Source of the DNA: a virus | Taxonomy: Duplodnaviria; Caudoviricetes | Virus record (IMG/VR): IMGVR_UViG_2934748790_000001 | Coordinates: 1-64,000 of that record | DNA length: 64,000 nt | Strand: one strand, 5' to 3' | Shown: positions 1 through 64,000 of the stretch, piece after piece | Position numbering within the stretch: position 1 is the first letter of the stretch | Layout of the letters: each line of letters begins with the position of its first letter | The notes under the pieces: model-generated | Database searches by the model: none | Seen by the model: only the letters and a program-made list of their open reading frames with translations | Told to the model about the DNA's origin: nothing | Position numbers and translations under genes: made by a program

Positions 1-303
1 TCAGCCGCCGAGCGGGATCCCGTTGGCGGTGAGGCCCTTGGTGGGCAGTCCGCCGAGCAGGCCGGTGACCGGGGCGGCCGCGTCGGTGGCGTCGCCGCCG
101 AGGACCTTGCCGACGGTCTCCTGGACCGGCGCGTTCTGCGCCGACTTGGCGACGGTGTCGAGCGCCATCGTCGAGACGGGAAGCGCCCCGGCCGCGGCGT
201 CCAGCGGCAGCGCGGGGGCGGCGGAGGCGCTGCCGGCGGCGGCAGCGGCGAAAGCGGCGCCGAGAGCGGCGACACCGAGAGTCTTGGCAGCAGACTTCTT
301 CAT
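1..303 (-). CDS. Host small secreted Ala-rich protein
   Basis: MKKSAAKTLGVAALGAAFAAAAAGSASA signal peptide; very high GC3; ATG at 303 (ORF-track 726 start is an over-extension). Confidence 0.85.
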   Translation of the reverse strand: MKKSAAKTLGVAALGAAFAAAAAGSASAAPALPLDAAAGALPVSTMALDTVAKSAQNAPVQETVGKVLGGDATDAAAPVTGLLGGLPTKGLTANGIPLGG

Positions 304-389
304 GGAGAATTCATCCTTGGGGAAGGGGATGTGAGCGGCTCTGCAAGCTAGCCATCCCACTGCCCCTATCGCAAACATCCCGACACGCG

Positions 390-423
390 GAAAAGGGCCG
401 GGATTTCGCTTCCCGGCCCTTTC
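390..423 (-). terminator. Host add terminator hairpin
   Basis: AAAAGGGCCGGGA-TTTCGCT-TCCCGGCCCTTTT inverted repeat just after the add stop. Confidence 0.75.
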
Positions 424-437
424 ACCCGTCGAGGACC

Positions 438-587
438 TCAGCCCGCGGAGGCCGCGGAACCGCTGGTCACAGCGGTCTGGCGGAAGAGCCACTCGGACTT
501 CAGCTCCGCATAGCCGGGCTTGACGACGTCGTTGATCATGGCGAGACGTTCGTCGAAAGGAATGAAAGCTGATTTCATCGCATTGAC
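438..587 (-). pseudogene. add: Orphaned 3' end of host adenosine deaminase (prophage junction)
   Basis: Reads [49 protein letters not shown], matching the C-terminus of the ADA at 28063-29181; similarity stops abruptly at about 588. Confidence 0.9.
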
Positions 588-892
588 GAACCGTACCAGA
601 ACGCATTGGTTGTAGGATCATCATCCTGACCTGCGGGTTCTTCGCAGCGGCGCTGGTCAGGAAGCACCCGAAGGTGGGGCTTCCCGCGCTCCAGAAGCGC
701 CCGGAGGCCCTCAGCGACCTCGTCATCCCGCCCCAGCAGCAGATCCCGGAGGTAGTCCTGCTGTCGCGGCGAGAGCCGCGCGTCGAGGCACTCCCCGTCC
801 GTCTGAGCCAGCGCCAGGTTCGCCTCTTCGACGATCCGGTGCAGAGACTCCGTCAGGTGGTCCTGCGACGTCTGCTGCTGCTTCTTCCTCAT
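575..892 (-). CDS. Hypothetical protein whose stop codon lies in the host add fragment
   Basis: ATG with GAGGGGG RBS; ORF spans the junction. Confidence 0.5.
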
Positions 893-1060
893 GCCCCGCC
901 CCCCTCGCGTGCTGTTCCAACAGCTCGCGATCATACCGTCGGACAGGTCACCGAGAAGGCCGAAGTCGTCGTTAGGGCCATGAACCCCACATTGATAGCC
1001 CGTCACTCGTATGGGTGGTGCGGGCCGCCTAGCGTCGGACGCGCACCTAGCCTGCTAGGC

Positions 1061-1642
1061 ATGAGAATTGACGATGCGGTAGCCACGGTCACGGCCCTGG
1101 CCGGCGGGCCCGTGCGAGAACCAAATCCGAAAAAGCTCGACGCGCTATACCGCTCCCTCCCCCGCATGAAATGTGTCGGGGAATGCGCGTCAGCGTGCGG
1201 CCCCGTCCGGCTGAGCCCTCTGGAGCGCCGCCGCATTGAGGCCAGGGGCCACCAGTGGGTCGACGGGCGTGCAATTCCGTTGGGGGACGGCGAGGCAGCA
1301 GGGATTGCTTGTTCGGCGTTGGACCTCTCACGCCTGGTGTGCCGGGTGTACGAGGACCGGCCGATGGTCTGTCGTATCTGGGGGCTGATGGAGGCCCTGG
1401 CGTGCCCGTGGGGGTGCCGTCCGGAGGGTGGCTTCCTCGACGATATTGAAGGGCTGCGGCTGCTGAATTCTGCCCTGTGGTACGGCGGTGCGGCCGTGGC
1501 CATCGAGCCGAAACTGTATGCGATGCTCACCGCTGACCCGGAGCGTCGTGCGGTGCTCCTCGAATTTCTGGAGCGGAGCCGGCCTGTGCAAAAGGAGACT
1601 GTCATCCTCCAGGCGACCATTAAGCGGCGGCCGGGTCTGTGA
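1061..1642 (+). CDS. YkgJ-family cysteine-cluster protein
   Basis: CxxxCxxxC ... C-x8-CxVYEDRPxxCR motif; TAGCCT -10 box 7 nt before ATG. Confidence 0.8.
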   Translation: MRIDDAVATVTALAGGPVREPNPKKLDALYRSLPRMKCVGECASACGPVRLSPLERRRIEARGHQWVDGRAIPLGDGEAAGIACSALDLSRLVCRVYEDRPMVCRIWGLMEALACPWGCRPEGGFLDDIEGLRLLNSALWYGGAAVAIEPKLYAMLTADPERRAVLLEFLERSRPVQKETVILQATIKRRPGL

Positions 1643-1643
1643 G

Positions 1644-1704
1644 ATCGAGAATCAGCAGGGCCCCCGTCTTGACACCGAAGACGGGGGCCCTGCTGGTTCT
1701 CGAT
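1644..1704. terminator. Bidirectional terminator
   Basis: 27-bp near-perfect inverted repeat between convergent genes. Confidence 0.85.
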
Positions 1705-1705
1705 G

Positions 1706-2428
1706 CTACGCGGCTGCGCTCTGCGGTGTTTCTGCTGCGTCCACGTTCGGTTCCCACGCCTTGGCTTTGATGATGTGGCAGCGAAGGCCAGCCTCATCCT
1801 TGAAGCCGAAGCCGCCGGCTTCGGCGCACACCTTGTGTTCGAAGCACTTCACGGGAAGGTCGAGCTGCTTCCCCTTCGTCGGGGCAGGAGGAAATTCGTA
1901 CGCGATTTGAGGACCGAGCAACCCGTGACTGCTCTTTGCGTGGCTGCCCCTGTCGCGGACCTTGACCCAGTACGTCGCCGGGCTGCCGGCACGGTGTGGG
2001 AGGGGGCAGCGGACCTGGTCCTCATTTGCGAGCCAGCGCCCGTTCTTGCTTGCACGTGCAGGGGCGGATGCAGACGATCGTGCATCATTCTTTCCCTTCG
2101 AGGATTTTCCACCCGGCACCGACGGCACCGGCTCCGCTTGCGTGGCGTTCCCGTGAAGGGCGAGCTGCACGGGGACACGAGGATCGGCGTCTTTGGTACT
2201 CCGGGCGGAGCGCACCAGCATTTCGATGACCTCGGGCTTGAGCATCTGGTCGATCTCGTCCAGTCTCGGGAAGACGAAGTCCCAGATCAGCGCACAGAAA
2301 CCACAGAGGTCGATTTCCTTGTCGAGAGCGGGCGTGCGTTGGGTGGTCGCCTCGACTTGCTGTGGTTCAGGGAGCGCCGCGTGCCAGTCGCAGGAGGTGG
2401 CTGCTGTCTGGATGAGTCGGCGGGCCAT
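1706..2428 (-). CDS. Zn-binding protein with Lsr2-like N-terminus and C-terminal Zn-finger-like motif
   Basis: MARRLIQ..CDWH..ALDKEIDLCGFC resembles the Lsr2 dimerisation motif; C-terminal CxxxxxC..F..GLxCH. Confidence 0.55.
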   Translation of the reverse strand: MARRLIQTAATSCDWHAALPEPQQVEATTQRTPALDKEIDLCGFCALIWDFVFPRLDEIDQMLKPEVIEMLVRSARSTKDADPRVPVQLALHGNATQAEPVPSVPGGKSSKGKNDARSSASAPARASKNGRWLANEDQVRCPLPHRAGSPATYWVKVRDRGSHAKSSHGLLGPQIAYEFPPAPTKGKQLDLPVKCFEHKVCAEAGGFGFKDEAGLRCHIIKAKAWEPNVDAAETPQSAAA

Positions 2429-2895
2429 TACGCGGCCTTCCTGCTGAGCGCCTTCTTGGTGGCGCCGGCGGGGGCGAGGTGGACGCGACCGGCTCCGATG
2501 ATGCGGCGGTACATGTTGTCGTTGCTGACCTCACGGCGGACGCTGATGCCCGTGGTGGAAATGCCGTAGGGGCTGGTGAGGTTTTCGTTGCGCTCGCTGT
2601 AGGTGAACTGGGTGCGGTTGTAGACGCGTTCGCCTGCAACGCTGAAGGAGTGGTGCCTTTTAAGGCCGCAGCCCCCGCCACCGCCGCAGACTTCGGTGAC
2701 ATCGAAGCTGGCGGCCTTCCTGGGGTCTTCGTTCGCCTTCAGCGGGGTGCCGCTGGCCTTGTAGCCCGTCCAGTCGTGGGGCTGCCAGTTGTGCTGGGCT
2801 GCGGCGCACCTGCGGAGCCGTGGGGGGATGGAGTCAATGTGCGCGTACACGTCGTCTTCGGAGGGGGGATCGAAGTCGGTAAGCTCTACTGCCAC
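2428..2895 (-). CDS. Phage hypothetical protein (Cys/His motifs)
   Basis: RBS, coupled to next gene, high GC3. Confidence 0.7.
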   Translation of the reverse strand: MAVELTDFDPPSEDDVYAHIDSIPPRLRRCAAAQHNWQPHDWTGYKASGTPLKANEDPRKAASFDVTEVCGGGGGCGLKRHHSFSVAGERVYNRTQFTYSERNENLTSPYGISTTGISVRREVSNDNMYRRIIGAGRVHLAPAGATKKALSRKAA

Positions 2896-2986
2896 AGTTA
2901 CTCCCTGTGCTGATCGAGTCACGATGGACTAAAGCTAGCGGGAAAGTCGGTGTGGCTGGAACGCGCTGGGACGAATTGTTTCACCG

Positions 2987-3002
2987 ACACTCGAATGGGT
3001 GA
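2987..3002. promoter_or_regulatory. Copy of recurrent TCACCC(A/G)TTCGAGTGA element
   Basis: Related copies at 5914, 8017, 31014, 32293, 33904. Confidence 0.55.
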
Positions 3003-3071
3003 ATCGGTGTCTGGGGCCTTGCGGAACCCGGCACGTGGGGTCAGCGCCGGGTTCCTCGCTTTTGCCCCACG

Positions 3072-4046
3072 CTATTCGCCCAGGCTGTGGACGCTGTGGG
3101 CGTAGCGGCCGAACTCGGTGATCTTCCAGCCGTGCGGGGAGGTGGGGTCCTCGACGATGACCTCCAGGTTTTCCATTCGCTGGATTGATCCGGCGAGGTA
3201 GCTGATCTTGCCGCCCTTGTCGAGGTCGAGGATGCCGGCCAGCTTGCCCAGGAGGGTGATGTTCCGTGGCGTGAGGATGTTGATGCGCTCGGCGAGGGTC
3301 ATGTTCTCGACCCGGTCGGTGCGCTCAAGGCCGCCTGCGGTCCGTCGTTCCCAGTACCCGTCGGCCGAGGCGCGGGCGCTGAGCACTCCGTCCTGCTTGA
3401 GGTTGCGGTAGTGCGTGCGGGCCTCGGCCTCTTTCGGGTCTTCGAAGGTGCTGTCGGTTTCGGCGGGCTGCTGTTCGTTGTCCTGCTGCGGTGCGGTGCT
3501 TTCGGGGGCCGGCTCCGTGGGGTTCTGCTCGTCGGCGTTGTCGGCAGGGGCCGGGAGGTCGAGGTTCAGGAGCATGCCTTCCGTTGCCTCGGTCCGCGTG
3601 TCGGGGACAGGTGTGACGGCGCCGGTGGGCTGCGTGCCGAGGAGGGCGTCGAGCCGGGTGCGGTCGCCGAATTTGGTGTGTGTGTTGTACGCGTCCTTGA
3701 TGTCCTTGGGCACGCGGCCTCGCTTGGGGACGGGGACGTTGTGCTCGCGTGCCCATGCGCGCACCTTGGCTGGGTCGGTGCCGCCCTGGTGTCGGCTGCT
3801 CGTTGCACCACCGCCTGCGGGGGTCTGCATGGGCGCGGTGCTGGGCTTGGTGTTGCTGTTGTGTCCTGTTCGGATGATGCGGCCGGCCTGGATGAAGGGT
3901 GCGAGGGCGGAGCGCAGGGTGTCGGCGTTGGCGGAGGTGAGGTCGATCTCGTACTGGGTGCCGTCGAGGGCGAAGCGGATGGTCTCGTCGGCGAGGGTGC
4001 CGTCGTTGGCGAGGTCGTCGATGGTCGTAACGATGGTGCGCTGCAT
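3072..4046 (-). CDS. lsr2: Lsr2-family nucleoid-associated protein with C-terminal extension
   Basis: IDDL..TIRFALDGTQYEIDL dimerisation motif and VRAWARE..VPKRGRVP AT-hook domain. Confidence 0.9.
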   Translation of the reverse strand: MQRTIVTTIDDLANDGTLADETIRFALDGTQYEIDLTSANADTLRSALAPFIQAGRIIRTGHNSNTKPSTAPMQTPAGGGATSSRHQGGTDPAKVRAWAREHNVPVPKRGRVPKDIKDAYNTHTKFGDRTRLDALLGTQPTGAVTPVPDTRTEATEGMLLNLDLPAPADNADEQNPTEPAPESTAPQQDNEQQPAETDSTFEDPKEAEARTHYRNLKQDGVLSARASADGYWERRTAGGLERTDRVENMTLAERINILTPRNITLLGKLAGILDLDKGGKISYLAGSIQRMENLEVIVEDPTSPHGWKITEFGRYAHSVHSLGE

Positions 4047-4167
4047 GGCTCTCTCCTTGGGTGTGCATGCAAAAGGCCCCGTGGTACGGGGCCTTGGAGG
4101 TACGGCGAAGCCCGTCAGTCGTCGGCAGGCTGACGGGCTTCTTCGGATGTGAAGTTGTGGTTCGAGG

Positions 4168-4869
4168 CTAGGCGGCCGGGCTGATGTTGTGGACTTCGAA
4201 CCAGAGGCGGCCCGACAGGGTGATCTCGTAGACGTTCTCTTCGATCTCCTTCATGAGCCCTCGGTTGGCCAGAGCTTCGTAAGTCGTGGCGTTGCTGCGG
4301 CCGTCGGAGATTCCTAGGCCCTTGTCGTCTGCATATGCCTCACGGAGCCTGTTCAGTTGGGCTTTGCTGAGCTTGCCTGCCTGGCGCGCTGTGATGCGGG
4401 CACGGTCTTCCGGGGTGATTGCCGTGGGAGCGTCTGGCTCGGTGGAGATTGTCTCTGGGGCGGGCTCAGTGTTCGGGTCGAGATTGTTTACAGCGAGCAA
4501 CTCTTTGAGAGGCTCAGTGTCGTTGCGCTGGCAGGCTTCGTAGGCTTCGCGGACCTTGCCGGCCACACGGCCTCGCTCGTTGACCGGGAGGCCGTACCGC
4601 TTGGCCCAGTTGCGGATCTGAGCGCTGTCGTCAGGCTGGGTCGGTAGGTGGGTGGCGCGGGAAACGTGCAGGCCCCTGGCTCGCAGGTTGGTTGTCCCGG
4701 CGCGTCGTCCTGCACGGCGGAAAGGCTCGATCGTCTCCCGCAGTTTCTGCGCGTTGAGTTGGTTGAGGTCGATCTCGTAGACACGACCGTCCAGAGCGAA
4801 CGTGACTGTCTCGGCGGCTTCACCACCGTCGAGATCGTCGATGAGCAATACCTGGACTTTTTGCGCCAT
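4168..4869 (-). CDS. lsr2: Lsr2-family nucleoid-associated protein with C-terminal extension
   Basis: MAQKVQVLLIDDLDGGEAAETVTFALDGRVYEIDL; IRNWAK..VNERGRV. Confidence 0.92.
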   Translation of the reverse strand: MAQKVQVLLIDDLDGGEAAETVTFALDGRVYEIDLNQLNAQKLRETIEPFRRAGRRAGTTNLRARGLHVSRATHLPTQPDDSAQIRNWAKRYGLPVNERGRVAGKVREAYEACQRNDTEPLKELLAVNNLDPNTEPAPETISTEPDAPTAITPEDRARITARQAGKLSKAQLNRLREAYADDKGLGISDGRSNATTYEALANRGLMKEIEENVYEITLSGRLWFEVHNISPAA

Positions 4870-5172
4870 GGCTGTTCCTCCATGCGGTGCGGTAAGGGTA
4901 GGGCCGCACTCTAGCGGGGCCAAGCGTGTGAAGGCGTCAAAGCCGGGTAGGGGGAGTTGGTTTGATTGCGAAAGCTTGACTGGTTGGCGTCTTGCGATCG
5001 AACCTTTTCGTTACTAGATGGGGGCGCATACGCCGGGCGCATAAGCGCACGCTCGGCGTCATCTAGGCCCGCACAAAGCCCAGTTGAGCCTGGCGTGCGC
5101 CCCGCGTCTGTCTGCGTTTGTCTGCTTGAGAGCGGTCTGAGGTCTAGACCGTTCGGCTGACGAGAGCCGGTA

Positions 5173-5490
5173 CTACGAATTCCCCCCGATGAATAGGGCT
5201 CGGCCGCCGATGGTGAGCGCTTCGTGGAATGTCAGCTCGATTGGCGCGTCGGTACTCACTCGGTCGGGGTACAGGGCTGGGTCGAGGCTTGGCTTACTGA
5301 AGTCGTCGGCTGCGTCCTCAGCCTCGGGGAGGCTCGTGAAGAGAAGTCCTCCTGCATCGATGGCTTCGCCGAGTTGCTGGTGCGTGGTGAGGCCGGCGGG
5401 TTCGACTGCGTCCTTGAAGCGGGGGTCTCCCTTGGCCGCGTACGCGGAGTGCTGCACCAGGGTCCAGCACTGGTTTCGCAGCTTGCTCAT
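5173..5490 (-). CDS. Phage hypothetical protein
   Basis: ATG overlaps upstream stop; RBS. Confidence 0.7.
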   Translation of the reverse strand: MSKLRNQCWTLVQHSAYAAKGDPRFKDAVEPAGLTTHQQLGEAIDAGGLLFTSLPEAEDAADDFSKPSLDPALYPDRVSTDAPIELTFHEALTIGGRALFIGGNS

Positions 5491-5831
5491 CAGGTGGCCT
5501 CTCCGGGACGGTTCTTCCTGGCGGGTCCTCGATCGGCACCGACGCTCACACGGCGGTTCCAGTCGTCGAGCACCTTGTGGCCCTTGTCGGTGAGCCCGGT
5601 GATGACCCAGCCGCCAACCCGCTCCTTGTCGCCCGGCTCTACCCACGTCACCTTCCAGAGGCCGCTGTCCTGGAAGTCCCGCACGTTCGTGACCCGCCAG
5701 GGCTCGGGGGTTTGCAGACGTCCAACGGGGGCGTTCTCGGCGACGTATGCGAGCTTCTCCGCACCGCTCTCCCAGAGCTTCTGGGCCTTGCCGTCCTCGT
5801 CCTTGTAGTTCATACCGACACGGGCACTCAA
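5490..5831 (-). CDS. Phage hypothetical protein
   Basis: ORF track, operon context. Confidence 0.7.
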   Translation of the reverse strand: MSARVGMNYKDEDGKAQKLWESGAEKLAYVAENAPVGRLQTPEPWRVTNVRDFQDSGLWKVTWVEPGDKERVGGWVITGLTDKGHKVLDDWNRRVSVGADRGPARKNRPGEAT

Positions 5832-6108
5832 TCCGCGCTCCCATTCTCTTTCTGCCGATGATCAGGTCGCCCGGCGGGCGGGGGTACTTTCGGCTGGCGA
5901 GCACTGCACCCCACCACCCGTTCGAGTGATGGGGTGCCGAAGCCGTCAGCAGGTTGCTCCGGGGTTGCTGCTGCGCCCTTGCCCGCGACGCTACTGCGTG
6001 CCGGATACGTGGGGAACATCGTCTGCGTCAGGTCGAGGGATAGCAAAGGCCCGGCCCCGCTCGGCGCGTAGGAGGCGCGAAGAAGGGCCGGGCCGGTCCC
6101 GTTGCTGT

Positions 6109-6732
6109 TCAGGTGCCGAGCGGCATCCTACGCTCGGGTGCCGGCGGGGCCTTTTGCTCGGGGTCGTCGGTGGCGACCAGGTCGACGGCGTTTCGATCCA
6201 GCAGGAGCCGCATCGTGCCGCCGAAGGCGGGGACCACCTGCTTGACCTCGTGATGCAGGTGTCCGTCCACCGGGGCCAGGGCGACGGCGGCGGCCTGGAG
6301 TGAAACTGCCCGCACGGTGACGGTCACCTTGGCGGGGAGGGTCAGCGTGTAGGAGTGGAGCGGCGGGAGGTTTTTCTGCGTCTGGTGCCACTCGGCCAGG
6401 CGCTTCTCGTGGTCGACCATGGCCTGGGTGTACACCTCGACGCGTGCCCGGTTCTCCTGGGAGGCGATGTCGTCGACGACCACCCACGTGCCTTCGATGC
6501 CCTTGTCCCGTTCGTGGGGAGCGACGGAGGTCTTGTAGATCGCGTTGACCGGGGCCTCTTCCGCTGCCGCCCGTTCGCACTCGCCGATGACGTACTCACG
6601 CGAGGTGGCGCCCAGGGAGATGCACCAGGCGACGATGCTGTGGTACCCCCTGTGATCCTTGGGGTTGATCACCACGCATTCAGCCCCGCCAAAGGGGGGC
6701 CGGAATCTGGGTGCTTCGTTGGATGCGGCCAT
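6109..6732 (-). CDS. Phage hypothetical protein
   Basis: GGAG RBS, high GC3. Confidence 0.75.
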   Translation of the reverse strand: MAASNEAPRFRPPFGGAECVVINPKDHRGYHSIVAWCISLGATSREYVIGECERAAAEEAPVNAIYKTSVAPHERDKGIEGTWVVVDDIASQENRARVEVYTQAMVDHEKRLAEWHQTQKNLPPLHSYTLTLPAKVTVTVRAVSLQAAAVALAPVDGHLHHEVKQVVPAFGGTMRLLLDRNAVDLVATDDPEQKAPPAPERRMPLGT

Positions 6733-6735
6733 GGC

Positions 6736-7194
6736 CTACTGCTCCTTCACAGGGTCGGTGTGGCGGCTGAACGCGGCGTCGATCGCCTCGGAGAGCAGGC
6801 CGCCGAATACGTCGGGCAGGCCCGCTTCGTACTCGGCCTCCGCGTTGTCGTAGTCGGACTGGTGGACATCGTCGAGGAGTTCGCCGTTCTCGTCGGTCAG
6901 GGAGGTGTTGCGCTGGCGCCAGGACTCCTCGTAGCGCAGCGCGGAGGCGAGGGCCGGCCTGATCGGTGTGCCGGGGACGCGCTCGTAGCGGCTGCCGCCG
7001 GTGGGGTACTGGACGGGGTCGACCTCACTGGGGAGGTAGAGGTAGGCGACACCGTCCCGCACGGCCGTGAGGAGGCCGGTGGTGGCCCTCATGTTGCAGA
7101 AGACGGTGAGGCTGGCGCCGATCAGGTCGGTCTGCTGCTCCTCGGTCAGGTCGATGAACCATCCGCTGGTCGGTGCGGGGGCGGGGGTGCTCAT
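6736..7194 (-). CDS. Phage hypothetical acidic protein
   Basis: ATGA overlap with 7191-7520. Confidence 0.75.
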   Translation of the reverse strand: MSTPAPAPTSGWFIDLTEEQQTDLIGASLTVFCNMRATTGLLTAVRDGVAYLYLPSEVDPVQYPTGGSRYERVPGTPIRPALASALRYEESWRQRNTSLTDENGELLDDVHQSDYDNAEAEYEAGLPDVFGGLLSEAIDAAFSRHTDPVKEQ

Positions 7195-7520
7195 GCGGAG
7201 ATGTCCTCCGGGTTGATGGTGGTGCCGTCCTCGAAGGTGTAGGTCGAGAACAGCAGCTTCGCGCCGAGTTGCTTGTGGAGCTTGATCACCAGTCGGGTGA
7301 TCGTCTTGTCCGTCTCCACGGTGTTCTCGACCTGAGCGCTGCACGACTTGCAGGTGAGGGAGAACGCGGTGTCGTCCTGGAAGCCGTCCACCTCGATCCG
7401 GTGGGCTTCGGGTTCGCCGGAGAGGTCGAGGCTGAGCATGGCGGGCAGGGTGAGGTCGAAGCTCTCGTGGCCGCACTCGATCAGGCTGTCGCCGTCCCAA
7501 GCGGTGGAAATGCACTTCAT
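7191..7520 (-). CDS. Phage hypothetical protein (CxxC)
   Basis: AAGGAG RBS. Confidence 0.75.
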   Translation of the reverse strand: MKCISTAWDGDSLIECGHESFDLTLPAMLSLDLSGEPEAHRIEVDGFQDDTAFSLTCKSCSAQVENTVETDKTITRLVIKLHKQLGAKLLFSTYTFEDGTTINPEDISA

Positions 7521-7588
7521 GTGGGTCTCCTTCTGTTGCGGTGCCGGATGTTTCGGCTGTGTCCGGGCTGATCCCGGACGAGTCGGGG

Positions 7589-7942
7589 TTAGGCCAGGTA
7601 GTTGGCGTAGTCCCTGGTGTCGTCGTCGAGGATCGGGCTGCCGATGAATACGGCGCAGACCCGCAGCAGCGGGTCGGTGTCGCCCAGGCCGAACCAGTCG
7701 GCGCGGGTCAGGGTGTCCCGGTGCAGGGCCGCGACGTGGGGGCCGTAGCGGGCCTGGAGCATGTCGGATGCGGCCTCGATCGCCTCGTCGCTGCTGTGGG
7801 CGTGGACGGTGATGACGACCGGGAGCATGTCCGGGGAGATAGTGGAGCCCTGGTCGTCGGAGACGGTCTCCCAGTCGGCGACGACGGTGCGGATGGGCAG
7901 CGGGGCCGGGGCGGGTGGCGCCTCGGGTGCGGTCACGGTCAC
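7589..7942 (-). CDS. Phage hypothetical protein
   Basis: GAGGA RBS, GTG start. Confidence 0.7.
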   Translation of the reverse strand: MTVTAPEAPPAPAPLPIRTVVADWETVSDDQGSTISPDMLPVVITVHAHSSDEAIEAASDMLQARYGPHVAALHRDTLTRADWFGLGDTDPLLRVCAVFIGSPILDDDTRDYANYLA

Positions 7943-8041
7943 GGCTGGTTCCTCTCGGGTATTGGTCGGCAACGTTGACGTTTATGGCTCAACGAGCGCC
8001 GACGTAATTGGTCCGGTCACCCATTCGAGTGATGGGAATTG

Positions 8042-8527
8042 TTATTCCGGTGGGTTCTGGAGGTGCTGGGGGCGGAGGGAGTGCCGGGCTGCGTCGTCCG
8101 CACTGATGCGCACCCGCCAGCCGCCTGCCTGGTAGGAGCTGTCGCGGACCCACAGGTAGACGTGGTCGGCGGTCACCTGGTCGACCGTGCCGGTGCAGCT
8201 CACCGGCAGGATCAGGGGGTTGCCGTCGCGGTCGTGGTACCACTCGAATCGGCGAACCGCCCCTACCGCCATTCCGGTGAACGGTGATTCGACGTAGGTG
8301 CTGTAGCGGAAATGCGTGGTGAACCACGGCAGCTCGGTGATGGCACCGGTGGCGTAGTTGCGCAGCGACGTCGTCTCGGCTTCAGGTTTGAGCGCGACGA
8401 GCTGGCCCCCGACCTTGTCCTCCTCTCGTCCGAAGGGGTAGGCGACCAGGTGTTTTCCGATGTAGTCGAAAAACACGTCTGCGGACGCGGCGTTCTTGAT
8501 CCAGACATCGGTCCGAATTTCACGCAC
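8042..8527 (-). CDS. Phage hypothetical protein
   Basis: AGGAGG RBS. Confidence 0.75.
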   Translation of the reverse strand: MREIRTDVWIKNAASADVFFDYIGKHLVAYPFGREEDKVGGQLVALKPEAETTSLRNYATGAITELPWFTTHFRYSTYVESPFTGMAVGAVRRFEWYHDRDGNPLILPVSCTGTVDQVTADHVYLWVRDSSYQAGGWRVRISADDAARHSLRPQHLQNPPE

Positions 8528-8651
8528 GTAAAACCTCCTCGTTGTGTGGGCTCACCGAAGACCAGACCGCCTGGAATTCCAGCGGGCTGGTCATCAGTGA
8601 ATCTGCACGACGCGGAATGCGATGCCGGCCATTCGAGGGCCGGCCGGCGGG

Positions 8652-9275
8652 CTACCGGATGGTGACGGGCATCTGCCAGATCAGCGGGCCCTCGGTGAAG
8701 GCGATCTGGACCGGCTTTCCGGGGCCGAAGAACTTGAGCTGCGCGGGGCCGGCGCCTGCGGGGAGCTTCAACTTGCCGAGGTGTCCGAGGAACACCGGGG
8801 AGAGCGCGACGCCGCCGATGTCGCGCGCCATGTCCTCCGAGGGCATGATCCCCCGCCACGCGGGGAACGCCGCCTGCTCGAAGGCCATGGTGATCTCGAT
8901 ACCTCCGGCCTGGACCTTCAGCCGGGTGTCCTCCACGGTGAGCGACACCTGGCCGAACCTGCCCGCGTCCTTGAGGACGCTCGCGAGTCGCTTCGCGTCG
9001 TCGTAGGTGATCAGGAAGGTGAGCTGCCCCTTCCAGCCCTCCATGGTGTTCTCGACGGTCTCGGTGAACAGCCGCTTGCGGTCGCTGGCCACAACCGTCA
9101 GGGTGCCGTCCAGGTCGCGCTCGAAGCGGACCGCTCGCAGCGCAGGCACGTACTCCTTGGCGCCGACGGTGAACAGCAGCGCGTTCGACACAGCCCGGTA
9201 CAGGCTCTCGGGCTCGGGGAGGGTGATGACGGGGGTCGACGTCTCGACGGTGGGCTCAACGGTGGTGGCGGTCAT
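8652..9275 (-). CDS. Truncated DNA polymerase III beta-clamp-like protein
   Basis: PALRAVRFE..LTVVASDRKRL..FPAWRGIMP..ALSPVFL parallels DnaN middle and C-terminal domain motifs. Confidence 0.65.
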   Translation of the reverse strand: MTATTVEPTVETSTPVITLPEPESLYRAVSNALLFTVGAKEYVPALRAVRFERDLDGTLTVVASDRKRLFTETVENTMEGWKGQLTFLITYDDAKRLASVLKDAGRFGQVSLTVEDTRLKVQAGGIEITMAFEQAAFPAWRGIMPSEDMARDIGGVALSPVFLGHLGKLKLPAGAGPAQLKFFGPGKPVQIAFTEGPLIWQMPVTIR

Positions 9276-9295
9276 GGCTGACTCCGGTTCTCTGA

Positions 9296-9335
9296 TTTCG
9301 GGCATGAAAAAAGCGGCTGCCGAATGGCGAGCCGC
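9296..9335 (-). terminator. Hairpin + TTTTTCATGCCCGAAA element
   Basis: Same tail at 21150-21206, variant at 4062-4095. Confidence 0.6.
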
Positions 9336-9357
9336 GACAGGTTGCTGCTGTGTCCGT

Positions 9358-9816
9358 TTACTGGTGGCTGTACTTCTCGCGCACCATCGTCAGGAATTCG
9401 ACGCTGAGCGTGTTGTGCACGCGACCCATGATCTGGTCGTCGTGCCGGTCGTGGATGGCCTCGAAGTTCGCGGGGGTGGACGGCAGGAGACGGAAGCGCG
9501 TGTTCCCGTACTCGGCAAACTGGCAGGGCCCGTTGGGGTAGGTCATGCAGTTGCAGAGCGGAATGACGTCCAGGAGCGCGATGTTGTCCGCCTCCGCCAG
9601 GCCCTGCGGCAGGTGCCGGATCGCGATCATCTTGCGCAGCAGTTCGTTGCGCTGCGCCGAGTCTCCGGGCCGGGACAGGTCGGCGGCGTTGATCAGGCAC
9701 CTCGTGGTGCGGGAGATGTTCGCCCCCTGCTGCTGCCACGTGACGCGGTAGCTGATGAACTGGTCCTCGGTCGGGTCCTCCGACTCGGTGGCTTGCGTAG
9801 TTGCGGTCTCGCTCAT
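9358..9816 (-). CDS. Phage hypothetical protein
   Basis: RBS, high GC3. Confidence 0.75.
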   Translation of the reverse strand: MSETATTQATESEDPTEDQFISYRVTWQQQGANISRTTRCLINAADLSRPGDSAQRNELLRKMIAIRHLPQGLAEADNIALLDVIPLCNCMTYPNGPCQFAEYGNTRFRLLPSTPANFEAIHDRHDDQIMGRVHNTLSVEFLTMVREKYSHQ

Positions 9817-9878
9817 TTCTTCCCCTTGCCATGTCAGATGGTCGAGTGCGTGGCGGGGCCGCGATGCCCCGGTAGCTA

Positions 9879-10562
9879 TCAGGCGTACAGACGGCGGGTG
9901 ACGTCCGGGTGCTCACGGTCCCAGTGCCGCAGCAGCCACTGCGCTGCTCCGTTGGCGTTGAGCGGTCGCACCGTGTGGCCGGCCTTGACCATCTCGTCCC
10001 ACTGCCAGTGCTTGCCGGCCAGCCCGAACCGGAGCGCGAAGTCGGCGAACCACGGCTCGACGGAGCCGTTGTGGACCAGGTGGTACAGCTCCTGGTGCCG
10101 GGGCTCCGTCCAGCCCTCCACGTGGTCGGGGCGCTCCGTGACGATGGCGCCCCGGAATCCGTCGCGCGGGTGGGGGGCGTGGTCCACGACGGTGGTGCCC
10201 CAGATCGTGCGGACGTGACGGCTGGCCGCGATGGTGTGCAAGTTGCGGCCGTTGTCGAGCACGATCCGGTACTTCGGTGTGACCTCGACGATGTCCCCGT
10301 GGAGAGTGGCGTACTCCCACGGTTCGTTGAGTCGGCGGGTCGTCCGCTTCTCCCGATAGATGACAGAGGCCGGGCGGAAGGTCCGCTCCAGTTCCTCGAT
10401 CACGCGGTGCACCAGCCGCTCGGGGGTGGCGAGCGGGAGCCTGCGGACGTAGAAGCCCCGGTGGTTGTCGTAGACGCCGAGCCGCCGGGGGGAGCCGTTC
10501 TCGTTCTTCAGCGGGCGGACTTCGTAGCGCGGTTCGGGCTGGTACCCAGCGGAGGCAGGCAT
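9879..10562 (-). CDS. Phage hypothetical protein
   Basis: TGATG coupling with upstream gene. Confidence 0.75.
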   Translation of the reverse strand: MPASAGYQPEPRYEVRPLKNENGSPRRLGVYDNHRGFYVRRLPLATPERLVHRVIEELERTFRPASVIYREKRTTRRLNEPWEYATLHGDIVEVTPKYRIVLDNGRNLHTIAASRHVRTIWGTTVVDHAPHPRDGFRGAIVTERPDHVEGWTEPRHQELYHLVHNGSVEPWFADFALRFGLAGKHWQWDEMVKAGHTVRPLNANGAAQWLLRHWDREHPDVTRRLYA

Positions 10563-11248
10563 CACTTCGTCTCCTTGCTGTCGACGAGGGACTCGACGAG
10601 GCGGCCGTAGGACCGGGTGGTGGTGTGCGCCCGGAGGACAGCCCACATGCCGACCTCCGGCGCCTCGACCGTCCCGAGGGATCTCTGCCCCACCAGCACG
10701 TCGTAGCGGCCGTTCTCCTGGTGCTGGAGGTAGCCGATGCCCGTTCCCATCCCTCGGGTGTTGAGGTCCACGAGGAAGTCGCCGTTGTCCATCGGCATCA
10801 GGGAGATCAGCACGCCGGGTGCCGGGATGAGGGAGGGGTGGATCTGGTAGGTCTGCTCGGTCTTGAACCGCTGGCTGTTGCGGTTGAGTCCCTCGCAGTC
10901 ACAGCCGTTGGTGATGCAGCAGCCGCACTCGGACAGGTCGATGGTTCGCTCGTCCGAGACCGGCGTGGTCTGCCCGATCGGCCGGCTGCGTACCGACTGG
11001 GCGGGCGGGGCGAACCACCACAGCGCTTCGGCCGCGCTCTGCTTGGACCCGAAGCCGGGCATGGCGATCGAGGGGGCGCCGCCGTTGCGCTTGTGCCACT
11101 CGGCGACCCACTCACCCCCGGCGGTGAGGTACACGATGCCGAGGTAGGAGTCGTCCACGTCGGGGACCTTGTCGGCGTAGACCTGGAATTTGGTCGGCTT
11201 CTCGTCGGGCGGGGTGGTGGGGTGGAAGATGAACTTGGGCGTGGGCAT
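10562..11248 (-). CDS. Phage hypothetical protein (Cys cluster CGCCITNGCDC)
   Basis: ATG 7 nt after upstream stop, RBS. Confidence 0.75.
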   Translation of the reverse strand: MPTPKFIFHPTTPPDEKPTKFQVYADKVPDVDDSYLGIVYLTAGGEWVAEWHKRNGGAPSIAMPGFGSKQSAAEALWWFAPPAQSVRSRPIGQTTPVSDERTIDLSECGCCITNGCDCEGLNRNSQRFKTEQTYQIHPSLIPAPGVLISLMPMDNGDFLVDLNTRGMGTGIGYLQHQENGRYDVLVGQRSLGTVEAPEVGMWAVLRAHTTTRSYGRLVESLVDSKETK

Positions 11249-11255
11249 GGGGTTC

Positions 11256-12116
11256 CTACTCGTAGATGCGGGTCTGGAGTTTGATGTCGCTGATGGGGCC
11301 GAAGGCGTCACAGATCGCGCCGGTGGTCTCCGCCCAGTCCCGCAGGCCGGGTACGCGCAGGATTTCGGTGATCTGGCCCTCGGGGGCGTAGAGGATGACG
11401 AGTTCACGGGCGGCGATGTCCCCGTAGCTGGGGGTCCAGGTGGCGAAAGACATGGACCCGGACTCGGTGGTGCGGCCGTGGAAGTAGAAGACCGCCTGGT
11501 TGTAGGGGTTGAGGTCGGCGTCGATGACGCGCGGCTCGGGCTTCCCACGGTTGGGCAGCTTCTCGGCCTGGAACCGGCCGGCGGGCAGGTCGTGCCGTAC
11601 GCCGTACTCGCGGTCACGGAAGGTGAAGTAGGCGGCGTAGCGCGGGTTGTCGGTGACCACCCGCCAGTCCCCGACGAACGTGTGCAGGTAGTCGACGGCG
11701 TAGTCCCACCACAGCCGGGCGGTCTCCCGGGCGCGGACGTCCGGCTCCGCGCCGAGCATGTCGCGCGTGTGGCACAGCACGGTGATGGACTCCGGGCGTC
11801 CCGCGCATCCGTTCGTCTGGAACCGGAACCAGTTGGGGCTGCCGGTCTTGCCGCAGTCGAAGCACCTGGCCTCGTGCTCGTCGTCCTCGACCAGTCGGTG
11901 TCCCTCGGCGACCTCGATGAAGGCGCTCTCCGGCATGTGGACGTGGAGCGGGACGATGCGGCCCTTGAGTCGGGGCCTGCGGGTGAAGCCCTCACCGCAC
12001 GGCTTGCAGACGGGCTCACGGACAGCGGTCTGCGTCTCGGGGTCGGGGTAGAGCAGCATGTGGGTGGCGGTGCCGGTGCAGTCCGGCGCCGTGCCCTTGA
12101 GGGTGCTACAGCGCAT
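11256..12116 (-). CDS. Phage hypothetical protein with Zn-ribbon motifs
   Basis: CxxC pairs; GAGGA RBS. Confidence 0.75.
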   Translation of the reverse strand: MRCSTLKGTAPDCTGTATHMLLYPDPETQTAVREPVCKPCGEGFTRRPRLKGRIVPLHVHMPESAFIEVAEGHRLVEDDEHEARCFDCGKTGSPNWFRFQTNGCAGRPESITVLCHTRDMLGAEPDVRARETARLWWDYAVDYLHTFVGDWRVVTDNPRYAAYFTFRDREYGVRHDLPAGRFQAEKLPNRGKPEPRVIDADLNPYNQAVFYFHGRTTESGSMSFATWTPSYGDIAARELVILYAPEGQITEILRVPGLRDWAETTGAICDAFGPISDIKLQTRIYE

Positions 12117-12723
12117 CGGTGGAGTCCTCTTCCTGGGCGAGCCAGTAGGTGTTGTAGCCCATCTCGAACCGGATCGGGCCGGTGGCCTCGCGGACGAGGG
12201 TGACGGCCTCGTGGCGGCTCATCGTGACGCCCTTGGTGAGGTGCACCTTGGCGCTGAGTCGCGTGGACCAGATGATGAACCAGAGCAGCTCGTACTTGGC
12301 CTCGTGGAACGGCATGGGGATCGTGGAGGAGGTCACCGGGATGCCGGACAGCACCTCGGTCTGCTTCCAGCCGGCCGAGAGCTTCGGCCGGCCGGCCTCC
12401 TCACCGCCGGCGAGGAAGCGGCACACGCTTTCGGTGGCGTCCTGGTGGAACATGCGGTCCCAGACGGCGGCCTTCATCGCGGCGTCGGGGTACGCGTCCA
12501 GCGCCGCGAGCAGGTTGTCGGTGCCGGTGTCCCCGTCGAAGTAGCGGGCGTGCCACCACTCCCCGTCCTCAGAGAAGCCGGTCGTCCCCTTCTTCCCGTC
12601 GTACTGCCGACCCACCATCCAGCGCTCCCCGCAGGTGGCGAGGAACACCCCCTGCATGTGGTCGGGCGACACCTGCTGCCGGGTCTGCGTGACGATCGTC
12701 CAGCCCTGCACAACTGCGTTCAT
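12106..12723 (-). CDS. Phage hypothetical protein
   Basis: Coupled ORF. Confidence 0.75.
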   Translation of the reverse strand: MNAVVQGWTIVTQTRQQVSPDHMQGVFLATCGERWMVGRQYDGKKGTTGFSEDGEWWHARYFDGDTGTDNLLAALDAYPDAAMKAAVWDRMFHQDATESVCRFLAGGEEAGRPKLSAGWKQTEVLSGIPVTSSTIPMPFHEAKYELLWFIIWSTRLSAKVHLTKGVTMSRHEAVTLVREATGPIRFEMGYNTYWLAQEEDSTDAL

Positions 12724-13163
12724 TCGTCGTCCTCCTGGTTCATGGTGCGGAACTCGGCGGCTGCGGCCTCGGTCGACGGAGCGCTCACCAGCGCGACCCG
12801 GGACGTGAAATCGTCGGCCGCTTCGAAGGTGTTGTCCGGCAGGGGGAATGCGCCGTCGAGGATGGCGGAGACGAACCGCTCTCCGGAGAAGTCGGACTGC
12901 ACACCGAAGACGGTGTACATCCGATTCCCCTCGTCGGTGGGGCCCGGTGCAGCGTCGAGTTGCAAGCTGTAGAGCAGCTTGACGAGGCGGTCGGCTTCCG
13001 CCGCCAGGTCGTGTCCGGCCTGGATCTCGGCGTCGTTGCTGTCGCCCTCGGCCGCCTCTTCGAGCCGGTGGCTCTCACGGGCGAGGGCTTCGAGGACCTC
13101 GCTGATCGCTTCCTGCTGCGCCCGTGTCACCGGGACCAGCCGGACATCGGGGATCTCGCTCAT
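12720..13163 (-). CDS. Phage hypothetical acidic protein
   Basis: GAGG RBS. Confidence 0.7.
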   Translation of the reverse strand: MSEIPDVRLVPVTRAQQEAISEVLEALARESHRLEEAAEGDSNDAEIQAGHDLAAEADRLVKLLYSLQLDAAPGPTDEGNRMYTVFGVQSDFSGERFVSAILDGAFPLPDNTFEAADDFTSRVALVSAPSTEAAAAEFRTMNQEDDE

Positions 13164-13165
13164 CG

Positions 13166-13684
13166 TTACCTCTTTCGCAGTTGTTCGACGGGGACGCGGA
13201 CCGCCTGGCCGATGCCGTGCTCCGGGCGGCAGATCACGTAGCCCGTCAGCAGGTGGCTGTCGCCCTCGTAGGGCGTGTTCTCCAGGTCGAGCACTCGCCA
13301 CGTCCGGTGAGACGCCCTTCGGTGGACGAGCTGGCCGACGCTCAGGTTGAAGACGCCGGTCCACAGGTCGGCCACGAATGCGCGCAGGACGGGGTCCGGG
13401 ATCTCTCTCGGGTTCTCGAAAGCGCCGAGCATGTCCGGGGTGCCGGCGAAGTTCCACAGGTGGTCGATCGCGACCCAGCGGTTGCCGCTCGCGTTCTTCT
13501 CCTGGACTATCGCGACGATCGGCAGCTTTCGACCGGCGCGCATTTCTGCTGCGTCCTCGTCGCTGAAGTCGTCGAGTCGGTACCGGTTCTCCCGAAAGCG
13601 GTGCTGGACGGGCTGCCCCTCTTCGGGCCAGCCCTGGTCGGCGATCAGGACTCGGAGTCCACTGGGCGGCTTACGCTGCGACAC
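13166..13684 (-). CDS. Phage hypothetical protein
   Basis: AGGAG RBS. Confidence 0.7.
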   Translation of the reverse strand: MSQRKPPSGLRVLIADQGWPEEGQPVQHRFRENRYRLDDFSDEDAAEMRAGRKLPIVAIVQEKNASGNRWVAIDHLWNFAGTPDMLGAFENPREIPDPVLRAFVADLWTGVFNLSVGQLVHRRASHRTWRVLDLENTPYEGDSHLLTGYVICRPEHGIGQAVRVPVEQLRKR

Positions 13685-14039
13685 GAACGTTCATCTCCTT
13701 CTTTTCCAGGTTCACGGTCGCCGGGTAATCCCGGGTCTCCGCCGGGCTGGGAAACCGCTCGCGCATCTTCTCGATCCGCTCGATGCGGCCGGCCCACGCA
13801 CCCACGTGCCGGAGGCAGAACAGGTACCGGGTCAGCGAGTCCCAGGAGTGCGGGTCGACCGCAGCCCACGCGCACGCCCGCTCGTACAGGCGCCACAGCC
13901 GGGCCAGCTCCGGGCACTGGGCCCACCCGTGTGACAGGTGGATGTGGCCGCCGGGGAAGTGCACGTAGATCCGGCAGCCGCAATTCAGCACGTACGTGCC
14001 GGATTCCAGGCCGATCGTGTCGGCCTTGATGTCAGCCAT
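13671..14039 (-). CDS. Phage hypothetical protein
   Basis: GGAGG RBS. Confidence 0.7.
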   Translation of the reverse strand: MADIKADTIGLESGTYVLNCGCRIYVHFPGGHIHLSHGWAQCPELARLWRLYERACAWAAVDPHSWDSLTRYLFCLRHVGAWAGRIERIEKMRERFPSPAETRDYPATVNLEKKEMNVRVAA

Positions 14040-14892
14040 GCTGAGCCTCCTCGGTGTGTGTGTCGGTGAACTGGGGCTCGTCCCCCTCGGGCTGGTAGCC
14101 GGCCCCGACGACGTTGGTCCAGGAGTAGCCGCCCGGTGCTCGATCCGTGTCGAGGGAGAGGCGGGCCGGGTCGAACGGGAGGCGCACGGTGCCGCGCACC
14201 TTCACGGTGTGACCCGACCCGTTCCAGGTGTCGAGCACCAGCAACTCGGGGTCGGTCCACTGCACGGTGATGGTCGGCTTCGCGTCGGGAAGCGCGCCCC
14301 GGATCTTGTTTACCGCGTCCCAGACCGCGCGCACGTCACCGCGCCACAGAATGTGCAGTCCGCCCCCGTAGCTGGCGTGCGCCACCAACTCCCGCAGCTC
14401 CGAGAAGTTGTCCGGGAAGTCGAGGCCGGCGCCCTCCGCCAGCATTTTTGCTGTGGCAGTCAGCTTCTCTTCGGAGGCCCGCCAAGGGTCTCCACCCACC
14501 TCCACATCGAGGCGGTAGCGGAACAGTTGCGGTCCGGTCCCGTCCATCAGGTCGCCGATCGGATCGGACTGGTCGCGCTCCTCGATCGCGTGGCGCACCT
14601 GGTCGAGCACGTCGTGCTTCTCCAGGAATTCCCTGGTGTCGTCATCCAGGAGTTCCCCGAGGACGTGCTGCGTGCCGTGGTAGCGGTTCTCGTCCAGCCA
14701 GTCGAAGTCGAGCACGCCTTCCGCGTGGTCGAGCCCGGATGCGTCCTCGTCCTCCGCGAACAGCCGGTGAAGCTGCTCCTCGGACAGGCGGTCCCCCTGG
14801 TCGATGTGCACCAGCTCGTACTTCTCGCCGAGACGGTTGATTACGAAATCAGCGGCAGCCTGCGCGAAATCGTCCGTCGAAATCTCCGCCAT
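14032..14892 (-). CDS. Phage hypothetical acidic protein
   Basis: GGGGAG RBS, high GC3. Confidence 0.8.
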   Translation of the reverse strand: MAEISTDDFAQAAADFVINRLGEKYELVHIDQGDRLSEEQLHRLFAEDEDASGLDHAEGVLDFDWLDENRYHGTQHVLGELLDDDTREFLEKHDVLDQVRHAIEERDQSDPIGDLMDGTGPQLFRYRLDVEVGGDPWRASEEKLTATAKMLAEGAGLDFPDNFSELRELVAHASYGGGLHILWRGDVRAVWDAVNKIRGALPDAKPTITVQWTDPELLVLDTWNGSGHTVKVRGTVRLPFDPARLSLDTDRAPGGYSWTNVVGAGYQPEGDEPQFTDTHTEEAQHG

Positions 14893-14895
14893 GGC

Positions 14896-15603
14896 TCACT
14901 CCCCCTTAACCGTGCGGATCTTGAGCTGACCCTCGACCCGGGGCTGATGGGTGTGGGGCACGATGGCCGAGATGTCGATCCCGCACGTGTCGCAGGTGAA
15001 GGTGTGCGCCTCCCACGGCTGACCGCAGAGCACGCACGCCTCGTTCTCCTTTTCCGGAGTGCGGACCTCCACGGTCTTGGTGGAGTCCGGGTAGAGCACG
15101 AAGCGCCAACTGAGCCACGCGTGCGGGTGCTGCGCGGCGGCTTCCTTGACGTTGTCCTCGTCGATGAACTCCGGGTGGGACAACCCCCACTCCCGCAGCG
15201 TGCCGGCCGTCAGCTTGGCCAGGGCACGGGGCAGCTCGTACGCCTCGCGTATCGTGCGCGCCAGACCCGCTTCGCTCGGCGACTTCTCCCCCAGCACGAG
15301 CCACTTGCCGCACTTGTCTCCGGTGCACCGCTCATCCGAGATGGCGTGCCGCACACCGGTCTCGCCTCCCGGCACCTCGGTCAGCTCGGTCTCGCACATC
15401 TGCTCCGTGATGCCCTTGGGGAACTCGCTCTGGTCGTAGGAGCGTTCGTCCTCGAAGTCGACCCCCAGCGTTGCGGCTGCGGCCCGGATCGCGTCCTCGT
15501 GCGCCTTACCGCGCTGCACCTTGATGCCGCTCGCCCGCATCGCCTTTACCGTGCAACTCGGGCACAGGTTCTCGGCCTGGTAGCTGTATCCGACGACACC
15601 CAT
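14896..15603 (-). CDS. Phage hypothetical Zn-finger-rich protein
   Basis: Four CxxC-type motifs; GGAGG RBS. Confidence 0.75.
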   Translation of the reverse strand: MGVVGYSYQAENLCPSCTVKAMRASGIKVQRGKAHEDAIRAAAATLGVDFEDERSYDQSEFPKGITEQMCETELTEVPGGETGVRHAISDERCTGDKCGKWLVLGEKSPSEAGLARTIREAYELPRALAKLTAGTLREWGLSHPEFIDEDNVKEAAAQHPHAWLSWRFVLYPDSTKTVEVRTPEKENEACVLCGQPWEAHTFTCDTCGIDISAIVPHTHQPRVEGQLKIRTVKGE

Positions 15604-15605
15604 GG

Positions 15606-16109
15606 TCAGCCCTCCTTCGGTCCCGTGATGGGGGACCACTCGTTGACGAACTTGATGTGGCCGTAGGAGTCCAGCTCGATGTATCCCGTGGTCCCGGCGA
15701 GCAGCCAGCCGATCCACTTCCGGCTGCGAGCCGTCTCGATCGACAGGCCCTTGAAGCCGATCGGCTCACCGCAGCGCGGGTGCGCGGCGTAGAGCGCGCG
15801 GGCCGTTGCCGGTTCCAGGAGCGGGATGATGCGCCAGCCGCGTTCCTGTGCGATCTGCTCCGCCAGGTCGACCCCGGCCGCGAAGATGCCGCCCTCGTAG
15901 GTGCGCGGGTTCGCGGTCGTCACATGCAGCTCGTTGAAGTTCTCGGTCAACGCGAACGGCCACGTCCATGCGATCCCGATGACCTCCTCGTCTTCGATCA
16001 CGAGGACGTCACCATCGCGGACGTTCTCGTTGCACTGGCACGCGTCGTACGCGGCAGTAGTGCTGTGGAACGGCCACACGGCCGGGGTGCGCTTCTCTTC
16101 CGCGCTCAC
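15606..16109 (-). CDS. Phage hypothetical protein
   Basis: GTGA overlap; FHSTTAAYDACQC..GDVLVI motif. Confidence 0.7.
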   Translation of the reverse strand: MSAEEKRTPAVWPFHSTTAAYDACQCNENVRDGDVLVIEDEEVIGIAWTWPFALTENFNELHVTTANPRTYEGGIFAAGVDLAEQIAQERGWRIIPLLEPATARALYAAHPRCGEPIGFKGLSIETARSRKWIGWLLAGTTGYIELDSYGHIKFVNEWSPITGPKEG

Positions 16110-16693
16110 ATTGCCCTCGATTCTTCGGTGCGGTATCGGCCGGCGAACAGGTTGTGGTGGGTGGGGAGGTCGACCCAGGTGTCCCGGGTGGTCCTGGTGA
16201 CGTGCTCCCGGATCTCGGTGTCGAGAGGCACGTGTGCGGAGCGGGACCACCAGCTCCCCAGCGTCTGGCTGTTCTCCACGAAGCGGACCTCGGCGCTCGG
16301 GATGTCCCGCCCGTGCATCTCGCGGGCCGCATCGCGCATCTCCTCGAAGTGCAGCGACTGGACGCCGTAGGACTGGCGGCCGTTGACGTAGACGTAGAAG
16401 CGCCCGGCCGTGTGGGTCACCGAGTGGCTGACGCCGATTTCGAGGACGTCGGTGCCGTAGTAGCCCTCGGAGTCGCGGTAGAAGCCGCTGATCCAGCTCA
16501 GCGGGTTCGGCATCCCGTTGTCGCGGCCGTCGACCGGGTTCCGGAGCTGGCCGAAGCCGTTCTCCAGGATGCGGACGGGCAGACGCTTGTCGACCAGGCC
16601 GAGGTGCATCATGCACTCAGAGGCGTGGATCTTGACGACGACGGTTTCGCCGACCGTGGGGTAATACTTTTCGGGCCGCTTGTAGTGGGGCAC
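16106..16693 (-). CDS. Phage hypothetical protein
   Basis: GGAGG RBS. Confidence 0.75.
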   Translation of the reverse strand: MPHYKRPEKYYPTVGETVVVKIHASECMMHLGLVDKRLPVRILENGFGQLRNPVDGRDNGMPNPLSWISGFYRDSEGYYGTDVLEIGVSHSVTHTAGRFYVYVNGRQSYGVQSLHFEEMRDAAREMHGRDIPSAEVRFVENSQTLGSWWSRSAHVPLDTEIREHVTRTTRDTWVDLPTHHNLFAGRYRTEESRAM

Positions 16694-16810
16694 CGCTATC
16701 CCTCCCTAGTTTCTACATGGCTGACAGTCGGAGGCCCGGGACGCGGCATTGCTGCTGCGTCCTGGACTGCCGTTAGCTCAGACACTTGTCTTTACGCTGG
16801 GGGTCCTGCT

Positions 16811-17014
16811 CTACGCGGGGTCAGAGTCGAAGAACACCGGCATTTCGTTGATGGTTTCACCGGTGATGCGAACCCCGTTTTCGAACTGGATTCCGCAGTG
16901 CTCCTCCTTGCCGAGGATTTCGCGCACCAGCCGGTCGGCCTCTTCGCGGCTGCTCGCCACGACTGTCACGACGCATTCCTTCTTGCCGTCGTACGCGTAC
17001 TGCCGCTCAGGCAT
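16811..17014 (-). CDS. Small phage protein
   Basis: GAGGGAG RBS. Confidence 0.6.
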   Translation of the reverse strand: MPERQYAYDGKKECVVTVVASSREEADRLVREILGKEEHCGIQFENGVRITGETINEMPVFFDSDPA

Positions 17015-17029
17015 ATTGCTCCCTCGATA

Positions 17030-17329
17030 TCAGACACCGATAGGTGTGCGCGTGGCGTCGATGTGCACCACAAACGCCTCATAAAATGCGCCGCCCCGGT
17101 ATTCGTGCACCCGCACACGGAGTTGGGGAAGGCCGTTCCTCATGCGTGCTCTCATGTGGCGCACGCAGTAGGACGCAACAGGATCGGGCTCGGTCTCATC
17201 TCGGCGTGGCTTGAGTTGCACGTACCGGGTCGCGGTATCGGTCCACGAGGGCGGCCGGCCGACCGCCGGGGGTTCGTAGACCTGGAGCATGAAGAACCAG
17301 AGCAATTCGACGGGGTCAGGCGTAGTCAC
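17030..17329 (-). CDS. Small phage protein
   Basis: Fills gap in operon; start uncertain. Confidence 0.45.
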   Translation of the reverse strand: MTTPDPVELLWFFMLQVYEPPAVGRPPSWTDTATRYVQLKPRRDETEPDPVASYCVRHMRARMRNGLPQLRVRVHEYRGGAFYEAFVVHIDATRTPIGV

Positions 17330-17819
17330 CGGGAGTCAGTTCACGACCGACCGGAACCCTGTACGACGACCAGCGGACAACGGTGTCCTGGTCGCCGACG
17401 ATGTTGTACAGGATCTGCTTGTCACGAGCGCCGCTCGGGTACTCGTGGTAATCCTCGGCGTACTCTCTTGCCGTTTCGATGGTGGGAAACGGGATTTCGG
17501 CCGGTTCGCTGTGGAAGTACCCCGAGGTGAGATTCCCTCTGATGGGCATGATGCGGAATCGTTCGCCCTCGGGCGGCATCGCACCCTCGAACAGGTACCC
17601 GTCCGTCGTGTACCAGCCACCGCCCGCGCGGCCCTGGTACTCCCTCTCGGCCGTCGCGCGGTCGTCGTAGACGGTGAGCGTCGCCTTACGCCGCTCCGAC
17701 CGCTTGTGCTGGCACGTGTCCGACCATCCCGGCGTGCGCACGTAGAACGGCTTGGGCATGGGCGTGTATCCCGGCTCGGTTTTCTCGCAGCAGGGCTCCA
17801 GAATGCAGACCGTGAACAT
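17316..17819 (-). CDS. Phage hypothetical protein
   Basis: GAAGGA RBS. Confidence 0.65.
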   Translation of the reverse strand: MFTVCILEPCCEKTEPGYTPMPKPFYVRTPGWSDTCQHKRSERRKATLTVYDDRATAEREYQGRAGGGWYTTDGYLFEGAMPPEGERFRIMPIRGNLTSGYFHSEPAEIPFPTIETAREYAEDYHEYPSGARDKQILYNIVGDQDTVVRWSSYRVPVGRELTPGDYA

Positions 17820-17941
17820 AAGCTTCCTTCCGCCATTCGATGGACGGGCTTTGATTTTGGGCAGCGGAAAGGGAGCCGTCCGGCACATACACGCGCCGTG
17901 GCTCCCTTTCAGCCGCATGGGTCAGTTGTCGTACCAGGCGC

Positions 17942-18736
17942 TCACGCCTTGGAGATCCAGTCGGAGTGCCAGCGCCCCTCGCGCGTCTGCCCGTCGGGGA
18001 ACTTGACCTCGACGCGCCACTCCCACGTCCAGAGCGGGGGCAGTTGGTAGTGCGCCTGCATGGGGTGCACCTGCCACTCGACCGACGTCACCTCGGCCGT
18101 TCCGAGGCTGTACCCGTTCGGCATGGCCGAGACCGCGTCGCCGACCTTGACCGGCTGTCGCGTCGGCTTGGGCGTCTGGTAGTCGCCGCGCTCCAGCCAG
18201 TCGAAGTCGTGCACGGGTCCGCCGGTCGCGCGCTGCACGTAGACCTCCCGGACCACACGCGGGCCGTCGAGCCCCATGTTCCGTGTGTGCTGCGTCCGCG
18301 CCACCACTCGCAGCGACTCCCCCTTGAGATCGGGGACCTCGTACGTCCACAGTTCGTCGGCCATGGAGTTCACTACCAGGCCGCGAATGCGGATGTTCGC
18401 TTCCTCACCGGTCAGCGACTCGACCAGAGCCGCGCCGGGATGCGTCGGCTGCATGTGGTGCACGAGCACTTCGAAATCCACGTTCTGTTCCCTTCTATGA
18501 GAAATGGCCCGCACGGGTTGCCGTACGGACCTTTCGGTCAGCCCTTCCCCGGCCGCATAATTCGGTCCGGTTCGATGAGCTTCGCAATATGCGGTTGAAA
18601 GCCAGCGCTTGATGGTCCAGCGCTCCACGTCCTCCCACCAAACAGCAGACTCCCCGCAGGAATAAATCCAGCAGAAGATTTCGCCATCCGGCCCATAATT
18701 CGCGTGGACCACATGACTTTTCGAGCCGCGCGGCAT
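17942..18736 (-). CDS. Phage hypothetical protein
   Basis: TAATG coupling. Confidence 0.65.
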   Translation of the reverse strand: MPRGSKSHVVHANYGPDGEIFCWIYSCGESAVWWEDVERWTIKRWLSTAYCEAHRTGPNYAAGEGLTERSVRQPVRAISHRREQNVDFEVLVHHMQPTHPGAALVESLTGEEANIRIRGLVVNSMADELWTYEVPDLKGESLRVVARTQHTRNMGLDGPRVVREVYVQRATGGPVHDFDWLERGDYQTPKPTRQPVKVGDAVSAMPNGYSLGTAEVTSVEWQVHPMQAHYQLPPLWTWEWRVEVKFPDGQTREGRWHSDWISKA

Positions 18737-19260
18737 TACTTCGTGAGCTTGAACGCCGCGTCGACCTGCCGGAGCACGTCCCACGACGCGAAACGCTGCT
18801 GCTGCTCCGGCTTCAGCGCGTCGTGCACCGCGATCACGTGCTGGGCGGAGAACGCGTCGACCAGAACGCCGTCGATCTCCTCGGCCTGGTGCAGCTCGAC
18901 GATGCGCCGGAACGCCCCGATCCGACCTTCGGCCTCCCAGCGCTCCGCCGCCGCCTCGTGGGCGACCTCGGCCGTTTCCTCGGCGGTCAGCGGCCGGATC
19001 TCGAATTCCGACCGCCGGAAAACCAGGGACACGAGACCGCCTACCGCCGTGTCCTTGTGGCGGGCGTACTCGTCGTCGCTCACGTAGTTGTCCTCGGAGT
19101 GCCGCTGGCAGACGCCCTTCGGCGGAAGCGGGAACGTCCGGTGGTCGGCGCGCGGCAGACGCGTCACGGAATGCGTGACCGTCTCGGGGCAGATGCTCCC
19201 GGCCGCGCAACGACCCAGGACTTCAACTTCCATCCCACTGGGCAGAGTTCGACGAGCCAT
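18736..19260 (-). CDS. Phage hypothetical protein
   Basis: GAGG RBS. Confidence 0.65.
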   Translation of the reverse strand: MARRTLPSGMEVEVLGRCAAGSICPETVTHSVTRLPRADHRTFPLPPKGVCQRHSEDNYVSDDEYARHKDTAVGGLVSLVFRRSEFEIRPLTAEETAEVAHEAAAERWEAEGRIGAFRRIVELHQAEEIDGVLVDAFSAQHVIAVHDALKPEQQQRFASWDVLRQVDAAFKLTK

Positions 19261-19398
19261 CAGTGACCTCGATTTCGATGAGCAGAGTTTCTGCTGCATC
19301 CCTGCCGGTACAGCGGCTGATCGGAATGCAGGGCGTGCACAGCGCACAGCCACGGCCGGCCTCGGCACCTCCTACGCGCCGAGGCCGGCGGAAGCCAT

Positions 19399-20001
19399 CT
19401 ACGCGGTGATCTCGAACTCGCCCCGGTCCGGGTTGTAGACCGCCCGGTCGGCGAAAGCCTCCAAGAGCGTGCGAACGTCCGGCGCGAAGTGCTCGGGGTC
19501 GATCGGCCAGACCTCGTGGGTGGGGAAGCGATCGTCACGCGGGTACCCAGGGCCGAGCACGAAGTGGGACCGGGCCGCGCCGCCCTGCGGGGTCCAGAGC
19601 ACGATGCGGTGATCCTCGACCGCACCCTCCCGCACGTGCGCTTCCAGACGTCGATCGACGGCGAGCAGGCCCGGGTTGGAGAAGTTGCCGCTCTTGGTCT
19701 CGACGATCTGCTCCACCCACAGGCCGGGCACCAGCTCCGCTCGGGTGAGCGGCCGGTACGACCGCTGGATGATGGCCCGTCGCATCGCGCGCCGCGTCCG
19801 CTCGGAAAGGGCGGGGTCGGGCCGGTCGGCGATTTCGCCCGCCGGAATGGGCGGGCGGGTGCCCGGACGGCTACCGCCGTACACGTAGGGCTTGGACACC
19901 TCGACCGGCTCGAACCGTCCGGCGGGGCCGGTTGCCGGGCCGCGTACATGTGCCGCCTGCCGGGCTTCCTTGCGGTAAATGCCATCGCGCCGCGAGTTCA
20001 T
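19399..20001 (-). CDS. Phage hypothetical protein
   Basis: ATGA coupling. Confidence 0.65.
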   Translation of the reverse strand: MNSRRDGIYRKEARQAAHVRGPATGPAGRFEPVEVSKPYVYGGSRPGTRPPIPAGEIADRPDPALSERTRRAMRRAIIQRSYRPLTRAELVPGLWVEQIVETKSGNFSNPGLLAVDRRLEAHVREGAVEDHRIVLWTPQGGAARSHFVLGPGYPRDDRFPTHEVWPIDPEHFAPDVRTLLEAFADRAVYNPDRGEFEITA

Positions 20002-20276
20002 GCCTGTGCTCCGATCTTGTCGTCGAAGGTGCGCGCCTTGAACATGTCGGGCGCGGCGGCGTTGTAGGGGTGCTCGGCGATCTGTCGCCAGTCCAGGGCC
20101 GTGGAACGGCCGTGGTTCATGGCCACGAGCAATCCGGCGGCGAGACCCATCAGGTATTCGATGTCCGGGGCGGTGATCGGGTAGAACCCGACCGTTTCGG
20201 CCGTGAAGGTGTCGTAGACCTCCACCGTGAATACGGTCACCGTCGGGAACGGCGGGGGGTCGATCGGGAGCGTCAT
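19998..20276 (-). CDS. Small phage protein
   Basis: GAGGA RBS. Confidence 0.65.
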   Translation of the reverse strand: MTLPIDPPPFPTVTVFTVEVYDTFTAETVGFYPITAPDIEYLMGLAAGLLVAMNHGRSTALDWRQIAEHPYNAAAPDMFKARTFDDKIGAQA

Positions 20277-20287
20277 GCTGCTGTCCT

Positions 20288-20773
20288 CTATCCGTATTGG
20301 AAGATCACGGGGGCTACGCGTCGGTCGGTGCGGGGGTTCTCCGGCGGGATTTCGGAGGCGGAAAAGGTGGGGGGCTGAATCGGATCGACCGGAGCCGACT
20401 CGCGCGGGTACTCCTCCTGCACAATGCGGACCGGCCTGCGAAGAAACGCGGCGTTGCGGTCGCGTCCACGCTCGGCCTCGTCGCGGGAAAGCGCCCACGA
20501 CTCACGCCCGGTCATCGGCTCGAATCCCTTGCCGTCGCCCCAGTCCATTTCCAGGCGGAACGTCGGTGCGGCAGCGATGGACCAGACGATGCGTCCGGCC
20601 ATGTCGATCAGGCGGACCCCGCCAATCCACACGTGCGGGTAGGCGTTGTAGAACCGGCGGGCGTCCCGGATAGCGCGGGCCTTTTCGGCGTCCGTCGTGC
20701 CCCAGAGCTGACCGGAATACGTGCACCAGACGCGCCGCGCGTCGAAGTGCTCAAGACGCAGCGTCCCGCTCAT
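20288..20773 (-). CDS. Phage hypothetical protein
   Basis: ATGA coupling. Confidence 0.65.
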   Translation of the reverse strand: MSGTLRLEHFDARRVWCTYSGQLWGTTDAEKARAIRDARRFYNAYPHVWIGGVRLIDMAGRIVWSIAAAPTFRLEMDWGDGKGFEPMTGRESWALSRDEAERGRDRNAAFLRRPVRIVQEEYPRESAPVDPIQPPTFSASEIPPENPRTDRRVAPVIFQYG

Positions 20774-21129
20774 CGGGTCGGCTCCCACAGGTAGCGGACG
20801 GAGTACGGGTTCGACGCGTCGTAGGCGTCGGTCCGGATCAGCACCCGCTCATATACCGACGTCGGGCCGATCCGGCGTCCGCGCACCTGTTCCGGGGTGC
20901 GGTTGACGCACTGCCGGATCACGCGACGGATACGGGTGCGCGCCTCGCACGCCTCGCGGTGCAGTTTGGCGACGGTCTCCGACGTCACCCTGTCGTCCAT
21001 TCGCTGCAACTTCCGCAGTGCAGGCAGGGTGACTGCCGCGCTCGCGAGTCGGCACTGTCCGCCGAATCCGCCGCGCATTTCGTCGCGCACCAGGCGTTGA
21101 GCCGCTGCGCGCTTGAGCCGGTCACTCAT
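20770..21129 (-). CDS. Basic phage protein
   Basis: AGGAGG RBS. Confidence 0.7.
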   Translation of the reverse strand: MSDRLKRAAAQRLVRDEMRGGFGGQCRLASAAVTLPALRKLQRMDDRVTSETVAKLHREACEARTRIRRVIRQCVNRTPEQVRGRRIGPTSVYERVLIRTDAYDASNPYSVRYLWEPTR

Positions 21130-21226
21130 GAACTGCCACCTCCTTTCGTTTTCGGGCATGAAAAAGGGCCGCGCCCGGGACGATTTCTCGCCCGGCCTGC
21201 GGCCCTCCGATGTGCCTAGCTTGCTG

Positions 21227-21772
21227 TTAGTCGCCCGTCGAGTAACGGACCGACGCACCGTGCTTTCGCGCGTAGATCGTGCGACGTCCGCCCTCGACGT
21301 TGATCACGCCGACCAAACGCCACCCGGGGTTGCCGTACTGGTGGTGCACGATGCGCATCGCTGCCGCCCGCATCTCCCTGTCCAGTTCGGCGGCCTTGAT
21401 CGGCGTGTGCACGCGCGTGCGCAGTTCCGGGGCGGGCAGCACCTTGACCGGCTCCGCCGTCGCGTCCGGCGCGGGGGTGCCCGTGGCGGCCTGCCAGATG
21501 GAGCGCTTCGGCATGTCGGACGGCTTGGCCGCGTCCCGGGCGGGGGTGTTCGGGAGGACCGACGGGGAGCGCTTGGCCGCGAACGTGGCCGATACGGTCT
21601 CGCGCGTCCGGGTCATGTTGTCCGCCGCGAGCATCCCCAAGGACGAGTGCATGCCCGTGGCCTCGAACTCAGCGGCGCGCATGTGGTCCAGGAAACCGAG
21701 GGAGGTCCGGCGCGCGTTGGCGTTCCGCTTACGCTGCGCACGCTTGCGGGCGCGGGTGGTGGAACGACTCAT
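21227..21772 (-). CDS. Arg-rich basic phage protein
   Basis: AGGAG RBS; RARKRAQRKR N-terminus. Confidence 0.7.
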   Translation of the reverse strand: MSRSTTRARKRAQRKRNANARRTSLGFLDHMRAAEFEATGMHSSLGMLAADNMTRTRETVSATFAAKRSPSVLPNTPARDAAKPSDMPKRSIWQAATGTPAPDATAEPVKVLPAPELRTRVHTPIKAAELDREMRAAAMRIVHHQYGNPGWRLVGVINVEGGRRTIYARKHGASVRYSTGD

Positions 21773-22272
21773 AATTCTTTGATCTCCTTTTCCAAGTTGC
21801 GCACGGTTCGCCGAATGTCCTTGACCAAAACGGCGTAGGTGTCGCGGGCGATTCCGGTAGCGGCGCGCTGCTTTTCCAGCGCGTAGTCTCGCGCCGCGCG
21901 AGCGTCCGCCTTGACACGCATGTCATATACGGGCGACGTTGCGTCAACGCGCATGAGGAACTGATATCCGCTGTTGTCCGAATGCCCCATGCCCCGCGCG
22001 TACGATCCGGGCGCATAGGTGGGGGAGTTACCCAAGTCCGTAGGAGCATCCGAGACGATGTGACGCTTAGGGGTACGGAGGTTCTTACCCGTGTGGCGCT
22101 TGTGGGGCGCGTTGACCTTTGCGCCCGTCCGGTCACCGCGAAGATTGATCTTCCCCCGGTAGTCAACGCGGTGAGTCTTCGCCTTGTGGCTACGGGTGTC
22201 CGGGGTAACCGTGGTTCGGGGAAGCGGGGGGCCGAAAGAAACTGTCGGCGCTCCGTAGTAACTACCGGCCAT
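21769..22272 (-). CDS. Basic phage protein, first gene of leftward array
   Basis: AAAGGA RBS; atypical codon usage. Confidence 0.6.
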   Translation of the reverse strand: MAGSYYGAPTVSFGPPLPRTTVTPDTRSHKAKTHRVDYRGKINLRGDRTGAKVNAPHKRHTGKNLRTPKRHIVSDAPTDLGNSPTYAPGSYARGMGHSDNSGYQFLMRVDATSPVYDMRVKADARAARDYALEKQRAATGIARDTYAVLVKDIRRTVRNLEKEIKEL

Positions 22273-22289
22273 GTCGTTTTCCTTTCCTG

Positions 22290-23270
22290 TGAGATTCAGC
22301 CGCTGTCAGATGAGTACGCGCCCTAGGTCTCGCACCTAGTCAGATCACCCAATGTTCCGGGCGTCAGAGCTATATTCACGCGTGCCATTTCCTCTTTGGG
22401 TTTGTGTCGCTCATGGCATCCACCCATGACCCCGCATCCACGGTCGGTCATTTGGGGGAGGGAATCCGAGCACGTGTGACACTCTCCCCCTGCCAAGGGG
22501 GGTGCCTACGCGGTAGTGGTTCTTTGGGGGGTGTCCGGCACTATTGACCCTTTCGAGCCGCCATTCACCCATGCGGCGAGTCTCCGCAGCATGGTTCAAC
22601 GGGCATTGACGTCATCCGGGAGGACCCTAGCTATGTCCCCTGCCGATTTCTGCCGTAACCAGCCGCCTACTAGGGCACCCCTAGCGGTTCGGTTCTGTCG
22701 TCCCGTGTTACCGGTCCCCCTGCCGTTGCACGTATCCGCGCACAGCTCAAGATTCCGTTGTAATGTCTCGTGATTTCGAAAGTTCATGAGCACGGTAAAC
22801 CGCGCGGTGAAATCACCGGTGAGACACTACGTCCCTACACAACTACCTTTCGTGTCCAGAAAGCGCCGCTCACGCTCCGACCCCACCACAGGGCTTTACC
22901 GATCCGTGGTCGGGCACCCACGCTTCACAGCGTTGGTACGCGACTGACGAAACGGCCGTCCGGAAGTGACGCGCCCGCAGAAATGTGTGTTCTGCTTTTG
23001 GCCTTGCGCAGGCCGCGCCACGATGGGACGGGAGAATGGCAACCGAGACCGTAAAGGCTTAAATGATGTCCCCTAAGAAACCAGGGACTTAGCCACGGTC
23101 ACGCGCGGGGAGGAAATATCACCGCGAGTGCCAGGAACCGGGTTAGGACCGGCGTCACACCCGCTAAGCGCACGGGTGCCCAAGAGCACAGGGAGGGAAT
23201 TTCCCTCCGCGTTAATCACCTTCCTTTCGCGCCCCCCGCGTCCGCCGGAGTGGCGGGCTGTCGTGGTGAC
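22290..23270 (-). ncRNA. Putative ~1 kb structured leader or large ncRNA
   Basis: No credible ORF; many hairpins; lies between a predicted promoter and the first leftward ATG. Confidence 0.45.
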
Positions 23271-23310
23271 AAGGAAGACACTACGGGTACAGAGAGCCCT
23301 TCTGTACCCC
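23271..23310 (-). promoter_or_regulatory. Leftward promoter (TAGTGT -10) with overlapping palindromic operator
   Basis: TAGTGT at 23283-23278; GGGTACAGA-GAGCCCT-TCTGTACCC inverted repeat at 23285-23309. Confidence 0.55.
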
Positions 23311-24658
23311 TTTACTGTAGCCGTGTGGGCACAGAGAGTATTTACGCAGGTCAGCGGCGGTGTATTGGCCTAAAGAATCTTGGAAACCTAGGGAGAATCT
23401 CAAATGTTGAGACGACTGGGCGGCCCGTTTCGCCCCATAAAGTCAGCACAAGACGCGTTATACCGCCTAGTTCCTTACTAGGTACGGCGTGACGGATAAT
23501 AAGCAGGCAAACCGGACCCAAGATTCACAAGCGCGCATGATTATCACGACAACCCCAAAAAGGGCCCCTGACCTGCACTTTCGCCTTTTTCCTGACTGGC
23601 CGTCAGGTGTGCGAGCGGGCGACGACCGCGACAGCCGAAAACACGGAGAGTGGCGAATTCCGCCGAAAATCGGGGAAGAATTACGCTACGTGTCCGCGTC
23701 CCTGTATGCCTGCCTGCGGCCCTCTCCTCCCCCGGGGGTCCGTCGCTCCGGCCAGTCCCCCCGGGGGACTCACGCGTCCGGCCACGGGTCCGCGCGGCAT
23801 CGCTCCGGCTGTACCGTCCGGCCGTACCGGGCCCGTGCGTCGCGCTGCCTGCCCGCGTGAGAGCCTGTCTCGGCGTGCGCGCCCGACGGTCCCCCCGTGC
23901 CGGACGGCACGGCAGAACGGCGCACAGCAGCCCGCCCCCACAAAGAGGGCATGACGGACACGCCCCAGAAAATGCCAGGGCGCAAAAATTCGGGGGGTCT
24001 GGGGCGTCTGCCTTCTATCTCCACGTATGGGAGAGAGGCGAGGTATACCGTGCTCGCCCTGGTACGGGGCTCATGCGCGGCATATGCGCTTAAGCGGCTT
24101 AGGTGGAGTGTGCGGGACTACGAGGTGGTAACTACCCCTTGCCCCGCTCTAGAGCGTATGCCAGGGGTGCAACATATGAGTCGGTACACACTATTTAGGC
24201 AGTACCTGCGGCCTTGCCCTGCTTAGTGCGCCTGTGCCCTGCTATGCGCGCGCTTCACCTTACGTCCGTATTTGCTGAGCAAAGAGGAATGCGCCCTCCG
24301 CTTGTGTCGCTGCGCGTGAGGGATCATTTACGCTGCGCTCACCATTGCGCATGGTAGCTGGAACTACCGTGCGTAAGAACGGGCATGTCCGTTCAAGCAT
24401 GACTTAGCCGACATGGGGGGCCTTTGCGCCGTATCAGGGCGCACGCCACAATCACCCCTAACCCCCATGAAGCTGTCCTTACCCGTGGAAACGGACAAAT
24501 AGGTGACGTATCCCTGCAAAGGGGACCCCCCACCATTAAACGGGCGAAACGGACAGCCGGGCCCCCTGACCCGTCTTGCGAATATCGACCCTAGACCAAA
24601 AGGCAGTGTCACGGCCGACGGCAGTGGCCGTGGGCGCAGAGCAGGTGGGGGACCGCCC

Positions 24659-24859
24659 TCAGTGAACCAAGGGCTCCACCACGCACGCGAGCCCGCCGGC
24701 TTCGAGGGCCTCGGGCAGCAGGTTGTCTTTCACGTACTCGTCCAGGTCGTCGTGGCCGCATTGGCGGACCCAGTCGGCCGGCAGCATGGTGTCGTGCCTG
24801 TACACGCTCCCGGCGAACGTGACATGCAGGCGTACCGGATGATCATGTCCAGCGCTCAT
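24659..24859 (-). CDS. Small leaderless protein
   Basis: TAGAAT-6nt-ATG. Confidence 0.55.
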   Translation of the reverse strand: MSAGHDHPVRLHVTFAGSVYRHDTMLPADWVRQCGHDDLDEYVKDNLLPEALEAGGLACVVEPLVH

Positions 24860-25034
24860 GGCGGAATTCTACGTGCGCGCGGCAGACAACCGCCGACAGT
24901 GCGAATTCAGTTCGATAAATACTCGTCGCGGGTCGCCGGCCTCGCGGCCGGCTTGCATCTGCACAAGCCGACAACGTGCCATGGCAATTGCCAACTCTGC
25001 TGCGCGAACTACGCTCGCCTGAAATTCTGGTTGC

Positions 25035-25280
25035 ATGGCTAGAACAACTCGAACGACGCACGTGGTAGCCGGTCCCCCGCCACCGGCTTTCGACGCAGTA
25101 CCCGGTTGTCCCGGCTGCGCTGGCATCCTGTCCGTGGCCAGCTCCGCCTGGAGGCTCGGCTACACGCTCGCGTGGCTGGACTGGGGGTCGCGGGGCGACA
25201 CGCACCTACTCCGAGAGCATCTCGACGACGACCGGCTCGACCCCGGTTTCCTGGCGACTGCACGTAGTCAGGGGTACTGA
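25035..25280 (+). CDS. Small Zn-binding protein
   Basis: CPGC ... HLxxEH. Confidence 0.5.
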   Translation: MARTTRTTHVVAGPPPPAFDAVPGCPGCAGILSVASSAWRLGYTLAWLDWGSRGDTHLLREHLDDDRLDPGFLATARSQGY

Positions 25281-25299
25281 ACTGCCTTGAGGAGCCGCG

Positions 25300-25539
25300 C
25301 TACTTCTGCCGGCGCGACCTCATGCCCCAGAGGGGGACCAGGGGCCACAGGAGCAGCATGGCGGGATACCCGACGGCGACGGCGACGGCCGCGAAGATGG
25401 GCATCAACGTGGTGCCGTCGGGTCCCGAGAGCGCTTCAGTGAAGATTTTCTGCGGGGTGAGGTGTTGCGTTGTCAGGTACGCCATGCCGACGCAGCCGTA
25501 CGCGGTGAGGCCGAGGATCACGGACAGTGGATCGGTCAT
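25300..25539 (-). CDS. Small two-TM membrane protein
   Basis: Two hydrophobic segments, basic C-terminus; TACCGT-6nt-ATG. Confidence 0.65.
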   Translation of the reverse strand: MTDPLSVILGLTAYGCVGMAYLTTQHLTPQKIFTEALSGPDGTTLMPIFAAVAVAVGYPAMLLLWPLVPLWGMRSRRQK

Positions 25540-25780
25540 GACTGCACGGTAGCGGGTACGGCTGCGCGTGTGGCTCTACGTGGTGCTGGGTGCCGGTATG
25601 CCGAGTTGACGGGGCATCACCGGTGGTTCTCCTTGCGCGGGTCTTCCTTCCGGTTCCAGGGGTACATCCGGGGCCACAGCATCAACAAGCCGGAGTGGCC
25701 CAGGGCGGACGCGATGGACTCGAAGACGGCCGTCAGCGTGTCTGGGTGTTGGCCGTGCCGTTCCTCGTCCGGTCGGGGAT

Positions 25781-26158
25781 TCATGACAGGCCGCCGATCG
25801 GTACGCGAGGTAGCGCTCCCTTGCGGATGCGTCGGCGGTGTCGTCGTTCTTCGCGCCGGTTTGCTTTGGGGTTGCCCCAGATTCGGTGGTAGTGCCATGG
25901 CTTGCGGACGTTGAGGCACTGTCCCGACGGGTAGTAGCGCGGCTCGCAGAAGAGTCGCCTGGGGCGCGGTCGGTGGCACAGGCAGCAGATGACGACGCCA
26001 TCAGCGTCCAACTTGGCGTTCATGGTCGCTTTCAGGCGGTCTAGCGTGCGCTGGCAGCGGGCCTCTTCTTCCTCGGGGGTGAGCTGGGGCATTGAGGCTC
26101 GCCACAGGTCGCCGTAGGCGGTGAGCAACTCTTCGACGCCCAGGTTGGGTTGAGTCAT
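25781..26158 (-). CDS. Hypothetical protein
   Basis: TATGCT-6nt-ATG; C-terminal half uncertain. Confidence 0.5.
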   Translation of the reverse strand: MTQPNLGVEELLTAYGDLWRASMPQLTPEEEEARCQRTLDRLKATMNAKLDADGVVICCLCHRPRPRRLFCEPRYYPSGQCLNVRKPWHYHRIWGNPKANRREERRHRRRIRKGALPRVPIGGLS

Positions 26159-26174
26159 GGCGGCAGCATAGTGA

Positions 26175-26208
26175 TGCAATCGCACTTGCGCTTGCAGTTG
26201 CGATAGCA
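26175..26208. promoter_or_regulatory. Triple TGC-N4-GCA operator array
   Basis: 12-bp period; related arrays at 26827, 30592, 31133, 37877. Confidence 0.7.
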
Positions 26209-26224
26209 CCCTTAAGATTCCGGC

Positions 26225-26785
26225 ATGACTTCAACTGAGCGTCCCCCTATCCCTGTAGAGCGACTCGGCGCCGCCTTGGACGCCTTGGGCTGGAATCCCG
26301 CTCCCAGCTCGACTCGGCCGGCGACGCGAGCCGAGATGCTGGGGATGCTGCGCCTGATCGTCGAAGCAGAGGTGCATGGACTGGTCGGTAATCCGACCGA
26401 GGAGGCAGAGGAGGCTGTCGGTTACGGGATGGCGCTCGACACGCGGACGCTCGACGGCGCGATCGACCCCGAGGACTATGCGCGGCGGAACATCTATCTG
26501 CGACTGACGCTCGCCGGGAGTCGTCTGAACCGGGCGGGCACCGAGGTCTCCGTTCTCGTCACCGAGGCGGACAAAGTGGGCGACATGGCGGGCAAGGCCG
26601 TGTGGTCCCTGGTGGAGGCCGCGCTTCAGCTCATGCGGATTCCGGCCACGTTGAACAGCGAGACCGAGGAGTTTGGCGCCCCCGTGGTGGTGCGAGCTGC
26701 CGTCCTGGAGGCCGAACCCCGCCTTCGCGAGGCGCGGAAACACCTGGGTAACTGTCTGAAGCGGTTGAAGCAGCTCGGCTATTGA
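26225..26785 (+). CDS. Helical hypothetical protein
   Basis: TAAGAT-6nt-ATG. Confidence 0.7.
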   Translation: MTSTERPPIPVERLGAALDALGWNPAPSSTRPATRAEMLGMLRLIVEAEVHGLVGNPTEEAEEAVGYGMALDTRTLDGAIDPEDYARRNIYLRLTLAGSRLNRAGTEVSVLVTEADKVGDMAGKAVWSLVEAALQLMRIPATLNSETEEFGAPVVVRAAVLEAEPRLREARKHLGNCLKRLKQLGY

Positions 26786-26826
26786 CGCCTGGCTGCCTCC
26801 GTGGGCCGACTGGGGTGACCCGCATC

Positions 26827-26860
26827 TGCGGTCGCAAGTGCGGTCGCAGTTGCGTACGCA
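26827..26860. promoter_or_regulatory. Triple TGC-N4-GCA operator array
   Basis: TGCGGTCGCA-AG-TGCGGTCGCA-GT-TGCGTACGCA upstream of EEP gene. Confidence 0.7.
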
Positions 26861-26926
26861 GGGCGTTTATCGATTGTTCATCGCCGTCGGTCACGGTCCT
26901 GCTCGTCAGTAACCGAGGGGAGTAGC

Positions 26927-27967
26927 ATGAGTTCAAAGAGTGACAACGTCTTGCGGTTCGGGTTCCTGAACCTGGAGGTGGACGGGGGCCCCGACGAGAG
27001 TCCGGGCGTCGCCCCGGCGCGATGGCGAGAGGCCCACGACCTGCTGGCATCCCGCCAGTTCGACTGGTTGGGGCGTGCTGAGATGACGTACTCCCAGCCG
27101 GCCCCGGCCCCCCTGGAGGCGTCCGAGGAGGAGAAGGCCGCTGCGACGGCGAATCGGGCTGCGGCCGACCGGCGCTTCCATGATGCTCAGCGGGTGCTCG
27201 GCATGCGGGGATTCCGGTCGCCCGCCGCCCAGGGCAACAACCCGACCGGGATGTTTGTGCGTGAGTCCACCTTCGATGTGTTGTCGCGGCGCGACCAGCT
27301 CGCTGTGTGGCGTACTCCGCCGACAAGCGTGAAGCTCCGGCTGCGCGGCGGACCGCGCACTGAGATCGAAACGGTGGCCTGGCACAACTCCTTCTGCTCG
27401 CCAGCGTGCCGGGAAGCCGAGGCAGATGAGTTGTCGCATCTGGTCGACAAGGTGCAGGCGAAATGGGGCGCCGACCCCCAGCGTTCCTGGTCGGCCTTTC
27501 TCGGGGCTGGGGACTGCAACGAGTACCCGGTGCCTGCGGGAGAGAGCGTGCCGCCGATCGACTGGGCACACCCGGAGATCACGGACCGGGTGCACCGCCG
27601 GCACCGTGCCCGTCAGCAGGCGGATGGGTCGTGGAGGTCGTGCGACTACCTCGACAGCCTGATGCTGGATGCGGGTATGTGGGACCCAGCGCGGTTCGCT
27701 GCGCATCGGCTCGGTCGGTCCGACGCACTCCGCGCCACGGCCGGCCGTGAGACGGTCGGGCAGGGCGGGGATCAGCGGATCGACCGTTTCTACATGGACC
27801 CGTGGACCGTGCAGGCGGTGGTGGAGGTGAACGTCATCTCGATGGTCGGCCTCACCGATCACGAGCTCGTGGAGGTGCTGGTGTCGCGGTACGAGTATGC
27901 GGAGGGCCTGGGTCGGCTGTTCGATCCGCTGGAGCCGTGGGAGTTGGCCGCGCGCTTCGCAGTTTGA
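26927..27967 (+). CDS. Endonuclease/exonuclease/phosphatase (EEP) family protein
   Basis: FLN, AE, WH, GDCN, RIDRF and TDH catalytic motifs. Confidence 0.85.
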   Translation: MSSKSDNVLRFGFLNLEVDGGPDESPGVAPARWREAHDLLASRQFDWLGRAEMTYSQPAPAPLEASEEEKAAATANRAAADRRFHDAQRVLGMRGFRSPAAQGNNPTGMFVRESTFDVLSRRDQLAVWRTPPTSVKLRLRGGPRTEIETVAWHNSFCSPACREAEADELSHLVDKVQAKWGADPQRSWSAFLGAGDCNEYPVPAGESVPPIDWAHPEITDRVHRRHRARQQADGSWRSCDYLDSLMLDAGMWDPARFAAHRLGRSDALRATAGRETVGQGGDQRIDRFYMDPWTVQAVVEVNVISMVGLTDHELVEVLVSRYEYAEGLGRLFDPLEPWELAARFAV

Positions 27968-28062
27968 TGGTTGCCGGTGCCGGGGGTCGACAGCTCTCGG
28001 CACCGGTTTCTGCGTGGCAGGCGAAGCTACACTTCTACGCGCGTAGGCGCTAGGGTGCGCAG

Positions 28063-29181
28063 ATGACGAGCCAGACACTCATTTCGCCCACCCTGGACCA
28101 GATCCGGCGCGCTCCCAAGGTGCTGCTCCACGACCACCTCGACGGCGGCCTGCGGCCGGGCACGATCATCGAGCTGGCCCGCGCGCAGGGTTACGACTCC
28201 CTCCCCGAGACCGAGGCCGACAAGCTCGGCGTCTGGTTCCGCGAGGCCGCCGATTCCGGTTCGCTGGAGCGCTACCTGGAGACGTTCGCCCACACCTGCG
28301 CCGTCATGCAGACCCGTGACGCGCTGTTCCGGGTGGCCGCCGAGTGCGCCGAGGACCTCGCCGAGGACGGCGTCGTCTACGCCGAGATCCGCTACGCCCC
28401 CGAGCAGCACCTGGAGGGCGGCCTGTCCCTCGAAGAGGTCGTCGAGGCCGTCAACGAGGGCTTCCGCGAGGGCGAGCGCATCGCCCGCGCCAACGGCCAC
28501 CGCATCCGCGTCGGCGCCCTCCTCACCGCGATGCGGCACGCCGCCCGCGCACTGGAGATCGCCGAACTCGCCAACAGCTACCGCGACCAGGGTGTCGTCG
28601 GCTTCGACATCGCGGGCGCCGAGGCCGGGTTCCCGCCCACCCGTCACCTCGACGCGTTCGAGTACCTCAAGCGCGAGAACAACCACTTCACGATCCACGC
28701 GGGCGAGGCGTTCGGCCTGCCGTCGATCTGGCAGGCGCTCCAGTGGTGCGGCGCCGACCGCCTCGGCCACGGCGTGCGGATCATCGACGACATCGAGGTC
28801 GCCGATGACGGCTCGGTCACCCTCGGCCGCCTCGCCTCCTACGTACGGGACAAGCGCATCCCGCTGGAGATGTGCCCGACCTCCAACCTCCAGACCGGCG
28901 CGGCCACCTCGTACGCCGAGCACCCGATCGGACTGCTGCGCAAGCTGCACTTCCGGGTCACCGTGAACACGGACAACCGGCTGATGAGCGGCACGAGCAT
29001 GAGCCGGGAATTCGAGCTGCTGACCGAGGCATTCGGTTACACGCTGACGGATTTTGAGTGGTTTTCGGTGAATGCTTTGAAGTCTGCCTTCATCCCGTTC
29101 GATGAGCGGCTCGCGATGATCAACGAGGTCGTCAAGCCTGGGTATGCGGCCCTTCGTGCTGAGTGGCTTTTCTCTCGGTAG
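28063..29181 (+). CDS. add: Adenosine deaminase (phage-borne complete copy)
   Basis: LHDHLDG, TIHAGE, RLGHG, EMCPTSN, NTDN motifs. Confidence 0.97.
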
Positions 29182-29197
29182 TGATGGAAATGCTGGC

Positions 29198-29228
29198 GGG
29201 GGCCGGGACGTAGCCAGTCCCGGCCCCC
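29198..29228. terminator. Terminator between add and the convergent ncRNA unit
   Basis: GGGGGCCGGGAC-7nt-GTCCCGGCCCCC. Confidence 0.85.
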
Positions 29229-29229
29229 T

Positions 29230-29582
29230 GGGGGTTACTCGTTCCTAAAACGAGCCCTTTGCAGGGTTGTCCACCCATCAGCTCACGCCGACACATTTAA
29301 GGCTCCGAGTCGTATTGAAATCGTCGCGTCCTGCCATTGGACCATCCCGGCATGGAGCGCCAGGAGAGGGATTCGAACCCCCATCTCGATGATATTGCTC
29401 GGGCCGGTCGATTCGGCGCTTGGTGGTGTGCTGAAACTAGGAGCGAGAACTTTAGATACGGGTCGGCTTGCCTCTACCGCTGGGCTACCCCGGCGTGTGG
29501 TGCCGGGGGAAGGATTCGAACCTTCGCTGTGACCTGACCCGGATGCTGAACTTCAGTCCTGAGCTTCAGATTGCGCTCCTGC
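29230..29582 (-). ncRNA. Structured RNA with two circularly permuted tRNA-like modules (T arm, closed acceptor stem, D arm)
   Basis: Modules at 29469-29525 and 29327-29382 with TTCGAAT T-loops, 7-bp acceptor stems and GG D-loops; long flanking complementarity. Confidence 0.85.
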
Positions 29583-29617
29583 GCACCCGCCGCACACCGG
29601 CGGCGGGAGTCTGGGTG

Positions 29618-30391
29618 TTACGCGGCGGCGGCCTGTTCGGCGGCCGGCGGGATGAACGCGCCGAAGAGGTAGTCCAGGAGGGGCGCAGCGATGCGCTGCT
29701 GCTGGATTTCCGTGCCGTTGGCTTCTTCGCGTGCGTACTTCACCGCGTCGCGGAGGGCCTGGACCCGTACGGCGAGGGCCTTTACCTGGGCGGCGGGCAT
29801 GGCTCCGGAGAACTTGACGGTCGTCCAGGTGCCTACGGGGACGTCCTCGTAGTACATCTCGACCTGTGCTTTGTGTTGCTGGGTGGCCTCGGCAAGGACG
29901 TGGTTGCGGGGGACCTTTTTCGTCTTGACGCTTTCGTACGGCGGGGTGCGCCAGACGCCCCTGTCCTGGTCCCAGAGCCATTCTTCGGCCGGGTCGAGGA
30001 CGGGCAGCTTTTCGACGAAGGTGGCGAGGGTGGTGAGCTGCTTTTCGAGGAACAGCAGGTAGGGCACGGGGACGTCGCGCAGCAGGGTTTCGCCGTCCAC
30101 CTTGATGTCTGCTCGGGCCTGGCAGTTGGCCCAGTCGCGGGTGGCGGTGACGTCGTAGAACCGGAGGAGGACTGCCTTCACCTCGGCGATGGCGTCCACT
30201 GCTCGGAGCTGCACGCGGGTTGCTTCGGCGGGCTGCTGTTCGCCTTCGTCGTCGCGAGGGCGGTAGGTGCGGGAGAGGCCGGTGAGCAGTGGAGCTTTCT
30301 GGACCTGGTGGTGCGCCTGGCTGAGCACGTTGTAGGCGTCGGTCTTGATCGGCTTTTCCACTGCGACTACCTGGCTGAGGCGCGTCGTCAT
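29618..30391 (-). CDS. Uncharacterised helical protein directly upstream of the ncRNA
   Basis: 257-aa ORF, high GC3, amphipathic helices with central beta region (RTYRP, LLFLEKQL, KKVP, KFSGA). Confidence 0.85.
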   Translation of the reverse strand: MTTRLSQVVAVEKPIKTDAYNVLSQAHHQVQKAPLLTGLSRTYRPRDDEGEQQPAEATRVQLRAVDAIAEVKAVLLRFYDVTATRDWANCQARADIKVDGETLLRDVPVPYLLFLEKQLTTLATFVEKLPVLDPAEEWLWDQDRGVWRTPPYESVKTKKVPRNHVLAEATQQHKAQVEMYYEDVPVGTWTTVKFSGAMPAAQVKALAVRVQALRDAVKYAREEANGTEIQQQRIAAPLLDYLFGAFIPPAAEQAAAA

Positions 30392-30671
30392 GGGGCTGGA
30401 CGTTATGGAGCGTCCATAGTGTCGCGCAAATCCTCTTTAGCCCATTCGTGTGTCGGGATTTGATATTCGGCTTCGGCATTCGGGTGTTTTGGGCGGCGGG
30501 ACGGGTCTGGCTGTCGCTGTGTGACGCGGGACGCTTCTGACGGTGAACGGGCTGGCCGGAGCTGGTCGTTACGTCATGCTGGTCCTCATGATGCAATCGC
30601 ACCTGCAACCGCACCTGGCCATCCTCGCGGACTTCCCTCTGACTGAGCGGACCGATCCGTGGTCTGCGGCC

Positions 30672-31013
30672 ATGCGTGCGTCCGTGGACCGCGTGAGCGG
30701 CTTTCTGGCCGAGGGGGGCTGGGTGTGCGCGAACACCGTGGCGGGGTCGTCGGCGTCGATCGCGTCGGAGTGGGTGGGTGTTCGGGCGGTACACGAAGTG
30801 GACTGGCCTGGGACTGCTGGGCTGTGCGTGGAGCTGTGGTACTTCCTGCCGGCGGAGTTCCGGCATGAGGAGGGGGCGGAGCCTCTGGAGGCTGCGGAGC
30901 ACCGGATAGAGCGGATGGCGGCGCTCGCGACGGCGCTGGTGAAGGGGGGGTTCGAGGTCGCGCTTGTGGATCGGGGTTGGCTCGGGGTGAATCTGCTTGT
31001 CACGTCGGCCTGA
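30672..31013 (+). CDS. Hypothetical protein
   Basis: Start uncertain; operator array at 30592 upstream. Confidence 0.45.
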   Translation: MRASVDRVSGFLAEGGWVCANTVAGSSASIASEWVGVRAVHEVDWPGTAGLCVELWYFLPAEFRHEEGAEPLEAAEHRIERMAALATALVKGGFEVALVDRGWLGVNLLVTSA

Positions 31014-31248
31014 TCACCCGTTCGAGGGATTAGAACTGTCGCGGGGGTGACTTAGCTTGAGGGCCGAGCCTGCTAGGGACGCCACTTCCGGTACCGGGGC
31101 GGGGCGTTGGGCATATGCCGGTTCGGTTGGTCTGCGGTCGCAGGTGCGGTCGCAGGGCGTAGCGTGCTCATCGGTGTACTCGACGGCCTGGTTGCGGCCG
31201 GTGGGACTGATTCTTGATGCCGCGTCTGTCGCGGAGGACGGAGGGGTC

Positions 31249-31431
31249 GTGGCGACGCTCTTTCAGGAGTTGTTGGCGGACGCGGCTCGTAGCGAGGAGC
31301 GCTACGAGCTGGTGGACACGAAGCACTGCTCCGTGCATCCGAATACGCCTCTACAGAAGAACTGGGCCGGCCTGTGGCTGTGCCCGAAGCCGGAGCACCA
31401 ACCGAATCGAGGGGATGAGGGCGATGAGTAG
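31249..31431 (+). CDS. Small Zn-ribbon protein
   Basis: CSVH ... CPKPEH; GGAGG RBS. Confidence 0.6.
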   Translation: MATLFQELLADAARSEERYELVDTKHCSVHPNTPLQKNWAGLWLCPKPEHQPNRGDEGDE

Positions 31432-31696
31432 CGCAGAGGGGATGTCGTGGCCGGAGGCCGAGGCGCGTCTGATGGTGGAGCCCGGCCTGGAGGTCAGTTC
31501 CTTGGGGTGGACCCAGCCGGGAAAGTATGTCTTCTGGGGGTCCGTGAAAGTGCAACTGCCTGACGGGACGCAGGCCGAGACGGAGCCCGGTCTGTGGTTC
31601 AAGGACGCTAAGGACAAGGTGTACCCGTGGGCGCCTTCGTGGGCCGGCAGGAACCGCGCTGACTGGATCGAGGGGCGTTCGCCCGGCGTTGAGTGA
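31424..31696 (+). CDS. Tad2/DUF2829-like anti-defence sponge protein
   Basis: MSWPEA..GW..KYVF..K..PWAPS..ADW pattern; 90 aa. Confidence 0.7.
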   Translation: MSSAEGMSWPEAEARLMVEPGLEVSSLGWTQPGKYVFWGSVKVQLPDGTQAETEPGLWFKDAKDKVYPWAPSWAGRNRADWIEGRSPGVE

Positions 31697-32189
31697 GTAC
31701 GTCCGTGGGGTGGGCCCCGTAGCCGGCCGGTGGCTGGGTGCGGGGCTCTTGTGTTGTCGACGCGATGGGGAAGGGGCCGAGGTGGAGGGGCGTTCTGGGC
31801 GAACGCAGGCTGTGCTGGAGGTGGTCTGTGGTGGACATTGCTGTGCGACGTCTGGCCGGTGGGCAGGGGCGACCCGGAGCGCGGCGATGCGCGCGTCGCG
31901 GGCGGACGGGTGGGAGGGGTTGCGGGTCGATGGGGAGATGGTCGACCTGTGTCCGGCATGTGTGGCGGACACGGTGCCGACGTCAGGGTGCCCGTACCCG
32001 GAGCCGTGTGGCTACGAGGTCGCGGGCCTGCTCGGGCATGACATTCATGGGCACCGCATTGCGCGATATCTGGTTCGGCATTACGGGCTGAAATCCGTTT
32101 CTGAGGTTCGGGAGTGGCAGGAGAAGGGTTGGTTGCGGGAGCTGCCTGCCGGTACCCGACAGCGGTTGCTGGGCGCCCTCAAGACGTAA
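31689..32189 (+). CDS. Cys-rich phage protein
   Basis: Coupled ORF; GW..DLCPAC motif. Confidence 0.6.
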   Translation: MSEYVRGVGPVAGRWLGAGLLCCRRDGEGAEVEGRSGRTQAVLEVVCGGHCCATSGRWAGATRSAAMRASRADGWEGLRVDGEMVDLCPACVADTVPTSGCPYPEPCGYEVAGLLGHDIHGHRIARYLVRHYGLKSVSEVREWQEKGWLRELPAGTRQRLLGALKT

Positions 32190-32538
32190 CTGCTGGTGGT
32201 GGGTTGCTTGTGCTCTCTCACGATGCGGCTGCCGATCCGGGGCATCTTGGACATCGCCACCGGCGGGAGCCTGTGCGGAGCGTAATCGGGTGTCACCCAT
32301 TCGAGTGACGCCATAAGAAATTCGCGGGGTTGGCGTGACTCATGTCCGCTGGTGTGGGTTGATGTGGGTGCGTGCCCACGGCGGGGTTCCGGAAGACACC
32401 CCCCCCCGTTTACCGGAATCCCGCTGGCCCGCACCCTAGAACGGTCCGGCGTAGCCGTCGGCGCGATACCACCCCCCTTGGCATCGTCCTCTTCATCGGC
32501 TACGCCGGGCCTTCCGTTGTACTGGGGAAGGAAACGGT

Positions 32539-32946
32539 GTGAAACAGACCGACGACCCTCTGAACAAGATCGAAATGGGGCCGGCAGGTCGCCCCTTCGC
32601 GTTCGGCCTGGACGCCGAGCCGCTCACCATGAGGGCTGCTGCGGACCTGTTCGAAGACATGACCGCCAGGACGGTTCACAAGTCCGACGTCGTACTGCCC
32701 GACGGCCGGCCGGCCAGCGTGAGGACCCTCTGCTTGGTGTTCGACGACTTGCTGGCCACCTGCGTTGCGAGCGAGCTGCCCGCCGACTACGTCCCGCAAA
32801 TCTTCGGTTCGGCGCTGTACTCGGCCGACGACCCCGGGCACTTGCTGCGGACTCTGTGGACGTACGGGCTGCCGGCCGAGGCCAAGGCCGGCCACGCGGA
32901 AGCGGTAGAAGAGTTCGCGTCGGGGCGTGCCCGTGTGGCCGCGTAG
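32539..32946 (+). CDS. Phage hypothetical protein
   Basis: GAAGGA RBS. Confidence 0.7.
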   Translation: MKQTDDPLNKIEMGPAGRPFAFGLDAEPLTMRAAADLFEDMTARTVHKSDVVLPDGRPASVRTLCLVFDDLLATCVASELPADYVPQIFGSALYSADDPGHLLRTLWTYGLPAEAKAGHAEAVEEFASGRARVAA

Positions 32947-33006
32947 CGGAGTGCGGCGGCGGTCGCGGGGGGCCTCGACCGGCCCGATACGCGGAGGAGT
33001 ACCCCG

Positions 33007-33342
33007 ATGGCTCACCTGACCTTCGAAGGCACGCTCCGGACACGCAAGCTGAACGAGATCCGGGGTCTTCCTCAATTCCAAGTTCGCCGCCAGGGGCAGC
33101 AGTTGGACGTGCTGGCCCTTTTCAGCGATCCGGAGACGGGGATCGCCTGGATCGAGTGCGAGCGAGGAACCTGGCGCCTGCCACCGAAACTCTTTCCGTG
33201 GGCAGAAGCGGTCGAGGACCGTGCGCGAGAAATCACGGGCCAGGACGAGGTGTTTCCATGCCGGACAGTATGGGAACAAGACGACGTCTCCGGCGAGTTG
33301 ACGGTGGAGATATTCCCTCCCGGTTACCGCAGCCCGTTCTAG
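33007..33342 (+). CDS. Phage hypothetical protein
   Basis: GGAGGAG RBS. Confidence 0.7.
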   Translation: MAHLTFEGTLRTRKLNEIRGLPQFQVRRQGQQLDVLALFSDPETGIAWIECERGTWRLPPKLFPWAEAVEDRAREITGQDEVFPCRTVWEQDDVSGELTVEIFPPGYRSPF

Positions 33343-33620
33343 AAGTGAGGGCTCCACCCCATGCGCATGGGTGGGGCCCTCACTCCTGCGTGGACGTCCT
33401 GTCCGGAAAGAGCTTCACACGGGACGGGTGTTCCCGGCAGCCGCCATCGGAGGGAGCTGGTCGATATCCTCGGCCTGGTCGGACCAGCGCCAACGGCGCC
33501 CGTCCCACACGATCATCTGCCCATGCGTCCGGCACACGAAGTACCGGCCCGGCGCGGTCTCGGGATCGGGTGCCATCACTACCAGAGCCCTGACGACGCA
33601 GCAGCACGCCTCCGCGTCGC

Positions 33621-33977
33621 TCACAGGGCCGGCTTCCTCGGCAGCTCGTCGCACTCAGCGGCACGCCAGTGCCAGTACCCGCACGGGCAGTACCGCATCG
33701 CGTGCAGCAGAGCATCCTCGCTGAAAATGCACCGCACGACGGTGTCGGCCTCCCACGGAGCTGGGTGGTAGACCGCCCACGCCCGCAGTGAATGCCCGCA
33801 GCAGCGCATCCAGCCGCCCCCCATGATCTGCGGAGGGGTGTACTTGTCGGTGACGAGGTCGGCCTGCGCGGCGTGGAAGTCGCGGCACTGCTTGCAGTAG
33901 CCGTACTCCATTCGAGTGACGCCCATTTCAATTTCACACCGTGGACACAGGGTGCGCGTTTCCGGGACGTGAGTCAT
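33621..33977 (-). CDS. Cys-rich Zn-finger protein
   Basis: CPRC, CKQC, CCGH, CPC; TACGCT-6nt-ATG. Confidence 0.6.
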   Translation of the reverse strand: MTHVPETRTLCPRCEIEMGVTRMEYGYCKQCRDFHAAQADLVTDKYTPPQIMGGGWMRCCGHSLRAWAVYHPAPWEADTVVRCIFSEDALLHAMRYCPCGYWHWRAAECDELPRKPAL

Positions 33978-34007
33978 GGCGCGAGCGTAATGGTTAGCAT
34001 GCTTCAC

Positions 34008-34484
34008 ATGGTGGATAAGCAGCCCGGCGACGACATGCGCCTCCTCGCAATCGCGTATCTCGAATTCTGGGCGAGGGGTGACAGGGCGAGCCTGCGTCTG
34101 CTGGAGCGAGACAGACGGCAGATCACCCAGGCGGTCGGAGCCTTCGCCTGGTTCCTGATGGACACGGTGGTCATCCCGGTCCAGCACGGTGTCGGATGGG
34201 CCGACGGGTGGGTGGAGGTCGACTTCCGGCGGCGGACCGACCCGGAATTCACCGCATCCCTTCTGCGGCGTCGCCGCTACCGCCGGCTGGCCCAGGGCCG
34301 GATGCTGCGCGCACGCCCCCACCTGCGGAAAGCGACCCGGGAGGTGGCCGGAATGCTATGCCTCGCGTACTCCGTCGAGGCCGAGCACAACGATGAAGTA
34401 AGCGCGAGAGAAGCGATTCTTCACGCGCTCAACCGGGTGCGTAATAGGTTCTGCCATACGGGTGACGGGAATAAGAATCCGTAA
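34008..34484 (+). CDS. Hypothetical protein
   Basis: TAGCAT-7nt-ATG, divergent from 33977. Confidence 0.6.
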   Translation: MVDKQPGDDMRLLAIAYLEFWARGDRASLRLLERDRRQITQAVGAFAWFLMDTVVIPVQHGVGWADGWVEVDFRRRTDPEFTASLLRRRRYRRLAQGRMLRARPHLRKATREVAGMLCLAYSVEAEHNDEVSAREAILHALNRVRNRFCHTGDGNKNP

Positions 34485-34678
34485 CTGTAGCCCCGGTAGC
34501 CCGTTGTTACCTGCAAGGAAGGGGGCGGGGCATCCATGCGGCGCACTGTCGCTTCGTCGGTGAGGTGACGGACGCTCCACCCTTCCTTAGCGAGACCCCC
34601 CAACTGCTGTTCCCAGTAGGGGGGTTCTTGCTGTGTCGTCCCCCCGGGCGGCAGCCTGAGATGGAAAACTCTCGGGGT

Positions 34679-34936
34679 ATGACCGAAAAAATGCAGGTGC
34701 TGCGATGGCTCCACGCTCAAGGTGAGTGCACGCTGCTCCAGGTGGTGGACGGCACGAATATTCCAGCAGGGCGCGCTATCGCCCACCTCAACGCGCTCAC
34801 CCGGGCCCAGCACACCGCCAAAGCCCGCCGTGACCGGTTCGACCGCTACACCATCACCGAGGCCGGCCGAGAAGAAGTCGAAAGCTGGACCGAGCCGCTG
34901 GCCCCCGCCCCTGGAAAGGTCCGTCGTGCTGGCTGA
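34679..34936 (+). CDS. Winged-helix DNA-binding protein
   Basis: VLRWL..T..HLNAL..YTITEAGR pattern. Confidence 0.65.
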   Translation: MTEKMQVLRWLHAQGECTLLQVVDGTNIPAGRAIAHLNALTRAQHTAKARRDRFDRYTITEAGREEVESWTEPLAPAPGKVRRAG

Positions 34937-35321
34937 ACCCTTCGACGTGCGCCAGGCCGCCGAGCTGCTTCAGCGGCTGTCGCGGTACCTGTTCCTATCC
35001 GCCGCGTGCGCAGCCAGCGCTCACCACGAATGCCCCCTGGTCGACACGTACTCCGGACGCCCGTGCTGCTGCACAGGGTGCGACCACACCGGCTTCGTCG
35101 GCTCCCCTCCCCCGGTCGTCCTGCCGCTCCTGCATTACGCCGAGGATGGCCGGCGGCAGGGCTACACCTACGACGCACAGCAGATGGGTGTGCGCGACGA
35201 CCTGGTGCGGGCCATGACCCACGTCCTGGAGAACCACGTCCACGAGCTGCGCCGGCCACGCATGGCGCACCAGCTCGCCGTCGCGGCGGCTCTCGTTTTC
35301 GCCCCGAGGAGCGGTGCCTGA
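34926..35321 (+). CDS. Cys-rich phage protein
   Basis: Coupled ORF. Confidence 0.6.
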   Translation: MLAEPFDVRQAAELLQRLSRYLFLSAACAASAHHECPLVDTYSGRPCCCTGCDHTGFVGSPPPVVLPLLHYAEDGRRQGYTYDAQQMGVRDDLVRAMTHVLENHVHELRRPRMAHQLAVAAALVFAPRSGA

Positions 35322-35641
35322 TGTACGCCCTGCGCCTGCCCGGCACCTTTGTGCCCGAGAAGCACGGCTGGACCGTGCGGAACCCCGTGGTGCCCCACCA
35401 GCAGCTCCAGATGGCCATGTACGAGCTGCACCGCTTCGGCTTCGTGTCCGCGAACTACGTCCGGCCCGAGCCCGGCTCCGAGGCCCCGGCCGGCCTCGTC
35501 CTCTCCGGATACGACCGGGAGACCGCCCAGTACCTGTGCCTGTACAACCCGCCATCCGAGTGTCGGGAAAGAAAAGTCACCGCCGCTGTCCTTCTCGCTG
35601 AAATCCGGGACGGTGTGGGCCACTCGGAGGTTTCCGCCTGA
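35321..35641 (+). CDS. Phage hypothetical protein
   Basis: TGATG coupling. Confidence 0.65.
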   Translation: MYALRLPGTFVPEKHGWTVRNPVVPHQQLQMAMYELHRFGFVSANYVRPEPGSEAPAGLVLSGYDRETAQYLCLYNPPSECRERKVTAAVLLAEIRDGVGHSEVSA

Positions 35642-35718
35642 GCCCATTCGTGTCGTGCCCAAAGAAATTGCTAAGCCTTGCAGGATGACGTCAGCCCCCG
35701 TCCCGAAAGGACACCCAT

Positions 35719-35892
35719 ATGGCTGACGTCACGGCCCGGCCCACGTCGGTGGCCGGCCCGATCGCAGCGGTGGTGGCCGGCCTGCTGGCCACCCACCCGC
35801 AGGAACCCCCGCTGGTTGTCAGGCTCGGCTGGCAGGCATCCCCGAACGGCACGCTGCGGCCAATTTCACTGGTGGTGGTGCGCCGTGGCTGA
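35719..35892 (+). CDS. 57-aa protein (missed by ORF track)
   Basis: GAAAGGA RBS; overlaps next start. Confidence 0.5.
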   Translation: MADVTARPTSVAGPIAAVVAGLLATHPQEPPLVVRLGWQASPNGTLRPISLVVVRRG

Positions 35893-36202
35893 GACGAAGA
35901 ACCCTGACATCTACACCGAGCGCGCCCACCTCCTGGCCGTGGTCGTGGCGTTGTTCGGAGGCGTTCTGTCCTACAGCGACCCGCTCACCCCACGCTGGCC
36001 CGTCCTCTACGTGGAGTCACCAGCCGGACAGCTCTCCTGGCACATCCACCCCGGCGACCTCTGGCTATTCGAAGGTGTCCCCGTGGTCGAGAACTACCCC
36101 TGGGACCAGCACAGCACGACGGTGAAATACCGCCGCGTGAGGGCCCTCCTGCTCGACCTCCCGAAGATGACGTACGCGAGGCCGGAGTACGGTCACCCGT
36201 GA
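35885..36202 (+). CDS. Tad1/WDGH-domain-like anti-defence sponge protein
   Basis: YTERAHL..LYVESPAGQLSWH..F..WDQH pattern. Confidence 0.65.
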   Translation: MAETKNPDIYTERAHLLAVVVALFGGVLSYSDPLTPRWPVLYVESPAGQLSWHIHPGDLWLFEGVPVVENYPWDQHSTTVKYRRVRALLLDLPKMTYARPEYGHP

Positions 36203-36643
36203 ATTACCCCACCGGAATTCGGGGCGGGCACCGTTGAGGGACTTCCGCCCCGAATCGAGGTGACCGTCATGCCCCTCCTGCGACGCCCCAACCCATCGTG
36301 GGACGCGGTCCAGGCGCTGCCCGGGACACCCACGGGCGGTCCGAGGTCCCAGCTCGCCGCCGGCTGGCCCTCGGAACTGCTCGACCCTCACCCGGGCGGC
36401 ACGCCGGCGCTCTCAGCGGCCACCCTGCCGCGTCTGAGCGCGCAACCCGGCACGTCCCCCGTCCGGGGCCGGCCTACGCGCCAGCAGCTCGGTCTCGGCT
36501 CCCCCGGCACCGCACCGACCGGGGCGCCGGCCACGGGCCAGGGGCGCAGCTCCATCTTCATGGCGCCCATGTACTGACCCGGACATAGAGAGGCCCGCTC
36601 CCCCCTGAGCGCGGGGAAGCGGGCCTTCTCATGCGCAGGCGTC

Positions 36644-36904
36644 TCAGACGCCCGGTGCGAACCCGCGCTGTCCGTCGAGGACGGCCTTCCCGAAGGCTTC
36701 CCACTCGGAATCCGTGAACGGAAGCAGCCTGTCGGGCATGTTGGAGTTCCGCACCAGCCATCCACCCTCGACCCGGGCGGTCTCCAGGCAGTCGCCGGTC
36801 CCGCCGGTGGAAGCCGCCGGGGTGTTCCACTGGAGGTCGGTCGGCACGTTGGACAGCATGGCGTTGAGCGCAGCCAGCTTGTCGGCCTGCGGGGTGTCAG
36901 TCAC
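36644..36904 (-). CDS. DUF397 (Scr2/BldB-like) protein
   Basis: W..S..GDCLE..VRNS..P..L.F...W..F. Confidence 0.88.
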   Translation of the reverse strand: MTDTPQADKLAALNAMLSNVPTDLQWNTPAASTGGTGDCLETARVEGGWLVRNSNMPDRLLPFTDSEWEAFGKAVLDGQRGFAPGV

Positions 36905-37781
36905 GTGACATCTCTTTCCTAATTGTGGTGATCATTTCGAGTGAGTCTGTCGGGGACACTGCGAGTACGCGCAGATCCTCCAGGAAGCCCTTCAGCCCCC
37001 GAATTTCCTTGAGACCCTTCCGGAAGGACATACCCGTCATCGCGTCGAACGCTGCGACGGGGGTCTCTGCCCCTCCGAAGCTGAGCATGTGGAACGTGTA
37101 CGTGAGCGTCGCGTTTGCGCTGAAGGGGATGACGCGGAAGGACACCCCTCGCTCCGTGGCATCTCCCATGATCGCGTCGAGTTGGGCGAGCATGACGTCC
37201 CGACCGCCGACCTGCTGGCGCAACGCCGCTTCGCCCATGATTACTTCGACAGCCGGCCGGGGTTCCTTCGCCAGGATGCCTCTGCGATGCATGCGCAGTT
37301 CGACCGAGCGCTCTACCGATGACGGGTTGAACGAGGACTTCGCGAGTTCGCTCGTGAGCGCCCGTCCGTACTCCGGCGTCTGGAGCAGCCCTGGGATGAT
37401 GTTCGGGTTGCAGGTAGTGATCTCGTGGGCGCTGTCTTCGTAGGCCACGAACTCGATGAGCGATTCCGGGAACTCGTCCTGAAAGTCCTGCCACCAGACT
37501 TCGGTGATGGCGGTGCCAGCCTCCAGCATGGTTTCCAGGCGGACACTGGTCGGGACGTCGGCGCCGTAGAGCTTGAGCAGGGTTCGCAGCTCCGACAGGT
37601 CCGGCCAGGCGGCGCCGCGTTCGAAGCGGCTGACGCGGTCGATCGTTTTGCGCTTGATCGCGCGGGCGGCGTCGATCTGCTTGATCTGTGCGCCCTTCGA
37701 GGTCCGAGCGTCGAGGCGCACCTTCTTCAGGGCTTCCCCGAATCGCTGCCGGGCGACCATGCCTGCGGTACTGACCGCCAC
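36897..37781 (-). CDS. XRE-family regulator with DUF5753 domain (Scr1/WhiJ-like)
   Basis: N-terminal HTH (VSRFERG), WW, IPGLLQTPEY, EAAL motifs; paired with DUF397. Confidence 0.92.
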   Translation of the reverse strand: MAVSTAGMVARQRFGEALKKVRLDARTSKGAQIKQIDAARAIKRKTIDRVSRFERGAAWPDLSELRTLLKLYGADVPTSVRLETMLEAGTAITEVWWQDFQDEFPESLIEFVAYEDSAHEITTCNPNIIPGLLQTPEYGRALTSELAKSSFNPSSVERSVELRMHRRGILAKEPRPAVEVIMGEAALRQQVGGRDVMLAQLDAIMGDATERGVSFRVIPFSANATLTYTFHMLSFGGAETPVAAFDAMTGMSFRKGLKEIRGLKGFLEDLRVLAVSPTDSLEMITTIRKEMSRD

Positions 37782-37876
37782 GGTGCTTCCCCTTCTCTCG
37801 CGGCTTGTGGACAACGCGAAGAGTAGCGCGAGGGCGTACTTCCGGGCACGTGTGGGGGTTTTTCGTCCCTAGGGCT

Positions 37877-37898
37877 TGCAACCGCAGGTGCAATCGCA
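37877..37898. promoter_or_regulatory. Double TGC-N4-GCA operator between XRE and anti-sigma genes
   Basis: TGCAACCGCA-GG-TGCAATCGCA. Confidence 0.7.
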
Positions 37899-37983
37899 CC
37901 ACACTCAGTCTCACGTACCGAAGGTCCGTCGTCGCGGTGCGTCACCTACGCGGTTTCCCCATGCCCGCGTGATGGAGGGCTTC

Positions 37984-38385
37984 ATGCACACCCAACAGCA
38001 TGCAAGTACAGACGCAGTGCGGGAGAGAACGTTCCCTTGCACTCCCGACCAGGTCAGAGCAGCTCGTCGATGGGCAGCCGCAGTTTACTCCGAGGCCGGA
38101 GCCGACTCGGACATGTCGGAGGCATGCTGCCTGCTGGTCAGCGAGGTGGCCACCAACTCGGTTTTACATGCCGGCGGCGACTCGTTTCGCGTTCGGATTC
38201 ACCGTGCGGATCTGCGAGTTGAGGTGTGGGACAGCTCCCGCCGGATGCCTCAGCGCCGTGTGACCGGCGCAGATTCGGAGAGCGGCCGGGGGCTGGAGCT
38301 GCTGGATCTTCTCGCTCCGGGTTTCGCCGTGGTGTGTGAAGAGGGCGGCAAGAGCGTCTGCTTCCGGCCAAAGGTCAGCTTCTAG
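37984..38385 (+). CDS. HATPase_c anti-sigma-factor-like ATP-binding protein
   Basis: LLVSEVATNSVLH, VEVWD, ESGRGL, GKSV. Confidence 0.9.
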   Translation: MHTQQHASTDAVRERTFPCTPDQVRAARRWAAAVYSEAGADSDMSEACCLLVSEVATNSVLHAGGDSFRVRIHRADLRVEVWDSSRRMPQRRVTGADSESGRGLELLDLLAPGFAVVCEEGGKSVCFRPKVSF

Positions 38386-38408
38386 CGCGGGGAAGGGAGG
38401 GGCTGGCG

Positions 38409-38756
38409 ATGGATGCGAGGCCGCGTCTCGTTCTGATCAGCGAAGCCGAGCTGGAGGGAGATCCGCACGCGGATCAGCCGTTCCGGCTGGAGTTGGACGG
38501 TTGGTGGGAGGGCTCGCCCGGGGATGGGTACAGCTCGACGCGCTTATGCGTTCGCTTCGACTCCGCCGACCTCACTGCCCTTCTGGCGCAGGGTCGCTCG
38601 TCACAGCTTGCGCTCGTGAGCCGGATCGGTCGTACCGGCGTGGACCCCCGGTCGTTCGCGGTGCTGAAGGAGCAGGCGATCATCGCCGCCCGTCAGGCGC
38701 CCCGCCCGGATGTTGAACTGCTCAACCGGGTCCTCGTGAAGCTGCACGACATCTAG
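38409..38756 (+). CDS. Hypothetical protein
   Basis: GGAGG RBS, followed by hairpin. Confidence 0.65.
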   Translation: MDARPRLVLISEAELEGDPHADQPFRLELDGWWEGSPGDGYSSTRLCVRFDSADLTALLAQGRSSQLALVSRIGRTGVDPRSFAVLKEQAIIAARQAPRPDVELLNRVLVKLHDI

Positions 38757-39331
38757 ACCACGGCCTGGCCTGCCCCTCGCGGAGGGCCAGGCCGTGACAG
38801 ACACCCGCCCGTGAACCCGGGCGGGTGGGCGCCATGGGCCCCCTGTACCCAGGCGTCCGATCCGGTCGGCACCGACTGTTCCTCCTCGGTGCCGGCCGGG
38901 TGCACTGAGTTTCTGCCTCGACCCCCTATATGCGGGGGCGGTCAAGAGGCAGAAAAGGGCGCCCGCCCACGCCTAGGAAGCGGGCGCCCACCCCGAGCAG
39001 GTTTACCGGATTCGATATTGGCAGGTGGTTCATAGAGGTCGCCTAATACGTCACGTGCGTTACCTGGGTCGTCCTGCGTTCTTGCTCCCTACACAGGACA
39101 GGCCCGGGTTTCAGTTTGCCTTTTTCCGGGCTGCTTTTCGACGCATCCCGGCCTTTTCCATGCCCGCCACACAAATGCAAGATTTGGCATATTCCTTTTC
39201 TAAGAATCTTGGCTTCACCGGTTTCCGGACCCCAGGGATATAGGTAACTTCTCTCTCGGCAGGACGTCGATGGAAAGTGACGGCGACGTTCAGCCGTAGG
39301 TAAATCCATTCCTGACAGAAGGGGGAACCTC

Positions 39332-39496
39332 ATGGTTCCGACGATCGAGACCCAGGCCGTGGACCGTTCCGTGCTGGCCGGCGCTCTGGACAGCGTCCGG
39401 AACGACAGCGACGCGCAGAAGGCGGCCGTCGTGGGCAACGTGGAGGCGGCGCTGTCCGACTCCAACTCCTGCATGATGGGCGGCTGGACCTCCTGA
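39332..39496 (+). CDS. Putative 54-aa RiPP precursor peptide (missed by ORF track)
   Basis: GAAGGGGG RBS; MVPTIETQAVDRSVLAGALDSVRNDSDAQKAAVVGNVEAALSDSNSCMMGGWTS; directly upstream of HExxH enzyme. Confidence 0.75.
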   Translation: MVPTIETQAVDRSVLAGALDSVRNDSDAQKAAVVGNVEAALSDSNSCMMGGWTS

Positions 39497-39601
39497 CCGC
39501 GTCACCCCTGACGCGCTGAAGCGCTGATGCCCTAGTGCGCCCGGAGCCGGGTTTCCCGCTCCGGGCGCATCCAGTAGCACCCACTACTTCGAGGAGTTTC
39601 C

Positions 39602-40516
39602 ATGCACTGCCTGAACAACGGCCACCTGGCCGCGTCTCTCGCCCGCCAGGCCCGCGCCCTGGGCGGCACGGTCCCGGACGTCGACTCCCTGCCGGGGGCG
39701 TACCGGGAGATGGCCGCCGGCCTGCGCCCGGTGGGCCTCGGCATCCAGGGCGAGGGCATCACCATCAGCTACGAGGACGGTGACTGGGCTCGCTACTGCC
39801 GGCAGGAGGGCATCTTCGAGCACATCTTCGCCGGGGCCAGCCCGACGGACGGCCCCACACGCCAGGCATGGGATGAGAAGGTCAGGGACGCGCTCCAGCT
39901 CATCGAGGACATCCACCCCGGCCTGCGGTACATGGTGGACCTTCTCGTCACCGACCTGGTCATCCTCGACTCGGGCGCGGACGGCGGCGGCAGCGCCTCG
40001 CACATGCCTGGTGTCGTGGTCATGAGCCCCCGGAAGGCAGGTCCCACGGTCGATGTGGCCACGCGCGAGGAGGGTACGCAGAGCGCGTGGGAGGTGCTCG
40101 ACTATGCGATGTGCCTGGTGCATGAGGCGCTGCATCTGGCCCTTTTTGTGCTGGACATGGTCCACGGCACGTTCACCAGGACGTCCGCCGAGCTGGAGGG
40201 CGACGAGTACCGCGCCCTGTCGGCGGTCAAGATCGGGCAGATGAGGCCGCTGGACAAGGCGTTCCACGCGGCGGTTGTCACGGTGCCCTTGATGTACATG
40301 GAGCACCGCGTCGGCAGGACGGCACTGGTCGATCTCTACACGCAGTCGCTGGGCGACGCGTGCGTGTCGCTTCAGGAGCGGCGCGAGTTCTTCACGCCGT
40401 ATGGGCAGATGCTGCTCGACGAGCTGTGCCGCTTCGGCGAGACGATCGACTTCGGTCTCGTCGAGGACAGCATCTCCAATCCGGCCATGGCGCGCTACGC
40501 GCCTGTGGCGGTCTGA
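39602..40516 (+). CDS. alphaKG-HExxH-type peptide-modifying enzyme
   Basis: GSAS..PGVV, LVHEALH, and S-x6-RPL..AFHA motifs. Confidence 0.8.
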   Translation: MHCLNNGHLAASLARQARALGGTVPDVDSLPGAYREMAAGLRPVGLGIQGEGITISYEDGDWARYCRQEGIFEHIFAGASPTDGPTRQAWDEKVRDALQLIEDIHPGLRYMVDLLVTDLVILDSGADGGGSASHMPGVVVMSPRKAGPTVDVATREEGTQSAWEVLDYAMCLVHEALHLALFVLDMVHGTFTRTSAELEGDEYRALSAVKIGQMRPLDKAFHAAVVTVPLMYMEHRVGRTALVDLYTQSLGDACVSLQERREFFTPYGQMLLDELCRFGETIDFGLVEDSISNPAMARYAPVAV

Positions 40517-40520
40517 GCGT

Positions 40521-41201
40521 TCACATCTCGATCAGGATTCCCGCATCGCGTGCGAGGCTCAGGGCCAGTTCGGTGGCTCCCGGGCCTCGCACGGTCGCTC
40601 CCTTGAGGCCGGCGGTCCCGCCGATGTCGAGCATGGTGCAGTTGGTGAACTCGGCTTTGGACATCTTGCAGTTGGCGAACTGCGCGCCGGTCAGGTTGCA
40701 GCCTTCGAAGGTCACGTGGGCGAGTTCGGCTCCTTGGAAGTCGGCCTGCTGGAGGTTCACGTCCTGGAAGACGACGCGGCGCAGCTTCGAGCCCCGGAAG
40801 TGGGCCATGTCTGCGCGTCCGCCCTCGACGGTGACGTCCGTGAAGTGGCTGGACTGCCAGTGCGATCCGGTGAGGCGGCTCATGGCGACCCTGCACTTGA
40901 GCAGGGAGACGTCCAGGGCGCGGAAGCCGGCGAAGTCGACGGTGTCGAATTCCGAGTCGCTGAGTACGGACTGGCGCAGTGACGCGTTGATGAAGCGGGC
41001 GTTGGAGAGTCGGGAGTTTTCCATTTCCAGGATCTCGGCTGCACCGGTCAGCAGCGTTCCATCGAAATGCACTGCCCGCAGCACGGCGTCGTCCGTGAAT
41101 TCCTCGGCCTCGGCCAGCCGGGGGTTGGTGTGCACCTTGGGCTTGGCTGGTTTTTGAACCGGGGGCTTGTACACGTCGCGCTGGCTGCCGACCGGTGTCA
41201 T
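40521..41201 (-). CDS. Pentapeptide-repeat protein
   Basis: Continuous A(D/N)(L/F)xx-type repeats. Confidence 0.9.
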   Translation of the reverse strand: MTPVGSQRDVYKPPVQKPAKPKVHTNPRLAEAEEFTDDAVLRAVHFDGTLLTGAAEILEMENSRLSNARFINASLRQSVLSDSEFDTVDFAGFRALDVSLLKCRVAMSRLTGSHWQSSHFTDVTVEGGRADMAHFRGSKLRRVVFQDVNLQQADFQGAELAHVTFEGCNLTGAQFANCKMSKAEFTNCTMLDIGGTAGLKGATVRGPGATELALSLARDAGILIEM

Positions 41202-41339
41202 TTCGCGTCTCCTTCGTCACGTTCGGAGGGCGCAGCTTAGCAGCGATGAGAGCAGCACAGATGTTCGCAACAGAAAGGCACCCGAAGCAGTTTCCGACTG
41301 CCGGGTGCCTTACCGGTTGCTGAATGCAGTGAAATGGTT

Positions 41340-41555
41340 CTACGCCATGCGTTCGCGTACGGCCTGAAGCACGGCGAGGGCCATGTCCCACTCCGCCAGG
41401 TCGTCCTCCGGGTGCTCGCCGGGATTCTCGGCGATGCGCCATCCGTAGGCCCAGACCGTGGCGCTGTACTCCCGAGCCGCCTGGGGGGACATCTTCGCGA
41501 TGCGGCGGCGGGCGTCGTTCAGGAGCTTGGTGTCGGCGGTCCGTCGGGTGAACAC
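41340..41555 (-). CDS. Small phage protein
   Basis: ORF track, operon context. Confidence 0.55.
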   Translation of the reverse strand: MFTRRTADTKLLNDARRRIAKMSPQAAREYSATVWAYGWRIAENPGEHPEDDLAEWDMALAVLQAVRERMA

Positions 41556-41839
41556 GAGGGGCGCTCCATCGAGTTGCGGCGGTAGTTGGGCAGAAGGTGG
41601 CCCTCTGAGCTGAGAACGGCTGCGGGGCGGGCGCTCAGGGCGTCGGCGAGGGCCTGGTGCTCGTCGTCGGCCTGGGACGTCCAGCGGCCGACGACGATGC
41701 CGAGGGTGCCGATGCGGTAGACGGTCGCGGGCTCGGCCCTGCGGTAGGGCGGGGCGGTCTCCTGGTAGTAGGTGCGGTAGCGCCAGGGCCAGGTCCGCTG
41801 GCAGCGGGTGGTGGTGACCAGGGGCATCGGATCAATCAC
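41519..41839 (-). CDS. Phage hypothetical protein
   Basis: GTGA coupling. Confidence 0.55.
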   Translation of the reverse strand: MIDPMPLVTTTRCQRTWPWRYRTYYQETAPPYRRAEPATVYRIGTLGIVVGRWTSQADDEHQALADALSARPAAVLSSEGHLLPNYRRNSMERPSCSPDGPPTPSS

Positions 41840-42234
41840 CAGGCCGCGCGGGTGTAGGGCTTGCCGTTGAAGACTTGGTTGATCATCCGCCCGGGGCTGC
41901 CGGCTGCGCGGAATCTGTTCCACTCGCGGCGGGTCACGCCGTAATACTCGTAGCCGACGCCGTCCTGGTAGATACCAGGGGCGACCTTTTCGCCACGGAA
42001 TCTCACGAACATGGTCTTCGACTTGTAGTCGTAGCCGGCCGCCACGGTTCGGGGCCTGGGCGGGTTGCTGGTGTTGGTCGGGCGCTCGGTGAGTAGCGTC
42101 TGGTCGTCGCCGAGGTGGAAGGCCCGCAGAAGGGCTGCTGTCTTGCGGGGGCCCAGGTCTTCGCGTGATTGCAGGATGTATTCGCGGATCTCTTCGGGCG
42201 TGTAGCCACCGCCCGGCGGCATTCCTCGGGGCAT
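41836..42234 (-). CDS. KTSC-domain protein
   Basis: GYD....MFVRF..YEY.GV....W..F..A.SPG..IN. Confidence 0.75.
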   Translation of the reverse strand: MPRGMPPGGGYTPEEIREYILQSREDLGPRKTAALLRAFHLGDDQTLLTERPTNTSNPPRPRTVAAGYDYKSKTMFVRFRGEKVAPGIYQDGVGYEYYGVTRREWNRFRAAGSPGRMINQVFNGKPYTRAAW

Positions 42235-42308
42235 CGAAAACCCTCCCGTTCCAGTCGGTTCTCCGACCGTAGAAGGGGAGGGTTTTCTGGCAATATTCCT
42301 ACTACGCC

Positions 42309-42689
42309 CTACGGTAGGACTCGGACCAGGAGTTCAGTGGCAGATACGGGGTCGATCCGGAGATCGCTGGTGCACTCGATACGGAGGGCATGATCGTCAG
42401 TGACCTGGACATCGAAGGAGTCCGGGTATGCCGCCCTGCGGCCGGGGACACGAAATTCAATCCCTACGTTGCGGCCCAGGGGACGCCCTTCATCGTCGGG
42501 GTCATCGCCAGCGGTGTCACAAAGAAAGGTATTGCTGTCGGCGGGGCCACCGTTGACTTGGGCCCGAAGTTCCTCGACCTCTCTCCGGAGCCGAAGCACC
42601 TCGCGGTTCAGATTGGTGACACCGTTTTGCACCCAAGCGGGCTGCTTGGGAAGCCTTGGGTCGTCGAAGGGCAGAGAGGTGTGGGTCAC
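42309..42689 (-). CDS. Phage hypothetical protein with coiled coil
   Basis: GTGA coupling to recombinase. Confidence 0.65.
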   Translation of the reverse strand: MTHTSLPFDDPRLPKQPAWVQNGVTNLNREVLRLRREVEELRAQVNGGPADSNTFLCDTAGDDPDDEGRPLGRNVGIEFRVPGRRAAYPDSFDVQVTDDHALRIECTSDLRIDPVSATELLVRVLP

Positions 42690-43711
42690 GGCGCCTGTGT
42701 CTTCCAGTTGATGCCGATGGGGTTGCGGTGGTGGCCGGCAGGGAGTCGAGAAGCGTGCCGGTAGATCATAGTGGTGCTGAAGTCTTTGTGTCCGTAGTAG
42801 GTCATGACGCGGTCGTAGCTGGGCTTGTCGGGGTCGACCAGCGCGAGCGTGATGGTGGTTGCGCGGCCGTCGTGGGGACCGATGGTAAAGCCGCATGCTC
42901 GTCCGGCTTCCTGGACCATGCGGTAGATGCCGGATGCGTCGAGCCGGGTGTGTTCGAGTTGCCCGGTCTCTTTGTTCCGTGTGCGGCGCCCGGTGGACAT
43001 GATGAGAGGGCCTGCGGTTCGGCCGTCGAGGAATTCGTCTGTCAGTTCGGCGAGGCGGTGGGGGATGTCGATGTCTACCCAGGCACCGCCCTTGCGTTTG
43101 AACCGGAGCATGCGACCTCGGGGGACCTGGTAGAAGTTCTCCGCGCTGACGTTCTCGATTTCCTCGCACCGTAGTCCGGGTCCGAAGGCGTAGCCGTTGG
43201 CGATCTGAGAACGGATCGACCTTTTTCGGGCAGCCGTCAGGACGTCGTTGATTTCCCAGGGGAGCAGCACGGAGCGTTGCTTCCGGGTGCGCGTTTCGAG
43301 CTTTACCGCCTTGATCGGGTTGGTGCCTCGGAGTTGGTGGACGATGGAGTAGGAGAAGGCGGAGCTGAGCGCGTCGTACTTTGCTTTGAGGCTGGGGGTT
43401 CCGTACGGCAAGCTCGCGCATTCCGTGGTGCAGTCGCCGGGGTGGTCGTCCCAGTGAGGGCTTTCGAGGTAGGTGAAATAGTCCTCGACTTCTTCGACGC
43501 CAGCTTGTTTGAGTGCGTCGATTCCTGCGTAGTCGCTGTATCGCTCCATCCAGCCGAGGAAGAGTTCGAAATATGGCAGGTACTTGCGGCGGGTCTCGGG
43601 GCTCGTGAGCTGGTTGCCCCATCGGCGGATGAACGTCTCCAGGTCCATCTCGGTGTTGCGGGCGCGGCGGGTGCGGTCGGCCCATGCGGGCGGTGCGGTG
43701 CTGGCGGGCAT
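42686..43711 (-). CDS. Tyrosine recombinase (XerC/integrase family)
   Basis: GLRCEE, KGG, HDGR, GH..STT.IY catalytic residues; TAGGGT-6nt-ATG. Confidence 0.92.
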   Translation of the reverse strand: MPASTAPPAWADRTRRARNTEMDLETFIRRWGNQLTSPETRRKYLPYFELFLGWMERYSDYAGIDALKQAGVEEVEDYFTYLESPHWDDHPGDCTTECASLPYGTPSLKAKYDALSSAFSYSIVHQLRGTNPIKAVKLETRTRKQRSVLLPWEINDVLTAARKRSIRSQIANGYAFGPGLRCEEIENVSAENFYQVPRGRMLRFKRKGGAWVDIDIPHRLAELTDEFLDGRTAGPLIMSTGRRTRNKETGQLEHTRLDASGIYRMVQEAGRACGFTIGPHDGRATTITLALVDPDKPSYDRVMTYYGHKDFSTTMIYRHASRLPAGHHRNPIGINWKTQAP

Positions 43712-43815
43712 AGGCGCACCCTAGCGAGACAACGCATAGGTAGTCATGGGCTTCCATGCATTGACGGCAGGAGCGCGATTATTTGACCTTATTTGTCCGG
43801 CTTTAGCTTCGCCGG

Positions 43816-45366
43816 ATGGGGACCCCACTTGATGCTACGGAGCGCGAGCTGACCCTTGGCATGCCCGAGGAGCCGGAGCCGACCGATGCTGCCGACGGAG
43901 ACCAGGCCGTCATCGAGGACATCATCGACAAGATCATCTTGGTCATCGACGAACTGTCCGGTCACCCCCTGCGCCCGTACCAGCTCCCCCTGGCCCGTCG
44001 CATTCTGGAGTCACTCATCATCGAGGACTCCGCCAAGATCACCGCGCTGTGGAGCCGGCAGTCCGGAAAATCCGAGACCGTCGCCGACACTGTGGCCGGC
44101 GCGGCAATCATGCTCCCCCGGCTCGCCAAGGTGTTTCCCACACTTCTGGGGAAGTTCAAAGAGGGTCTGTGGGTCGGTGTTTTCGCCCCGACCGACGAGA
44201 TGTCCGAGACTCTCTTTTCCCGCATCGTTGGCCGGCTCACATCCGAGCGCGCCCAGGACATCATGGCGGACCCGGAGATCGACGAGAAGTTGGTGGCCCG
44301 GGGAAAGGTTCTCCACCTCAAGCGCTGCGGGAGCCTCATTCGAAAGCAGACGGCACATCCGAAGGCCATGATCGAGGGGCAGACCTACCACCTGGTCGTG
44401 ATCGACGAGGCGCAGGCTGCCGACGACAAGGTACTCAACAAGAGCATCACGCCGATGCTGGCTTCCACCGCTGGGACGATCTGTCTGACAGGCACCCCCA
44501 CGTACACGAAGTCGGGTTTCTACGAACAGATACAGAAGAATAAGAGAGAATCCACTCGCAAGGGCAGAAAGAGCAACCACTTCCAGGTCGACTGGAAGGA
44601 AGTCTCCAAAAGTGTTCCGCGCTACAAGAAGTTCGTGCAGAGCGAGATGGACCGCCTCGGCGAGGACAGCGACGAATTCAAACTGTCTTACCGGCTGATT
44701 TGGCTGCTCGACAAGGGCATGCTCTGCACCTCCGACCGTTTCGATTCGCTCGGCGACGTCTCCATGCGTGCAGTGCAGGAGTGGCACCGCTCCCCCGTGA
44801 TCGTCGGAATCGACCCCGCCCGGAAAACGGACTCCACGATCGTCACTGTCTGCTGGGTGAACTGGGATTACCCCGACGAGTACGGAAACTACGAGCACCG
44901 CGTGCTCAACTGGTTGGATCTCCAGGGCCTGGACTGGGAGACGCAGTATTACCGCATCGTCGAATTCCTCTCCCATTACAACGTTTTCGCTATCGGCATC
45001 GACGCCGGCGGCCTCGGCGACGTGGTGGCCAGCAGGCTGCGAGTGCTCATGCCCTACTCCCAGATGATCGACCTGAAAAGCGACCGCACGAATCAGACCA
45101 AGCGTTGGGCCCACATGATGGACCTCATGTCCAAGGGCCTCGTGATCTGGCCGGCGCACGCCAAGACGCGGTCCACAAAGACCTGGCGGAGATTCAGGCA
45201 GCAGATGGAAGACGCTGAGCTGACCTACCAGGGCCCCCACATCATCGTCGCGGCGCCCGAGGTGGATGCCGCGCACGACGACTACGTGGACTCCCTGGCC
45301 AACGCCCTCTTTCTCACCGCAGAAATGAGCATGCCCGAGGTCGAGATGCAGAATGCACCCTGGTAG
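43816..45366 (+). CDS. terL: Terminase large subunit
   Basis: RQSGKS Walker A, VIDEAQ Walker B, GTP, GIDP and DDYVDS nuclease motifs. Confidence 0.95.
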   Translation: MGTPLDATERELTLGMPEEPEPTDAADGDQAVIEDIIDKIILVIDELSGHPLRPYQLPLARRILESLIIEDSAKITALWSRQSGKSETVADTVAGAAIMLPRLAKVFPTLLGKFKEGLWVGVFAPTDEMSETLFSRIVGRLTSERAQDIMADPEIDEKLVARGKVLHLKRCGSLIRKQTAHPKAMIEGQTYHLVVIDEAQAADDKVLNKSITPMLASTAGTICLTGTPTYTKSGFYEQIQKNKRESTRKGRKSNHFQVDWKEVSKSVPRYKKFVQSEMDRLGEDSDEFKLSYRLIWLLDKGMLCTSDRFDSLGDVSMRAVQEWHRSPVIVGIDPARKTDSTIVTVCWVNWDYPDEYGNYEHRVLNWLDLQGLDWETQYYRIVEFLSHYNVFAIGIDAGGLGDVVASRLRVLMPYSQMIDLKSDRTNQTKRWAHMMDLMSKGLVIWPAHAKTRSTKTWRRFRQQMEDAELTYQGPHIIVAAPEVDAAHDDYVDSLANALFLTAEMSMPEVEMQNAPW

Positions 45367-45435
45367 CCATTACCGGTAGCAAAAAGCCCCGACCTAGCGT
45401 CCTGGTGAGACGTCTCAAAAAATGGGAGGCACACC

Positions 45436-45831
45436 ATGGCGCAGAGCCCCCTCGCCCCTGACCCGAATTTCCACGAGTCCGCTGACCGCCACTACGAGCG
45501 GAAGACCGCCAGCAACCCTGCTCGGCGCGGCCCCCTGCGTTTCCAGGAAGGCATCGCCTCCGACAGTGACGTGCCCGCCGAGTTCAGCGAGGGCGTCATG
45601 CAGGGCTACCGCACGCCGCCTGGCCGCTCGAACCACAACGTCAACGTGTTCACGAAGTCCGCCGAGGAAACCACGCGGGAGCGGGCGCACGTGGGGAGCG
45701 CAAGCTGGCCGGAGGCCCCCACCTTCATCTCGGCCATGGCCGAGGGGGCGAGCGAGCGTGAGCTGAGCTACTCCAGCGTCGACCGGGGCGAGCGCCCCCA
45801 CATCCGCCGGAACTACGCCCGGGTGGACTGA
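45436..45831 (+). CDS. Phage hypothetical protein (head module)
   Basis: GGAGG RBS. Confidence 0.75.
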   Translation: MAQSPLAPDPNFHESADRHYERKTASNPARRGPLRFQEGIASDSDVPAEFSEGVMQGYRTPPGRSNHNVNVFTKSAEETTRERAHVGSASWPEAPTFISAMAEGASERELSYSSVDRGERPHIRRNYARVD

Positions 45832-45832
45832 C

Positions 45833-46543
45833 GTGACCCAGCCCGGACAGTCGACCCCGTGGGCGAAGTTCCCCATCCCCTCGTCAGGGAAGGTGCCGGA
45901 CGTCCCGGTCGACCTGGCGGCGGTCGTCGACCCGATCGACACGCTCCTCAAGAACGTGATCGGCGGGGCGACGGCCCCTACGGGCCCGCTCAGTCCCACC
46001 ATCACCGAGGCGTCCGCCAGTATCGGGTCTCTCAATGCCACTCAGAGCAGCCAGCAGACGGACATCGCCCAGATCAAGGACCAGATCGCCAGGCTTTCGG
46101 CGGTGCCGTGGGCGTCGGCGACAGCTCGCACCACGACGCTGAGTATCACCGGCACCACCCGTACGCCCACCCAGGTCCACTCGATGACCATTCCGTCCGC
46201 CCCGCAGCGGCGCCTGCTCATGGTGCACACGACGATGAGTGTGGGGTGGACGGATAACGCCACCACCACTCAGGCGCGAGCCCGTCTCCAGCTCCGGGCG
46301 GACGGCTCGGCCACCTACGTCGACCGCAACATCAGCATCACCAGCGGGGTGGACCAGACGGCGACCTTGAGCTTCGTCGAGACCGTCGAAGCGGGAAAGA
46401 GCCCCTCGGTGCGCCTGACCTTGGAGGTCTATGGCCAGTCCGCCTCTTCGTCTCGCATCCTCGCGACGCAGCCGCCGGACCCTCGCATCTATGCCGTTGC
46501 GCTCCCCTGGAGTGGCCTGACCGTGCCGTACCTGCCCGTGTAG
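45833..46543 (+). CDS. Putative virion protein, beta-rich C-terminus
   Basis: ORF in structural operon. Confidence 0.7.
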   Translation: MTQPGQSTPWAKFPIPSSGKVPDVPVDLAAVVDPIDTLLKNVIGGATAPTGPLSPTITEASASIGSLNATQSSQQTDIAQIKDQIARLSAVPWASATARTTTLSITGTTRTPTQVHSMTIPSAPQRRLLMVHTTMSVGWTDNATTTQARARLQLRADGSATYVDRNISITSGVDQTATLSFVETVEAGKSPSVRLTLEVYGQSASSSRILATQPPDPRIYAVALPWSGLTVPYLPV

Positions 46544-46624
46544 CGGCGGAGCTTACGTCAAGTACAGACCAGCATTCGTTTCATATTCATCATCGCTGGC
46601 GGAGTTGAAAGGAGGTGATGTCCT

Positions 46625-48338
46625 ATGTCCGTTGCTTTTGTCTCACCGTCCATGCGCGCAGCCGCCAGCGACCTGACCATCTCTGTCAGTCCGCTCGGAT
46701 TGGTCGAGTTGGCGGACGAGTTAAGAGGAATTTGAGGTACATGGCCCGCGTCTTACCCGGTACGCGAATCACTGGGCCTGGTATCTGGGGCATCACTGGG
46801 GGTACAAACGGGAGGCCGGCGAACCGAGCCTCACCATCAATTACGTCGGCGCCTTGAGCCGGTACATCACGAATTTCACATTCGGTCGTGGCGTGCACTT
46901 CCAGTCTGACAAGAAGTACGAGCACGTGGTGCCCGCGCTGCTGGAACGCGCCTGGGCGATCGACAACGACCGGAAGACCGTCCTGTGGCAGATGGGCGAA
47001 AACGGTTCAGTCAGTGGCGACTGTTTCGTGAAGGTCGCGTATGAACCGGCGTGGGCCGATGCTGCGGGAAACGCACACCCCGGTCGTGTTCGCATTCTTC
47101 CGCTCAACGGGGCGCAGTGCTTCCCCGAGTATCACCCCCACGATCGTGACCGCCTTCTCAGAATGAAGATCAAATACAAGTTCTGGGGCACTTCTCTCGA
47201 AGGCACTCGCGCGGTGTACACGTACACCGAGATCATCACGGACCACACCATCGAGGAGTACGTCAACGACGAGCTGCTCGACGCCCGGGAGAACCCACTC
47301 GGCACGATCCCCATCGTCCACATCCGGAACATCGCCGTATCCGGCTCCCCCTGGGGCCTCGCCGACATCGTTGACGTCATCCCCCTCAACCGGGAGTACA
47401 ACGAAAAGGCGACAGAAGTCTCGGACATCATCAACTACCACTCGGCCCCGGTCACCATCATCACCGGCGCCAAGGCCAGCAACCTGGAAAAGGGGCCGCG
47501 AAAAATCTGGGGCGGCCTTCCGAAGGACGCGCAGGTTTTCAACCTGGAGAACGGCGTCGACCTGAGCGGGCCGCTGGCCTACATGGACCTGATCAAGCGG
47601 TCCATGCACGAACTGACCGGCGTACCGGAGACAGCCCTCGGGCAAGCCCAGGCGATCTCCAACACCAGCGGGGTCGCGCTCAGCATTCAGTTCCTCCCCC
47701 TTATGCAGCGGTACGCGCTCAAGCAGACGAACTACACCCTCGGCCTCAAGCAGATCAACGAACTGGTCCTCCGGACCCTGTTCTTGTACGAGCCCGACAC
47801 CCTCGTCTACAACCCCGACACTCAGGGAATCCGCACTGCGGACGCCCAGCCCTTGATCATCGACCCCCGTGACCCCCAGGTCTACGACACGAAATGCGAG
47901 TGGCCGCCCCCCCTTCCGGTCGACGTTCTGGTGAAACTCAACGAGGTGCAGGCGAAGCTGGCTCTCGGGTTGGAGTCCAAGCGGGGAGCCCTGCGCGACC
48001 TCGGCGAGACCTTCGTCGACGAGAAGATGCAGGAAATCTTCGACGAGCAGCTCCGGGAATCCCGTGAGGAAGGTGCGCTCGAACTTATTAAGGCTCAAAT
48101 AGCTAGCGCTATCTTGCGTTCAACGGGATTGCCGCCCACGGGCGTGGAAAGCCCGCCCCCTGCTCCGGCAAGCGGCTCCTCTACCTCGGCAGCCAAATCC
48201 GGGGCGACAAGTGCCGGCCCCTTGCCGGGACTCCCCGGAACGGGCAGTGGCAAGGACATCGAATCGGTTCTCAGTGAACTCGTGACGCTCTCCAAGGGCA
48301 CAAAGCTCGCCCAGCGGAGAAACCCGGAAAACGACTAG
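46625..48338 (+). CDS. Portal protein, split by a 7-nt coding gap at 46721-46727 (probable UUA-linked bypass)
   Basis: AAAGGAGG RBS at 46625; portal motifs (G.IPIVHI.N, G.ADI, SG.AL) in the +1 frame; position after terL. Confidence 0.85.
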
Positions 48339-48350
48339 ACCGCCCGCCTT

Positions 48351-48373
48351 TCATTCCTACTCATTCCGGCGGC
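48351..48373 (+). repeat. 23-bp direct repeat TCATTCCTACTCATTCCGGCGGC, copy 1
   Basis: Identical copy at 49240-49262. Confidence 0.9.
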
Positions 48374-48394
48374 TACCCAGCCTGGAGTGTAGAA

Positions 48395-49216
48395 GTGCCC
48401 GAAAACCCGAACCCCGCTGATTCCCCGGCCCCGCCGGCATCCCACCCTGGCAGCGGCGCCCCCACGAATCCGGACGGCACCATCACCGTCCGCCCCGCCG
48501 CTCAGCCGGCAGCACCCGCCGCCGAAGGTCGCAGCTTCACGCAGGCCGATGTGGAGCGTGCGCGCCAGGAGGAGAAGGACAAGCTGTACAGCCGTCTCCA
48601 GAAGGGCGACGAGAGGCTCCAGGGCCTCGAAGCCGAACTCGCCCGACTCCGTGAGGAGCGGGAGGCTCGCGAGAAGGCCGAGGCGGAGCGCCAGGCCGCC
48701 GAGGAGAAGGCCGCCAAGGAACAGGCGGAGGCGGACATGTCCGCCCGGAAGTTGGTCGACGAGCGCTCCACCGAGTGGGAGCGGCGGTTCGAGGAGCTAC
48801 AGCAGGAGCGGGAGCAGGAGCGGGCGACTCTCGCGAAGGAAGCTGAATTCAATCGGCTGCGTGCGTACATTCAGGAGCGAATCAATGCAGAGAGCAGCAG
48901 CATTGCTCCCGAGCTGCGTGACCTCGTGGCGGGTAACACCCCGGAAGAGGTGGACCAGTCCATCGAGATGCTGAAGGCCAAGACGGACGCCATTTTCACC
49001 TCGTTGCAGTCCGCACAGCAGGCAGCGCGGTCGCAGATGCGTGGAGTGGCGTCGACCGGTTACACCGGAAACGGCCCCACGGACGGTGACGCGGGCAACC
49101 GCCAGCTTTCCGTCGAAGACATCAAGAACATGCCGATGAGCGAGTTCGCGAAGTACCGCAACCAGCTCCTCGGGGCGGCAGCCAACAACACCAGCCAGCG
49201 CGGACTCTTCGACTAG
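48395..49216 (+). CDS. Capsid scaffolding protein
   Basis: Charged coiled coil, FTQADVE motif, precedes capsid gene. Confidence 0.85.
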   Translation: MPENPNPADSPAPPASHPGSGAPTNPDGTITVRPAAQPAAPAAEGRSFTQADVERARQEEKDKLYSRLQKGDERLQGLEAELARLREEREAREKAEAERQAAEEKAAKEQAEADMSARKLVDERSTEWERRFEELQQEREQERATLAKEAEFNRLRAYIQERINAESSSIAPELRDLVAGNTPEEVDQSIEMLKAKTDAIFTSLQSAQQAARSQMRGVASTGYTGNGPTDGDAGNRQLSVEDIKNMPMSEFAKYRNQLLGAAANNTSQRGLFD

Positions 49217-49239
49217 TCCGGCGCCTGCCCATCCGCCTC

Positions 49240-49262
49240 TCATTCCTACTCATTCCGGCGGC
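49240..49262 (+). repeat. 23-bp direct repeat, copy 2
   Basis: Identical to 48351-48373. Confidence 0.9.
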
Positions 49263-49286
49263 CCCTTCACGGAATGAGAGGTTCCC

Positions 49287-50429
49287 GTGGCAAGCGGAAT
49301 CACCGGGACTCCGGTCCTGTCCCCCACACCGACCGCCTATACGGCGGCCAACTCCACGATGCTCACCCCGGCCATCCAGACCATCTGGTCGAAGGAAATT
49401 CTTTTCCAGGCGATGCCCGTGCTCAGGTTCGAGCAATTCATGGTCAAGAAGACCGAGCTGGGTACCGCTCCCGGTCTGACTGTGAATTTCATGCGGTACC
49501 GGAGTCTCGACGGAGCCCAGCAGCTCGTCGAGGGCGTCCGCATGGAGACCCACGCACTCTCGGCCGAGCAGATCACCATCACTGTGGCGGAGCACGGTTT
49601 CGCCATCGCCGTCACGGAACTCCTGCTCAACGCGTCTTTCGATGACGTTATGGCAAGCGGTGCCCGGCTTCTCGGCCGAAACATGGCGACCTATCTGGAC
49701 GCGCTCTGCCGGGACACCCTCCTTGGCGCTCCGTCGGTCCTTTACGGATACGACAAGCTGGCCTCCTGGTCGGCGGGTGCCGCGCGTACTCCGCTTTCGC
49801 CGTACGACCGGGGCATGTTCGCCGACTCCGAGGCGACCATGGCCGCGAACGGGGGCTTCTACTTCACGTCTGCCCTGGTGAAGGACGCGGTCGAGACCCT
49901 CGCGACGAAGAACGTGCCTCGCCTCGGCGAGACGTATGTCGCTTTTGTCCACCCGCATCAGAGCCGTCGGCTTCGCGACGATCCGGAATTCATCGAGGTG
50001 ACGAAGTATGCCGCCCCGGGGAACTTCATGCTCGGGGAAATCGGCAGGCTGAATGACGTGGTATTCATCGAGACCACGCAGGTCTTCCAGGGCAACACGA
50101 CTCAGCCGCCCACCCGGCAGATCGGGACCAACATTCCCACCAACACTGCCCAGAAGTGGGGCGGCCAGCCCTCCCGCAGCGCCTCGGGAGCAACGCCGGC
50201 GATCCCGGCCGTCACGTCGACTCCGTCCAACCCGAATGCGCCGACGAACCCGATCTACCGCGCGCTGGTAATCGGTGACAATGCCGCCGGTCACGCCATC
50301 TCCCTGCCCGTCGAACTGAGGGACGGGGGCGTGCTCGACTTCGGAAGGGAGCACGCCTTGGCCTGGTATTCGGTGTTCGGTCTCGGGCTCATCACGGATT
50401 ATGCCGTGGTGCAGTGCGCAACGAACTGA
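49287..50429 (+). CDS. Major capsid protein (N4 gp56-like, HK97 fold)
   Basis: LxEG..M, EHG, FVHP, GEIG....FIET, DFGR motifs. Confidence 0.9.
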   Translation: MASGITGTPVLSPTPTAYTAANSTMLTPAIQTIWSKEILFQAMPVLRFEQFMVKKTELGTAPGLTVNFMRYRSLDGAQQLVEGVRMETHALSAEQITITVAEHGFAIAVTELLLNASFDDVMASGARLLGRNMATYLDALCRDTLLGAPSVLYGYDKLASWSAGAARTPLSPYDRGMFADSEATMAANGGFYFTSALVKDAVETLATKNVPRLGETYVAFVHPHQSRRLRDDPEFIEVTKYAAPGNFMLGEIGRLNDVVFIETTQVFQGNTTQPPTRQIGTNIPTNTAQKWGGQPSRSASGATPAIPAVTSTPSNPNAPTNPIYRALVIGDNAAGHAISLPVELRDGGVLDFGREHALAWYSVFGLGLITDYAVVQCATN

Positions 50430-50529
50430 CCGGCTCACCCAGCGGGGCCTAGGGCCCCTTATTCCGGGGCGGTGGTAACCGACTCTCGCCGCCCCGGAAC
50501 TCCTCACCCGATTCGATAGGAGACCACCC

Positions 50530-50916
50530 GTGCCTGCGAACCCGCGCACCAAGCCGAACCCCAAGGATTTCACCGGTAACAAGAAGCGTCAGCTCGCCGA
50601 GGAGCACGCCGAGGAACTCACTCGACGCAAGGGCGAGCTGGCTATGCACCACGCCGAGCAGGCTGCGAATCTCGACAAGCCCATCGAGCTTGACGAGAAG
50701 GGCCGCACGCTCGAATCCGTGGGCGAGGAAGCCACGCCGGACGGGCCGGTCGAGCTTCCCCCCGAGACGGTGGATATCCGCATTGCGTGCGACCTGGAGA
50801 AGGTGACGATCGGCCAGGGTACGGAATTCGATTTCAAGGAGGGACAGGTCTACACCGTCCCCCTCAACGTCGCTCTGCACCTGGACCGGCTCGGATACGT
50901 CTGGCAGTGGCTCTGA
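50530..50916 (+). CDS. Phage head-associated hypothetical protein
   Basis: AGGAG RBS, operon context. Confidence 0.7.
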   Translation: MPANPRTKPNPKDFTGNKKRQLAEEHAEELTRRKGELAMHHAEQAANLDKPIELDEKGRTLESVGEEATPDGPVELPPETVDIRIACDLEKVTIGQGTEFDFKEGQVYTVPLNVALHLDRLGYVWQWL

Positions 50917-50935
50917 CCGGAGGGAACGGCGCGTA

Positions 50936-51316
50936 ATGGCTGCGATCAAGCCTCTCAAGTCGACCGGAGCAACACCCTCGAAGGGGAAGTGGTACACGCT
51001 GCTCACCGATTTCGGTGAGGGCGTCGGCATGCTCGCCCGGAAGCGCCGCTACCGGGCCGGCGATCAGCAGACGGCCGAAGAAGAGGACCGACAGCTCCTG
51101 GTGCTGGACATCCTGGAGCCGGCCACGTACGGCGTCGGCTACAGCTCGGAGAAGACCGTGCTGTGCATGTGGCTCGAAGCGAGCGCGCCGGGCCGCCTCT
51201 CCCAGCACCACATCAGCTTCCCCCTCACTCAGTTCATCGAGCTGGTCGGCCAGGGCAAGGAGCCGCCCGAGTGGGCGGACTGGCAGGCACAGCAGAGTCC
51301 CGTCGGTGATGCCTGA
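50936..51316 (+). CDS. Phage hypothetical protein
   Basis: Operon context. Confidence 0.7.
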   Translation: MAAIKPLKSTGATPSKGKWYTLLTDFGEGVGMLARKRRYRAGDQQTAEEEDRQLLVLDILEPATYGVGYSSEKTVLCMWLEASAPGRLSQHHISFPLTQFIELVGQGKEPPEWADWQAQQSPVGDA

Positions 51317-51801
51317 TGCCCGGGTTCATCGCGGTACAGGGGGCCGTGTCGGCGCTGGACTACCTCACCGGCCGCTCCACGGGACTGGAGGCCGAATGGC
51401 AGGCCAAGATCGCCGGGGGGAATCCGCAGCCGAAGACGACGTACCTGATGCTGCTGACCCAGACCGTCACCGACGCCCAGACCGACATGGCGACGCTGCT
51501 GGGCATCGAGGCCGCCGGGACCGGCTACGCCCGCCAGCCGGTCCCATGGGGCGCGGCCTCCACGGACACCCGGCGGTCCGCCAACGTCGACCTCGTCCAG
51601 TTCGGGCCCTTCAGCGACCCCACCGGTCTCGCGGCGCCCGTGGCCGGCGCGGCGCTGGTGACGCGCATGACGTCCTCGGCCGGCCAGCCCACCGGCCTGT
51701 GCCTGATGGCCTGGAACTTGGACTCGGCCATCACGACCCAGCAGAACCAGGCGCTCCAGCTCGCGGTCGGCGCGCTGTCGATGACGCTGGCGGTGACCTG
51801 A
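51316..51801 (+). CDS. Virion structural protein
   Basis: GYARQ.V.W..N...F motif typical of minor virion proteins. Confidence 0.7.
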   Translation: MPGFIAVQGAVSALDYLTGRSTGLEAEWQAKIAGGNPQPKTTYLMLLTQTVTDAQTDMATLLGIEAAGTGYARQPVPWGAASTDTRRSANVDLVQFGPFSDPTGLAAPVAGAALVTRMTSSAGQPTGLCLMAWNLDSAITTQQNQALQLAVGALSMTLAVT

Positions 51802-51802
51802 G

Positions 51803-52633
51803 ATGGCGACGCTCGCGGGCGTTCTCCGGCGCGTGCGTTCGGAGATCGGTGACCTTCCGGCCCCCTTCGTCGACACCTTCATCGGTGGCGATGAGCTTTC
51901 GAGCTACGACCTGTCCGAGGTCAACGTCACCAGCGTGGTGGCAAAGGTGGTCACTACCGAACCCGCGAGCTCCATCGAGCTGGAGCCCGACGCCGACTAC
52001 GTCCTCAATCCGGCCGAGGGCTCGATTCTGCTGATCAACACGGACTACTCGCCCCTGCGGCATGGCCAGACGCTGATCGTGCGGGGCAGGTCGGAGGGCA
52101 TGTTCGCCGACGCGGAGCTGGAGACTTACGTCAGCGACGCGATGACCCAGCAGACGTACGGCCGCACGATCAAGACCCGATACCGCGACGGCCACGGCCA
52201 TATCCGGTACGACCTGGAACCCATCGGCCTGGAGAACCTGCCGGCGGTGGAGGAACCCCTGGTCGCCTACCTGGCCACGATCAACGCGCTGTGGACGCTC
52301 GCGACGGACGCAGCCACGGACATCGACGTGAATACAGCGGAGGGGACCTTCGTTCCGCGCAGCCAGCGCTACCGGCAGCTCATGGAACACCTCGCCGAAC
52401 TTCAAGCCAGGTACAACGCGCTGGCGCAGCAGCTCAACGTCGGCCTCGCGCGTATCGAGCAGTTCCAACTCCGTCGGGTCTCGCGGTCCACCAACCGCCT
52501 CGTCCCGATTTTCCAGCCGCGTGAGTACGACGACACCGGGAAGCCCGAGCGGCTGCTGCCTCCGATCGATGGCGATGCCTATGACGACGAGTCGGGCGTG
52601 ACCTCGCCGCTCTACCCGGGCACGTGGGGGTGA
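51803..52633 (+). CDS. Head-tail adaptor / neck protein
   Basis: RVRSEIGD..F.DAEL pattern; position. Confidence 0.65.
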   Translation: MATLAGVLRRVRSEIGDLPAPFVDTFIGGDELSSYDLSEVNVTSVVAKVVTTEPASSIELEPDADYVLNPAEGSILLINTDYSPLRHGQTLIVRGRSEGMFADAELETYVSDAMTQQTYGRTIKTRYRDGHGHIRYDLEPIGLENLPAVEEPLVAYLATINALWTLATDAATDIDVNTAEGTFVPRSQRYRQLMEHLAELQARYNALAQQLNVGLARIEQFQLRRVSRSTNRLVPIFQPREYDDTGKPERLLPPIDGDAYDDESGVTSPLYPGTWG

Positions 52634-52639
52634 TTCACG

Positions 52640-53245
52640 GTGTGGTCGCGGCTGGACTGGAAGCGGGGTCGTTTTGGTGTGAATACCGAGACGACTCTGA
52701 TTCACCGTGCTTTGCGCGGCTGGCAGAACCGGACCGGTGACAGTGTCACCTACTGGCGCTTCCGGCGCGATGAGTCGGACATGCACGACGTCTACGACGA
52801 AGCCACAGGCGTCGGCCGGGTGTTCTACGGGAAGTGGCAGATCCCCGCGCTGCACGTCACTCACGTGGAGTCCGCGAACGAAATCCCCGGTGACGCGGGT
52901 CTGTACATCACCGACACTCTGCGGGTCGTCCTCGAATTCGATCAGCTCACGAAATTCGGCCTCACCGAGATGGACGTCAAGCACGGCTCGTTCCAGCGCG
53001 ACCGGATCGCCTACGACAACGCCCTCTACGCGGTGCAACGCGTGATCGTCCTCGGCCAGATCCGCCGACGGGACGTGGTCGTCGTGATCGAGGCGCAGCA
53101 GATCAAATCCGACGAGCTGGTCAACGACCCGGTATTCGCGGATTACCTCGTCGACCCCTCGCAGCACCCCGTACCTGCCGAGCTGATGGCCCGGACGGTG
53201 ATCCACCCCCCGGAGGAAGGCGCAGGCGATGACCCTGACTTCTGA
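52640..53245 (+). CDS. Putative head-closure protein
   Basis: Position; D.VYDE..G and DRI.Y motifs. Confidence 0.55.
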   Translation: MWSRLDWKRGRFGVNTETTLIHRALRGWQNRTGDSVTYWRFRRDESDMHDVYDEATGVGRVFYGKWQIPALHVTHVESANEIPGDAGLYITDTLRVVLEFDQLTKFGLTEMDVKHGSFQRDRIAYDNALYAVQRVIVLGQIRRRDVVVVIEAQQIKSDELVNDPVFADYLVDPSQHPVPAELMARTVIHPPEEGAGDDPDF

Positions 53246-53900
53246 CCTGTCCGCTTCCGAGATGCCCGCCGGGATTCCTTCGACCAGGCTGACCGGCCGC
53301 TACATAGCCCCCAACGGCACCCCGTTGGTCGGGAGCGTGTCCTTTGCCCCGCCGTCGGTTCTGACGCTGCCGGGGTCAGACGTCATCGCTGCCACGCCCG
53401 CGCAGGTGACCCTCGACGCGCAGGGCTCATTCGAGGTGACGCTGATCGCCACGGACGCGCCGGGCATGTCCCCCTCCCACTGGGCCTATCAGGTCACGGA
53501 GAAGCTCAAGGGGTTGCCCCGGCGCGTCTTCCACATCGCGCTGCCGGCGTCGGCGACGACGGTCGACCTGGCGGACATCGCACCCATCAACCCGTACACA
53601 GGCAACTACCTGCCCGTCACCGGCCCGCGTGGCGCCAAAGGCGAGAAGGGCGAGCCCGGTGACGTCAGCCTCGCGCAGCTCCATGCGCTGGAGGCCCGGA
53701 CCGCCCCCCGTCCCCAGGAGTGGACCCAGTCGGCCGGCAGCAACGAGTGGACCATCACCCACTCGCTGCCATACCGGCCCCTGGTGACGGTCTACGACAC
53801 CTCCGGCCGTGAGATCGGCGGCTCGGTCGACTACCCAAACCCCACCACCGTCCGGGTGCGCTTCGCCGTGGCGGAGACCGGCTCGGCCGTACTTCACTAG
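53229..53900 (+). CDS. Virion accessory protein with short collagen-like stretch
   Basis: GPRGAKGEKGEPG; W.ITH.L...P.V.V domain. Confidence 0.7.
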   Translation: MTLTSDLSASEMPAGIPSTRLTGRYIAPNGTPLVGSVSFAPPSVLTLPGSDVIAATPAQVTLDAQGSFEVTLIATDAPGMSPSHWAYQVTEKLKGLPRRVFHIALPASATTVDLADIAPINPYTGNYLPVTGPRGAKGEKGEPGDVSLAQLHALEARTAPRPQEWTQSAGSNEWTITHSLPYRPLVTVYDTSGREIGGSVDYPNPTTVRVRFAVAETGSAVLH

Positions 53901-53909
53901 GAGCGCCCG

Positions 53910-55019
53910 ATGGCTGTGACGGACTTCCGCTTTCCGGTCAAGCTGAACAAATTGCCTGTCCAGGGCCTGGTGCCCGAGTCCTCAAGTTCCGCACCTTCGT
54001 CCCCCGTTGAGGGACAGCTTTGGACTGACACCGTCAGCCACACGCTCAAGGTCTGGACCGGCAGTGTGTGGAAGGACGTGCTGGCCCGAGGGGACCAGAC
54101 CGGCACCCAGAACGCGAATACCATCAGTGACCTCGCGACGGTCGTGAAGGGGTACCGGCTCGACGAATTCGCGACCCCGAGTGCGCCGGTGAACTTCGCC
54201 GGACAGAGGGCAACGAACGGGGCCGACCCGACCGCCGCGACGGATCTGGCCACGAAGCAGTACGTGGACAATGCCCGCGCGGGCATCGCCGTCAAGGACC
54301 CGGTGCGCGTGATCGCGAGCGCCGCCATCGACCTCTCGACGCTTCCGGCGGCGATCGACGGCATCACCATGGCCGCCGGCAACTCATTCCTGGCAGTGGC
54401 GCAGACCACCGCTACCCAGAACGGGATCTACGTCTACACCGGCGCCGGGCAGGCGGCCACCCGCCGGTCGGACGCGGACACCGCCGGCGAAGTCCTCGAC
54501 GGGACACTGGTGGCAGTGGCCGAAGGCACCAGGGCCGGTACCCAGTACATGCAGACGGCCACCCCCTCCGGGGCGCCCGGGTCCTGGACGCAGGTCTGGA
54601 CGCAGTTCAGCAGCGGAGGGCAGACGTACACCGCAGACGGTCTCGGCATCGAGCTGTCCGGCACCACCATCAGTCTGGAGCTGGCAGACGCCACCCTCAC
54701 GAAGTCGGGCTCGGGCCTGACGGTCGGGCTGGTCACCGTCGCCAAGGGCGGCACCGGCGCGACCTCCGTGGCGGGCGCCCGCGCAGCTCTGGGGGCAGTC
54801 GGCAAGTACACCGCGAACGTCGGAGCGCTCACGGGCGGGGTGCCGCTGACCATCACCCACAACCTCAACAGCGTCGACATCCTGGAACCGTCGCTGCGAG
54901 AGATCAGCAGCGGCGAGCTGGTCGGCGCGAAGTGGGTCGTGGTGGATGCGAATTCGGTGAGCCTCACCACGGCTACGAGCTACGCCGCCGACAGTTTCCG
55001 CGTGACGGTGGTGGGCTGA
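53910..55019 (+). CDS. Head-decoration / fibre-like virion protein
   Basis: DLATKQYVD, Q....QNGIY, GGTGA repeats. Confidence 0.75.
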   Translation: MAVTDFRFPVKLNKLPVQGLVPESSSSAPSSPVEGQLWTDTVSHTLKVWTGSVWKDVLARGDQTGTQNANTISDLATVVKGYRLDEFATPSAPVNFAGQRATNGADPTAATDLATKQYVDNARAGIAVKDPVRVIASAAIDLSTLPAAIDGITMAAGNSFLAVAQTTATQNGIYVYTGAGQAATRRSDADTAGEVLDGTLVAVAEGTRAGTQYMQTATPSGAPGSWTQVWTQFSSGGQTYTADGLGIELSGTTISLELADATLTKSGSGLTVGLVTVAKGGTGATSVAGARAALGAVGKYTANVGALTGGVPLTITHNLNSVDILEPSLREISSGELVGAKWVVVDANSVSLTTATSYAADSFRVTVVG

Positions 55020-55231
55020 TGGCCGGTCGGCAGCTCGCACCGCAGACAGTGCCTGTGAGCGCATCGAGCAACGTGGTCACTTCCAGTGCCGTCGGCGCTG
55101 CCAACGGTGTTGCGGGGCTGGGTGCGGACGCCAAGGTGGTGCAGGCGCAGCTTCCCACCCCGAAGATCACCGTCGGGATCACAGCTCCCGCGAGCCCCGC
55201 TCTCGGGGACGTCTGGATCGATACGAACTGA
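55019..55231 (+). CDS. Small fibre-associated protein
   Basis: GVAGL..DAKV..AQLP; GDVWIDT. Confidence 0.65.
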   Translation: MAGRQLAPQTVPVSASSNVVTSSAVGAANGVAGLGADAKVVQAQLPTPKITVGITAPASPALGDVWIDTN

Positions 55232-56520
55232 TGGCGACCCGCTTCTGGCTGACATCATCGGCGGCCCCGTACACCCCTGCCGCAGCGCGCGGCACCTGGA
55301 CCGACGCTACGTCGAGTACGGCTGCGCTGCTGGGACGGCAGCCCGCAGGAACTGCGTCGAGCGTGAGCGTGGCTGAGACCTCGGCCGTGACCACCAACGT
55401 GCTCCTGGGCAGGTGGATTAGCCCACCGGCGCGCAAGGCCGGCACGTTGTCGGGGACCGTAGCCTGGATCTACGGCAGGGCCCAGTCGTCATCGTCTTCG
55501 GCCATGGTGGTCCGTGCCCACATATACGTCACGGTCGGCAGCACCGACGCTGTGCGCGGCGTCCTGCTGAACAACTACACGGGAGGTACCACTTTCCCGG
55601 TCACTGCGGCAGGAGGGGGAACGGCCGGTATCCCGCTGTCCGGCTCCGTCGACCTCCAGGTGGGCGATCGGCTCGTATGTGAGTTCGGGTATCAGTCCCA
55701 GAACGCGAGCACCACCACCGAGTCGGCCATCCTGCACTACGGCGGTACGGGGAGCACCGACCTGGTTACTGGGAACACGGCCGTAACGACGAATCCGGGG
55801 TGGATCGAGTTCTCGGGCGCGGATGCGCTGTTCACGACGCCCACGAGCGAGATCGCCGATAAGTTCACCACGGGCATCGGTTCCAGATTCGTGTACTACT
55901 CGGGCACTTTCTGGAATGCCGCCTGGAAACGTGTTGCCGTTCCGGCGACCAGTTCCTACCCGGGTCTCATGTCCACAGATACGGGTTACGAAATCACCGG
56001 GTCCGCGCATTTTGCGGAGATCGTCAAGATGCCGGCGGGTGGGGCCAACACGACGTTCTCAGCGATGGTTCTTGGCCCAGCCGATAACGGCACCTACATG
56101 GCCATCAGGTACGCGGTATCTACGGGCCTGCTTTCCTTCGTGAACGCCGTTTCCTACTCCGACGCAACCCCGACGACCGTGGCTTACAGTCCTGCTGCTC
56201 ACCGTTGGCTCCGGTTTCGTGAAACCGCCGGAACCTTCTACTGGGAGACCAGCCCCGACGCTGCTACGTGGACGGTTCGCCGGAGCATGACCACTCCGCA
56301 GTGGCTGAAGTTCGGGACGCTGCGGATCAGCTTTCAGGGGTACGCGGACGCTGGCAGTACCGCGACTGTCGGGGAGGTCGACAACGTCAACAGCCCCCCC
56401 ACGACGGTGGTCAAGGTGTGGGACGGCGCCGCGTGGGTTCCGAAGCCGCTGAAGGTGTGGAATGGCGGCTCCTGGGTCACCCGGGTACCTAAGTCGTGGT
56501 CTGAAACTGCCTGGTTCTGA
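55231..56520 (+). CDS. Putative receptor- or carbohydrate-binding virion protein
   Basis: Beta-rich; WLRFRE..GT..WETS.D; KVWDG repeats. Confidence 0.7.
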   Translation: MATRFWLTSSAAPYTPAAARGTWTDATSSTAALLGRQPAGTASSVSVAETSAVTTNVLLGRWISPPARKAGTLSGTVAWIYGRAQSSSSSAMVVRAHIYVTVGSTDAVRGVLLNNYTGGTTFPVTAAGGGTAGIPLSGSVDLQVGDRLVCEFGYQSQNASTTTESAILHYGGTGSTDLVTGNTAVTTNPGWIEFSGADALFTTPTSEIADKFTTGIGSRFVYYSGTFWNAAWKRVAVPATSSYPGLMSTDTGYEITGSAHFAEIVKMPAGGANTTFSAMVLGPADNGTYMAIRYAVSTGLLSFVNAVSYSDATPTTVAYSPAAHRWLRFRETAGTFYWETSPDAATWTVRRSMTTPQWLKFGTLRISFQGYADAGSTATVGEVDNVNSPPTTVVKVWDGAAWVPKPLKVWNGGSWVTRVPKSWSETAWF

Positions 56521-56617
56521 CGCGTATCCGTTAGCACCGTGGATTACCTCGCGGATATCCCTGCGTGCGATTCTCTGCCGAGAACCGCCCTGGCCATATC
56601 TCACACAGGAGCAGTAC

Positions 56618-56893
56618 ATGCGATTTGTCACCGTCAGCACCGAGGACTTCGACAAGACGATCAAGTTCGGTCCGCTGGAGCTGGACGATCCGTCTGACCA
56701 CGTTCCGGCCGAGGGCACGCGTCTGATGCCCGAAGAGGAGGCTCTCGCGGCCGGTTACCGCTACGCCGAGGGCGGTGCCGCTTTCGCGCCGGAGGACGAG
56801 TCCCACGGCAATCGCGCGGCGCACGGGCAGGACGCGGACGAGGTCCACGAGAACCGCGACCATCGCGACCACCGCGCGCACGACGAGCAGTAG
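56618..56893 (+). CDS. Small acidic protein
   Basis: AGGAG RBS. Confidence 0.6.
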   Translation: MRFVTVSTEDFDKTIKFGPLELDDPSDHVPAEGTRLMPEEEALAAGYRYAEGGAAFAPEDESHGNRAAHGQDADEVHENRDHRDHRAHDEQ

Positions 56894-56933
56894 AACCCGG
56901 GGCAGTAGCCGCCTGTCAAGAACGGAGTCCGTC

Positions 56934-57014
56934 ATGACCATCGCGCAGATCGTCGGCCTGGTCCTCATTGTCCTCCTCGTGCTGGTCGTCCTGAAGATCA
57001 CCGGCATCTTCTGA
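56934..57014 (+). CDS. 26-aa single-TM peptide
   Basis: GGAG RBS; MTIAQIVGLVLIVLLVLVVLKITGIF. Confidence 0.55.
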   Translation: MTIAQIVGLVLIVLLVLVVLKITGIF

Positions 57015-57094
57015 CCGGCTTTCATTAACCTGCGCCAAATAGGCGCACGCATTCTGGTGGGGCGATCCACAACCGCCCATACCGGAGTGCCCCC

Positions 57095-58045
57095 GTGCCG
57101 TTTCTTCTGAACGAGGACAAGGCGCTGAAGTCGAAACTTCAGGGCCTGACGGTGCATGACGCCACTTCCGGTGCCGGCCGCAGTGTGACCGTTCGCTACA
57201 AGAACCCGGAATACGAGCTGGCGGACGCCACTTACCCGCTCGCCCTCATCACCCACTCGCGAATCTCTCGCGACGAGGAACGGGAACACAGGGGCGTAGT
57301 GAATCTGCACTACGCCCCCGAGGGATACGAGCCGTGGGCAGACATGGCAGACCCCGCATTGTCTCCGTACACGGCGGAGATGCCCATCCCGCTGAACGTC
57401 GACTATCAGATCGACGCGTACGCCCGTAAAGAGACGCATCTCATCGAGATTACCGGCGCGCTGATGGGCTTCGACTATTTCCCGCACCGATTCGGTTACC
57501 TCTCGGTGCCCGAGGACGGAACAGTCCGCCGGCTCGACCTGATGGGCGGCCCGGAATATTCGGAGACCAAGGACGACAAGGGTAAGCGCCTTTTCATCGC
57601 ATCCTGGGCGATCCGCGTCTCCAGCGAAATCTTCCTCAGCGAGATCCGCACGCTGACGCCTGCGCAGCGCGTCCTTATCGGTTGGCTCGACAAGGCCGCC
57701 TGGGACGAAGGCCACTCGGTGCCCGTCAGCACGCCCCAGGTGGTTACCAAGGACCGGCTCGCCGTGGTCTCCGCGCCGTTGGCCATCGCCCTGGTCGGAC
57801 AGCCGTACCGGCAGCACCTGGAGGCCCTCGGGGGGTCAGGCCAGGTGACCTGGTCGCTCTCCGAGGGCTCGCGTCTGCCGGAGGGCCTTCACCTGACGGC
57901 TACCGGGGTTCTGCACGGGCTGCCGGTAGCCGCCACGACCTCACCGGCTCAGTTCCAGGTCTCCGCCCGGGACTCGGACGTCACTCCGCAGGTGGCGCAG
58001 GCCGCTTTCTCGCTCACCGTACTGCCCTCACCTCCCGGAGGCTGA
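57095..58045 (+). CDS. Tail completion/terminator protein with C-terminal Ig-like domain
   Basis: Precedes sheath; G..Y...L.A.GG....WS...G.LP.GL.L...G.L.G motif. Confidence 0.7.
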   Translation: MPFLLNEDKALKSKLQGLTVHDATSGAGRSVTVRYKNPEYELADATYPLALITHSRISRDEEREHRGVVNLHYAPEGYEPWADMADPALSPYTAEMPIPLNVDYQIDAYARKETHLIEITGALMGFDYFPHRFGYLSVPEDGTVRRLDLMGGPEYSETKDDKGKRLFIASWAIRVSSEIFLSEIRTLTPAQRVLIGWLDKAAWDEGHSVPVSTPQVVTKDRLAVVSAPLAIALVGQPYRQHLEALGGSGQVTWSLSEGSRLPEGLHLTATGVLHGLPVAATTSPAQFQVSARDSDVTPQVAQAAFSLTVLPSPPGG

Positions 58046-58051
58046 TTCCTG

Positions 58052-60052
58052 ATGACGACGCCCACGACATTCCCTTACAAGAGGCCCGGGGTGTACATCT
58101 CGGAAAGCCTGAAGCCGCTTCCGCAGCAGGTATCGCCGCCCGGTGTTTCGATCGCGACGTTCGTCGGCACTCACGACGCGGGGCCCTCGACCCCGGTCAA
58201 GGTGACGTCCTGGGAGCAGTTCATGTCCCTTTACGGGGGCTTCGGAAACGGCATGAACTACTTGCCGTTCCAGGTCTACTCGTTCTTCGCGAACGGTGGC
58301 CGGACCGCATGGATTCTTCGCGCGACCCCGTCGGATTCGGTATCGGCCCGGCTCATGGTGCGCAACCGGCCGCTGCCGCCGACCGAGACGATTACCGGGA
58401 GCCCTGATGGTGTTCCGCCCACAGGCAGTGGCACCAAGCCCACCGCGAAGGTGACAGGGGTCTCGCTGGTAAGTCCGTCAGGACCGGTAACAGCCAACCC
58501 CGAGCAGACCGCGTTCGCGATCGAGTGGACCGCCATCACACCGCTGGCGAATGTGGACGCCTACCTGGTGGAGGTCACGCAGCCGGACGAGGGATCTTTC
58601 AGCAAGGTGGTCTGGGTCAGCCAGCCGTCCGAGGGCAAGCCCACAGCGGCGTTCACGAACCTTGCGCCCGGCACCACCTATGAGGTGCAGATCACGCCCT
58701 ACAAGGGCGAGACGGCCGGAGACCCCATGGACTCCCCTGCGGTCTTCGACACAACGGCCGGACACACCCCGGTCGATGCCCTCCAGGTCACTGCCCGGGG
58801 GCGGGGGGCATACGGAAACCGCCTCTTCGTCACCACCACCCCCTCCTGGAACTCGGGGCGCTTCCACCTGTACGTCAAATACGGGGGCACCAACCAGGGC
58901 GCCCTGGTCGAGACCTGGCAGGATCTCTCGCTCAACCCCGGCGACCCGCGCTACGCCGTCAGCCTCATCAACAGCGCCACTTCGGGGTCCAGCTACATCG
59001 AGATCGCGAATCTCCTGCCCCCGGACTCGGCCACCCCGGGCACCGGCGCCGCCCCTGACGGCTCCTGGCAGCCCGAGTACGTTGCCGACGCCCCTCTGGA
59101 GTCGGGGGTGGACGGCGTCCAGGCCGTCAACCTCTCTCAACAGCTCAGCGACCACTTCGCCTCCATCGAAGACGTCCTACTGGTGAACCTGTGCGGCAAC
59201 ACCCAGCTCACCGACCACGTACCGCCGGCCACCCAGATCAACTCCGCGCTGGTATGGGCAGAGGCCCGGCGCAGCGCGTTCGTCGTCCTCGACGCACCCC
59301 GACAGCCAGCGCCGATCGCGGCGGACGCCGCTGCGACGAAGTACATCGAATCCGCCTCCAGCTATGCCCCCGCGACGTCGTACGCGGCGCTGTACGGGCC
59401 GTGGGTCCAGGTCGCAGACCCGGCCGGCGCCTCGGTGTCCTCGACGCGGATGCTGCCGCCGAGCGGGGCGGTCATGGGCCAGTTCTCTCAAGCGGATGCG
59501 GCAGTCGGTCCCAACCGAAGCCCTGCCGGCATCGCGTACAGCCTGGTCGGCGCCGTAGGTGTCGAGCACCTCTTCACCCTCGACCAGCTCGACGCGCTCA
59601 ACGAGAGGGGGGTCAACGTCATTCGGCCCGTACCCCAGAGCGGCTATTGCGTGATGGGGGCGCGCACCCTCAAGGCCGGAATGCCGGACCGCTACATCAG
59701 CGTGCGGCGCATGCTGATGTACATCGAGAACCTGCTGGAGAACGTCACACGGTTCGCGATTTTCGAGCCGAACGGACCGGAGTTGTGGCAGACCCTCTCG
59801 GCGCTGGTGAGCCAACAGCTCATGACGCTCACCCAGTCCGGACAACTTCAGTCCGGAGTCCCCGACGAAGCGTTCTTCGTGGTGTGTGACGACACCAACA
59901 ACACGCCTCGAACGGTATCGCTGGGAGAGATCCACATCACGATCGGCGTGGCACTTTCCAGCCCGGCCGAGTTCATCGTGATCGAGATCAGCCAGTACCA
60001 GGGCGGAGTCTCTTCGGCGACAGACTCCATGGAGCAGACAGCCATCGGCTGA
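58052..60052 (+). CDS. Tail sheath protein with FN3 insertion
   Basis: RPGVYI, FFANGG, PPSG, RSPAG, GARTL, RYISVRR, FEPN, PAEF motifs. Confidence 0.95.
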   Translation: MTTPTTFPYKRPGVYISESLKPLPQQVSPPGVSIATFVGTHDAGPSTPVKVTSWEQFMSLYGGFGNGMNYLPFQVYSFFANGGRTAWILRATPSDSVSARLMVRNRPLPPTETITGSPDGVPPTGSGTKPTAKVTGVSLVSPSGPVTANPEQTAFAIEWTAITPLANVDAYLVEVTQPDEGSFSKVVWVSQPSEGKPTAAFTNLAPGTTYEVQITPYKGETAGDPMDSPAVFDTTAGHTPVDALQVTARGRGAYGNRLFVTTTPSWNSGRFHLYVKYGGTNQGALVETWQDLSLNPGDPRYAVSLINSATSGSSYIEIANLLPPDSATPGTGAAPDGSWQPEYVADAPLESGVDGVQAVNLSQQLSDHFASIEDVLLVNLCGNTQLTDHVPPATQINSALVWAEARRSAFVVLDAPRQPAPIAADAAATKYIESASSYAPATSYAALYGPWVQVADPAGASVSSTRMLPPSGAVMGQFSQADAAVGPNRSPAGIAYSLVGAVGVEHLFTLDQLDALNERGVNVIRPVPQSGYCVMGARTLKAGMPDRYISVRRMLMYIENLLENVTRFAIFEPNGPELWQTLSALVSQQLMTLTQSGQLQSGVPDEAFFVVCDDTNNTPRTVSLGEIHITIGVALSSPAEFIVIEISQYQGGVSSATDSMEQTAIG

Positions 60053-60125
60053 CAAGCAGTGTCCAACCGCCTCTCGTCTCTGATCATTTCGGCGGTCCCC
60101 GAGATCGGGAATTGAGAGGTGAAGC

Positions 60126-60710
60126 ATGGCGACCGTAAGCACGACGCAGAAGCCGAGTCTGGCGCAGCTCCAGACCGACCCGCTGCGGAACTTCAAGTTT
60201 CAGGTGCAGATCCACCTGGCAAACTCCACGCTGGACTCCAGCAAGCGCTCGAATCAGCTCGGATTCATGTCCGTCAGCGGGCTGAGCATCACCACCGACG
60301 TCGTGGTCTACCGCCAGGGCGGCATGAACACCACGACGCAGAAGATGCCTGGTCAGAGCGACTTTGCGCCCATCACGCTGTCCCGGGGACTCATCTGCGG
60401 CGACTCGGACATCTATAAGTGGCTGAAGCAGCTTTTCATGGTCATGCAGGGAAGCGGCGGCAACGACGGCGCCTACAACTTCCGGGCCACGATGGACATT
60501 TACCTGCTGGACCACCCCGTGACCACGAAGACCGTCTACTACAAGGCTGGCTGGCGCATCTATAACTGCTGGCCCACCAGCATCGCCTTCGGCGACCTGG
60601 ACAGCGGGGCGAACGGTGTGGAACTCCAGCAGATCACCCTCGCGCACGAAGGCTGGGACTTCAAGATCGCCAGCAAGTACGGGCCCGGCGTCGGCGTCTC
60701 GATGCCGTAA
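60126..60710 (+). CDS. Tail tube protein (T4 gp19-like)
   Basis: DPLRNFKF, GF..VSGL, YRQGG, ITL.RG, WP, L.HEG. Confidence 0.92.
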   Translation: MATVSTTQKPSLAQLQTDPLRNFKFQVQIHLANSTLDSSKRSNQLGFMSVSGLSITTDVVVYRQGGMNTTTQKMPGQSDFAPITLSRGLICGDSDIYKWLKQLFMVMQGSGGNDGAYNFRATMDIYLLDHPVTTKTVYYKAGWRIYNCWPTSIAFGDLDSGANGVELQQITLAHEGWDFKIASKYGPGVGVSMP

Positions 60711-60736
60711 ATCGAAGAAAACTCGAAGGACGACAC

Positions 60737-61597
60737 ATGACAGAGCCCATTGTGCTCCCCGAATTCGACAACTTCGGCGACCAGACCATCAGCGGTCTGG
60801 AGGCACCGGAGGAAGCTACCGCCGCCAGCCAGTCCGTCCTCCGAGAGGCCCGGAACTCCGGCAGGCCGCGCATTGACGACCCCGGGGACAATCAGCTCAC
60901 CCTCGAACGCGGGATCTGCCGAGAAGGCACGTGGTACCGCAATGCGGAGGTACGCGAACTCACTGGCGCCGATGAGGAGGCCATCGCCGCCGCCGGCGTC
61001 GGCACGAGCGCATACAGGGTCTTCGAGACTCTCCTGCTGCGCGCCACGGTCCATGTCGGCGGCGAGCCGATGTCCCCCAAGGTTGCCGCCGAGCTGCTCA
61101 TCGGCGACCGGGAGGCCCTCGTCGTGGCGATCCGGCGGGCGAGCTTCGGCGAGAACCTCGAATTCGAGAGGCTGCCCTGCCCCCGGTGCGGTGAGCTTGT
61201 CGACATCACCGTGCCGCTCGCGGCTCTGCCGAGCGTCACTCTCGACGAACCCGAACGCGTCAACTTCGAGGTACCGCTTCGTCACGGGGCCACGGCCACC
61301 GTGCGCCTACCCACCGGCGAGGACCAGGAAGCCGTCTTCGCCATCAAGAACAACAAGGCGCGGCAGGACAGCGAGATCCTCGGTCGTTGTGTTCTGAGTG
61401 TCGCCCAGCCGGACGGCACCGAGATCCGCAAGCCGCCTGCCCAGACACTAAGAATGGCTGACCGCCAGGCCATTCTGGGATTCCTCGGGGAGACCCAGCC
61501 GGGCCCCCGCCTCGCCGACTTCTCCTTCACGCACGAAACGTGCGGAGAGGAGGTAGCCCTGCCGATCAGCCTGGCCATGCTCTTTCGCGGACTGTGA
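60737..61597 (+). CDS. Tail assembly chaperone / baseplate hub assembly protein
   Basis: VRELTGADEE, DR..L...IR, CPRC, RLPTG.D motifs. Confidence 0.8.
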   Translation: MTEPIVLPEFDNFGDQTISGLEAPEEATAASQSVLREARNSGRPRIDDPGDNQLTLERGICREGTWYRNAEVRELTGADEEAIAAAGVGTSAYRVFETLLLRATVHVGGEPMSPKVAAELLIGDREALVVAIRRASFGENLEFERLPCPRCGELVDITVPLAALPSVTLDEPERVNFEVPLRHGATATVRLPTGEDQEAVFAIKNNKARQDSEILGRCVLSVAQPDGTEIRKPPAQTLRMADRQAILGFLGETQPGPRLADFSFTHETCGEEVALPISLAMLFRGL

Positions 61598-61739
61598 CTA
61601 CCAGCGCGCCTTCTCGGAATTCGAAATTCTCGCGCAGTTTCACCCTGGGTGGTCCTTGCGAGACATCAGGTCCCTCTCCATCCGTGAGCGCCATCACTGG
61701 ATTCGCCACGCTGCCTGGGAAGTAGAAAGGAGGCAGTAG
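61584..61739 (+). CDS. Startless frameshift extension of the tail assembly chaperone
   Basis: Open +1 frame from TTT-C; GWSL.DI..L..RER..W; stop abuts the tape-measure ATG. Confidence 0.65.
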   Translation, partial: FADCDYQRAFSEFEILAQFHPGWSLRDIRSLSIRERHHWIRHAAWEVERRQ

Positions 61740-64000
61740 ATGACCACTCCCCCGCCCCCGACCGGCCCTCCGAACCCGGGGCAGGGCGGGCTGTTCGGCT
61801 CGAACCAGCTCGGCGGACAGATGGACGCCTTGACGCGGGCCTTCACGGCGTTCACCAACAGGTTCGCCAGTACCTCCGGCATGTCGAACATGGGGCTGTC
61901 CGCCTCCAACTTCGGCCAGGGGCAGCGACTGGGAGAGCAGTCGGCCCGTCTTCAGCAGCGGTACCAGCAGAACTACGACGCGCACAACGCTGCCCGGCTG
62001 CGCCAGCAGGAGGAACTGGAGCGCCAGCAGCTTCAGTGGGACCGTCAGCAGCGCGTGGGCACTCGCACGATGAACAACGGCAGGTTGCCGCAGTGGCGTC
62101 GGCAGGAGGCCAGCGACCGGCTCGACGAGCAGGGCATCCTGTTCGCCAACGCGCAGGCCCGTACGCGCCGTGACTGGGGTGTGCAGGACAATCAGCACAC
62201 CGCCGCGATGTCCCAGATGTACTCCGACATGGACCGGCTCCGGCGTCAGCAGTCCACGCAGATGACGATGAACCGCCTGGCGCTCGGCGGGCAGGCTGTC
62301 GGGGCAGTGGTCGGCGCGGCCCGTGCTCACTATGCGGGCAACGAGGAGGAGAGTCTCGGGCAGTTCGAGCGTCGGTTCTCTCTCATGCGTCCGACCTGGG
62401 GGGGCACGGCCGGCAGACGGGCCCGCTCCTATGGGCGCGAGATGCAGAGGTACGGCTCCATCATGTGGGGCACCTCGAACGAGGACGTCTTCGGAGGTGC
62501 CGGTTCGATCCTCCAGCAGTCGCCGCTCAACCAGTACGGCGCACAGATGCGGCGGGCCAGCTCCGCCGCGTTCGTCACTCCCGGGCTCGGAATCCAGGGC
62601 GCGGCGCAGATGCAGCAGGAGCTGGGAACCGCCCAGGCATTTTACGCCTCCCAGATGTTCGGGCTCTCCCCCACCCGATTCGCCGGAGGGGAGCAGAACT
62701 CCTCTGCGGCAATGGCTCTTTCGCTCGCGCAGCGTGTGAACAACGAGGGGTTCGGCCGTCTTTCCGGGACTCAGCTCCAGGCGCAGCTAGCGCAAGGCGG
62801 GTCGTTGTCCATGTCGATGGCCAATTACGGCCGCACGGCGGGCCTTTCCGGGCAGTCGATGGAGGCCATGCGGAACCAGACGGAACTCCTGCGGGATTTG
62901 ATGAACCCCAGCAAGGAGGGATTGGAGAAGCTCTCCTCGGACCAGGCGCTTCAGACGATCGAGGCTGCCGGCCGCCGTGACGGTGCAGGAGACAAGGCAC
63001 GCGACAAGATCAAGAAGTACGCGCCGAGCGTCGGGGATTCCTACCAGGATTCCCAGCGCTATCTTCAGGGCCTGGACCGTGAGGGCCATCTCCCGGCAAG
63101 TGCCTCCTACTTGGATGCGGCGAAGGCGTCGGCCAACTCGCTGGCGGACATTCACTCACTTCTCCAGAAGACACTGGAGCCCATGGCCGACGCCATCGGC
63201 ACGGTTGCGGGTAGTGCTAAGGGTGGTGGTTTCTGGGGCTCTCTCAAGGCTGGTCTCGAAGGCGGGTGGAACTCCGGCCCCAACGTCCTGTTCGGGGATT
63301 CGGGGGAAGGTACCGACCAGTCGTCGTGGGCGAAGGGTGCGTGGAAGGGCATCAGCGGCTTCCTCGGCGGGGATTCCGGTACGCCCGAGTCCAAGCAGGG
63401 CAAGTCGAAGAAGAAGAAGGCGGATTCGGCCGGCGTCACGGGGGGCGGCATCCAAGGCGCGATCGGCTTCGCGCGTAAACAGCTCGGTGACCGGTACATC
63501 CTGGGTGCCGAGGGCCCGGACGCATGGGATTGCTCCAGCCTCATGAGGGCCGCCTTCGAGAAGGCCGGCGTGTCGCTACCGCGCGTCACCTATGACCAGA
63601 TCAAGAAGGGTGTGGAAGTACCTATCGACGAGGTCAAGACGGGCGACCTTGTTTTCTACAAGGACCTTTCACACGTCGGTCTGTACACAGGGAACGGGCG
63701 GGTTCTCGAAGCTGCGAATCCAGGCAAGGGCGTCATCGAGGGCCCGATGTACTCCAAGTTCACCCGTGCCCGCCGCGTGCTGTCCGGAAGTGTGGCTGCG
63801 ACGGAGAGCCTGTCCGGAAAGAACGAGGACCCCACTGCGAGCCAGAGCGGAAGTGGCGGCGGATTCACGGTTGCCGGGGCGTACGGCTCCACCGAAGAAG
63901 TCGACGCGCTCGCCGCTGCGCTGGCCGGAGGAGGTGGCGGAGGCAGTGCCCAGAGCGTGAGCCGCACCCCGAGCGCCACCCAGAACGAAGAAGCTGACAC
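61740..64000 (+). CDS. Tape measure protein with NlpC/P60 peptidoglycan hydrolase domain (partial)
   Basis: AAAGGAGG RBS; Y..G..GP..WDCSSL, GDLVFY, HVGLY.G; runs off window. Confidence 0.85.
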   Translation, partial: MTTPPPPTGPPNPGQGGLFGSNQLGGQMDALTRAFTAFTNRFASTSGMSNMGLSASNFGQGQRLGEQSARLQQRYQQNYDAHNAARLRQQEELERQQLQWDRQQRVGTRTMNNGRLPQWRRQEASDRLDEQGILFANAQARTRRDWGVQDNQHTAAMSQMYSDMDRLRRQQSTQMTMNRLALGGQAVGAVVGAARAHYAGNEEESLGQFERRFSLMRPTWGGTAGRRARSYGREMQRYGSIMWGTSNEDVFGGAGSILQQSPLNQYGAQMRRASSAAFVTPGLGIQGAAQMQQELGTAQAFYASQMFGLSPTRFAGGEQNSSAAMALSLAQRVNNEGFGRLSGTQLQAQLAQGGSLSMSMANYGRTAGLSGQSMEAMRNQTELLRDLMNPSKEGLEKLSSDQALQTIEAAGRRDGAGDKARDKIKKYAPSVGDSYQDSQRYLQGLDREGHLPASASYLDAAKASANSLADIHSLLQKTLEPMADAIGTVAGSAKGGGFWGSLKAGLEGGWNSGPNVLFGDSGEGTDQSSWAKGAWKGISGFLGGDSGTPESKQGKSKKKKADSAGVTGGGIQGAIGFARKQLGDRYILGAEGPDAWDCSSLMRAAFEKAGVSLPRVTYDQIKKGVEVPIDEVKTGDLVFYKDLSHVGLYTGNGRVLEAANPGKGVIEGPMYSKFTRARRVLSGSVAATESLSGKNEDPTASQSGSGGGFTVAGAYGSTEEVDALAAALAGGGGGGSAQSVSRTPSATQNEEAD

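Follow-up and report, generated by a model that had tools for sequence, protein, structure and literature searches.

To our knowledge, very few bacterial or phage RNAs other than rRNA come close to 1 kb in length. GOLLD, ROOL and OLE have been puzzling for more than ten years, and the remarkable assemblies that they form came to light only recently. GOLLD often lies near tRNA genes, while OLE, with its Oap proteins, is a large bacterial RNA that acts as an RNA-protein complex and is co-transcribed with its neighbours. The lambda N/nut system and the HK022 put RNAs bring about processive antitermination with nut and put elements that are tens of nucleotides long. Many copies of GOLLD and ROOL are carried by phages, according to a preprint (bioRxiv 10.1101/2024.12.08.627333).

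Here we analyse a locus in a tailed phage whose minus strand is predicted to encode a structured RNA of about 1 kb. The candidate resembles GOLLD and ROOL in its size (several hundred to ~1,000 nt for this kind of RNA), its multi-domain layout with conserved cores and variable stems, and its carriage by phages or prophages. It differs from them in matching neither model, in having no tRNA genes nearby, in lying as a leader directly before a conserved gene, and in its range, which to date covers just one small clade among Streptomyces phages. With OLE it shares the arrangement of a large structured RNA conserved beside the gene for a presumed protein partner; however, it has no match to the OLE model, it is a phage element of Actinomycetota whereas OLE is chromosomal in Bacillota, and its candidate partner would be a soluble basic protein of no known family. 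The likeness to lambda N/nut lies in the position of an RNA element after the early promoter region and ahead of the first gene of a long early operon, the first product of which is small, basic and, here by prediction, largely disordered, and here too a long gene array (more than 20 kb, without promoter-like sites) follows. Unlike nut, this RNA would be ~1 kb long, boxA and boxB were not identified in it, and terminator-like sites are not enriched in the array. Because these sites occur there at the frequency of shuffled sequence (11 in 2400-22300 versus 11.0 in shuffles), nothing argues specifically for antitermination.

A gene-free stretch ahead of an array of small genes

The window analysed comprises the opening 64 kb of an IMG/VR record of 108,057 bp that is labelled a provirus and has ~65% G+C. 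Its gene set is of the contractile-tail type (Table 1). When terminases are compared, the closest named phages are BRock, GiJojo, pSt2308, Alone3 and LuckySocke, all from Streptomyces, at just 56% amino acid identity. In GiJojo the genes are arranged in another order, and a large tRNA array and a Ro-like protein are present. In our window ARAGORN found no tRNA genes. Leftward and rightward gene arms switch at ~26215, and a gene-free stretch of 2.3 kb lies 1.5 kb away. The minus-strand genes that run from 26209 to 1 are small and nearly all without a family; downstream of the gene-free stretch they form an array of ~22 kb of mostly orphan genes transcribed in the same direction. A Pfam search of 20 neighbouring and array ORFs placed a single one above the family cut-off, an Lsr2-like protein, and Pfam and PHROG searches of 10 neighbouring ORFs returned sub-threshold rows only, with no reverse transcriptase or other known domain.

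The gene-free stretch extends from 22273 to ~24600; nowhere else in the record do likely genes lie so far apart. Its G+C is 60% versus 66%, and a search for iterons, repeat families and tandem repeats returned only short two-copy matches. An initial annotation had singled out the kilobase nearest the array (22273-23310) as lacking a credible ORF, rich in TA-containing words, dense in minus-strand hairpins and followed by very basic proteins, and these observations hold. The longest open frame there has at most 97 codons, several ORFs of 48-97 codons being present, and neither coding periodicity (absent from the GC3 frame plot from 22273 to ~24550) nor a phase bias among substitutions was found. 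TA occurs 32.8 times per kb in the stretch versus 16.0 per kb in the rest of the 108-kb record, a doubling, and CTAG 4.8 versus 0.4 times per kb, an enrichment of about twelvefold. All the quoted stems are present in the minus-strand sequence where they had been placed (Table 1), and the first three downstream proteins have pI values of 10.3, 11.5 and 11.5.

Table 1 Features of the locus and of the surrounding window, with positions numbered from the first nucleotide of the window
Feature	Position	Strand	Remarks
Predicted structured RNA body, 975 nt, many local helices	22300..23274	minus	G001 alignment, RNAalifold, windowed z, substitution test
Predicted closing helix, 7 pairs	23274-23268 with 22307-22300	minus	2 double and 1 single change
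5' hairpin or palindrome, GGGUACAG-loop-CUGUACCC, 8-10 pairs	23285..23309	minus	
TAGTGT hexamer, putative -10	23278..23283	minus	reads TAGAAA in G001
Candidate promoter, TTGAGA, 16-nt spacer, AAGATT	23376..23403	minus	alignment with G001; uncalled by consensus scan
Stem GGAGGGAA-A-TTCCCTCC	about 23207-23193	minus	
Stem GACCGT..GTCCCT/AGGGGAC..ACGGTC	23100-23047	minus	
Most conserved core domain, 178 nt	22687..22864	minus	93% column identity
Predicted three-tier hairpin in core, 10+8+6 pairs	22830-22760	minus	
Stem CTCATGA..TCACGAG	22789-22766	minus	
Predicted GAUA/GAAA-capped hairpin in core	22746-22722	minus	
Variable domain, ~160 nt	22540..22700	minus	sequence and length differ between relatives; 27-nt indel
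Stem CTAGGG-GTG-CCCTAG	22684-22670	minus	
3' hairpin CUAGGU-GCGAG-ACCUAG (CTAGG-TGCGAGA-CCTAG)	22339-22323	minus	stem invariant; loop GCGAG here, GCAAG in G001
First downstream gene, 167-aa basic protein, pI 10.3	21769..22272	minus	
Upstream gene-free 1.3 kb	23311..24600	minus	patchily conserved, no conserved fold, outside the structured RNA
Terminase	43816-45366		
Portal	46854-48338		
Capsid	49287-50429		
Sheath	58052-60052		

Conservation and predicted fold of the minus strand

Protein-guided and DNA searches found one full-length relative of the element, in an IMG/VR phage record of 109,243 bp (G001). Positions 22302-23271 align with it at 74% identity over ~970 nt (E = 7e-155), and the matching stretch lies directly upstream of a homologue of the first downstream gene with 69% amino acid identity. 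The candidate RNA and the 167-aa gene are conserved jointly as one module. Together they form the best-kept island between 12 and 33 kb, the surrounding 20 kb being far more diverged. When the two sequences are aligned, variable patches separate invariant blocks, the longest of which has 23 nt. Mismatches in the element fall evenly on the three phases (72/81/74, p = 0.74) and 14 of its 17 indels are not multiples of three, whereas in the adjacent gene mismatches concentrate at the third codon position (34/31/71, p = 1.8e-5) and the only indel is one of 6 nt. The element differs at 227 of 927 ungapped columns (24.5%), less than the first gene and the terminase do at their third codon positions (41-43%), and tblastx matches over it have similar scores in several frames. 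Given the even phases, the frame-shifting indels and a divergence below that of third codon positions, these alignments show that 22300-23310 is non-coding and under purifying selection.

Folded as a single sequence, the element gave a modest signal, with an MFE z of -2.74 for the minus strand compared with -0.74 for the plus strand (20 shuffles); the G001 counterpart gave -2.6 and, on its reverse strand, -2.4. For the two aligned sequences, the RNAalifold consensus energy was -323.9 kcal/mol on the minus strand versus -254.8 kcal/mol on the plus strand, and five column shuffles yielded -186 to -204 kcal/mol. We then scored 150-nt windows of the alignment against shuffles that preserve the pattern of identical, mismatched and gapped columns. 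On the minus strand the element had a mean z of -3.03 and an SCI of 0.67, with 6 of 12 windows below -3 and 9 of 12 at about -3.0 or lower; on the plus strand the mean was -1.83 and one of 12 windows fell below -3. Controls were flat: mean z was -0.36 and -0.23 on the two strands of the downstream gene (0 of 5 windows below -3), -0.07 and -0.23 for the terminase (0 of 19), and -0.72 forward and -0.65 reverse for the adjacent non-coding 1.3 kb (1 of 20 per strand). Since even the adjacent non-coding DNA lacks it, the fold signal is not compositional, and within the 2.3 kb it is confined to the kilobase first singled out. By these calculations the conserved fold is stronger on the minus strand than on the plus strand.

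The RNAalifold model comprises 47 helices and 265 pairs, of which 200 are invariant, 36 carry one-sided changes, 28 carry two-sided changes and one is gapped. Shuffled alignments also yield 14-22 'double' pairs versus the 28 real ones, and counts of double changes are biased when taken alone, because RNAalifold favours covarying pairs and the two sequences counted are also those that yielded the model. In all, the covariation draws on two full-length sequences, one more at 96% identity, and fragments. A strand-neutral count gave 6 G-U versus 1 A-C inside helices, and 30 versus 30 at helix ends. When the MFE structure of each sequence was projected on the other, 55/118 and 55/120 variable pairs were kept in the forward direction and 39/106 and 48/108 in reverse, which separated the strands weakly. 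Besides the closing helix, the model predicts long-range helices between 23043-23031 and 22878-22865 and between 22756-22747 and 22469-22461. A GUGA tetraloop is invariant, GAUA and GAAA loops are present, and conserved cores alternate with variable stems; the variable domain has no common fold (z of +0.2 and +0.7 in the windows at columns 600 and 675).

Independent substitutions were available from a public-assembly contig of 41.7 kb (X3), which is 96% identical, covers all of the stretch and differs by 49 substitutions and 7 gaps, and from fragments in three further runs of three other studies (X5, X6 and X8), which cover parts only. Of the 49 substitutions in X3, 40 were displayed; the other 9 could break pairs. 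Inside 22300-23283, X3 and the partial relatives together contribute 26 displayed substitutions, which we compared with the model built from our phage and G001. Unpaired positions took 17 of the 26, though 52% of positions are paired (p = 0.058), and all nine at paired positions preserve a standard pair. Seven of these nine are single transitions between G-U and Watson-Crick pairs, valid on the minus strand only, and the chance of all seven being kept is 0.021. The remaining two make up one double compensatory change, C-G to U-A, at the predicted partners 23186/23232. Against a plus-strand model the same substitutions break 4 of 9 pairs. Seven of the eight tested pairs are local, spanning 20-68 nt, and one joins positions 159 nt apart; as most are local, a single global fold is not established.

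The proposal of the initial annotation, that the minus strand specifies a large, structured RNA that is not translated, is thus supported by a non-coding substitution pattern, a fold well above controls and substitutions in a third relative that respect the pairs. We consider it very probable, from comparative sequence data, that 22300-23310 on the minus strand is a selected, structured RNA.

Ends, neighbouring protein and distribution of the element

We placed the 5' boundary of the element at the 5' hairpin, because X3 substitutions are dense immediately upstream of it (12 displayed in 23294-23358 versus 26 in the element's 984 nt). In G001 the counterpart of this hairpin, GGCAUCAC-loop-GUGAUGCC, has both sides changed in 4 of 8 stem pairs. 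The palindrome may be an operator, may end transcripts that arrive from upstream, or may be the hairpin with which the RNA begins, and the sequence fits all three equally. A TACAGT directly upstream of it is one of three candidate elements on the 5' side. The TAGTGT hexamer had been read as the -10 box of a promoter beside a palindromic operator; both sequences are present at that place, but the promoter and operator reading was not confirmed, as the hexamer is altered in G001 (Table 1) and a consensus scan called no minus-strand promoter in 21500-26500. As promoter candidate we prefer the TTGAGA and AAGATT boxes ~90 nt further upstream, for which G001 has CTGAGA and keeps AAGATT, with a spacer of the same length and different sequence.

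At the other end, ~30 nt separate the conserved part from the start codon (ATG) of the first gene, and a putative purine-rich ribosome-binding site of that gene lies at about 22280-22290. No U-run follows the last hairpin in either phage, no intrinsic terminator precedes the gene, and neither end of the element holds a terminator or a known self-cleaving ribozyme. With no U-run after the last hairpin, the RNA should continue into the first gene; co-transcription of the two is also suggested by their conserved ~30-nt linkage.

The 167-aa product of this gene has no Pfam or PHROG match, and the ESM Atlas gave no usable match. Its residues 1-110 are conserved, basic and predicted to be disordered (pLDDT under 55), and AlphaFold2 with the family alignment (mean pLDDT of the whole model 59, mostly low confidence) gave a confident helical hairpin only for residues 121-165. 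An invariant motif surrounds HTGKNLRxPK. A basic region that is conserved and yet predicted to be disordered is what one sees in proteins that become folded upon binding a nucleic acid, and this model-based picture suggests that the 167-aa protein may do the same. Its family comprises 18 clusters, in which all named members come from Streptomyces spp. or Actinacidiphila; some members sit in integrated prophages, judging from contigs of 1.1 and 8.3 Mb. Among the members are WP_382489921.1, WP_450360476.1, WP_389901746.1, WP_384597332.1, WP_125936404.1 and WP_378354120.1.

A covariance model of the core (R1; 55 pairs, from 22687-22864) matched one copy in our phage (213.7 bits) and one in G001 (210.8 bits), upstream of the 167-aa homologue. 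None of the five named relatives had a significant match: GiJojo, pSt2308, Alone3 and LuckySocke gave none, and BRock only 10.8 bits (E = 0.225). Contigs from four runs of four studies hold pieces that are at least 95% alike. No homologue was found by blastn of 22200-23600 against GenBank phages or of 21769-23310 against plasmids, loci from five Streptomyces plasmids gave no match, and tblastn of the 167-aa protein and of a distant member of its family (P0014) found none in phages and plasmids. In IMG/VR, protein-guided scans with the first gene or its family alignment (A2) returned G001 only, as did a 17-mer scan, and a scan with the second gene returned nothing. Two exact-motif scans of JGI metagenomes gave 0 and 0. 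Fragments of related phages (G002-G005) had no match; they end short of this part of the genome. Matches of 20-mers in GTDB, to a Halobacteriales MAG and a Magnetovibrionaceae MAG, were set aside as chance, blastn showing bare 20-21-mers. As far as found, the module appears confined to phages and prophages of the myovirus type that form a small clade in Streptomyces, and at the level of abstracts the literature search turned up no comparable RNA from Streptomyces phages.

The Infernal search proposed alongside the initial annotation matched no Rfam family in either phage. At gathering score there was no match in the whole window, and Rfam 15 (4,227 covariance models) at E up to 5 matched none in 21700-25000 or in the homologous 2.8 kb of G001; the sole row at that threshold, BLV_package (E = 4.5, 15.8 bits, gathering score 70), falls inside the downstream gene. 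GOLLD, ROOL, OLE, HEARO, raiA, group I and II introns, RNase P, tmRNA, 6S RNA, riboswitches and self-cleaving ribozymes were all considered and gave no Rfam match. By current models, then, the element belongs to none of the families GOLLD, ROOL, OLE and HEARO, nor does it qualify as an intron, ribozyme or riboswitch. The suggested size class of ROOL- and GOLLD-type RNAs holds, ~1 kb being in the range of the giant phage RNAs; neither Rfam model matches.

Competing readings and a possible role

We favour, at a probability of roughly 60%, the reading that the locus encodes a discrete, multi-domain structured non-coding RNA of ~1 kb, belonging to an uncatalogued family and forming one module with the basic-protein gene. 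It would most simply be the untranslated leader of the array, since it has the same direction and runs without an intrinsic terminator into the first gene. From the sequences we infer transcription itself, its start site, the global fold, protein binding and the regulated target.

The most serious competitor, possible at rather low odds, is a free-standing, trans-acting ornate RNA of the GOLLD or ROOL kind, which would be cut from an early transcript and serve in multimeric assembly or as an anti-defence decoy, its position being incidental. In its favour are the ~1-kb size, a discrete domain whose 5' and 3' ends are predicted to pair in a closing helix, loops of the GNRA type, peripheral stems that vary around conserved cores, and carriage by a phage, as for many GOLLD and ROOL copies (bioRxiv 10.1101/2024.12.08.627333). 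However, the lack of any Rfam match at E up to 5, of a terminator or self-cleaving ribozyme at the ends and of tRNA genes in the window speaks against it, and the tight conserved linkage to a gene ~30 nt away suggests co-transcription instead. We regard as doubtful a long leader that holds only a chain of independent local hairpins (stabilisers, RNase sites or protein-binding sites) with no one global fold. That 7 of 8 substitution-tested pairs span at most 68 nt, that the middle 160 nt have no conserved fold and that the long-range helices rest on a two-sequence model would all fit this picture; yet double changes occur in the predicted closing helix and in several of the long-range helices, the pair 159 nt apart is kept by independent substitution, and loops and junctions are conserved as well, with 93% identity across the 178-nt core.

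Readings in which no RNA is selected fare worse. An element acting as DNA (an origin of replication, a site for packaging or clustered operators), conserved for the proteins that bind it and with the hairpins as incidental palindromes, is very unlikely: the fold signal is strand-asymmetric, G-U-type pairs are kept on the minus strand while 4 of 9 are broken on the plus strand, there are no iterons or repeat families, and no fold signal is seen in the neighbouring non-coding DNA, which is similar in composition. What recommends it is the setting, 1.5 kb from the arm switch at ~26215 and rich in TA and CTAG at 60% versus 66% G+C, together with the fact that co-varying palindromes can be operators evolving with their binding protein. 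Almost negligible is a decayed gene, or a gene read by unusual decoding (frameshifts or another genetic code). The several ORFs of 48-97 codons would be its remains, but substitutions show no phase bias, 14 of 17 indels shift the frame, GC3 periodicity is absent, tblastx scores are alike in several frames, and conservation is too high for decay.

Returning to a structured leader as the preferred reading, we tentatively propose that the RNA acts in cis with the 167-aa protein to control the array, as an RNA-protein unit resembling N/nut or OLE. The RNA would fold while being made, and the folded RNA could serve as a platform for the basic protein and possibly also for RNA polymerase or host factors. 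This RNA-protein platform would then set the expression of the long downstream array, either through processive antitermination of the N/nut kind on a giant scale or through control of stability and translation. More speculatively still, the RNA and its disordered basic partner may represent a new giant RNA-protein machine of temperate Streptomyces phages, whether an N/nut antitermination device enlarged about tenfold or a protein-decorated ornate scaffold or cage that governs the orphan-gene arm, and may be one of a wider, uncatalogued set of kilobase leaders that head the gene arms of large actinophages.

If the preferred reading is right, the locus would add a further kilobase RNA, unrelated to GOLLD, ROOL and OLE. 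It would also be an experimentally accessible case, because Streptomyces phages are genetically tractable, cultured isolates carry the element, and the candidate partner gene lies 30 nt downstream. The long 'empty' leaders of large actinophages would then merit a systematic search for RNAs.

Conserved islands upstream of the RNA element

The gene-free DNA upstream of the structured RNA element (23311-24600, minus strand) is poorly conserved against G001, a 109,243-bp phage record carrying a full-length relative of the element, except at two islands (see table). Indels relative to G001 shift the frame in both islands and show them to be non-coding. Island 1 contains the hairpin GGTAG-TTCCAG-CTACC, flanked on both sides by the inverted repeat TTACGCA / TGCG(C/T)AA, and is the sole window in the upstream gene-free DNA whose folding stands out against shuffled alignments (z = -3.7 and -3.1). 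Possible roles for the islands are as promoters, operators or a small RNA.

Within the RNA element, a 20-mer of the conserved block at ~23145-23165 matched exactly in a Halobacteriales (L014:623-642) and a Magnetovibrionaceae (L015:4065-4085) metagenome-assembled genome contig. Both are chance matches rather than homologues: none of the flanking sequence aligns, and two exact matches in a 596-Gb search space is about the expected rate.

Features of the window outside the RNA element
Feature	Position	Strand	Evidence or description
Lsr2-like protein, 324 aa	3072-4046	-	Pfam Lsr2 dimerisation domain (E = 1.5e-20) and Lsr2 DNA-binding domain (E = 4.8e-12)
Strong hairpin	18506-18531	-	11 pairs (8 G-C), then T-containing tail
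Conserved island 1	24340-24393		Identity to G001 (78-93% across both islands)
Conserved island 2	24490-24571		Identity to G001 (78-93% across both islands)
First leftward gene	25781-26209	-	Predicted start at arm divergence
First rightward gene	26225-26785	+	Predicted start at arm divergence
Adenosine deaminase, full-length	28063-29181	+	Pfam A_deaminase, 353.6 bits
DUF5753 regulator	36897-37814	-	

Gene arms and the left-arm array

The leftward and rightward arms diverge at 26209-26225, with ~15 bp between predicted starts; either one start is miscalled or divergent promoters overlap the coding regions. Among 20 ORFs in or near the left-arm array of small minus-strand genes that were searched in Pfam, only the Lsr2-like product scored above a family's cut-off. 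The strong hairpin, in a 0.8-kb gap within this array, may be an internal terminator or processing site.

Comparison with GiJojo and the provirus label

Streptomyces phage GiJojo, a distant relative by terminase, carries ~35 tRNA genes at 5.7-18.9 kb, upstream of its terminase; genes for an RNA ligase and for a Ro-like RNA-binding protein are interspersed among them. No tRNA gene of any kind lies in the window. The adenosine deaminase and DUF5753 regulator look host-like, which may account for the record's provirus label.

What the first reader, a model, noticed from the sequence alone, without database searches (positions are those of the whole stretch)
46625..46760. Portal gene needs a 7-nt ribosomal hop at a rare UUA codon: probable bldA-gated switch on virion assembly
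Seen: from the RBS-led ATG at 46625 the frame reads ..LVELAD-GAG(46718)-TTA-AGA-GGA-ATT-TGA, while the portal continues in +1 after a second GAG (46725): GAG-TTAA-GAG-GAA-TTT-GAG-GTA-CAT. Matched take-off and landing codons flank a UUA in the A site; hopping gives LADEEFEVHGPR, which is the contiguous sequence I recall in homologous portals (unverified). Established: UUA is read only by the developmentally regulated bldA tRNA, and UUA-associated translational bypassing has been proposed for Streptomyces phage genes such as the phiHau3 terminase. Inference: full portal is made when bldA tRNA is scarce and is truncated at 36 aa when it is abundant, an inverted bldA logic tying lysis to vegetative growth. 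The ORF track start at 46854 misses about 74 N-terminal residues.
Basis: partly seen in the sequence, partly recalled or inferred. Interest (0 to 1): 0.85.

Follow-up and report, generated by a model that had tools for sequence, protein, structure and literature searches.

The report
Ribosome hop at UUA in portal gene
The essential portal gene of a Streptomyces prophage carries seven extra bases that ribosomes most likely skip at a very rare leucine codon, a trick previously proposed only for a few phage terminase genes and here found again and again in related portal genes.

Summary
From ATG 46625 the frame reads 32 portal codons, then GAG-TTA-A-GAG. The zero frame stops at TGA 46733. The portal continues in +1 from 46725 with no start codon before TTG 46854. 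Eighty of 84 compared portal loci read LADEEFEVHGPR without interruption, so the window has a 7-nt insert.

It is not an error or a dead gene. Two independent assemblies 2.3% diverged keep the insert, and all 14 substitutions inside the gene are synonymous.

Relatives carry 27 other short gaps of 1-22 nt, nearly all in codons 32-57. Each starts with a rare or stop codon right after the last in-frame codon: TTA x12 (counting the window), TAG x7, TGA x5, TAA, AGA, ATA and AAA. Most end in a triplet matching that codon. Their lengths fall in all three frames, so only skipping restores the conserved peptide.

Best reading: programmed translational bypassing, as proposed for the phiHau3 terminase. 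This makes it a new member of that kind.

The bldA switch remains an inference. TTA gaps go with integrase-bearing phages, which favours it. Stop-codon gaps in relatives sit beside an HNH endonuclease gene, as in T4 gene 60, which suggests an origin in nuclease immunity.

The parts
46610..46615 (+). Shine-Dalgarno sequence AGGAGG, 9 nt before the ATG
   Evidence: read
46625..46720 (+). Portal coding segment 1, codons 1-32 (MSVAFVSPSMRAAASDLTISVSPLGLVELADE). Its last codon, GAG 46718-20, is the take-off codon.
   Evidence: Matches residues 1-33 of the pSt2308, Alone3 and BRock portals. The 2 substitutions against runs X3/X4 are both synonymous. dN/dS is 0.03-0.13 against relatives.
46721..46727 (+). 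Coding gap of 7 nt: UUA (46721-23, A-site codon), A (46724), and landing codon GAG (46725-27)
   Evidence: Absent from 80 of 84 homologous loci. Present without change in four assemblies.
46722..46724 (+). TAA in the +1 frame inside the gap. It blocks a +1 shift taken before UUA is decoded.
46733..46735 (+). Zero-frame stop TGA. Ribosomes that decode UUA end here with a 36-aa peptide.
46728..48338 (+). Portal coding segment 2 (resume codon GAA 46728 through the stop codon, 536 codons). The predicted bypass product is 568 aa.
   Evidence: Pfam SPP1_portal PF05133, E 1.3e-21. All 12 substitutions against X3/X4 are synonymous. The stretch 46743-46853, which has no canonical start, shows dN/dS 0.05-0.12 against other gapped lineages.
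46854..46856 (+). TTG taken as the start by mechanical ORF calling. It is not the true start.
   Evidence: Conserved portal sequence continues 42 codons upstream of it.
43816..45366 (+). Large terminase gene (context)
   Evidence: Pfam Terminase_6N and Terminase_6C
42749..43264 (-). Tyrosine integrase domain within a 344-aa open frame (context: temperate phage)
   Evidence: PF00589, 32.1 bits, E 5.5e-9
49287..50429 (+). Major capsid protein gene (context)
   Evidence: Pfam Phage_capsid_4 and Phage_capsid_3

Best explanation
The portal gene of this about 108-kb temperate Streptomyces-type phage is one gene interrupted by a 7-nt coding gap, and it is expressed by programmed translational bypassing.

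The proposed mechanism is as follows. The ribosome translates codons 1-32. It stalls with peptidyl-tRNA(Glu) on GAG 46718 because the A-site codon UUA is the rarest sense codon, read in Streptomyces only by the bldA tRNA. The peptidyl-tRNA unpairs, the mRNA slides 7 nt, and the tRNA re-pairs with the next GAG at 46725. Decoding resumes at GAA 46728. The result is a 568-aa portal with the conserved junction LADEEFEVHGPR.

Ribosomes that decode UUA instead read LRGI and stop at 46733. If so, the yield of portal falls as charged bldA tRNA rises.

Shown here: the gap, its conservation, purifying selection on both sides of it, and the recurrence of the same architecture in relatives. Inferred: the hop itself, its efficiency, and its dependence on bldA.
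For: (1) Homologues are contiguous. Eighty of 84 loci have the 48-nt spacing in one frame, as do all 6 GenBank records, representing 5 phages.

(2) The gap is not an artefact. Four assemblies from 3 studies contain it. Two of them (X3, X4) differ by 23 substitutions per 1001 nt with 0 indels.

(3) The gene is not a pseudogene. All 14 of 14 substitutions inside the gapped gene are synonymous. dN/dS is 0.03-0.13 for segment 1. For the start-less stretch after the gap it is 0.05-0.12 where dS could be estimated (5 of 8 comparisons, 4 of them with gapped relatives). For the body it is 0.08-0.11 against close relatives (0.34 against L116), with two comparisons uninformative because of second gaps.

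(4) The architecture recurs. There are 28 distinct gap alleles, counting the window's. Examples are GAG-TTA-CC-GAG at the same site in a Streptomyces sp. HMX87 chromosome (L115) and in L109 and L144; GAA-TTA-T-GAA (L006); GAA-TAG-C-GAA (L042); and CAC-TTA-G-CAC, a second gap in L115.

Gap lengths are 1, 4, 5, 6, 7, 8, 9, 10 and 22 nt, which fall in all three frames. Only skipping the gap restores the conserved peptide in every case.

The A-site codon is always rare or a stop: TTA 12, TAG 7, TGA 5, TAA 1, AGA 1, ATA 1, AAA 1.

The landing triplet is identical or synonymous to the take-off codon in 17 alleles and matches 2 of 3 positions in the rest.

(5) The choice of codon follows rarity. TTA gaps occur where the portal body has 0 or 1 TTA, and phages with 11-19 TTA codons use stop codons instead.

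(6) The TAA in the +1 frame inside the gap excludes a +1 shift at GAG|UUA.

(7) There is a precedent. phiHau3, StrepC.1 and S. catenulae terminase genes have 10-nt or 7-nt UUA gaps. The contiguous product was detected in Streptomyces, and a junction peptide was found by mass spectrometry in E. coli with UAA in place of UUA (PMC10732093, sections 19-21).

(8) The phage has no tRNA of its own.
Against: No protein, ribosome-profiling or RNA data exist for this gene. The hop is inferred from comparison only.

Only contigs could be laid, not raw reads, so a minority ungapped subpopulation cannot be excluded.

No significant local RNA structure accompanies the gap in the window (z +1.37, +0.55, +0.12), and no stimulatory signal was identified.

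All five cultured plaque-forming relatives are ungapped, so virion production from a gapped genome has not been demonstrated.

Some relatives' alleles lack a fully cognate landing triplet: the 4-nt gaps, TTC-TAG-C-TAC in L124, and GAA to GAT in L126 and L145. L135 and L137 also use TTA once as an ordinary codon. The mechanism may therefore not be uniform across the family.

Short hops measured in E. coli are, from recall, inefficient.
Confidence: 0.8

Rival explanations
1. +1 ribosomal frameshifting rather than a hop. UUA is decoded as Leu by bldA tRNA. With the rare AGA in the A site, the ribosome then shifts +1 and reads GAG GAA. The product is LADE-LE-EFEVH, two extra residues. Portal would then be made only when bldA tRNA is present, which is the opposite regulatory logic.
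For: The 7-nt insert equals a +1 frame change. AGA is fairly rare, 56 of 27,974 codons. The 4-nt alleles in relatives (CAT-TTA-C, AAT-TTA-C, CGA-TAG-C, TAT-TAA-C) could be read as a +1 shift with one extra residue. The published work also could not exclude +1 shifting beforehand (PMC10732093, section 20).
Against: No homologue tolerates any extra residue at this site: 80 of 84 loci have identical spacing. Gaps of 8 nt at the very same site (L109, L115, L144) and in-frame 6- and 9-nt gaps with stop codons cannot be resolved by a +1 shift. The matching take-off and landing codons would go unexplained. UUA to UAA re-pairing is poor. The +1 shift before UUA decoding runs into TAA 46722-24.
Confidence: 0.07
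2. An inactivating 7-nt insertion in a decaying, defective prophage, so that no full-length portal is made.
For: The record is classed as a provirus. Relatives sit inside Streptomyces chromosomes (L115 in a 7.6-Mb contig; P0067 in a 10.3-Mb contig). All cultured relatives are ungapped.
Against: All 14 of 14 substitutions accumulated since the insert arose are synonymous, on both sides of the gap. There is low dN/dS in the start-less stretch between gapped lineages. The portal is otherwise intact, as are the terminase and capsid genes scanned against Pfam. There are 28 alleles, each with a slow codon placed exactly at the junction; random chance per allele is about 0.05-0.09. Among 87 loci not selected for gaps, all 8 gaps lie in codons 32-57 of about 570. 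Random decay would scatter indels of any phase along the gene.
Confidence: 0.06
3. This rival concerns why the gap exists, not how it is read. The gap would be primarily an immunity scar rather than a bldA sensor. This conserved stretch of portal DNA would be the target of a homing HNH endonuclease carried by related phages. Short inserts would destroy the target, and bypassing would merely make them harmless, as with the T4 gene 60 gap and MobA. Any bldA dependence would be a side effect.
For: In L124 an HNH ORF (PF01844, E 4.6e-10) is fused in frame to a duplicated copy of portal codons 1-31, directly upstream of the gapped portal. Homologues of this HNH lie directly upstream of the portal in L133, L042, L136, L130, L131, L132, L105, L134, L138, L139, L146 and L147, with a fragment in L120. 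All of these are gapped, and the HNH is found in none of the 80 ungapped portal loci. Gaps cluster in about 75 nt of very conserved sequence. For the precedent, the gene 60 insert blocks MobA nicking, and some phages keep the bypass after losing the endonuclease (bioRxiv 10.1101/2022.08.31.505936, section 12 read).
Against: There is no HNH (PF01844) match in this genome or in 5 other records with TTA gaps. In the temperate Streptomyces clade every gap uses TTA and never a stop, at 6 different sites. High-GC members that carry the HNH use TAG although TTA is just as absent from their portals. This points to something specific about UUA in Streptomyces. Nuclease cleavage of the ungapped site has not been tested.
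Confidence: 0.3
4. A split portal. The 36-aa peptide and a shorter portal, started at a later or non-canonical start, would be made separately and assemble together.
For: In one relative (L021) the stop TAG is followed one base later by an in-frame TTG that could re-initiate. Split genes with functional halves are known around T4 MobA and MobE (same preprint, section 12).
Against: In the window there is no ATG, GTG or TTG in the portal frame for 43 codons after the gap, and that stretch is under purifying selection. The ATG at 46741 is in the wrong frame. Most relatives likewise have no start after the gap.
Confidence: 0.03
5. A sequencing or assembly error.
For: None beyond the prior that frame breaks are often errors.
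Against: The 7 nt are not a homopolymer. They are identical in four assemblies from three studies, two of which are 2.3% diverged. Analogous gaps occur in many independent assemblies.
Confidence: 0.01

Closest known systems
UUA-associated translational bypassing in the large terminase genes of Streptomyces phage phiHau3 and of the StrepC.1 and S. catenulae prophages (Smith et al. 2013, known to me only through citation and recall; Antonov et al. 2023, PMC10732093, sections 19-21 and 23 read)
   Same: Both involve a temperate Streptomyces phage or prophage and an essential virion-assembly gene. In both, a rare UUA directly precedes a short non-coding block (7 or 10 nt) that shifts the frame. 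The junction is highly conserved in gap-less homologues, so extra residues are unlikely to be tolerated. The proposed logic is the same: bypass when bldA tRNA is lacking.
   Different: The gene is different (portal, not terminase) and so is the phage lineage: about 108 kb, related to BRock, Alone3 and pSt2308, not R4-like. There, 3 of 100 terminase genes were gapped. Here the portal family carries 28 alleles at at least 11 sites, some genes with two gaps, and stop-codon versions linked to an HNH gene. The exact take-off and landing codons of the terminase cases are in supplementary tables that I could not open.
Phage T4 gene 60 50-nt bypass with the MobA homing endonuclease cassette (bioRxiv 10.1101/2022.08.31.505936, abstract and section 12 read)
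   Same: [quoted passage not shown] In the relatives with stop-type gaps, an adjacent HNH endonuclease gene suggests the gap protects the carrier's own DNA.
   Different: The gaps here are 1-22 nt, not 50. No take-off stem-loop was found in the window. A role for the nascent peptide is unknown. The window's genome has no HNH gene. There is no sequence homology to the gene 60 cassette.
Short tRNA hops and slides at hungry or stop codons in E. coli (Weiss, Gallant, O'Connor and co-workers; recalled, not read here)
   Same: Peptidyl-tRNA detaches at a slow A-site codon and re-pairs with a nearby cognate or near-cognate triplet a few bases downstream, without an elaborate signal.
   Different: Those are low-level events in reporters or mutants. 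Here the gap lies in an essential natural gene kept under purifying selection.
prfB (RF2) +1 programmed frameshift at CUU UGA C (recalled)
   Same: A slow A-site codon in a weak context triggers a change of frame. All 7 TAG gaps in relatives are followed by C or G, and 6 of the 7 by C.
   Different: prfB moves one base with P-site slippage and adds no gap. The window's site cannot slip by +1 before UUA because of the TAA.
Mycobacteriophage Bxb1 primase genes 50/51 with a rare UUA in the overlap (PMC12646305, passages read)
   Same: The authors suggest a UUA-linked frameshift or bypass joining two ORFs in an actinophage.
   Different: It is unresolved, in a different gene and host, with no matched-codon gap described in the passages I saw.

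Membership tests
Programmed translational bypassing (hopping) | A non-coding block interrupts an ORF that is contiguous in homologues | tested here: met
   7 nt at 46721-27. Eighty of 84 loci are ungapped, as are the GenBank portals.
Programmed translational bypassing (hopping) | Take-off and landing codons are read by the same peptidyl-tRNA, and the landing codon is the first match downstream | tested here: met
   GAG 46718 and GAG 46725. No GAR triplet occurs in between in any frame.
Programmed translational bypassing (hopping) | A slow-to-decode or stop codon occupies the A site at take-off | tested here: met
   UUA is 4 of 27,974 codons and the phage has no tRNA. All 28 alleles begin with a rare or stop codon.
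Programmed translational bypassing (hopping) | A single polypeptide lacking gap-encoded residues is made | not testable with these tools
   Needs mass spectrometry or a reporter. Indirect support only: purifying selection on both sides of the gap.
Programmed translational bypassing (hopping) | Stimulatory signals (mRNA structure, internal Shine-Dalgarno sequence, nascent peptide) | tested here: inconclusive
   There is no significant fold in the window. L006 has a modest hairpin (z -2.25). The L123 gap pairs with the gene's own Shine-Dalgarno region (z -4.64). The nascent peptide was not testable.
bldA (UUA)-dependent regulation in Streptomyces | An in-frame UUA at a position that decides the fate of translation | tested here: met
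bldA (UUA)-dependent regulation in Streptomyces | The host is a Streptomyces with developmentally limited tRNA-Leu(UAA) | tested here: inconclusive
   The host genome is not in hand. The nearest relatives lie in Streptomyces sp. genomes (L115, L116; P0067, P0092) and in Streptomyces phages. The timing of bldA is taken from the literature (PMC10732093, abstract).
bldA (UUA)-dependent regulation in Streptomyces | Product yield changes with bldA tRNA level | not testable with these tools
   Needs reporters in wild-type, bldA-null and overexpressing strains.
Homing-endonuclease plus bypass immunity cassette (T4 gene 60 / MobA type) | An endonuclease gene adjacent to the gapped gene | tested here: not met
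   There is no PF01844 match in G000 and no homologue of the L124 HNH. The feature is met in relatives with stop-type gaps.
Homing-endonuclease plus bypass immunity cassette (T4 gene 60 / MobA type) | The gap destroys the endonuclease target | not testable with these tools
   Needs a cleavage assay.
SPP1-type portal protein | Match to the portal profile, in a terminase-portal-scaffold-capsid neighbourhood | tested here: met
   PF05133, E 1.3e-21. Terminase lies upstream and capsid downstream.

The most novel reading that the evidence does not exclude
The first 60 codons of this portal family are a natural hot spot for translational bypassing, where short coding gaps have arisen many times. In phages of other hosts, the gaps are part of a mobile HNH homing cassette that uses a stop-codon gap as self-immunity; this would be a miniature, independent counterpart of T4 gene 60. 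In temperate Streptomyces phages, the same trick has been taken over with UUA, so that portal synthesis, and hence virion assembly after induction, reports the host's bldA state. The 28 natural alleles would then give a ready-made rule book for short hops, covering re-pairing at positions 2 and 3 for 4-nt hops, weak stop contexts, and a gap that pairs with the gene's own Shine-Dalgarno sequence.
Probability: 0.35. Interest if true: 0.9.

Novelty: new member of a known kind. Interest (0 to 1): 0.72.

Why it matters
Translational bypassing has very few natural examples. UUA-triggered bypassing in Streptomyces phages rests on three terminase genes and partial experiments.

This portal gene is a clean further case, with evidence of selection acting after the gap arose. 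Its relatives supply dozens of natural variants in length, frame, slow codon and landing triplet, which make the rules of short hops directly testable.

It also links two separate ideas. One is bypass as a sensor of host development, through bldA. The other is bypass as the price of immunity to a homing endonuclease.

On the practical side, annotation pipelines split these genes. NCBI records call the 43-aa N-terminal piece a hypothetical protein and truncate the portal. Such prophages may therefore be wrongly scored as defective.

Tried and rejected
I searched for other gaps in this genome and found none.
- A scan for codon-(TTA or stop)-N-codon sites with a frame switch found only ordinary gene junctions.
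- A scan of all 316 TTA trinucleotides by GC3 gave candidates that proved to be antisense frames. For example, 60565(-) lies opposite the + strand genes at 58052-60052 and 60126-60710.
- A homology-guided test of G000 against the collinear 109-kb record G002 flagged only 21729. That site is an in-frame 9-nt difference on the antisense strand of the real gene at 21227-21772(-). The test could judge only 45 of 166 sites in G000 and 27 of 162 in G002.
- Nucleotide alignment of G000 with G002 was too noisy to use for indels: 857 indels, most of them compensating pairs.

RNA structure at the window's gap was not significant.

Pfam gave nothing useful for the two ORFs upstream of the portal or for two ORFs that contain TTA.

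No RNA holder was listed among the public runs, so expression could not be examined. Only contigs were available, not raw reads.

Four literature searches found no report of a gapped or bypassed portal gene. The library lacks most subscription journals, and Smith et al. 2013 was not read.

I did not attempt structure or complex prediction, because no claim here depends on either.

Of the 95 short proteins, I interpreted only the 23 that leave or end the consensus between LVEL and HG. Nineteen continue with L. Four simply end there, and a stop cannot be told from a contig end. The other 72 run further into portal sequence, and many are probably cut by contig ends. I did not classify them.

The L134 allele, one extra T in a T run, may be a sequencing error.
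Full report
**What is in the window.**

A strong Shine-Dalgarno sequence (AGGAGG, 46610-15) precedes ATG 46625. The frame reads 32 codons, MSVAFVSPSMRAAASDLTISVSPLGLVELADE, ending in GAG 46718-20. It then reads TTA, AGA, GGA, ATT and TGA (46733-35), which gives the 36-aa ORF listed.

The long portal frame (Pfam SPP1_portal, E 1.3e-21) opens directly after a TAA at 46722-24. It begins with GAG 46725 and reads EEFEVHGPRLTRYANHWAWYLGHHWG. It contains no ATG, GTG or TTG until TTG 46854. Mechanical ORF calling therefore loses 74 residues.

**Comparison with homologues.**

The nearest named relatives are the about 113-kb Streptomyces phages pSt2308, Alone3, LuckySocke, GiJojo and BRock. Their annotated portals read MSAINFYSPSMRAAASDLAIAISPLGLVELSDEEFEMHGPRLNRYAEYWAWYLGHHWG without interruption.

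I compared 84 loci: 80 IMG/VR relatives, 3 GenBank phages and the window itself. In 80 of them the SPLGLVEL motif and the GPRLxRY motif are 48 nt apart in one frame. The window has 55 nt and a +1 change of frame. Removing TTAAGAG (or equivalently GAGTTAA) gives exactly LADEEFEVHGPR.

**The insert is real, and the gene has been kept working with it.**

The window belongs to a 108,057-bp IMG/VR record classed as a provirus and 100% complete. It has 65.8% G+C and no tRNA gene. TTA accounts for 4 of 27,974 codons in 121 high-GC3 ORFs.

Five public runs hold the stretch, and I laid four of them. X1 and X2 are identical and may be the source. X3 and X4 come from another study and other organism labels. 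They cover 46300-47300 in one contig each, with 23 substitutions and no indel. The insert therefore predates a 2.3% divergence.

Of the 22 listed substitutions:
- 2 lie in segment 1 and 12 in the portal body, and all 14 are synonymous;
- in the upstream ORF, 4 are synonymous and 1 is not;
- 3 are intergenic.

Against more distant gapped relatives (L006, L109, L093, L126), dN/dS is 0.03-0.10 for codons 2-31. It is 0.05-0.12 for the 37 codons between the gap and TTG 46854, and about 0.09-0.11 for the body where that comparison was usable. For two comparisons (L115, L093) the body figure was meaningless. Following up that failure led to the discovery of second gaps in those genes.

A decaying pseudogene is thus very unlikely. 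The start-less stretch after the gap is evidently translated.

**The same device recurs in relatives.**

Among the 80 IMG/VR relatives fetched without regard to gaps, four are gapped:
- L006: GAA-TTA-T-GAA, two codons downstream of the window's site;
- L042: GAA-TAG-C-GAA;
- L021: CGA-TAG-C;
- L019: AAT-TTA-C.

Of 7 loci found in bacterial genome assemblies, 3 are gapped:
- L115: inside a 7.6-Mb contig of Streptomyces sp. HMX87, with GAG-TTA-CC-GAG at the window's own site and a second gap, CAC-TTA-G-CAC, 24 codons later;
- L118: TTT-ATA-GG-TTC;
- L120: TTC-TAG-CGG-TTC.

Pattern scans aimed at inserts between E32 and G38 added further alleles:
- GAG-TTA-CC-GAG again (L109, L144);
- GAA-TTA-CC-GAA (L093, which has a second gap, CGA-TTA-C-CGC, at about residue 175);
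- GAA-TTA-GC-GAG (L101);
- GAA-TTA-CCTC-GAT (L126);
- a 22-nt gap, GAA-TTA-CGCCTCATCACCTCCT-GAA, in four IMG/VR records (L123, L125, L128, L129);
- CAT-TTA-C (L092, L135, L137);
- CAT-TTA-G-AAT (L142, L143);
- GTT-TAG-C-GTA (L127);
- TTC-TAG-C-TAC (L124, L139, L147);
- GAA-TAG-CCC-GAA together with TAT-TAG-G-TAC (L130, L131, L138);
- TTC-TGA-CTC together with TAT-TAA-C (L105);
- TTC-TGA-ATC (L133);
- TTC-TGA-CGA-TTT (L136);
- TTC-TGA-AG-TTT (L146);
- TTT-AGA-TC (L132);
- GAA-AAA-CCCT-GAT (L145);
- one extra T giving TTT-TGA (L134), which may be an error.

A dynamic-programming check reproduced the sizes and sites. In the first scan, 22 of the 30 matches were unrelated chance hits, which I discarded. 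One of the 12 matches in the metagenome scan was also unrelated (L148).

A protein-level search with a 45-aa intact N-terminus returned 95 short ORFs. Nineteen leave the consensus between LVEL and HG, and all 19 continue with Leu. Four more end there. Two of these proteins are annotated as hypothetical proteins in NCBI Streptomyces genomes.

**What the alleles have in common.**

Counting the window there are 28 distinct alleles. The first codon of the gap, in the incoming frame, is always a rare sense codon or a stop: TTA 12, TAG 7, TGA 5, TAA 1, AGA 1, ATA 1, AAA 1. At 65% G+C these seven triplets together make up roughly 5% of random triplets. That figure is my own estimate.

The last triplet of the gap is identical or synonymous to the take-off codon in 17 alleles. 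In the four 4-nt gaps it matches at positions 2 and 3 (CAT to TAC, AAT to TAC, TAT to AAC, CGA to AGC). In most of the rest it matches at two positions.

Gap lengths are 1, 4, 5, 6, 7, 8, 9, 10 and 22 nt, that is +1, -1 and in-frame. No single frameshift model fits them all, whereas simply skipping the gap restores the conserved peptide in every case.

Codon choice follows rarity. TTA gaps occur where the portal body has 0 TTA among about 50 Leu codons, or 1 in L135 and L137. Phages whose portals use TTA 11-19 times use stop codons in their gaps. The ATA and AGA gaps occur where those codons are absent from the portal. Six of the seven TAG gaps are followed by C, a weak termination context as I recall it.

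In the 87 loci not chosen for gaps, all 8 gaps fall in codons 32-57 of about 570. The one gap found outside this stretch (L093, residue about 175) is in a locus that had been picked for its N-terminal gap.

**Mechanism.**

I conclude that the window's gene is read by translational bypassing. Peptidyl-tRNA(Glu) leaves GAG 46718 while UUA waits in the A site. The mRNA slides, and the tRNA re-pairs at GAG 46725, the first GAR triplet in any frame. Decoding then resumes at GAA 46728, giving a 568-aa portal.

A +1 shift before UUA is decoded would meet TAA 46722-24. A +1 shift after decoding UUA, with AGA in the A site, cannot be excluded for this allele alone. It would add Leu-Glu at a site where no homologue has any extra residue, and it cannot explain the 8-nt alleles at the same site.

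I found no significant RNA structure at the window's gap. Short hops may not need one.

This is the mechanism proposed by Smith et al. 2013 and supported by Antonov et al. 2023 for the phiHau3, StrepC.1 and S. catenulae terminase genes, which have 10-nt or 7-nt UUA gaps. That work detected a contiguous product in Streptomyces, found a junction peptide by mass spectrometry in E. coli when UUA was replaced by UAA, and showed that a +1-frame stop in the gap did not reduce recoding (PMC10732093, sections 19-21 and 23). Those authors found 3 gapped genes among 100 terminase genes, and in the text I read they do not mention portal genes. My four literature searches found no report of a bypassed portal gene.

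**What the gap is for.**

It follows if bypassing competes with UUA decoding. The phage brings no tRNA of its own, so the host's bldA tRNA would set the ratio of full-length portal to 36-aa peptide.

In favour of a role tied to lysogeny, a tyrosine integrase (PF00589) is present here and in 4 of 5 other records with TTA gaps. It is absent from 5 of 5 ungapped complete genomes. Gapped copies also sit inside Streptomyces chromosomes. These records are related to one another, so the counts are not independent. Still, within that temperate clade TTA gaps occupy six different sites, and none uses a stop codon.

Against a purely regulatory origin, relatives from other hosts use stop codons, and there the gap sits beside an HNH endonuclease gene. 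In L124 that gene (249 aa, PF01844 E 4.6e-10) is fused to a duplicated copy of portal codons 1-31. Its homologues lie directly upstream of the portal in 12 further gapped loci, with a fragment in L120, and in none of the 80 ungapped loci.

This mirrors T4 gene 60, where the bypass insert prevents MobA from nicking its own carrier, and where some phages keep the bypass after losing the endonuclease (bioRxiv 10.1101/2022.08.31.505936, section 12).

The window's genome and five other genomes with TTA gaps have no HNH match. Immunity to a nuclease and sensing of bldA are not exclusive. I give the bldA-dependent outcome about even odds of being real and selected, and the bypass itself about 0.8.

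**Limits.**

Everything about the hop is inference from sequence comparison. No raw reads, RNA or protein data were available. The host is inferred from relatives.

Noticed in passing
L115:2993-3003 and L115:3070-3079 (Streptomyces sp. HMX87, 7.6-Mb contig): A prophage portal with two UUA gaps: GAG-TTA-CC-GAG (8 nt, at the same site as the window) and CAC-TTA-G-CAC (7 nt). This parallels the two gaps in the phiHau3 terminase. L093 also has two (GAA-TTA-CC-GAA and CGA-TTA-C-CGC near residue 175), as do L130/L131 and L105.
   Followed up: yes
L124:3058-3807, and upstream of the portal in L133, L042, L136, L130, L131, L132, L105, L134, L138, L139, L146 and L147 (fragment in L120): An HNH endonuclease gene lies directly upstream of the portal only in loci with stop-codon gaps. 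In L124 it is fused in frame to a duplicated copy of portal codons 1-31. It looks like a homing cassette whose short bypass gap protects its carrier, a small analogue of T4 gene 60 / MobA.
   Followed up: partly
L123:1255-1400 (also L125, L128, L129): The 22-nt gap UUACGCCUCAUCACCUCCU is complementary to the portal gene's own Shine-Dalgarno region about 110 nt upstream. The fold has a 14-bp long-range helix, -70.1 kcal/mol, z -4.64, with 0 of 200 shuffles as stable. It may occlude the ribosome-binding site or help pull the mRNA through the ribosome.
   Followed up: partly
L092, L135, L137, L019, L021 and L105 (4-nt gaps): In every 4-nt gap the landing triplet matches the take-off codon at positions 2 and 3 (CAT to TAC, AAT to TAC, TAT to AAC, CGA to AGC). 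This may explain why CGA is followed by TAG while CAT and AAT are followed by TTA. Six of seven TAG gaps are followed by C.
   Followed up: partly
window 46685-46858: There is no substitution between the window and runs X3/X4 in the 174 nt around the gap, although about 10% of third positions differ further downstream (12 in 46859-47207). This could reflect constraint on synonymous sites near the gap or a recent sweep. It rests on one pair only.
   Followed up: no
window 42749-43264 (-), and the records of L006, L126, L093 and L123: A tyrosine integrase lies about 0.5 kb upstream of the terminase gene here. One is present in 4 of 5 other records with TTA gaps and absent from 5 of 5 ungapped complete relatives, including BRock, Alone3 and pSt2308. 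The integrase lies in the middle of the 'provirus' record, not at an end.
   Followed up: partly
P0067 and P0092: NCBI annotates the 43-aa N-terminal pieces of gapped portals in Streptomyces sp. NBC_01451 and NPDC026672 as hypothetical proteins. The portal genes there are presumably truncated or marked as broken.
   Followed up: no
G000 against G002 (L150-L155): The window's genome is collinear with a 109-kb IMG/VR record, with a circular permutation (G000 5.7 kb matches G002 29.8 kb, and G000 93.6 kb matches G002 5.6 kb). The whole 108 kb therefore looks like one phage genome rather than phage plus host flank.
   Followed up: partly
window 58052-60052 and 60126-60710 (+): These two ORFs read like a tail sheath protein and a tail tube protein. 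This is from recall of typical sequences; no profile search was run. If correct, the phage has a contractile tail.
   Followed up: no
window 21729-21737: A 9-nt difference from G002 begins with TTA on the + strand. It looked like a second gap but lies antisense to the real gene (21227-21772, - strand), where it is an ordinary in-frame 3-codon indel.
   Followed up: yes
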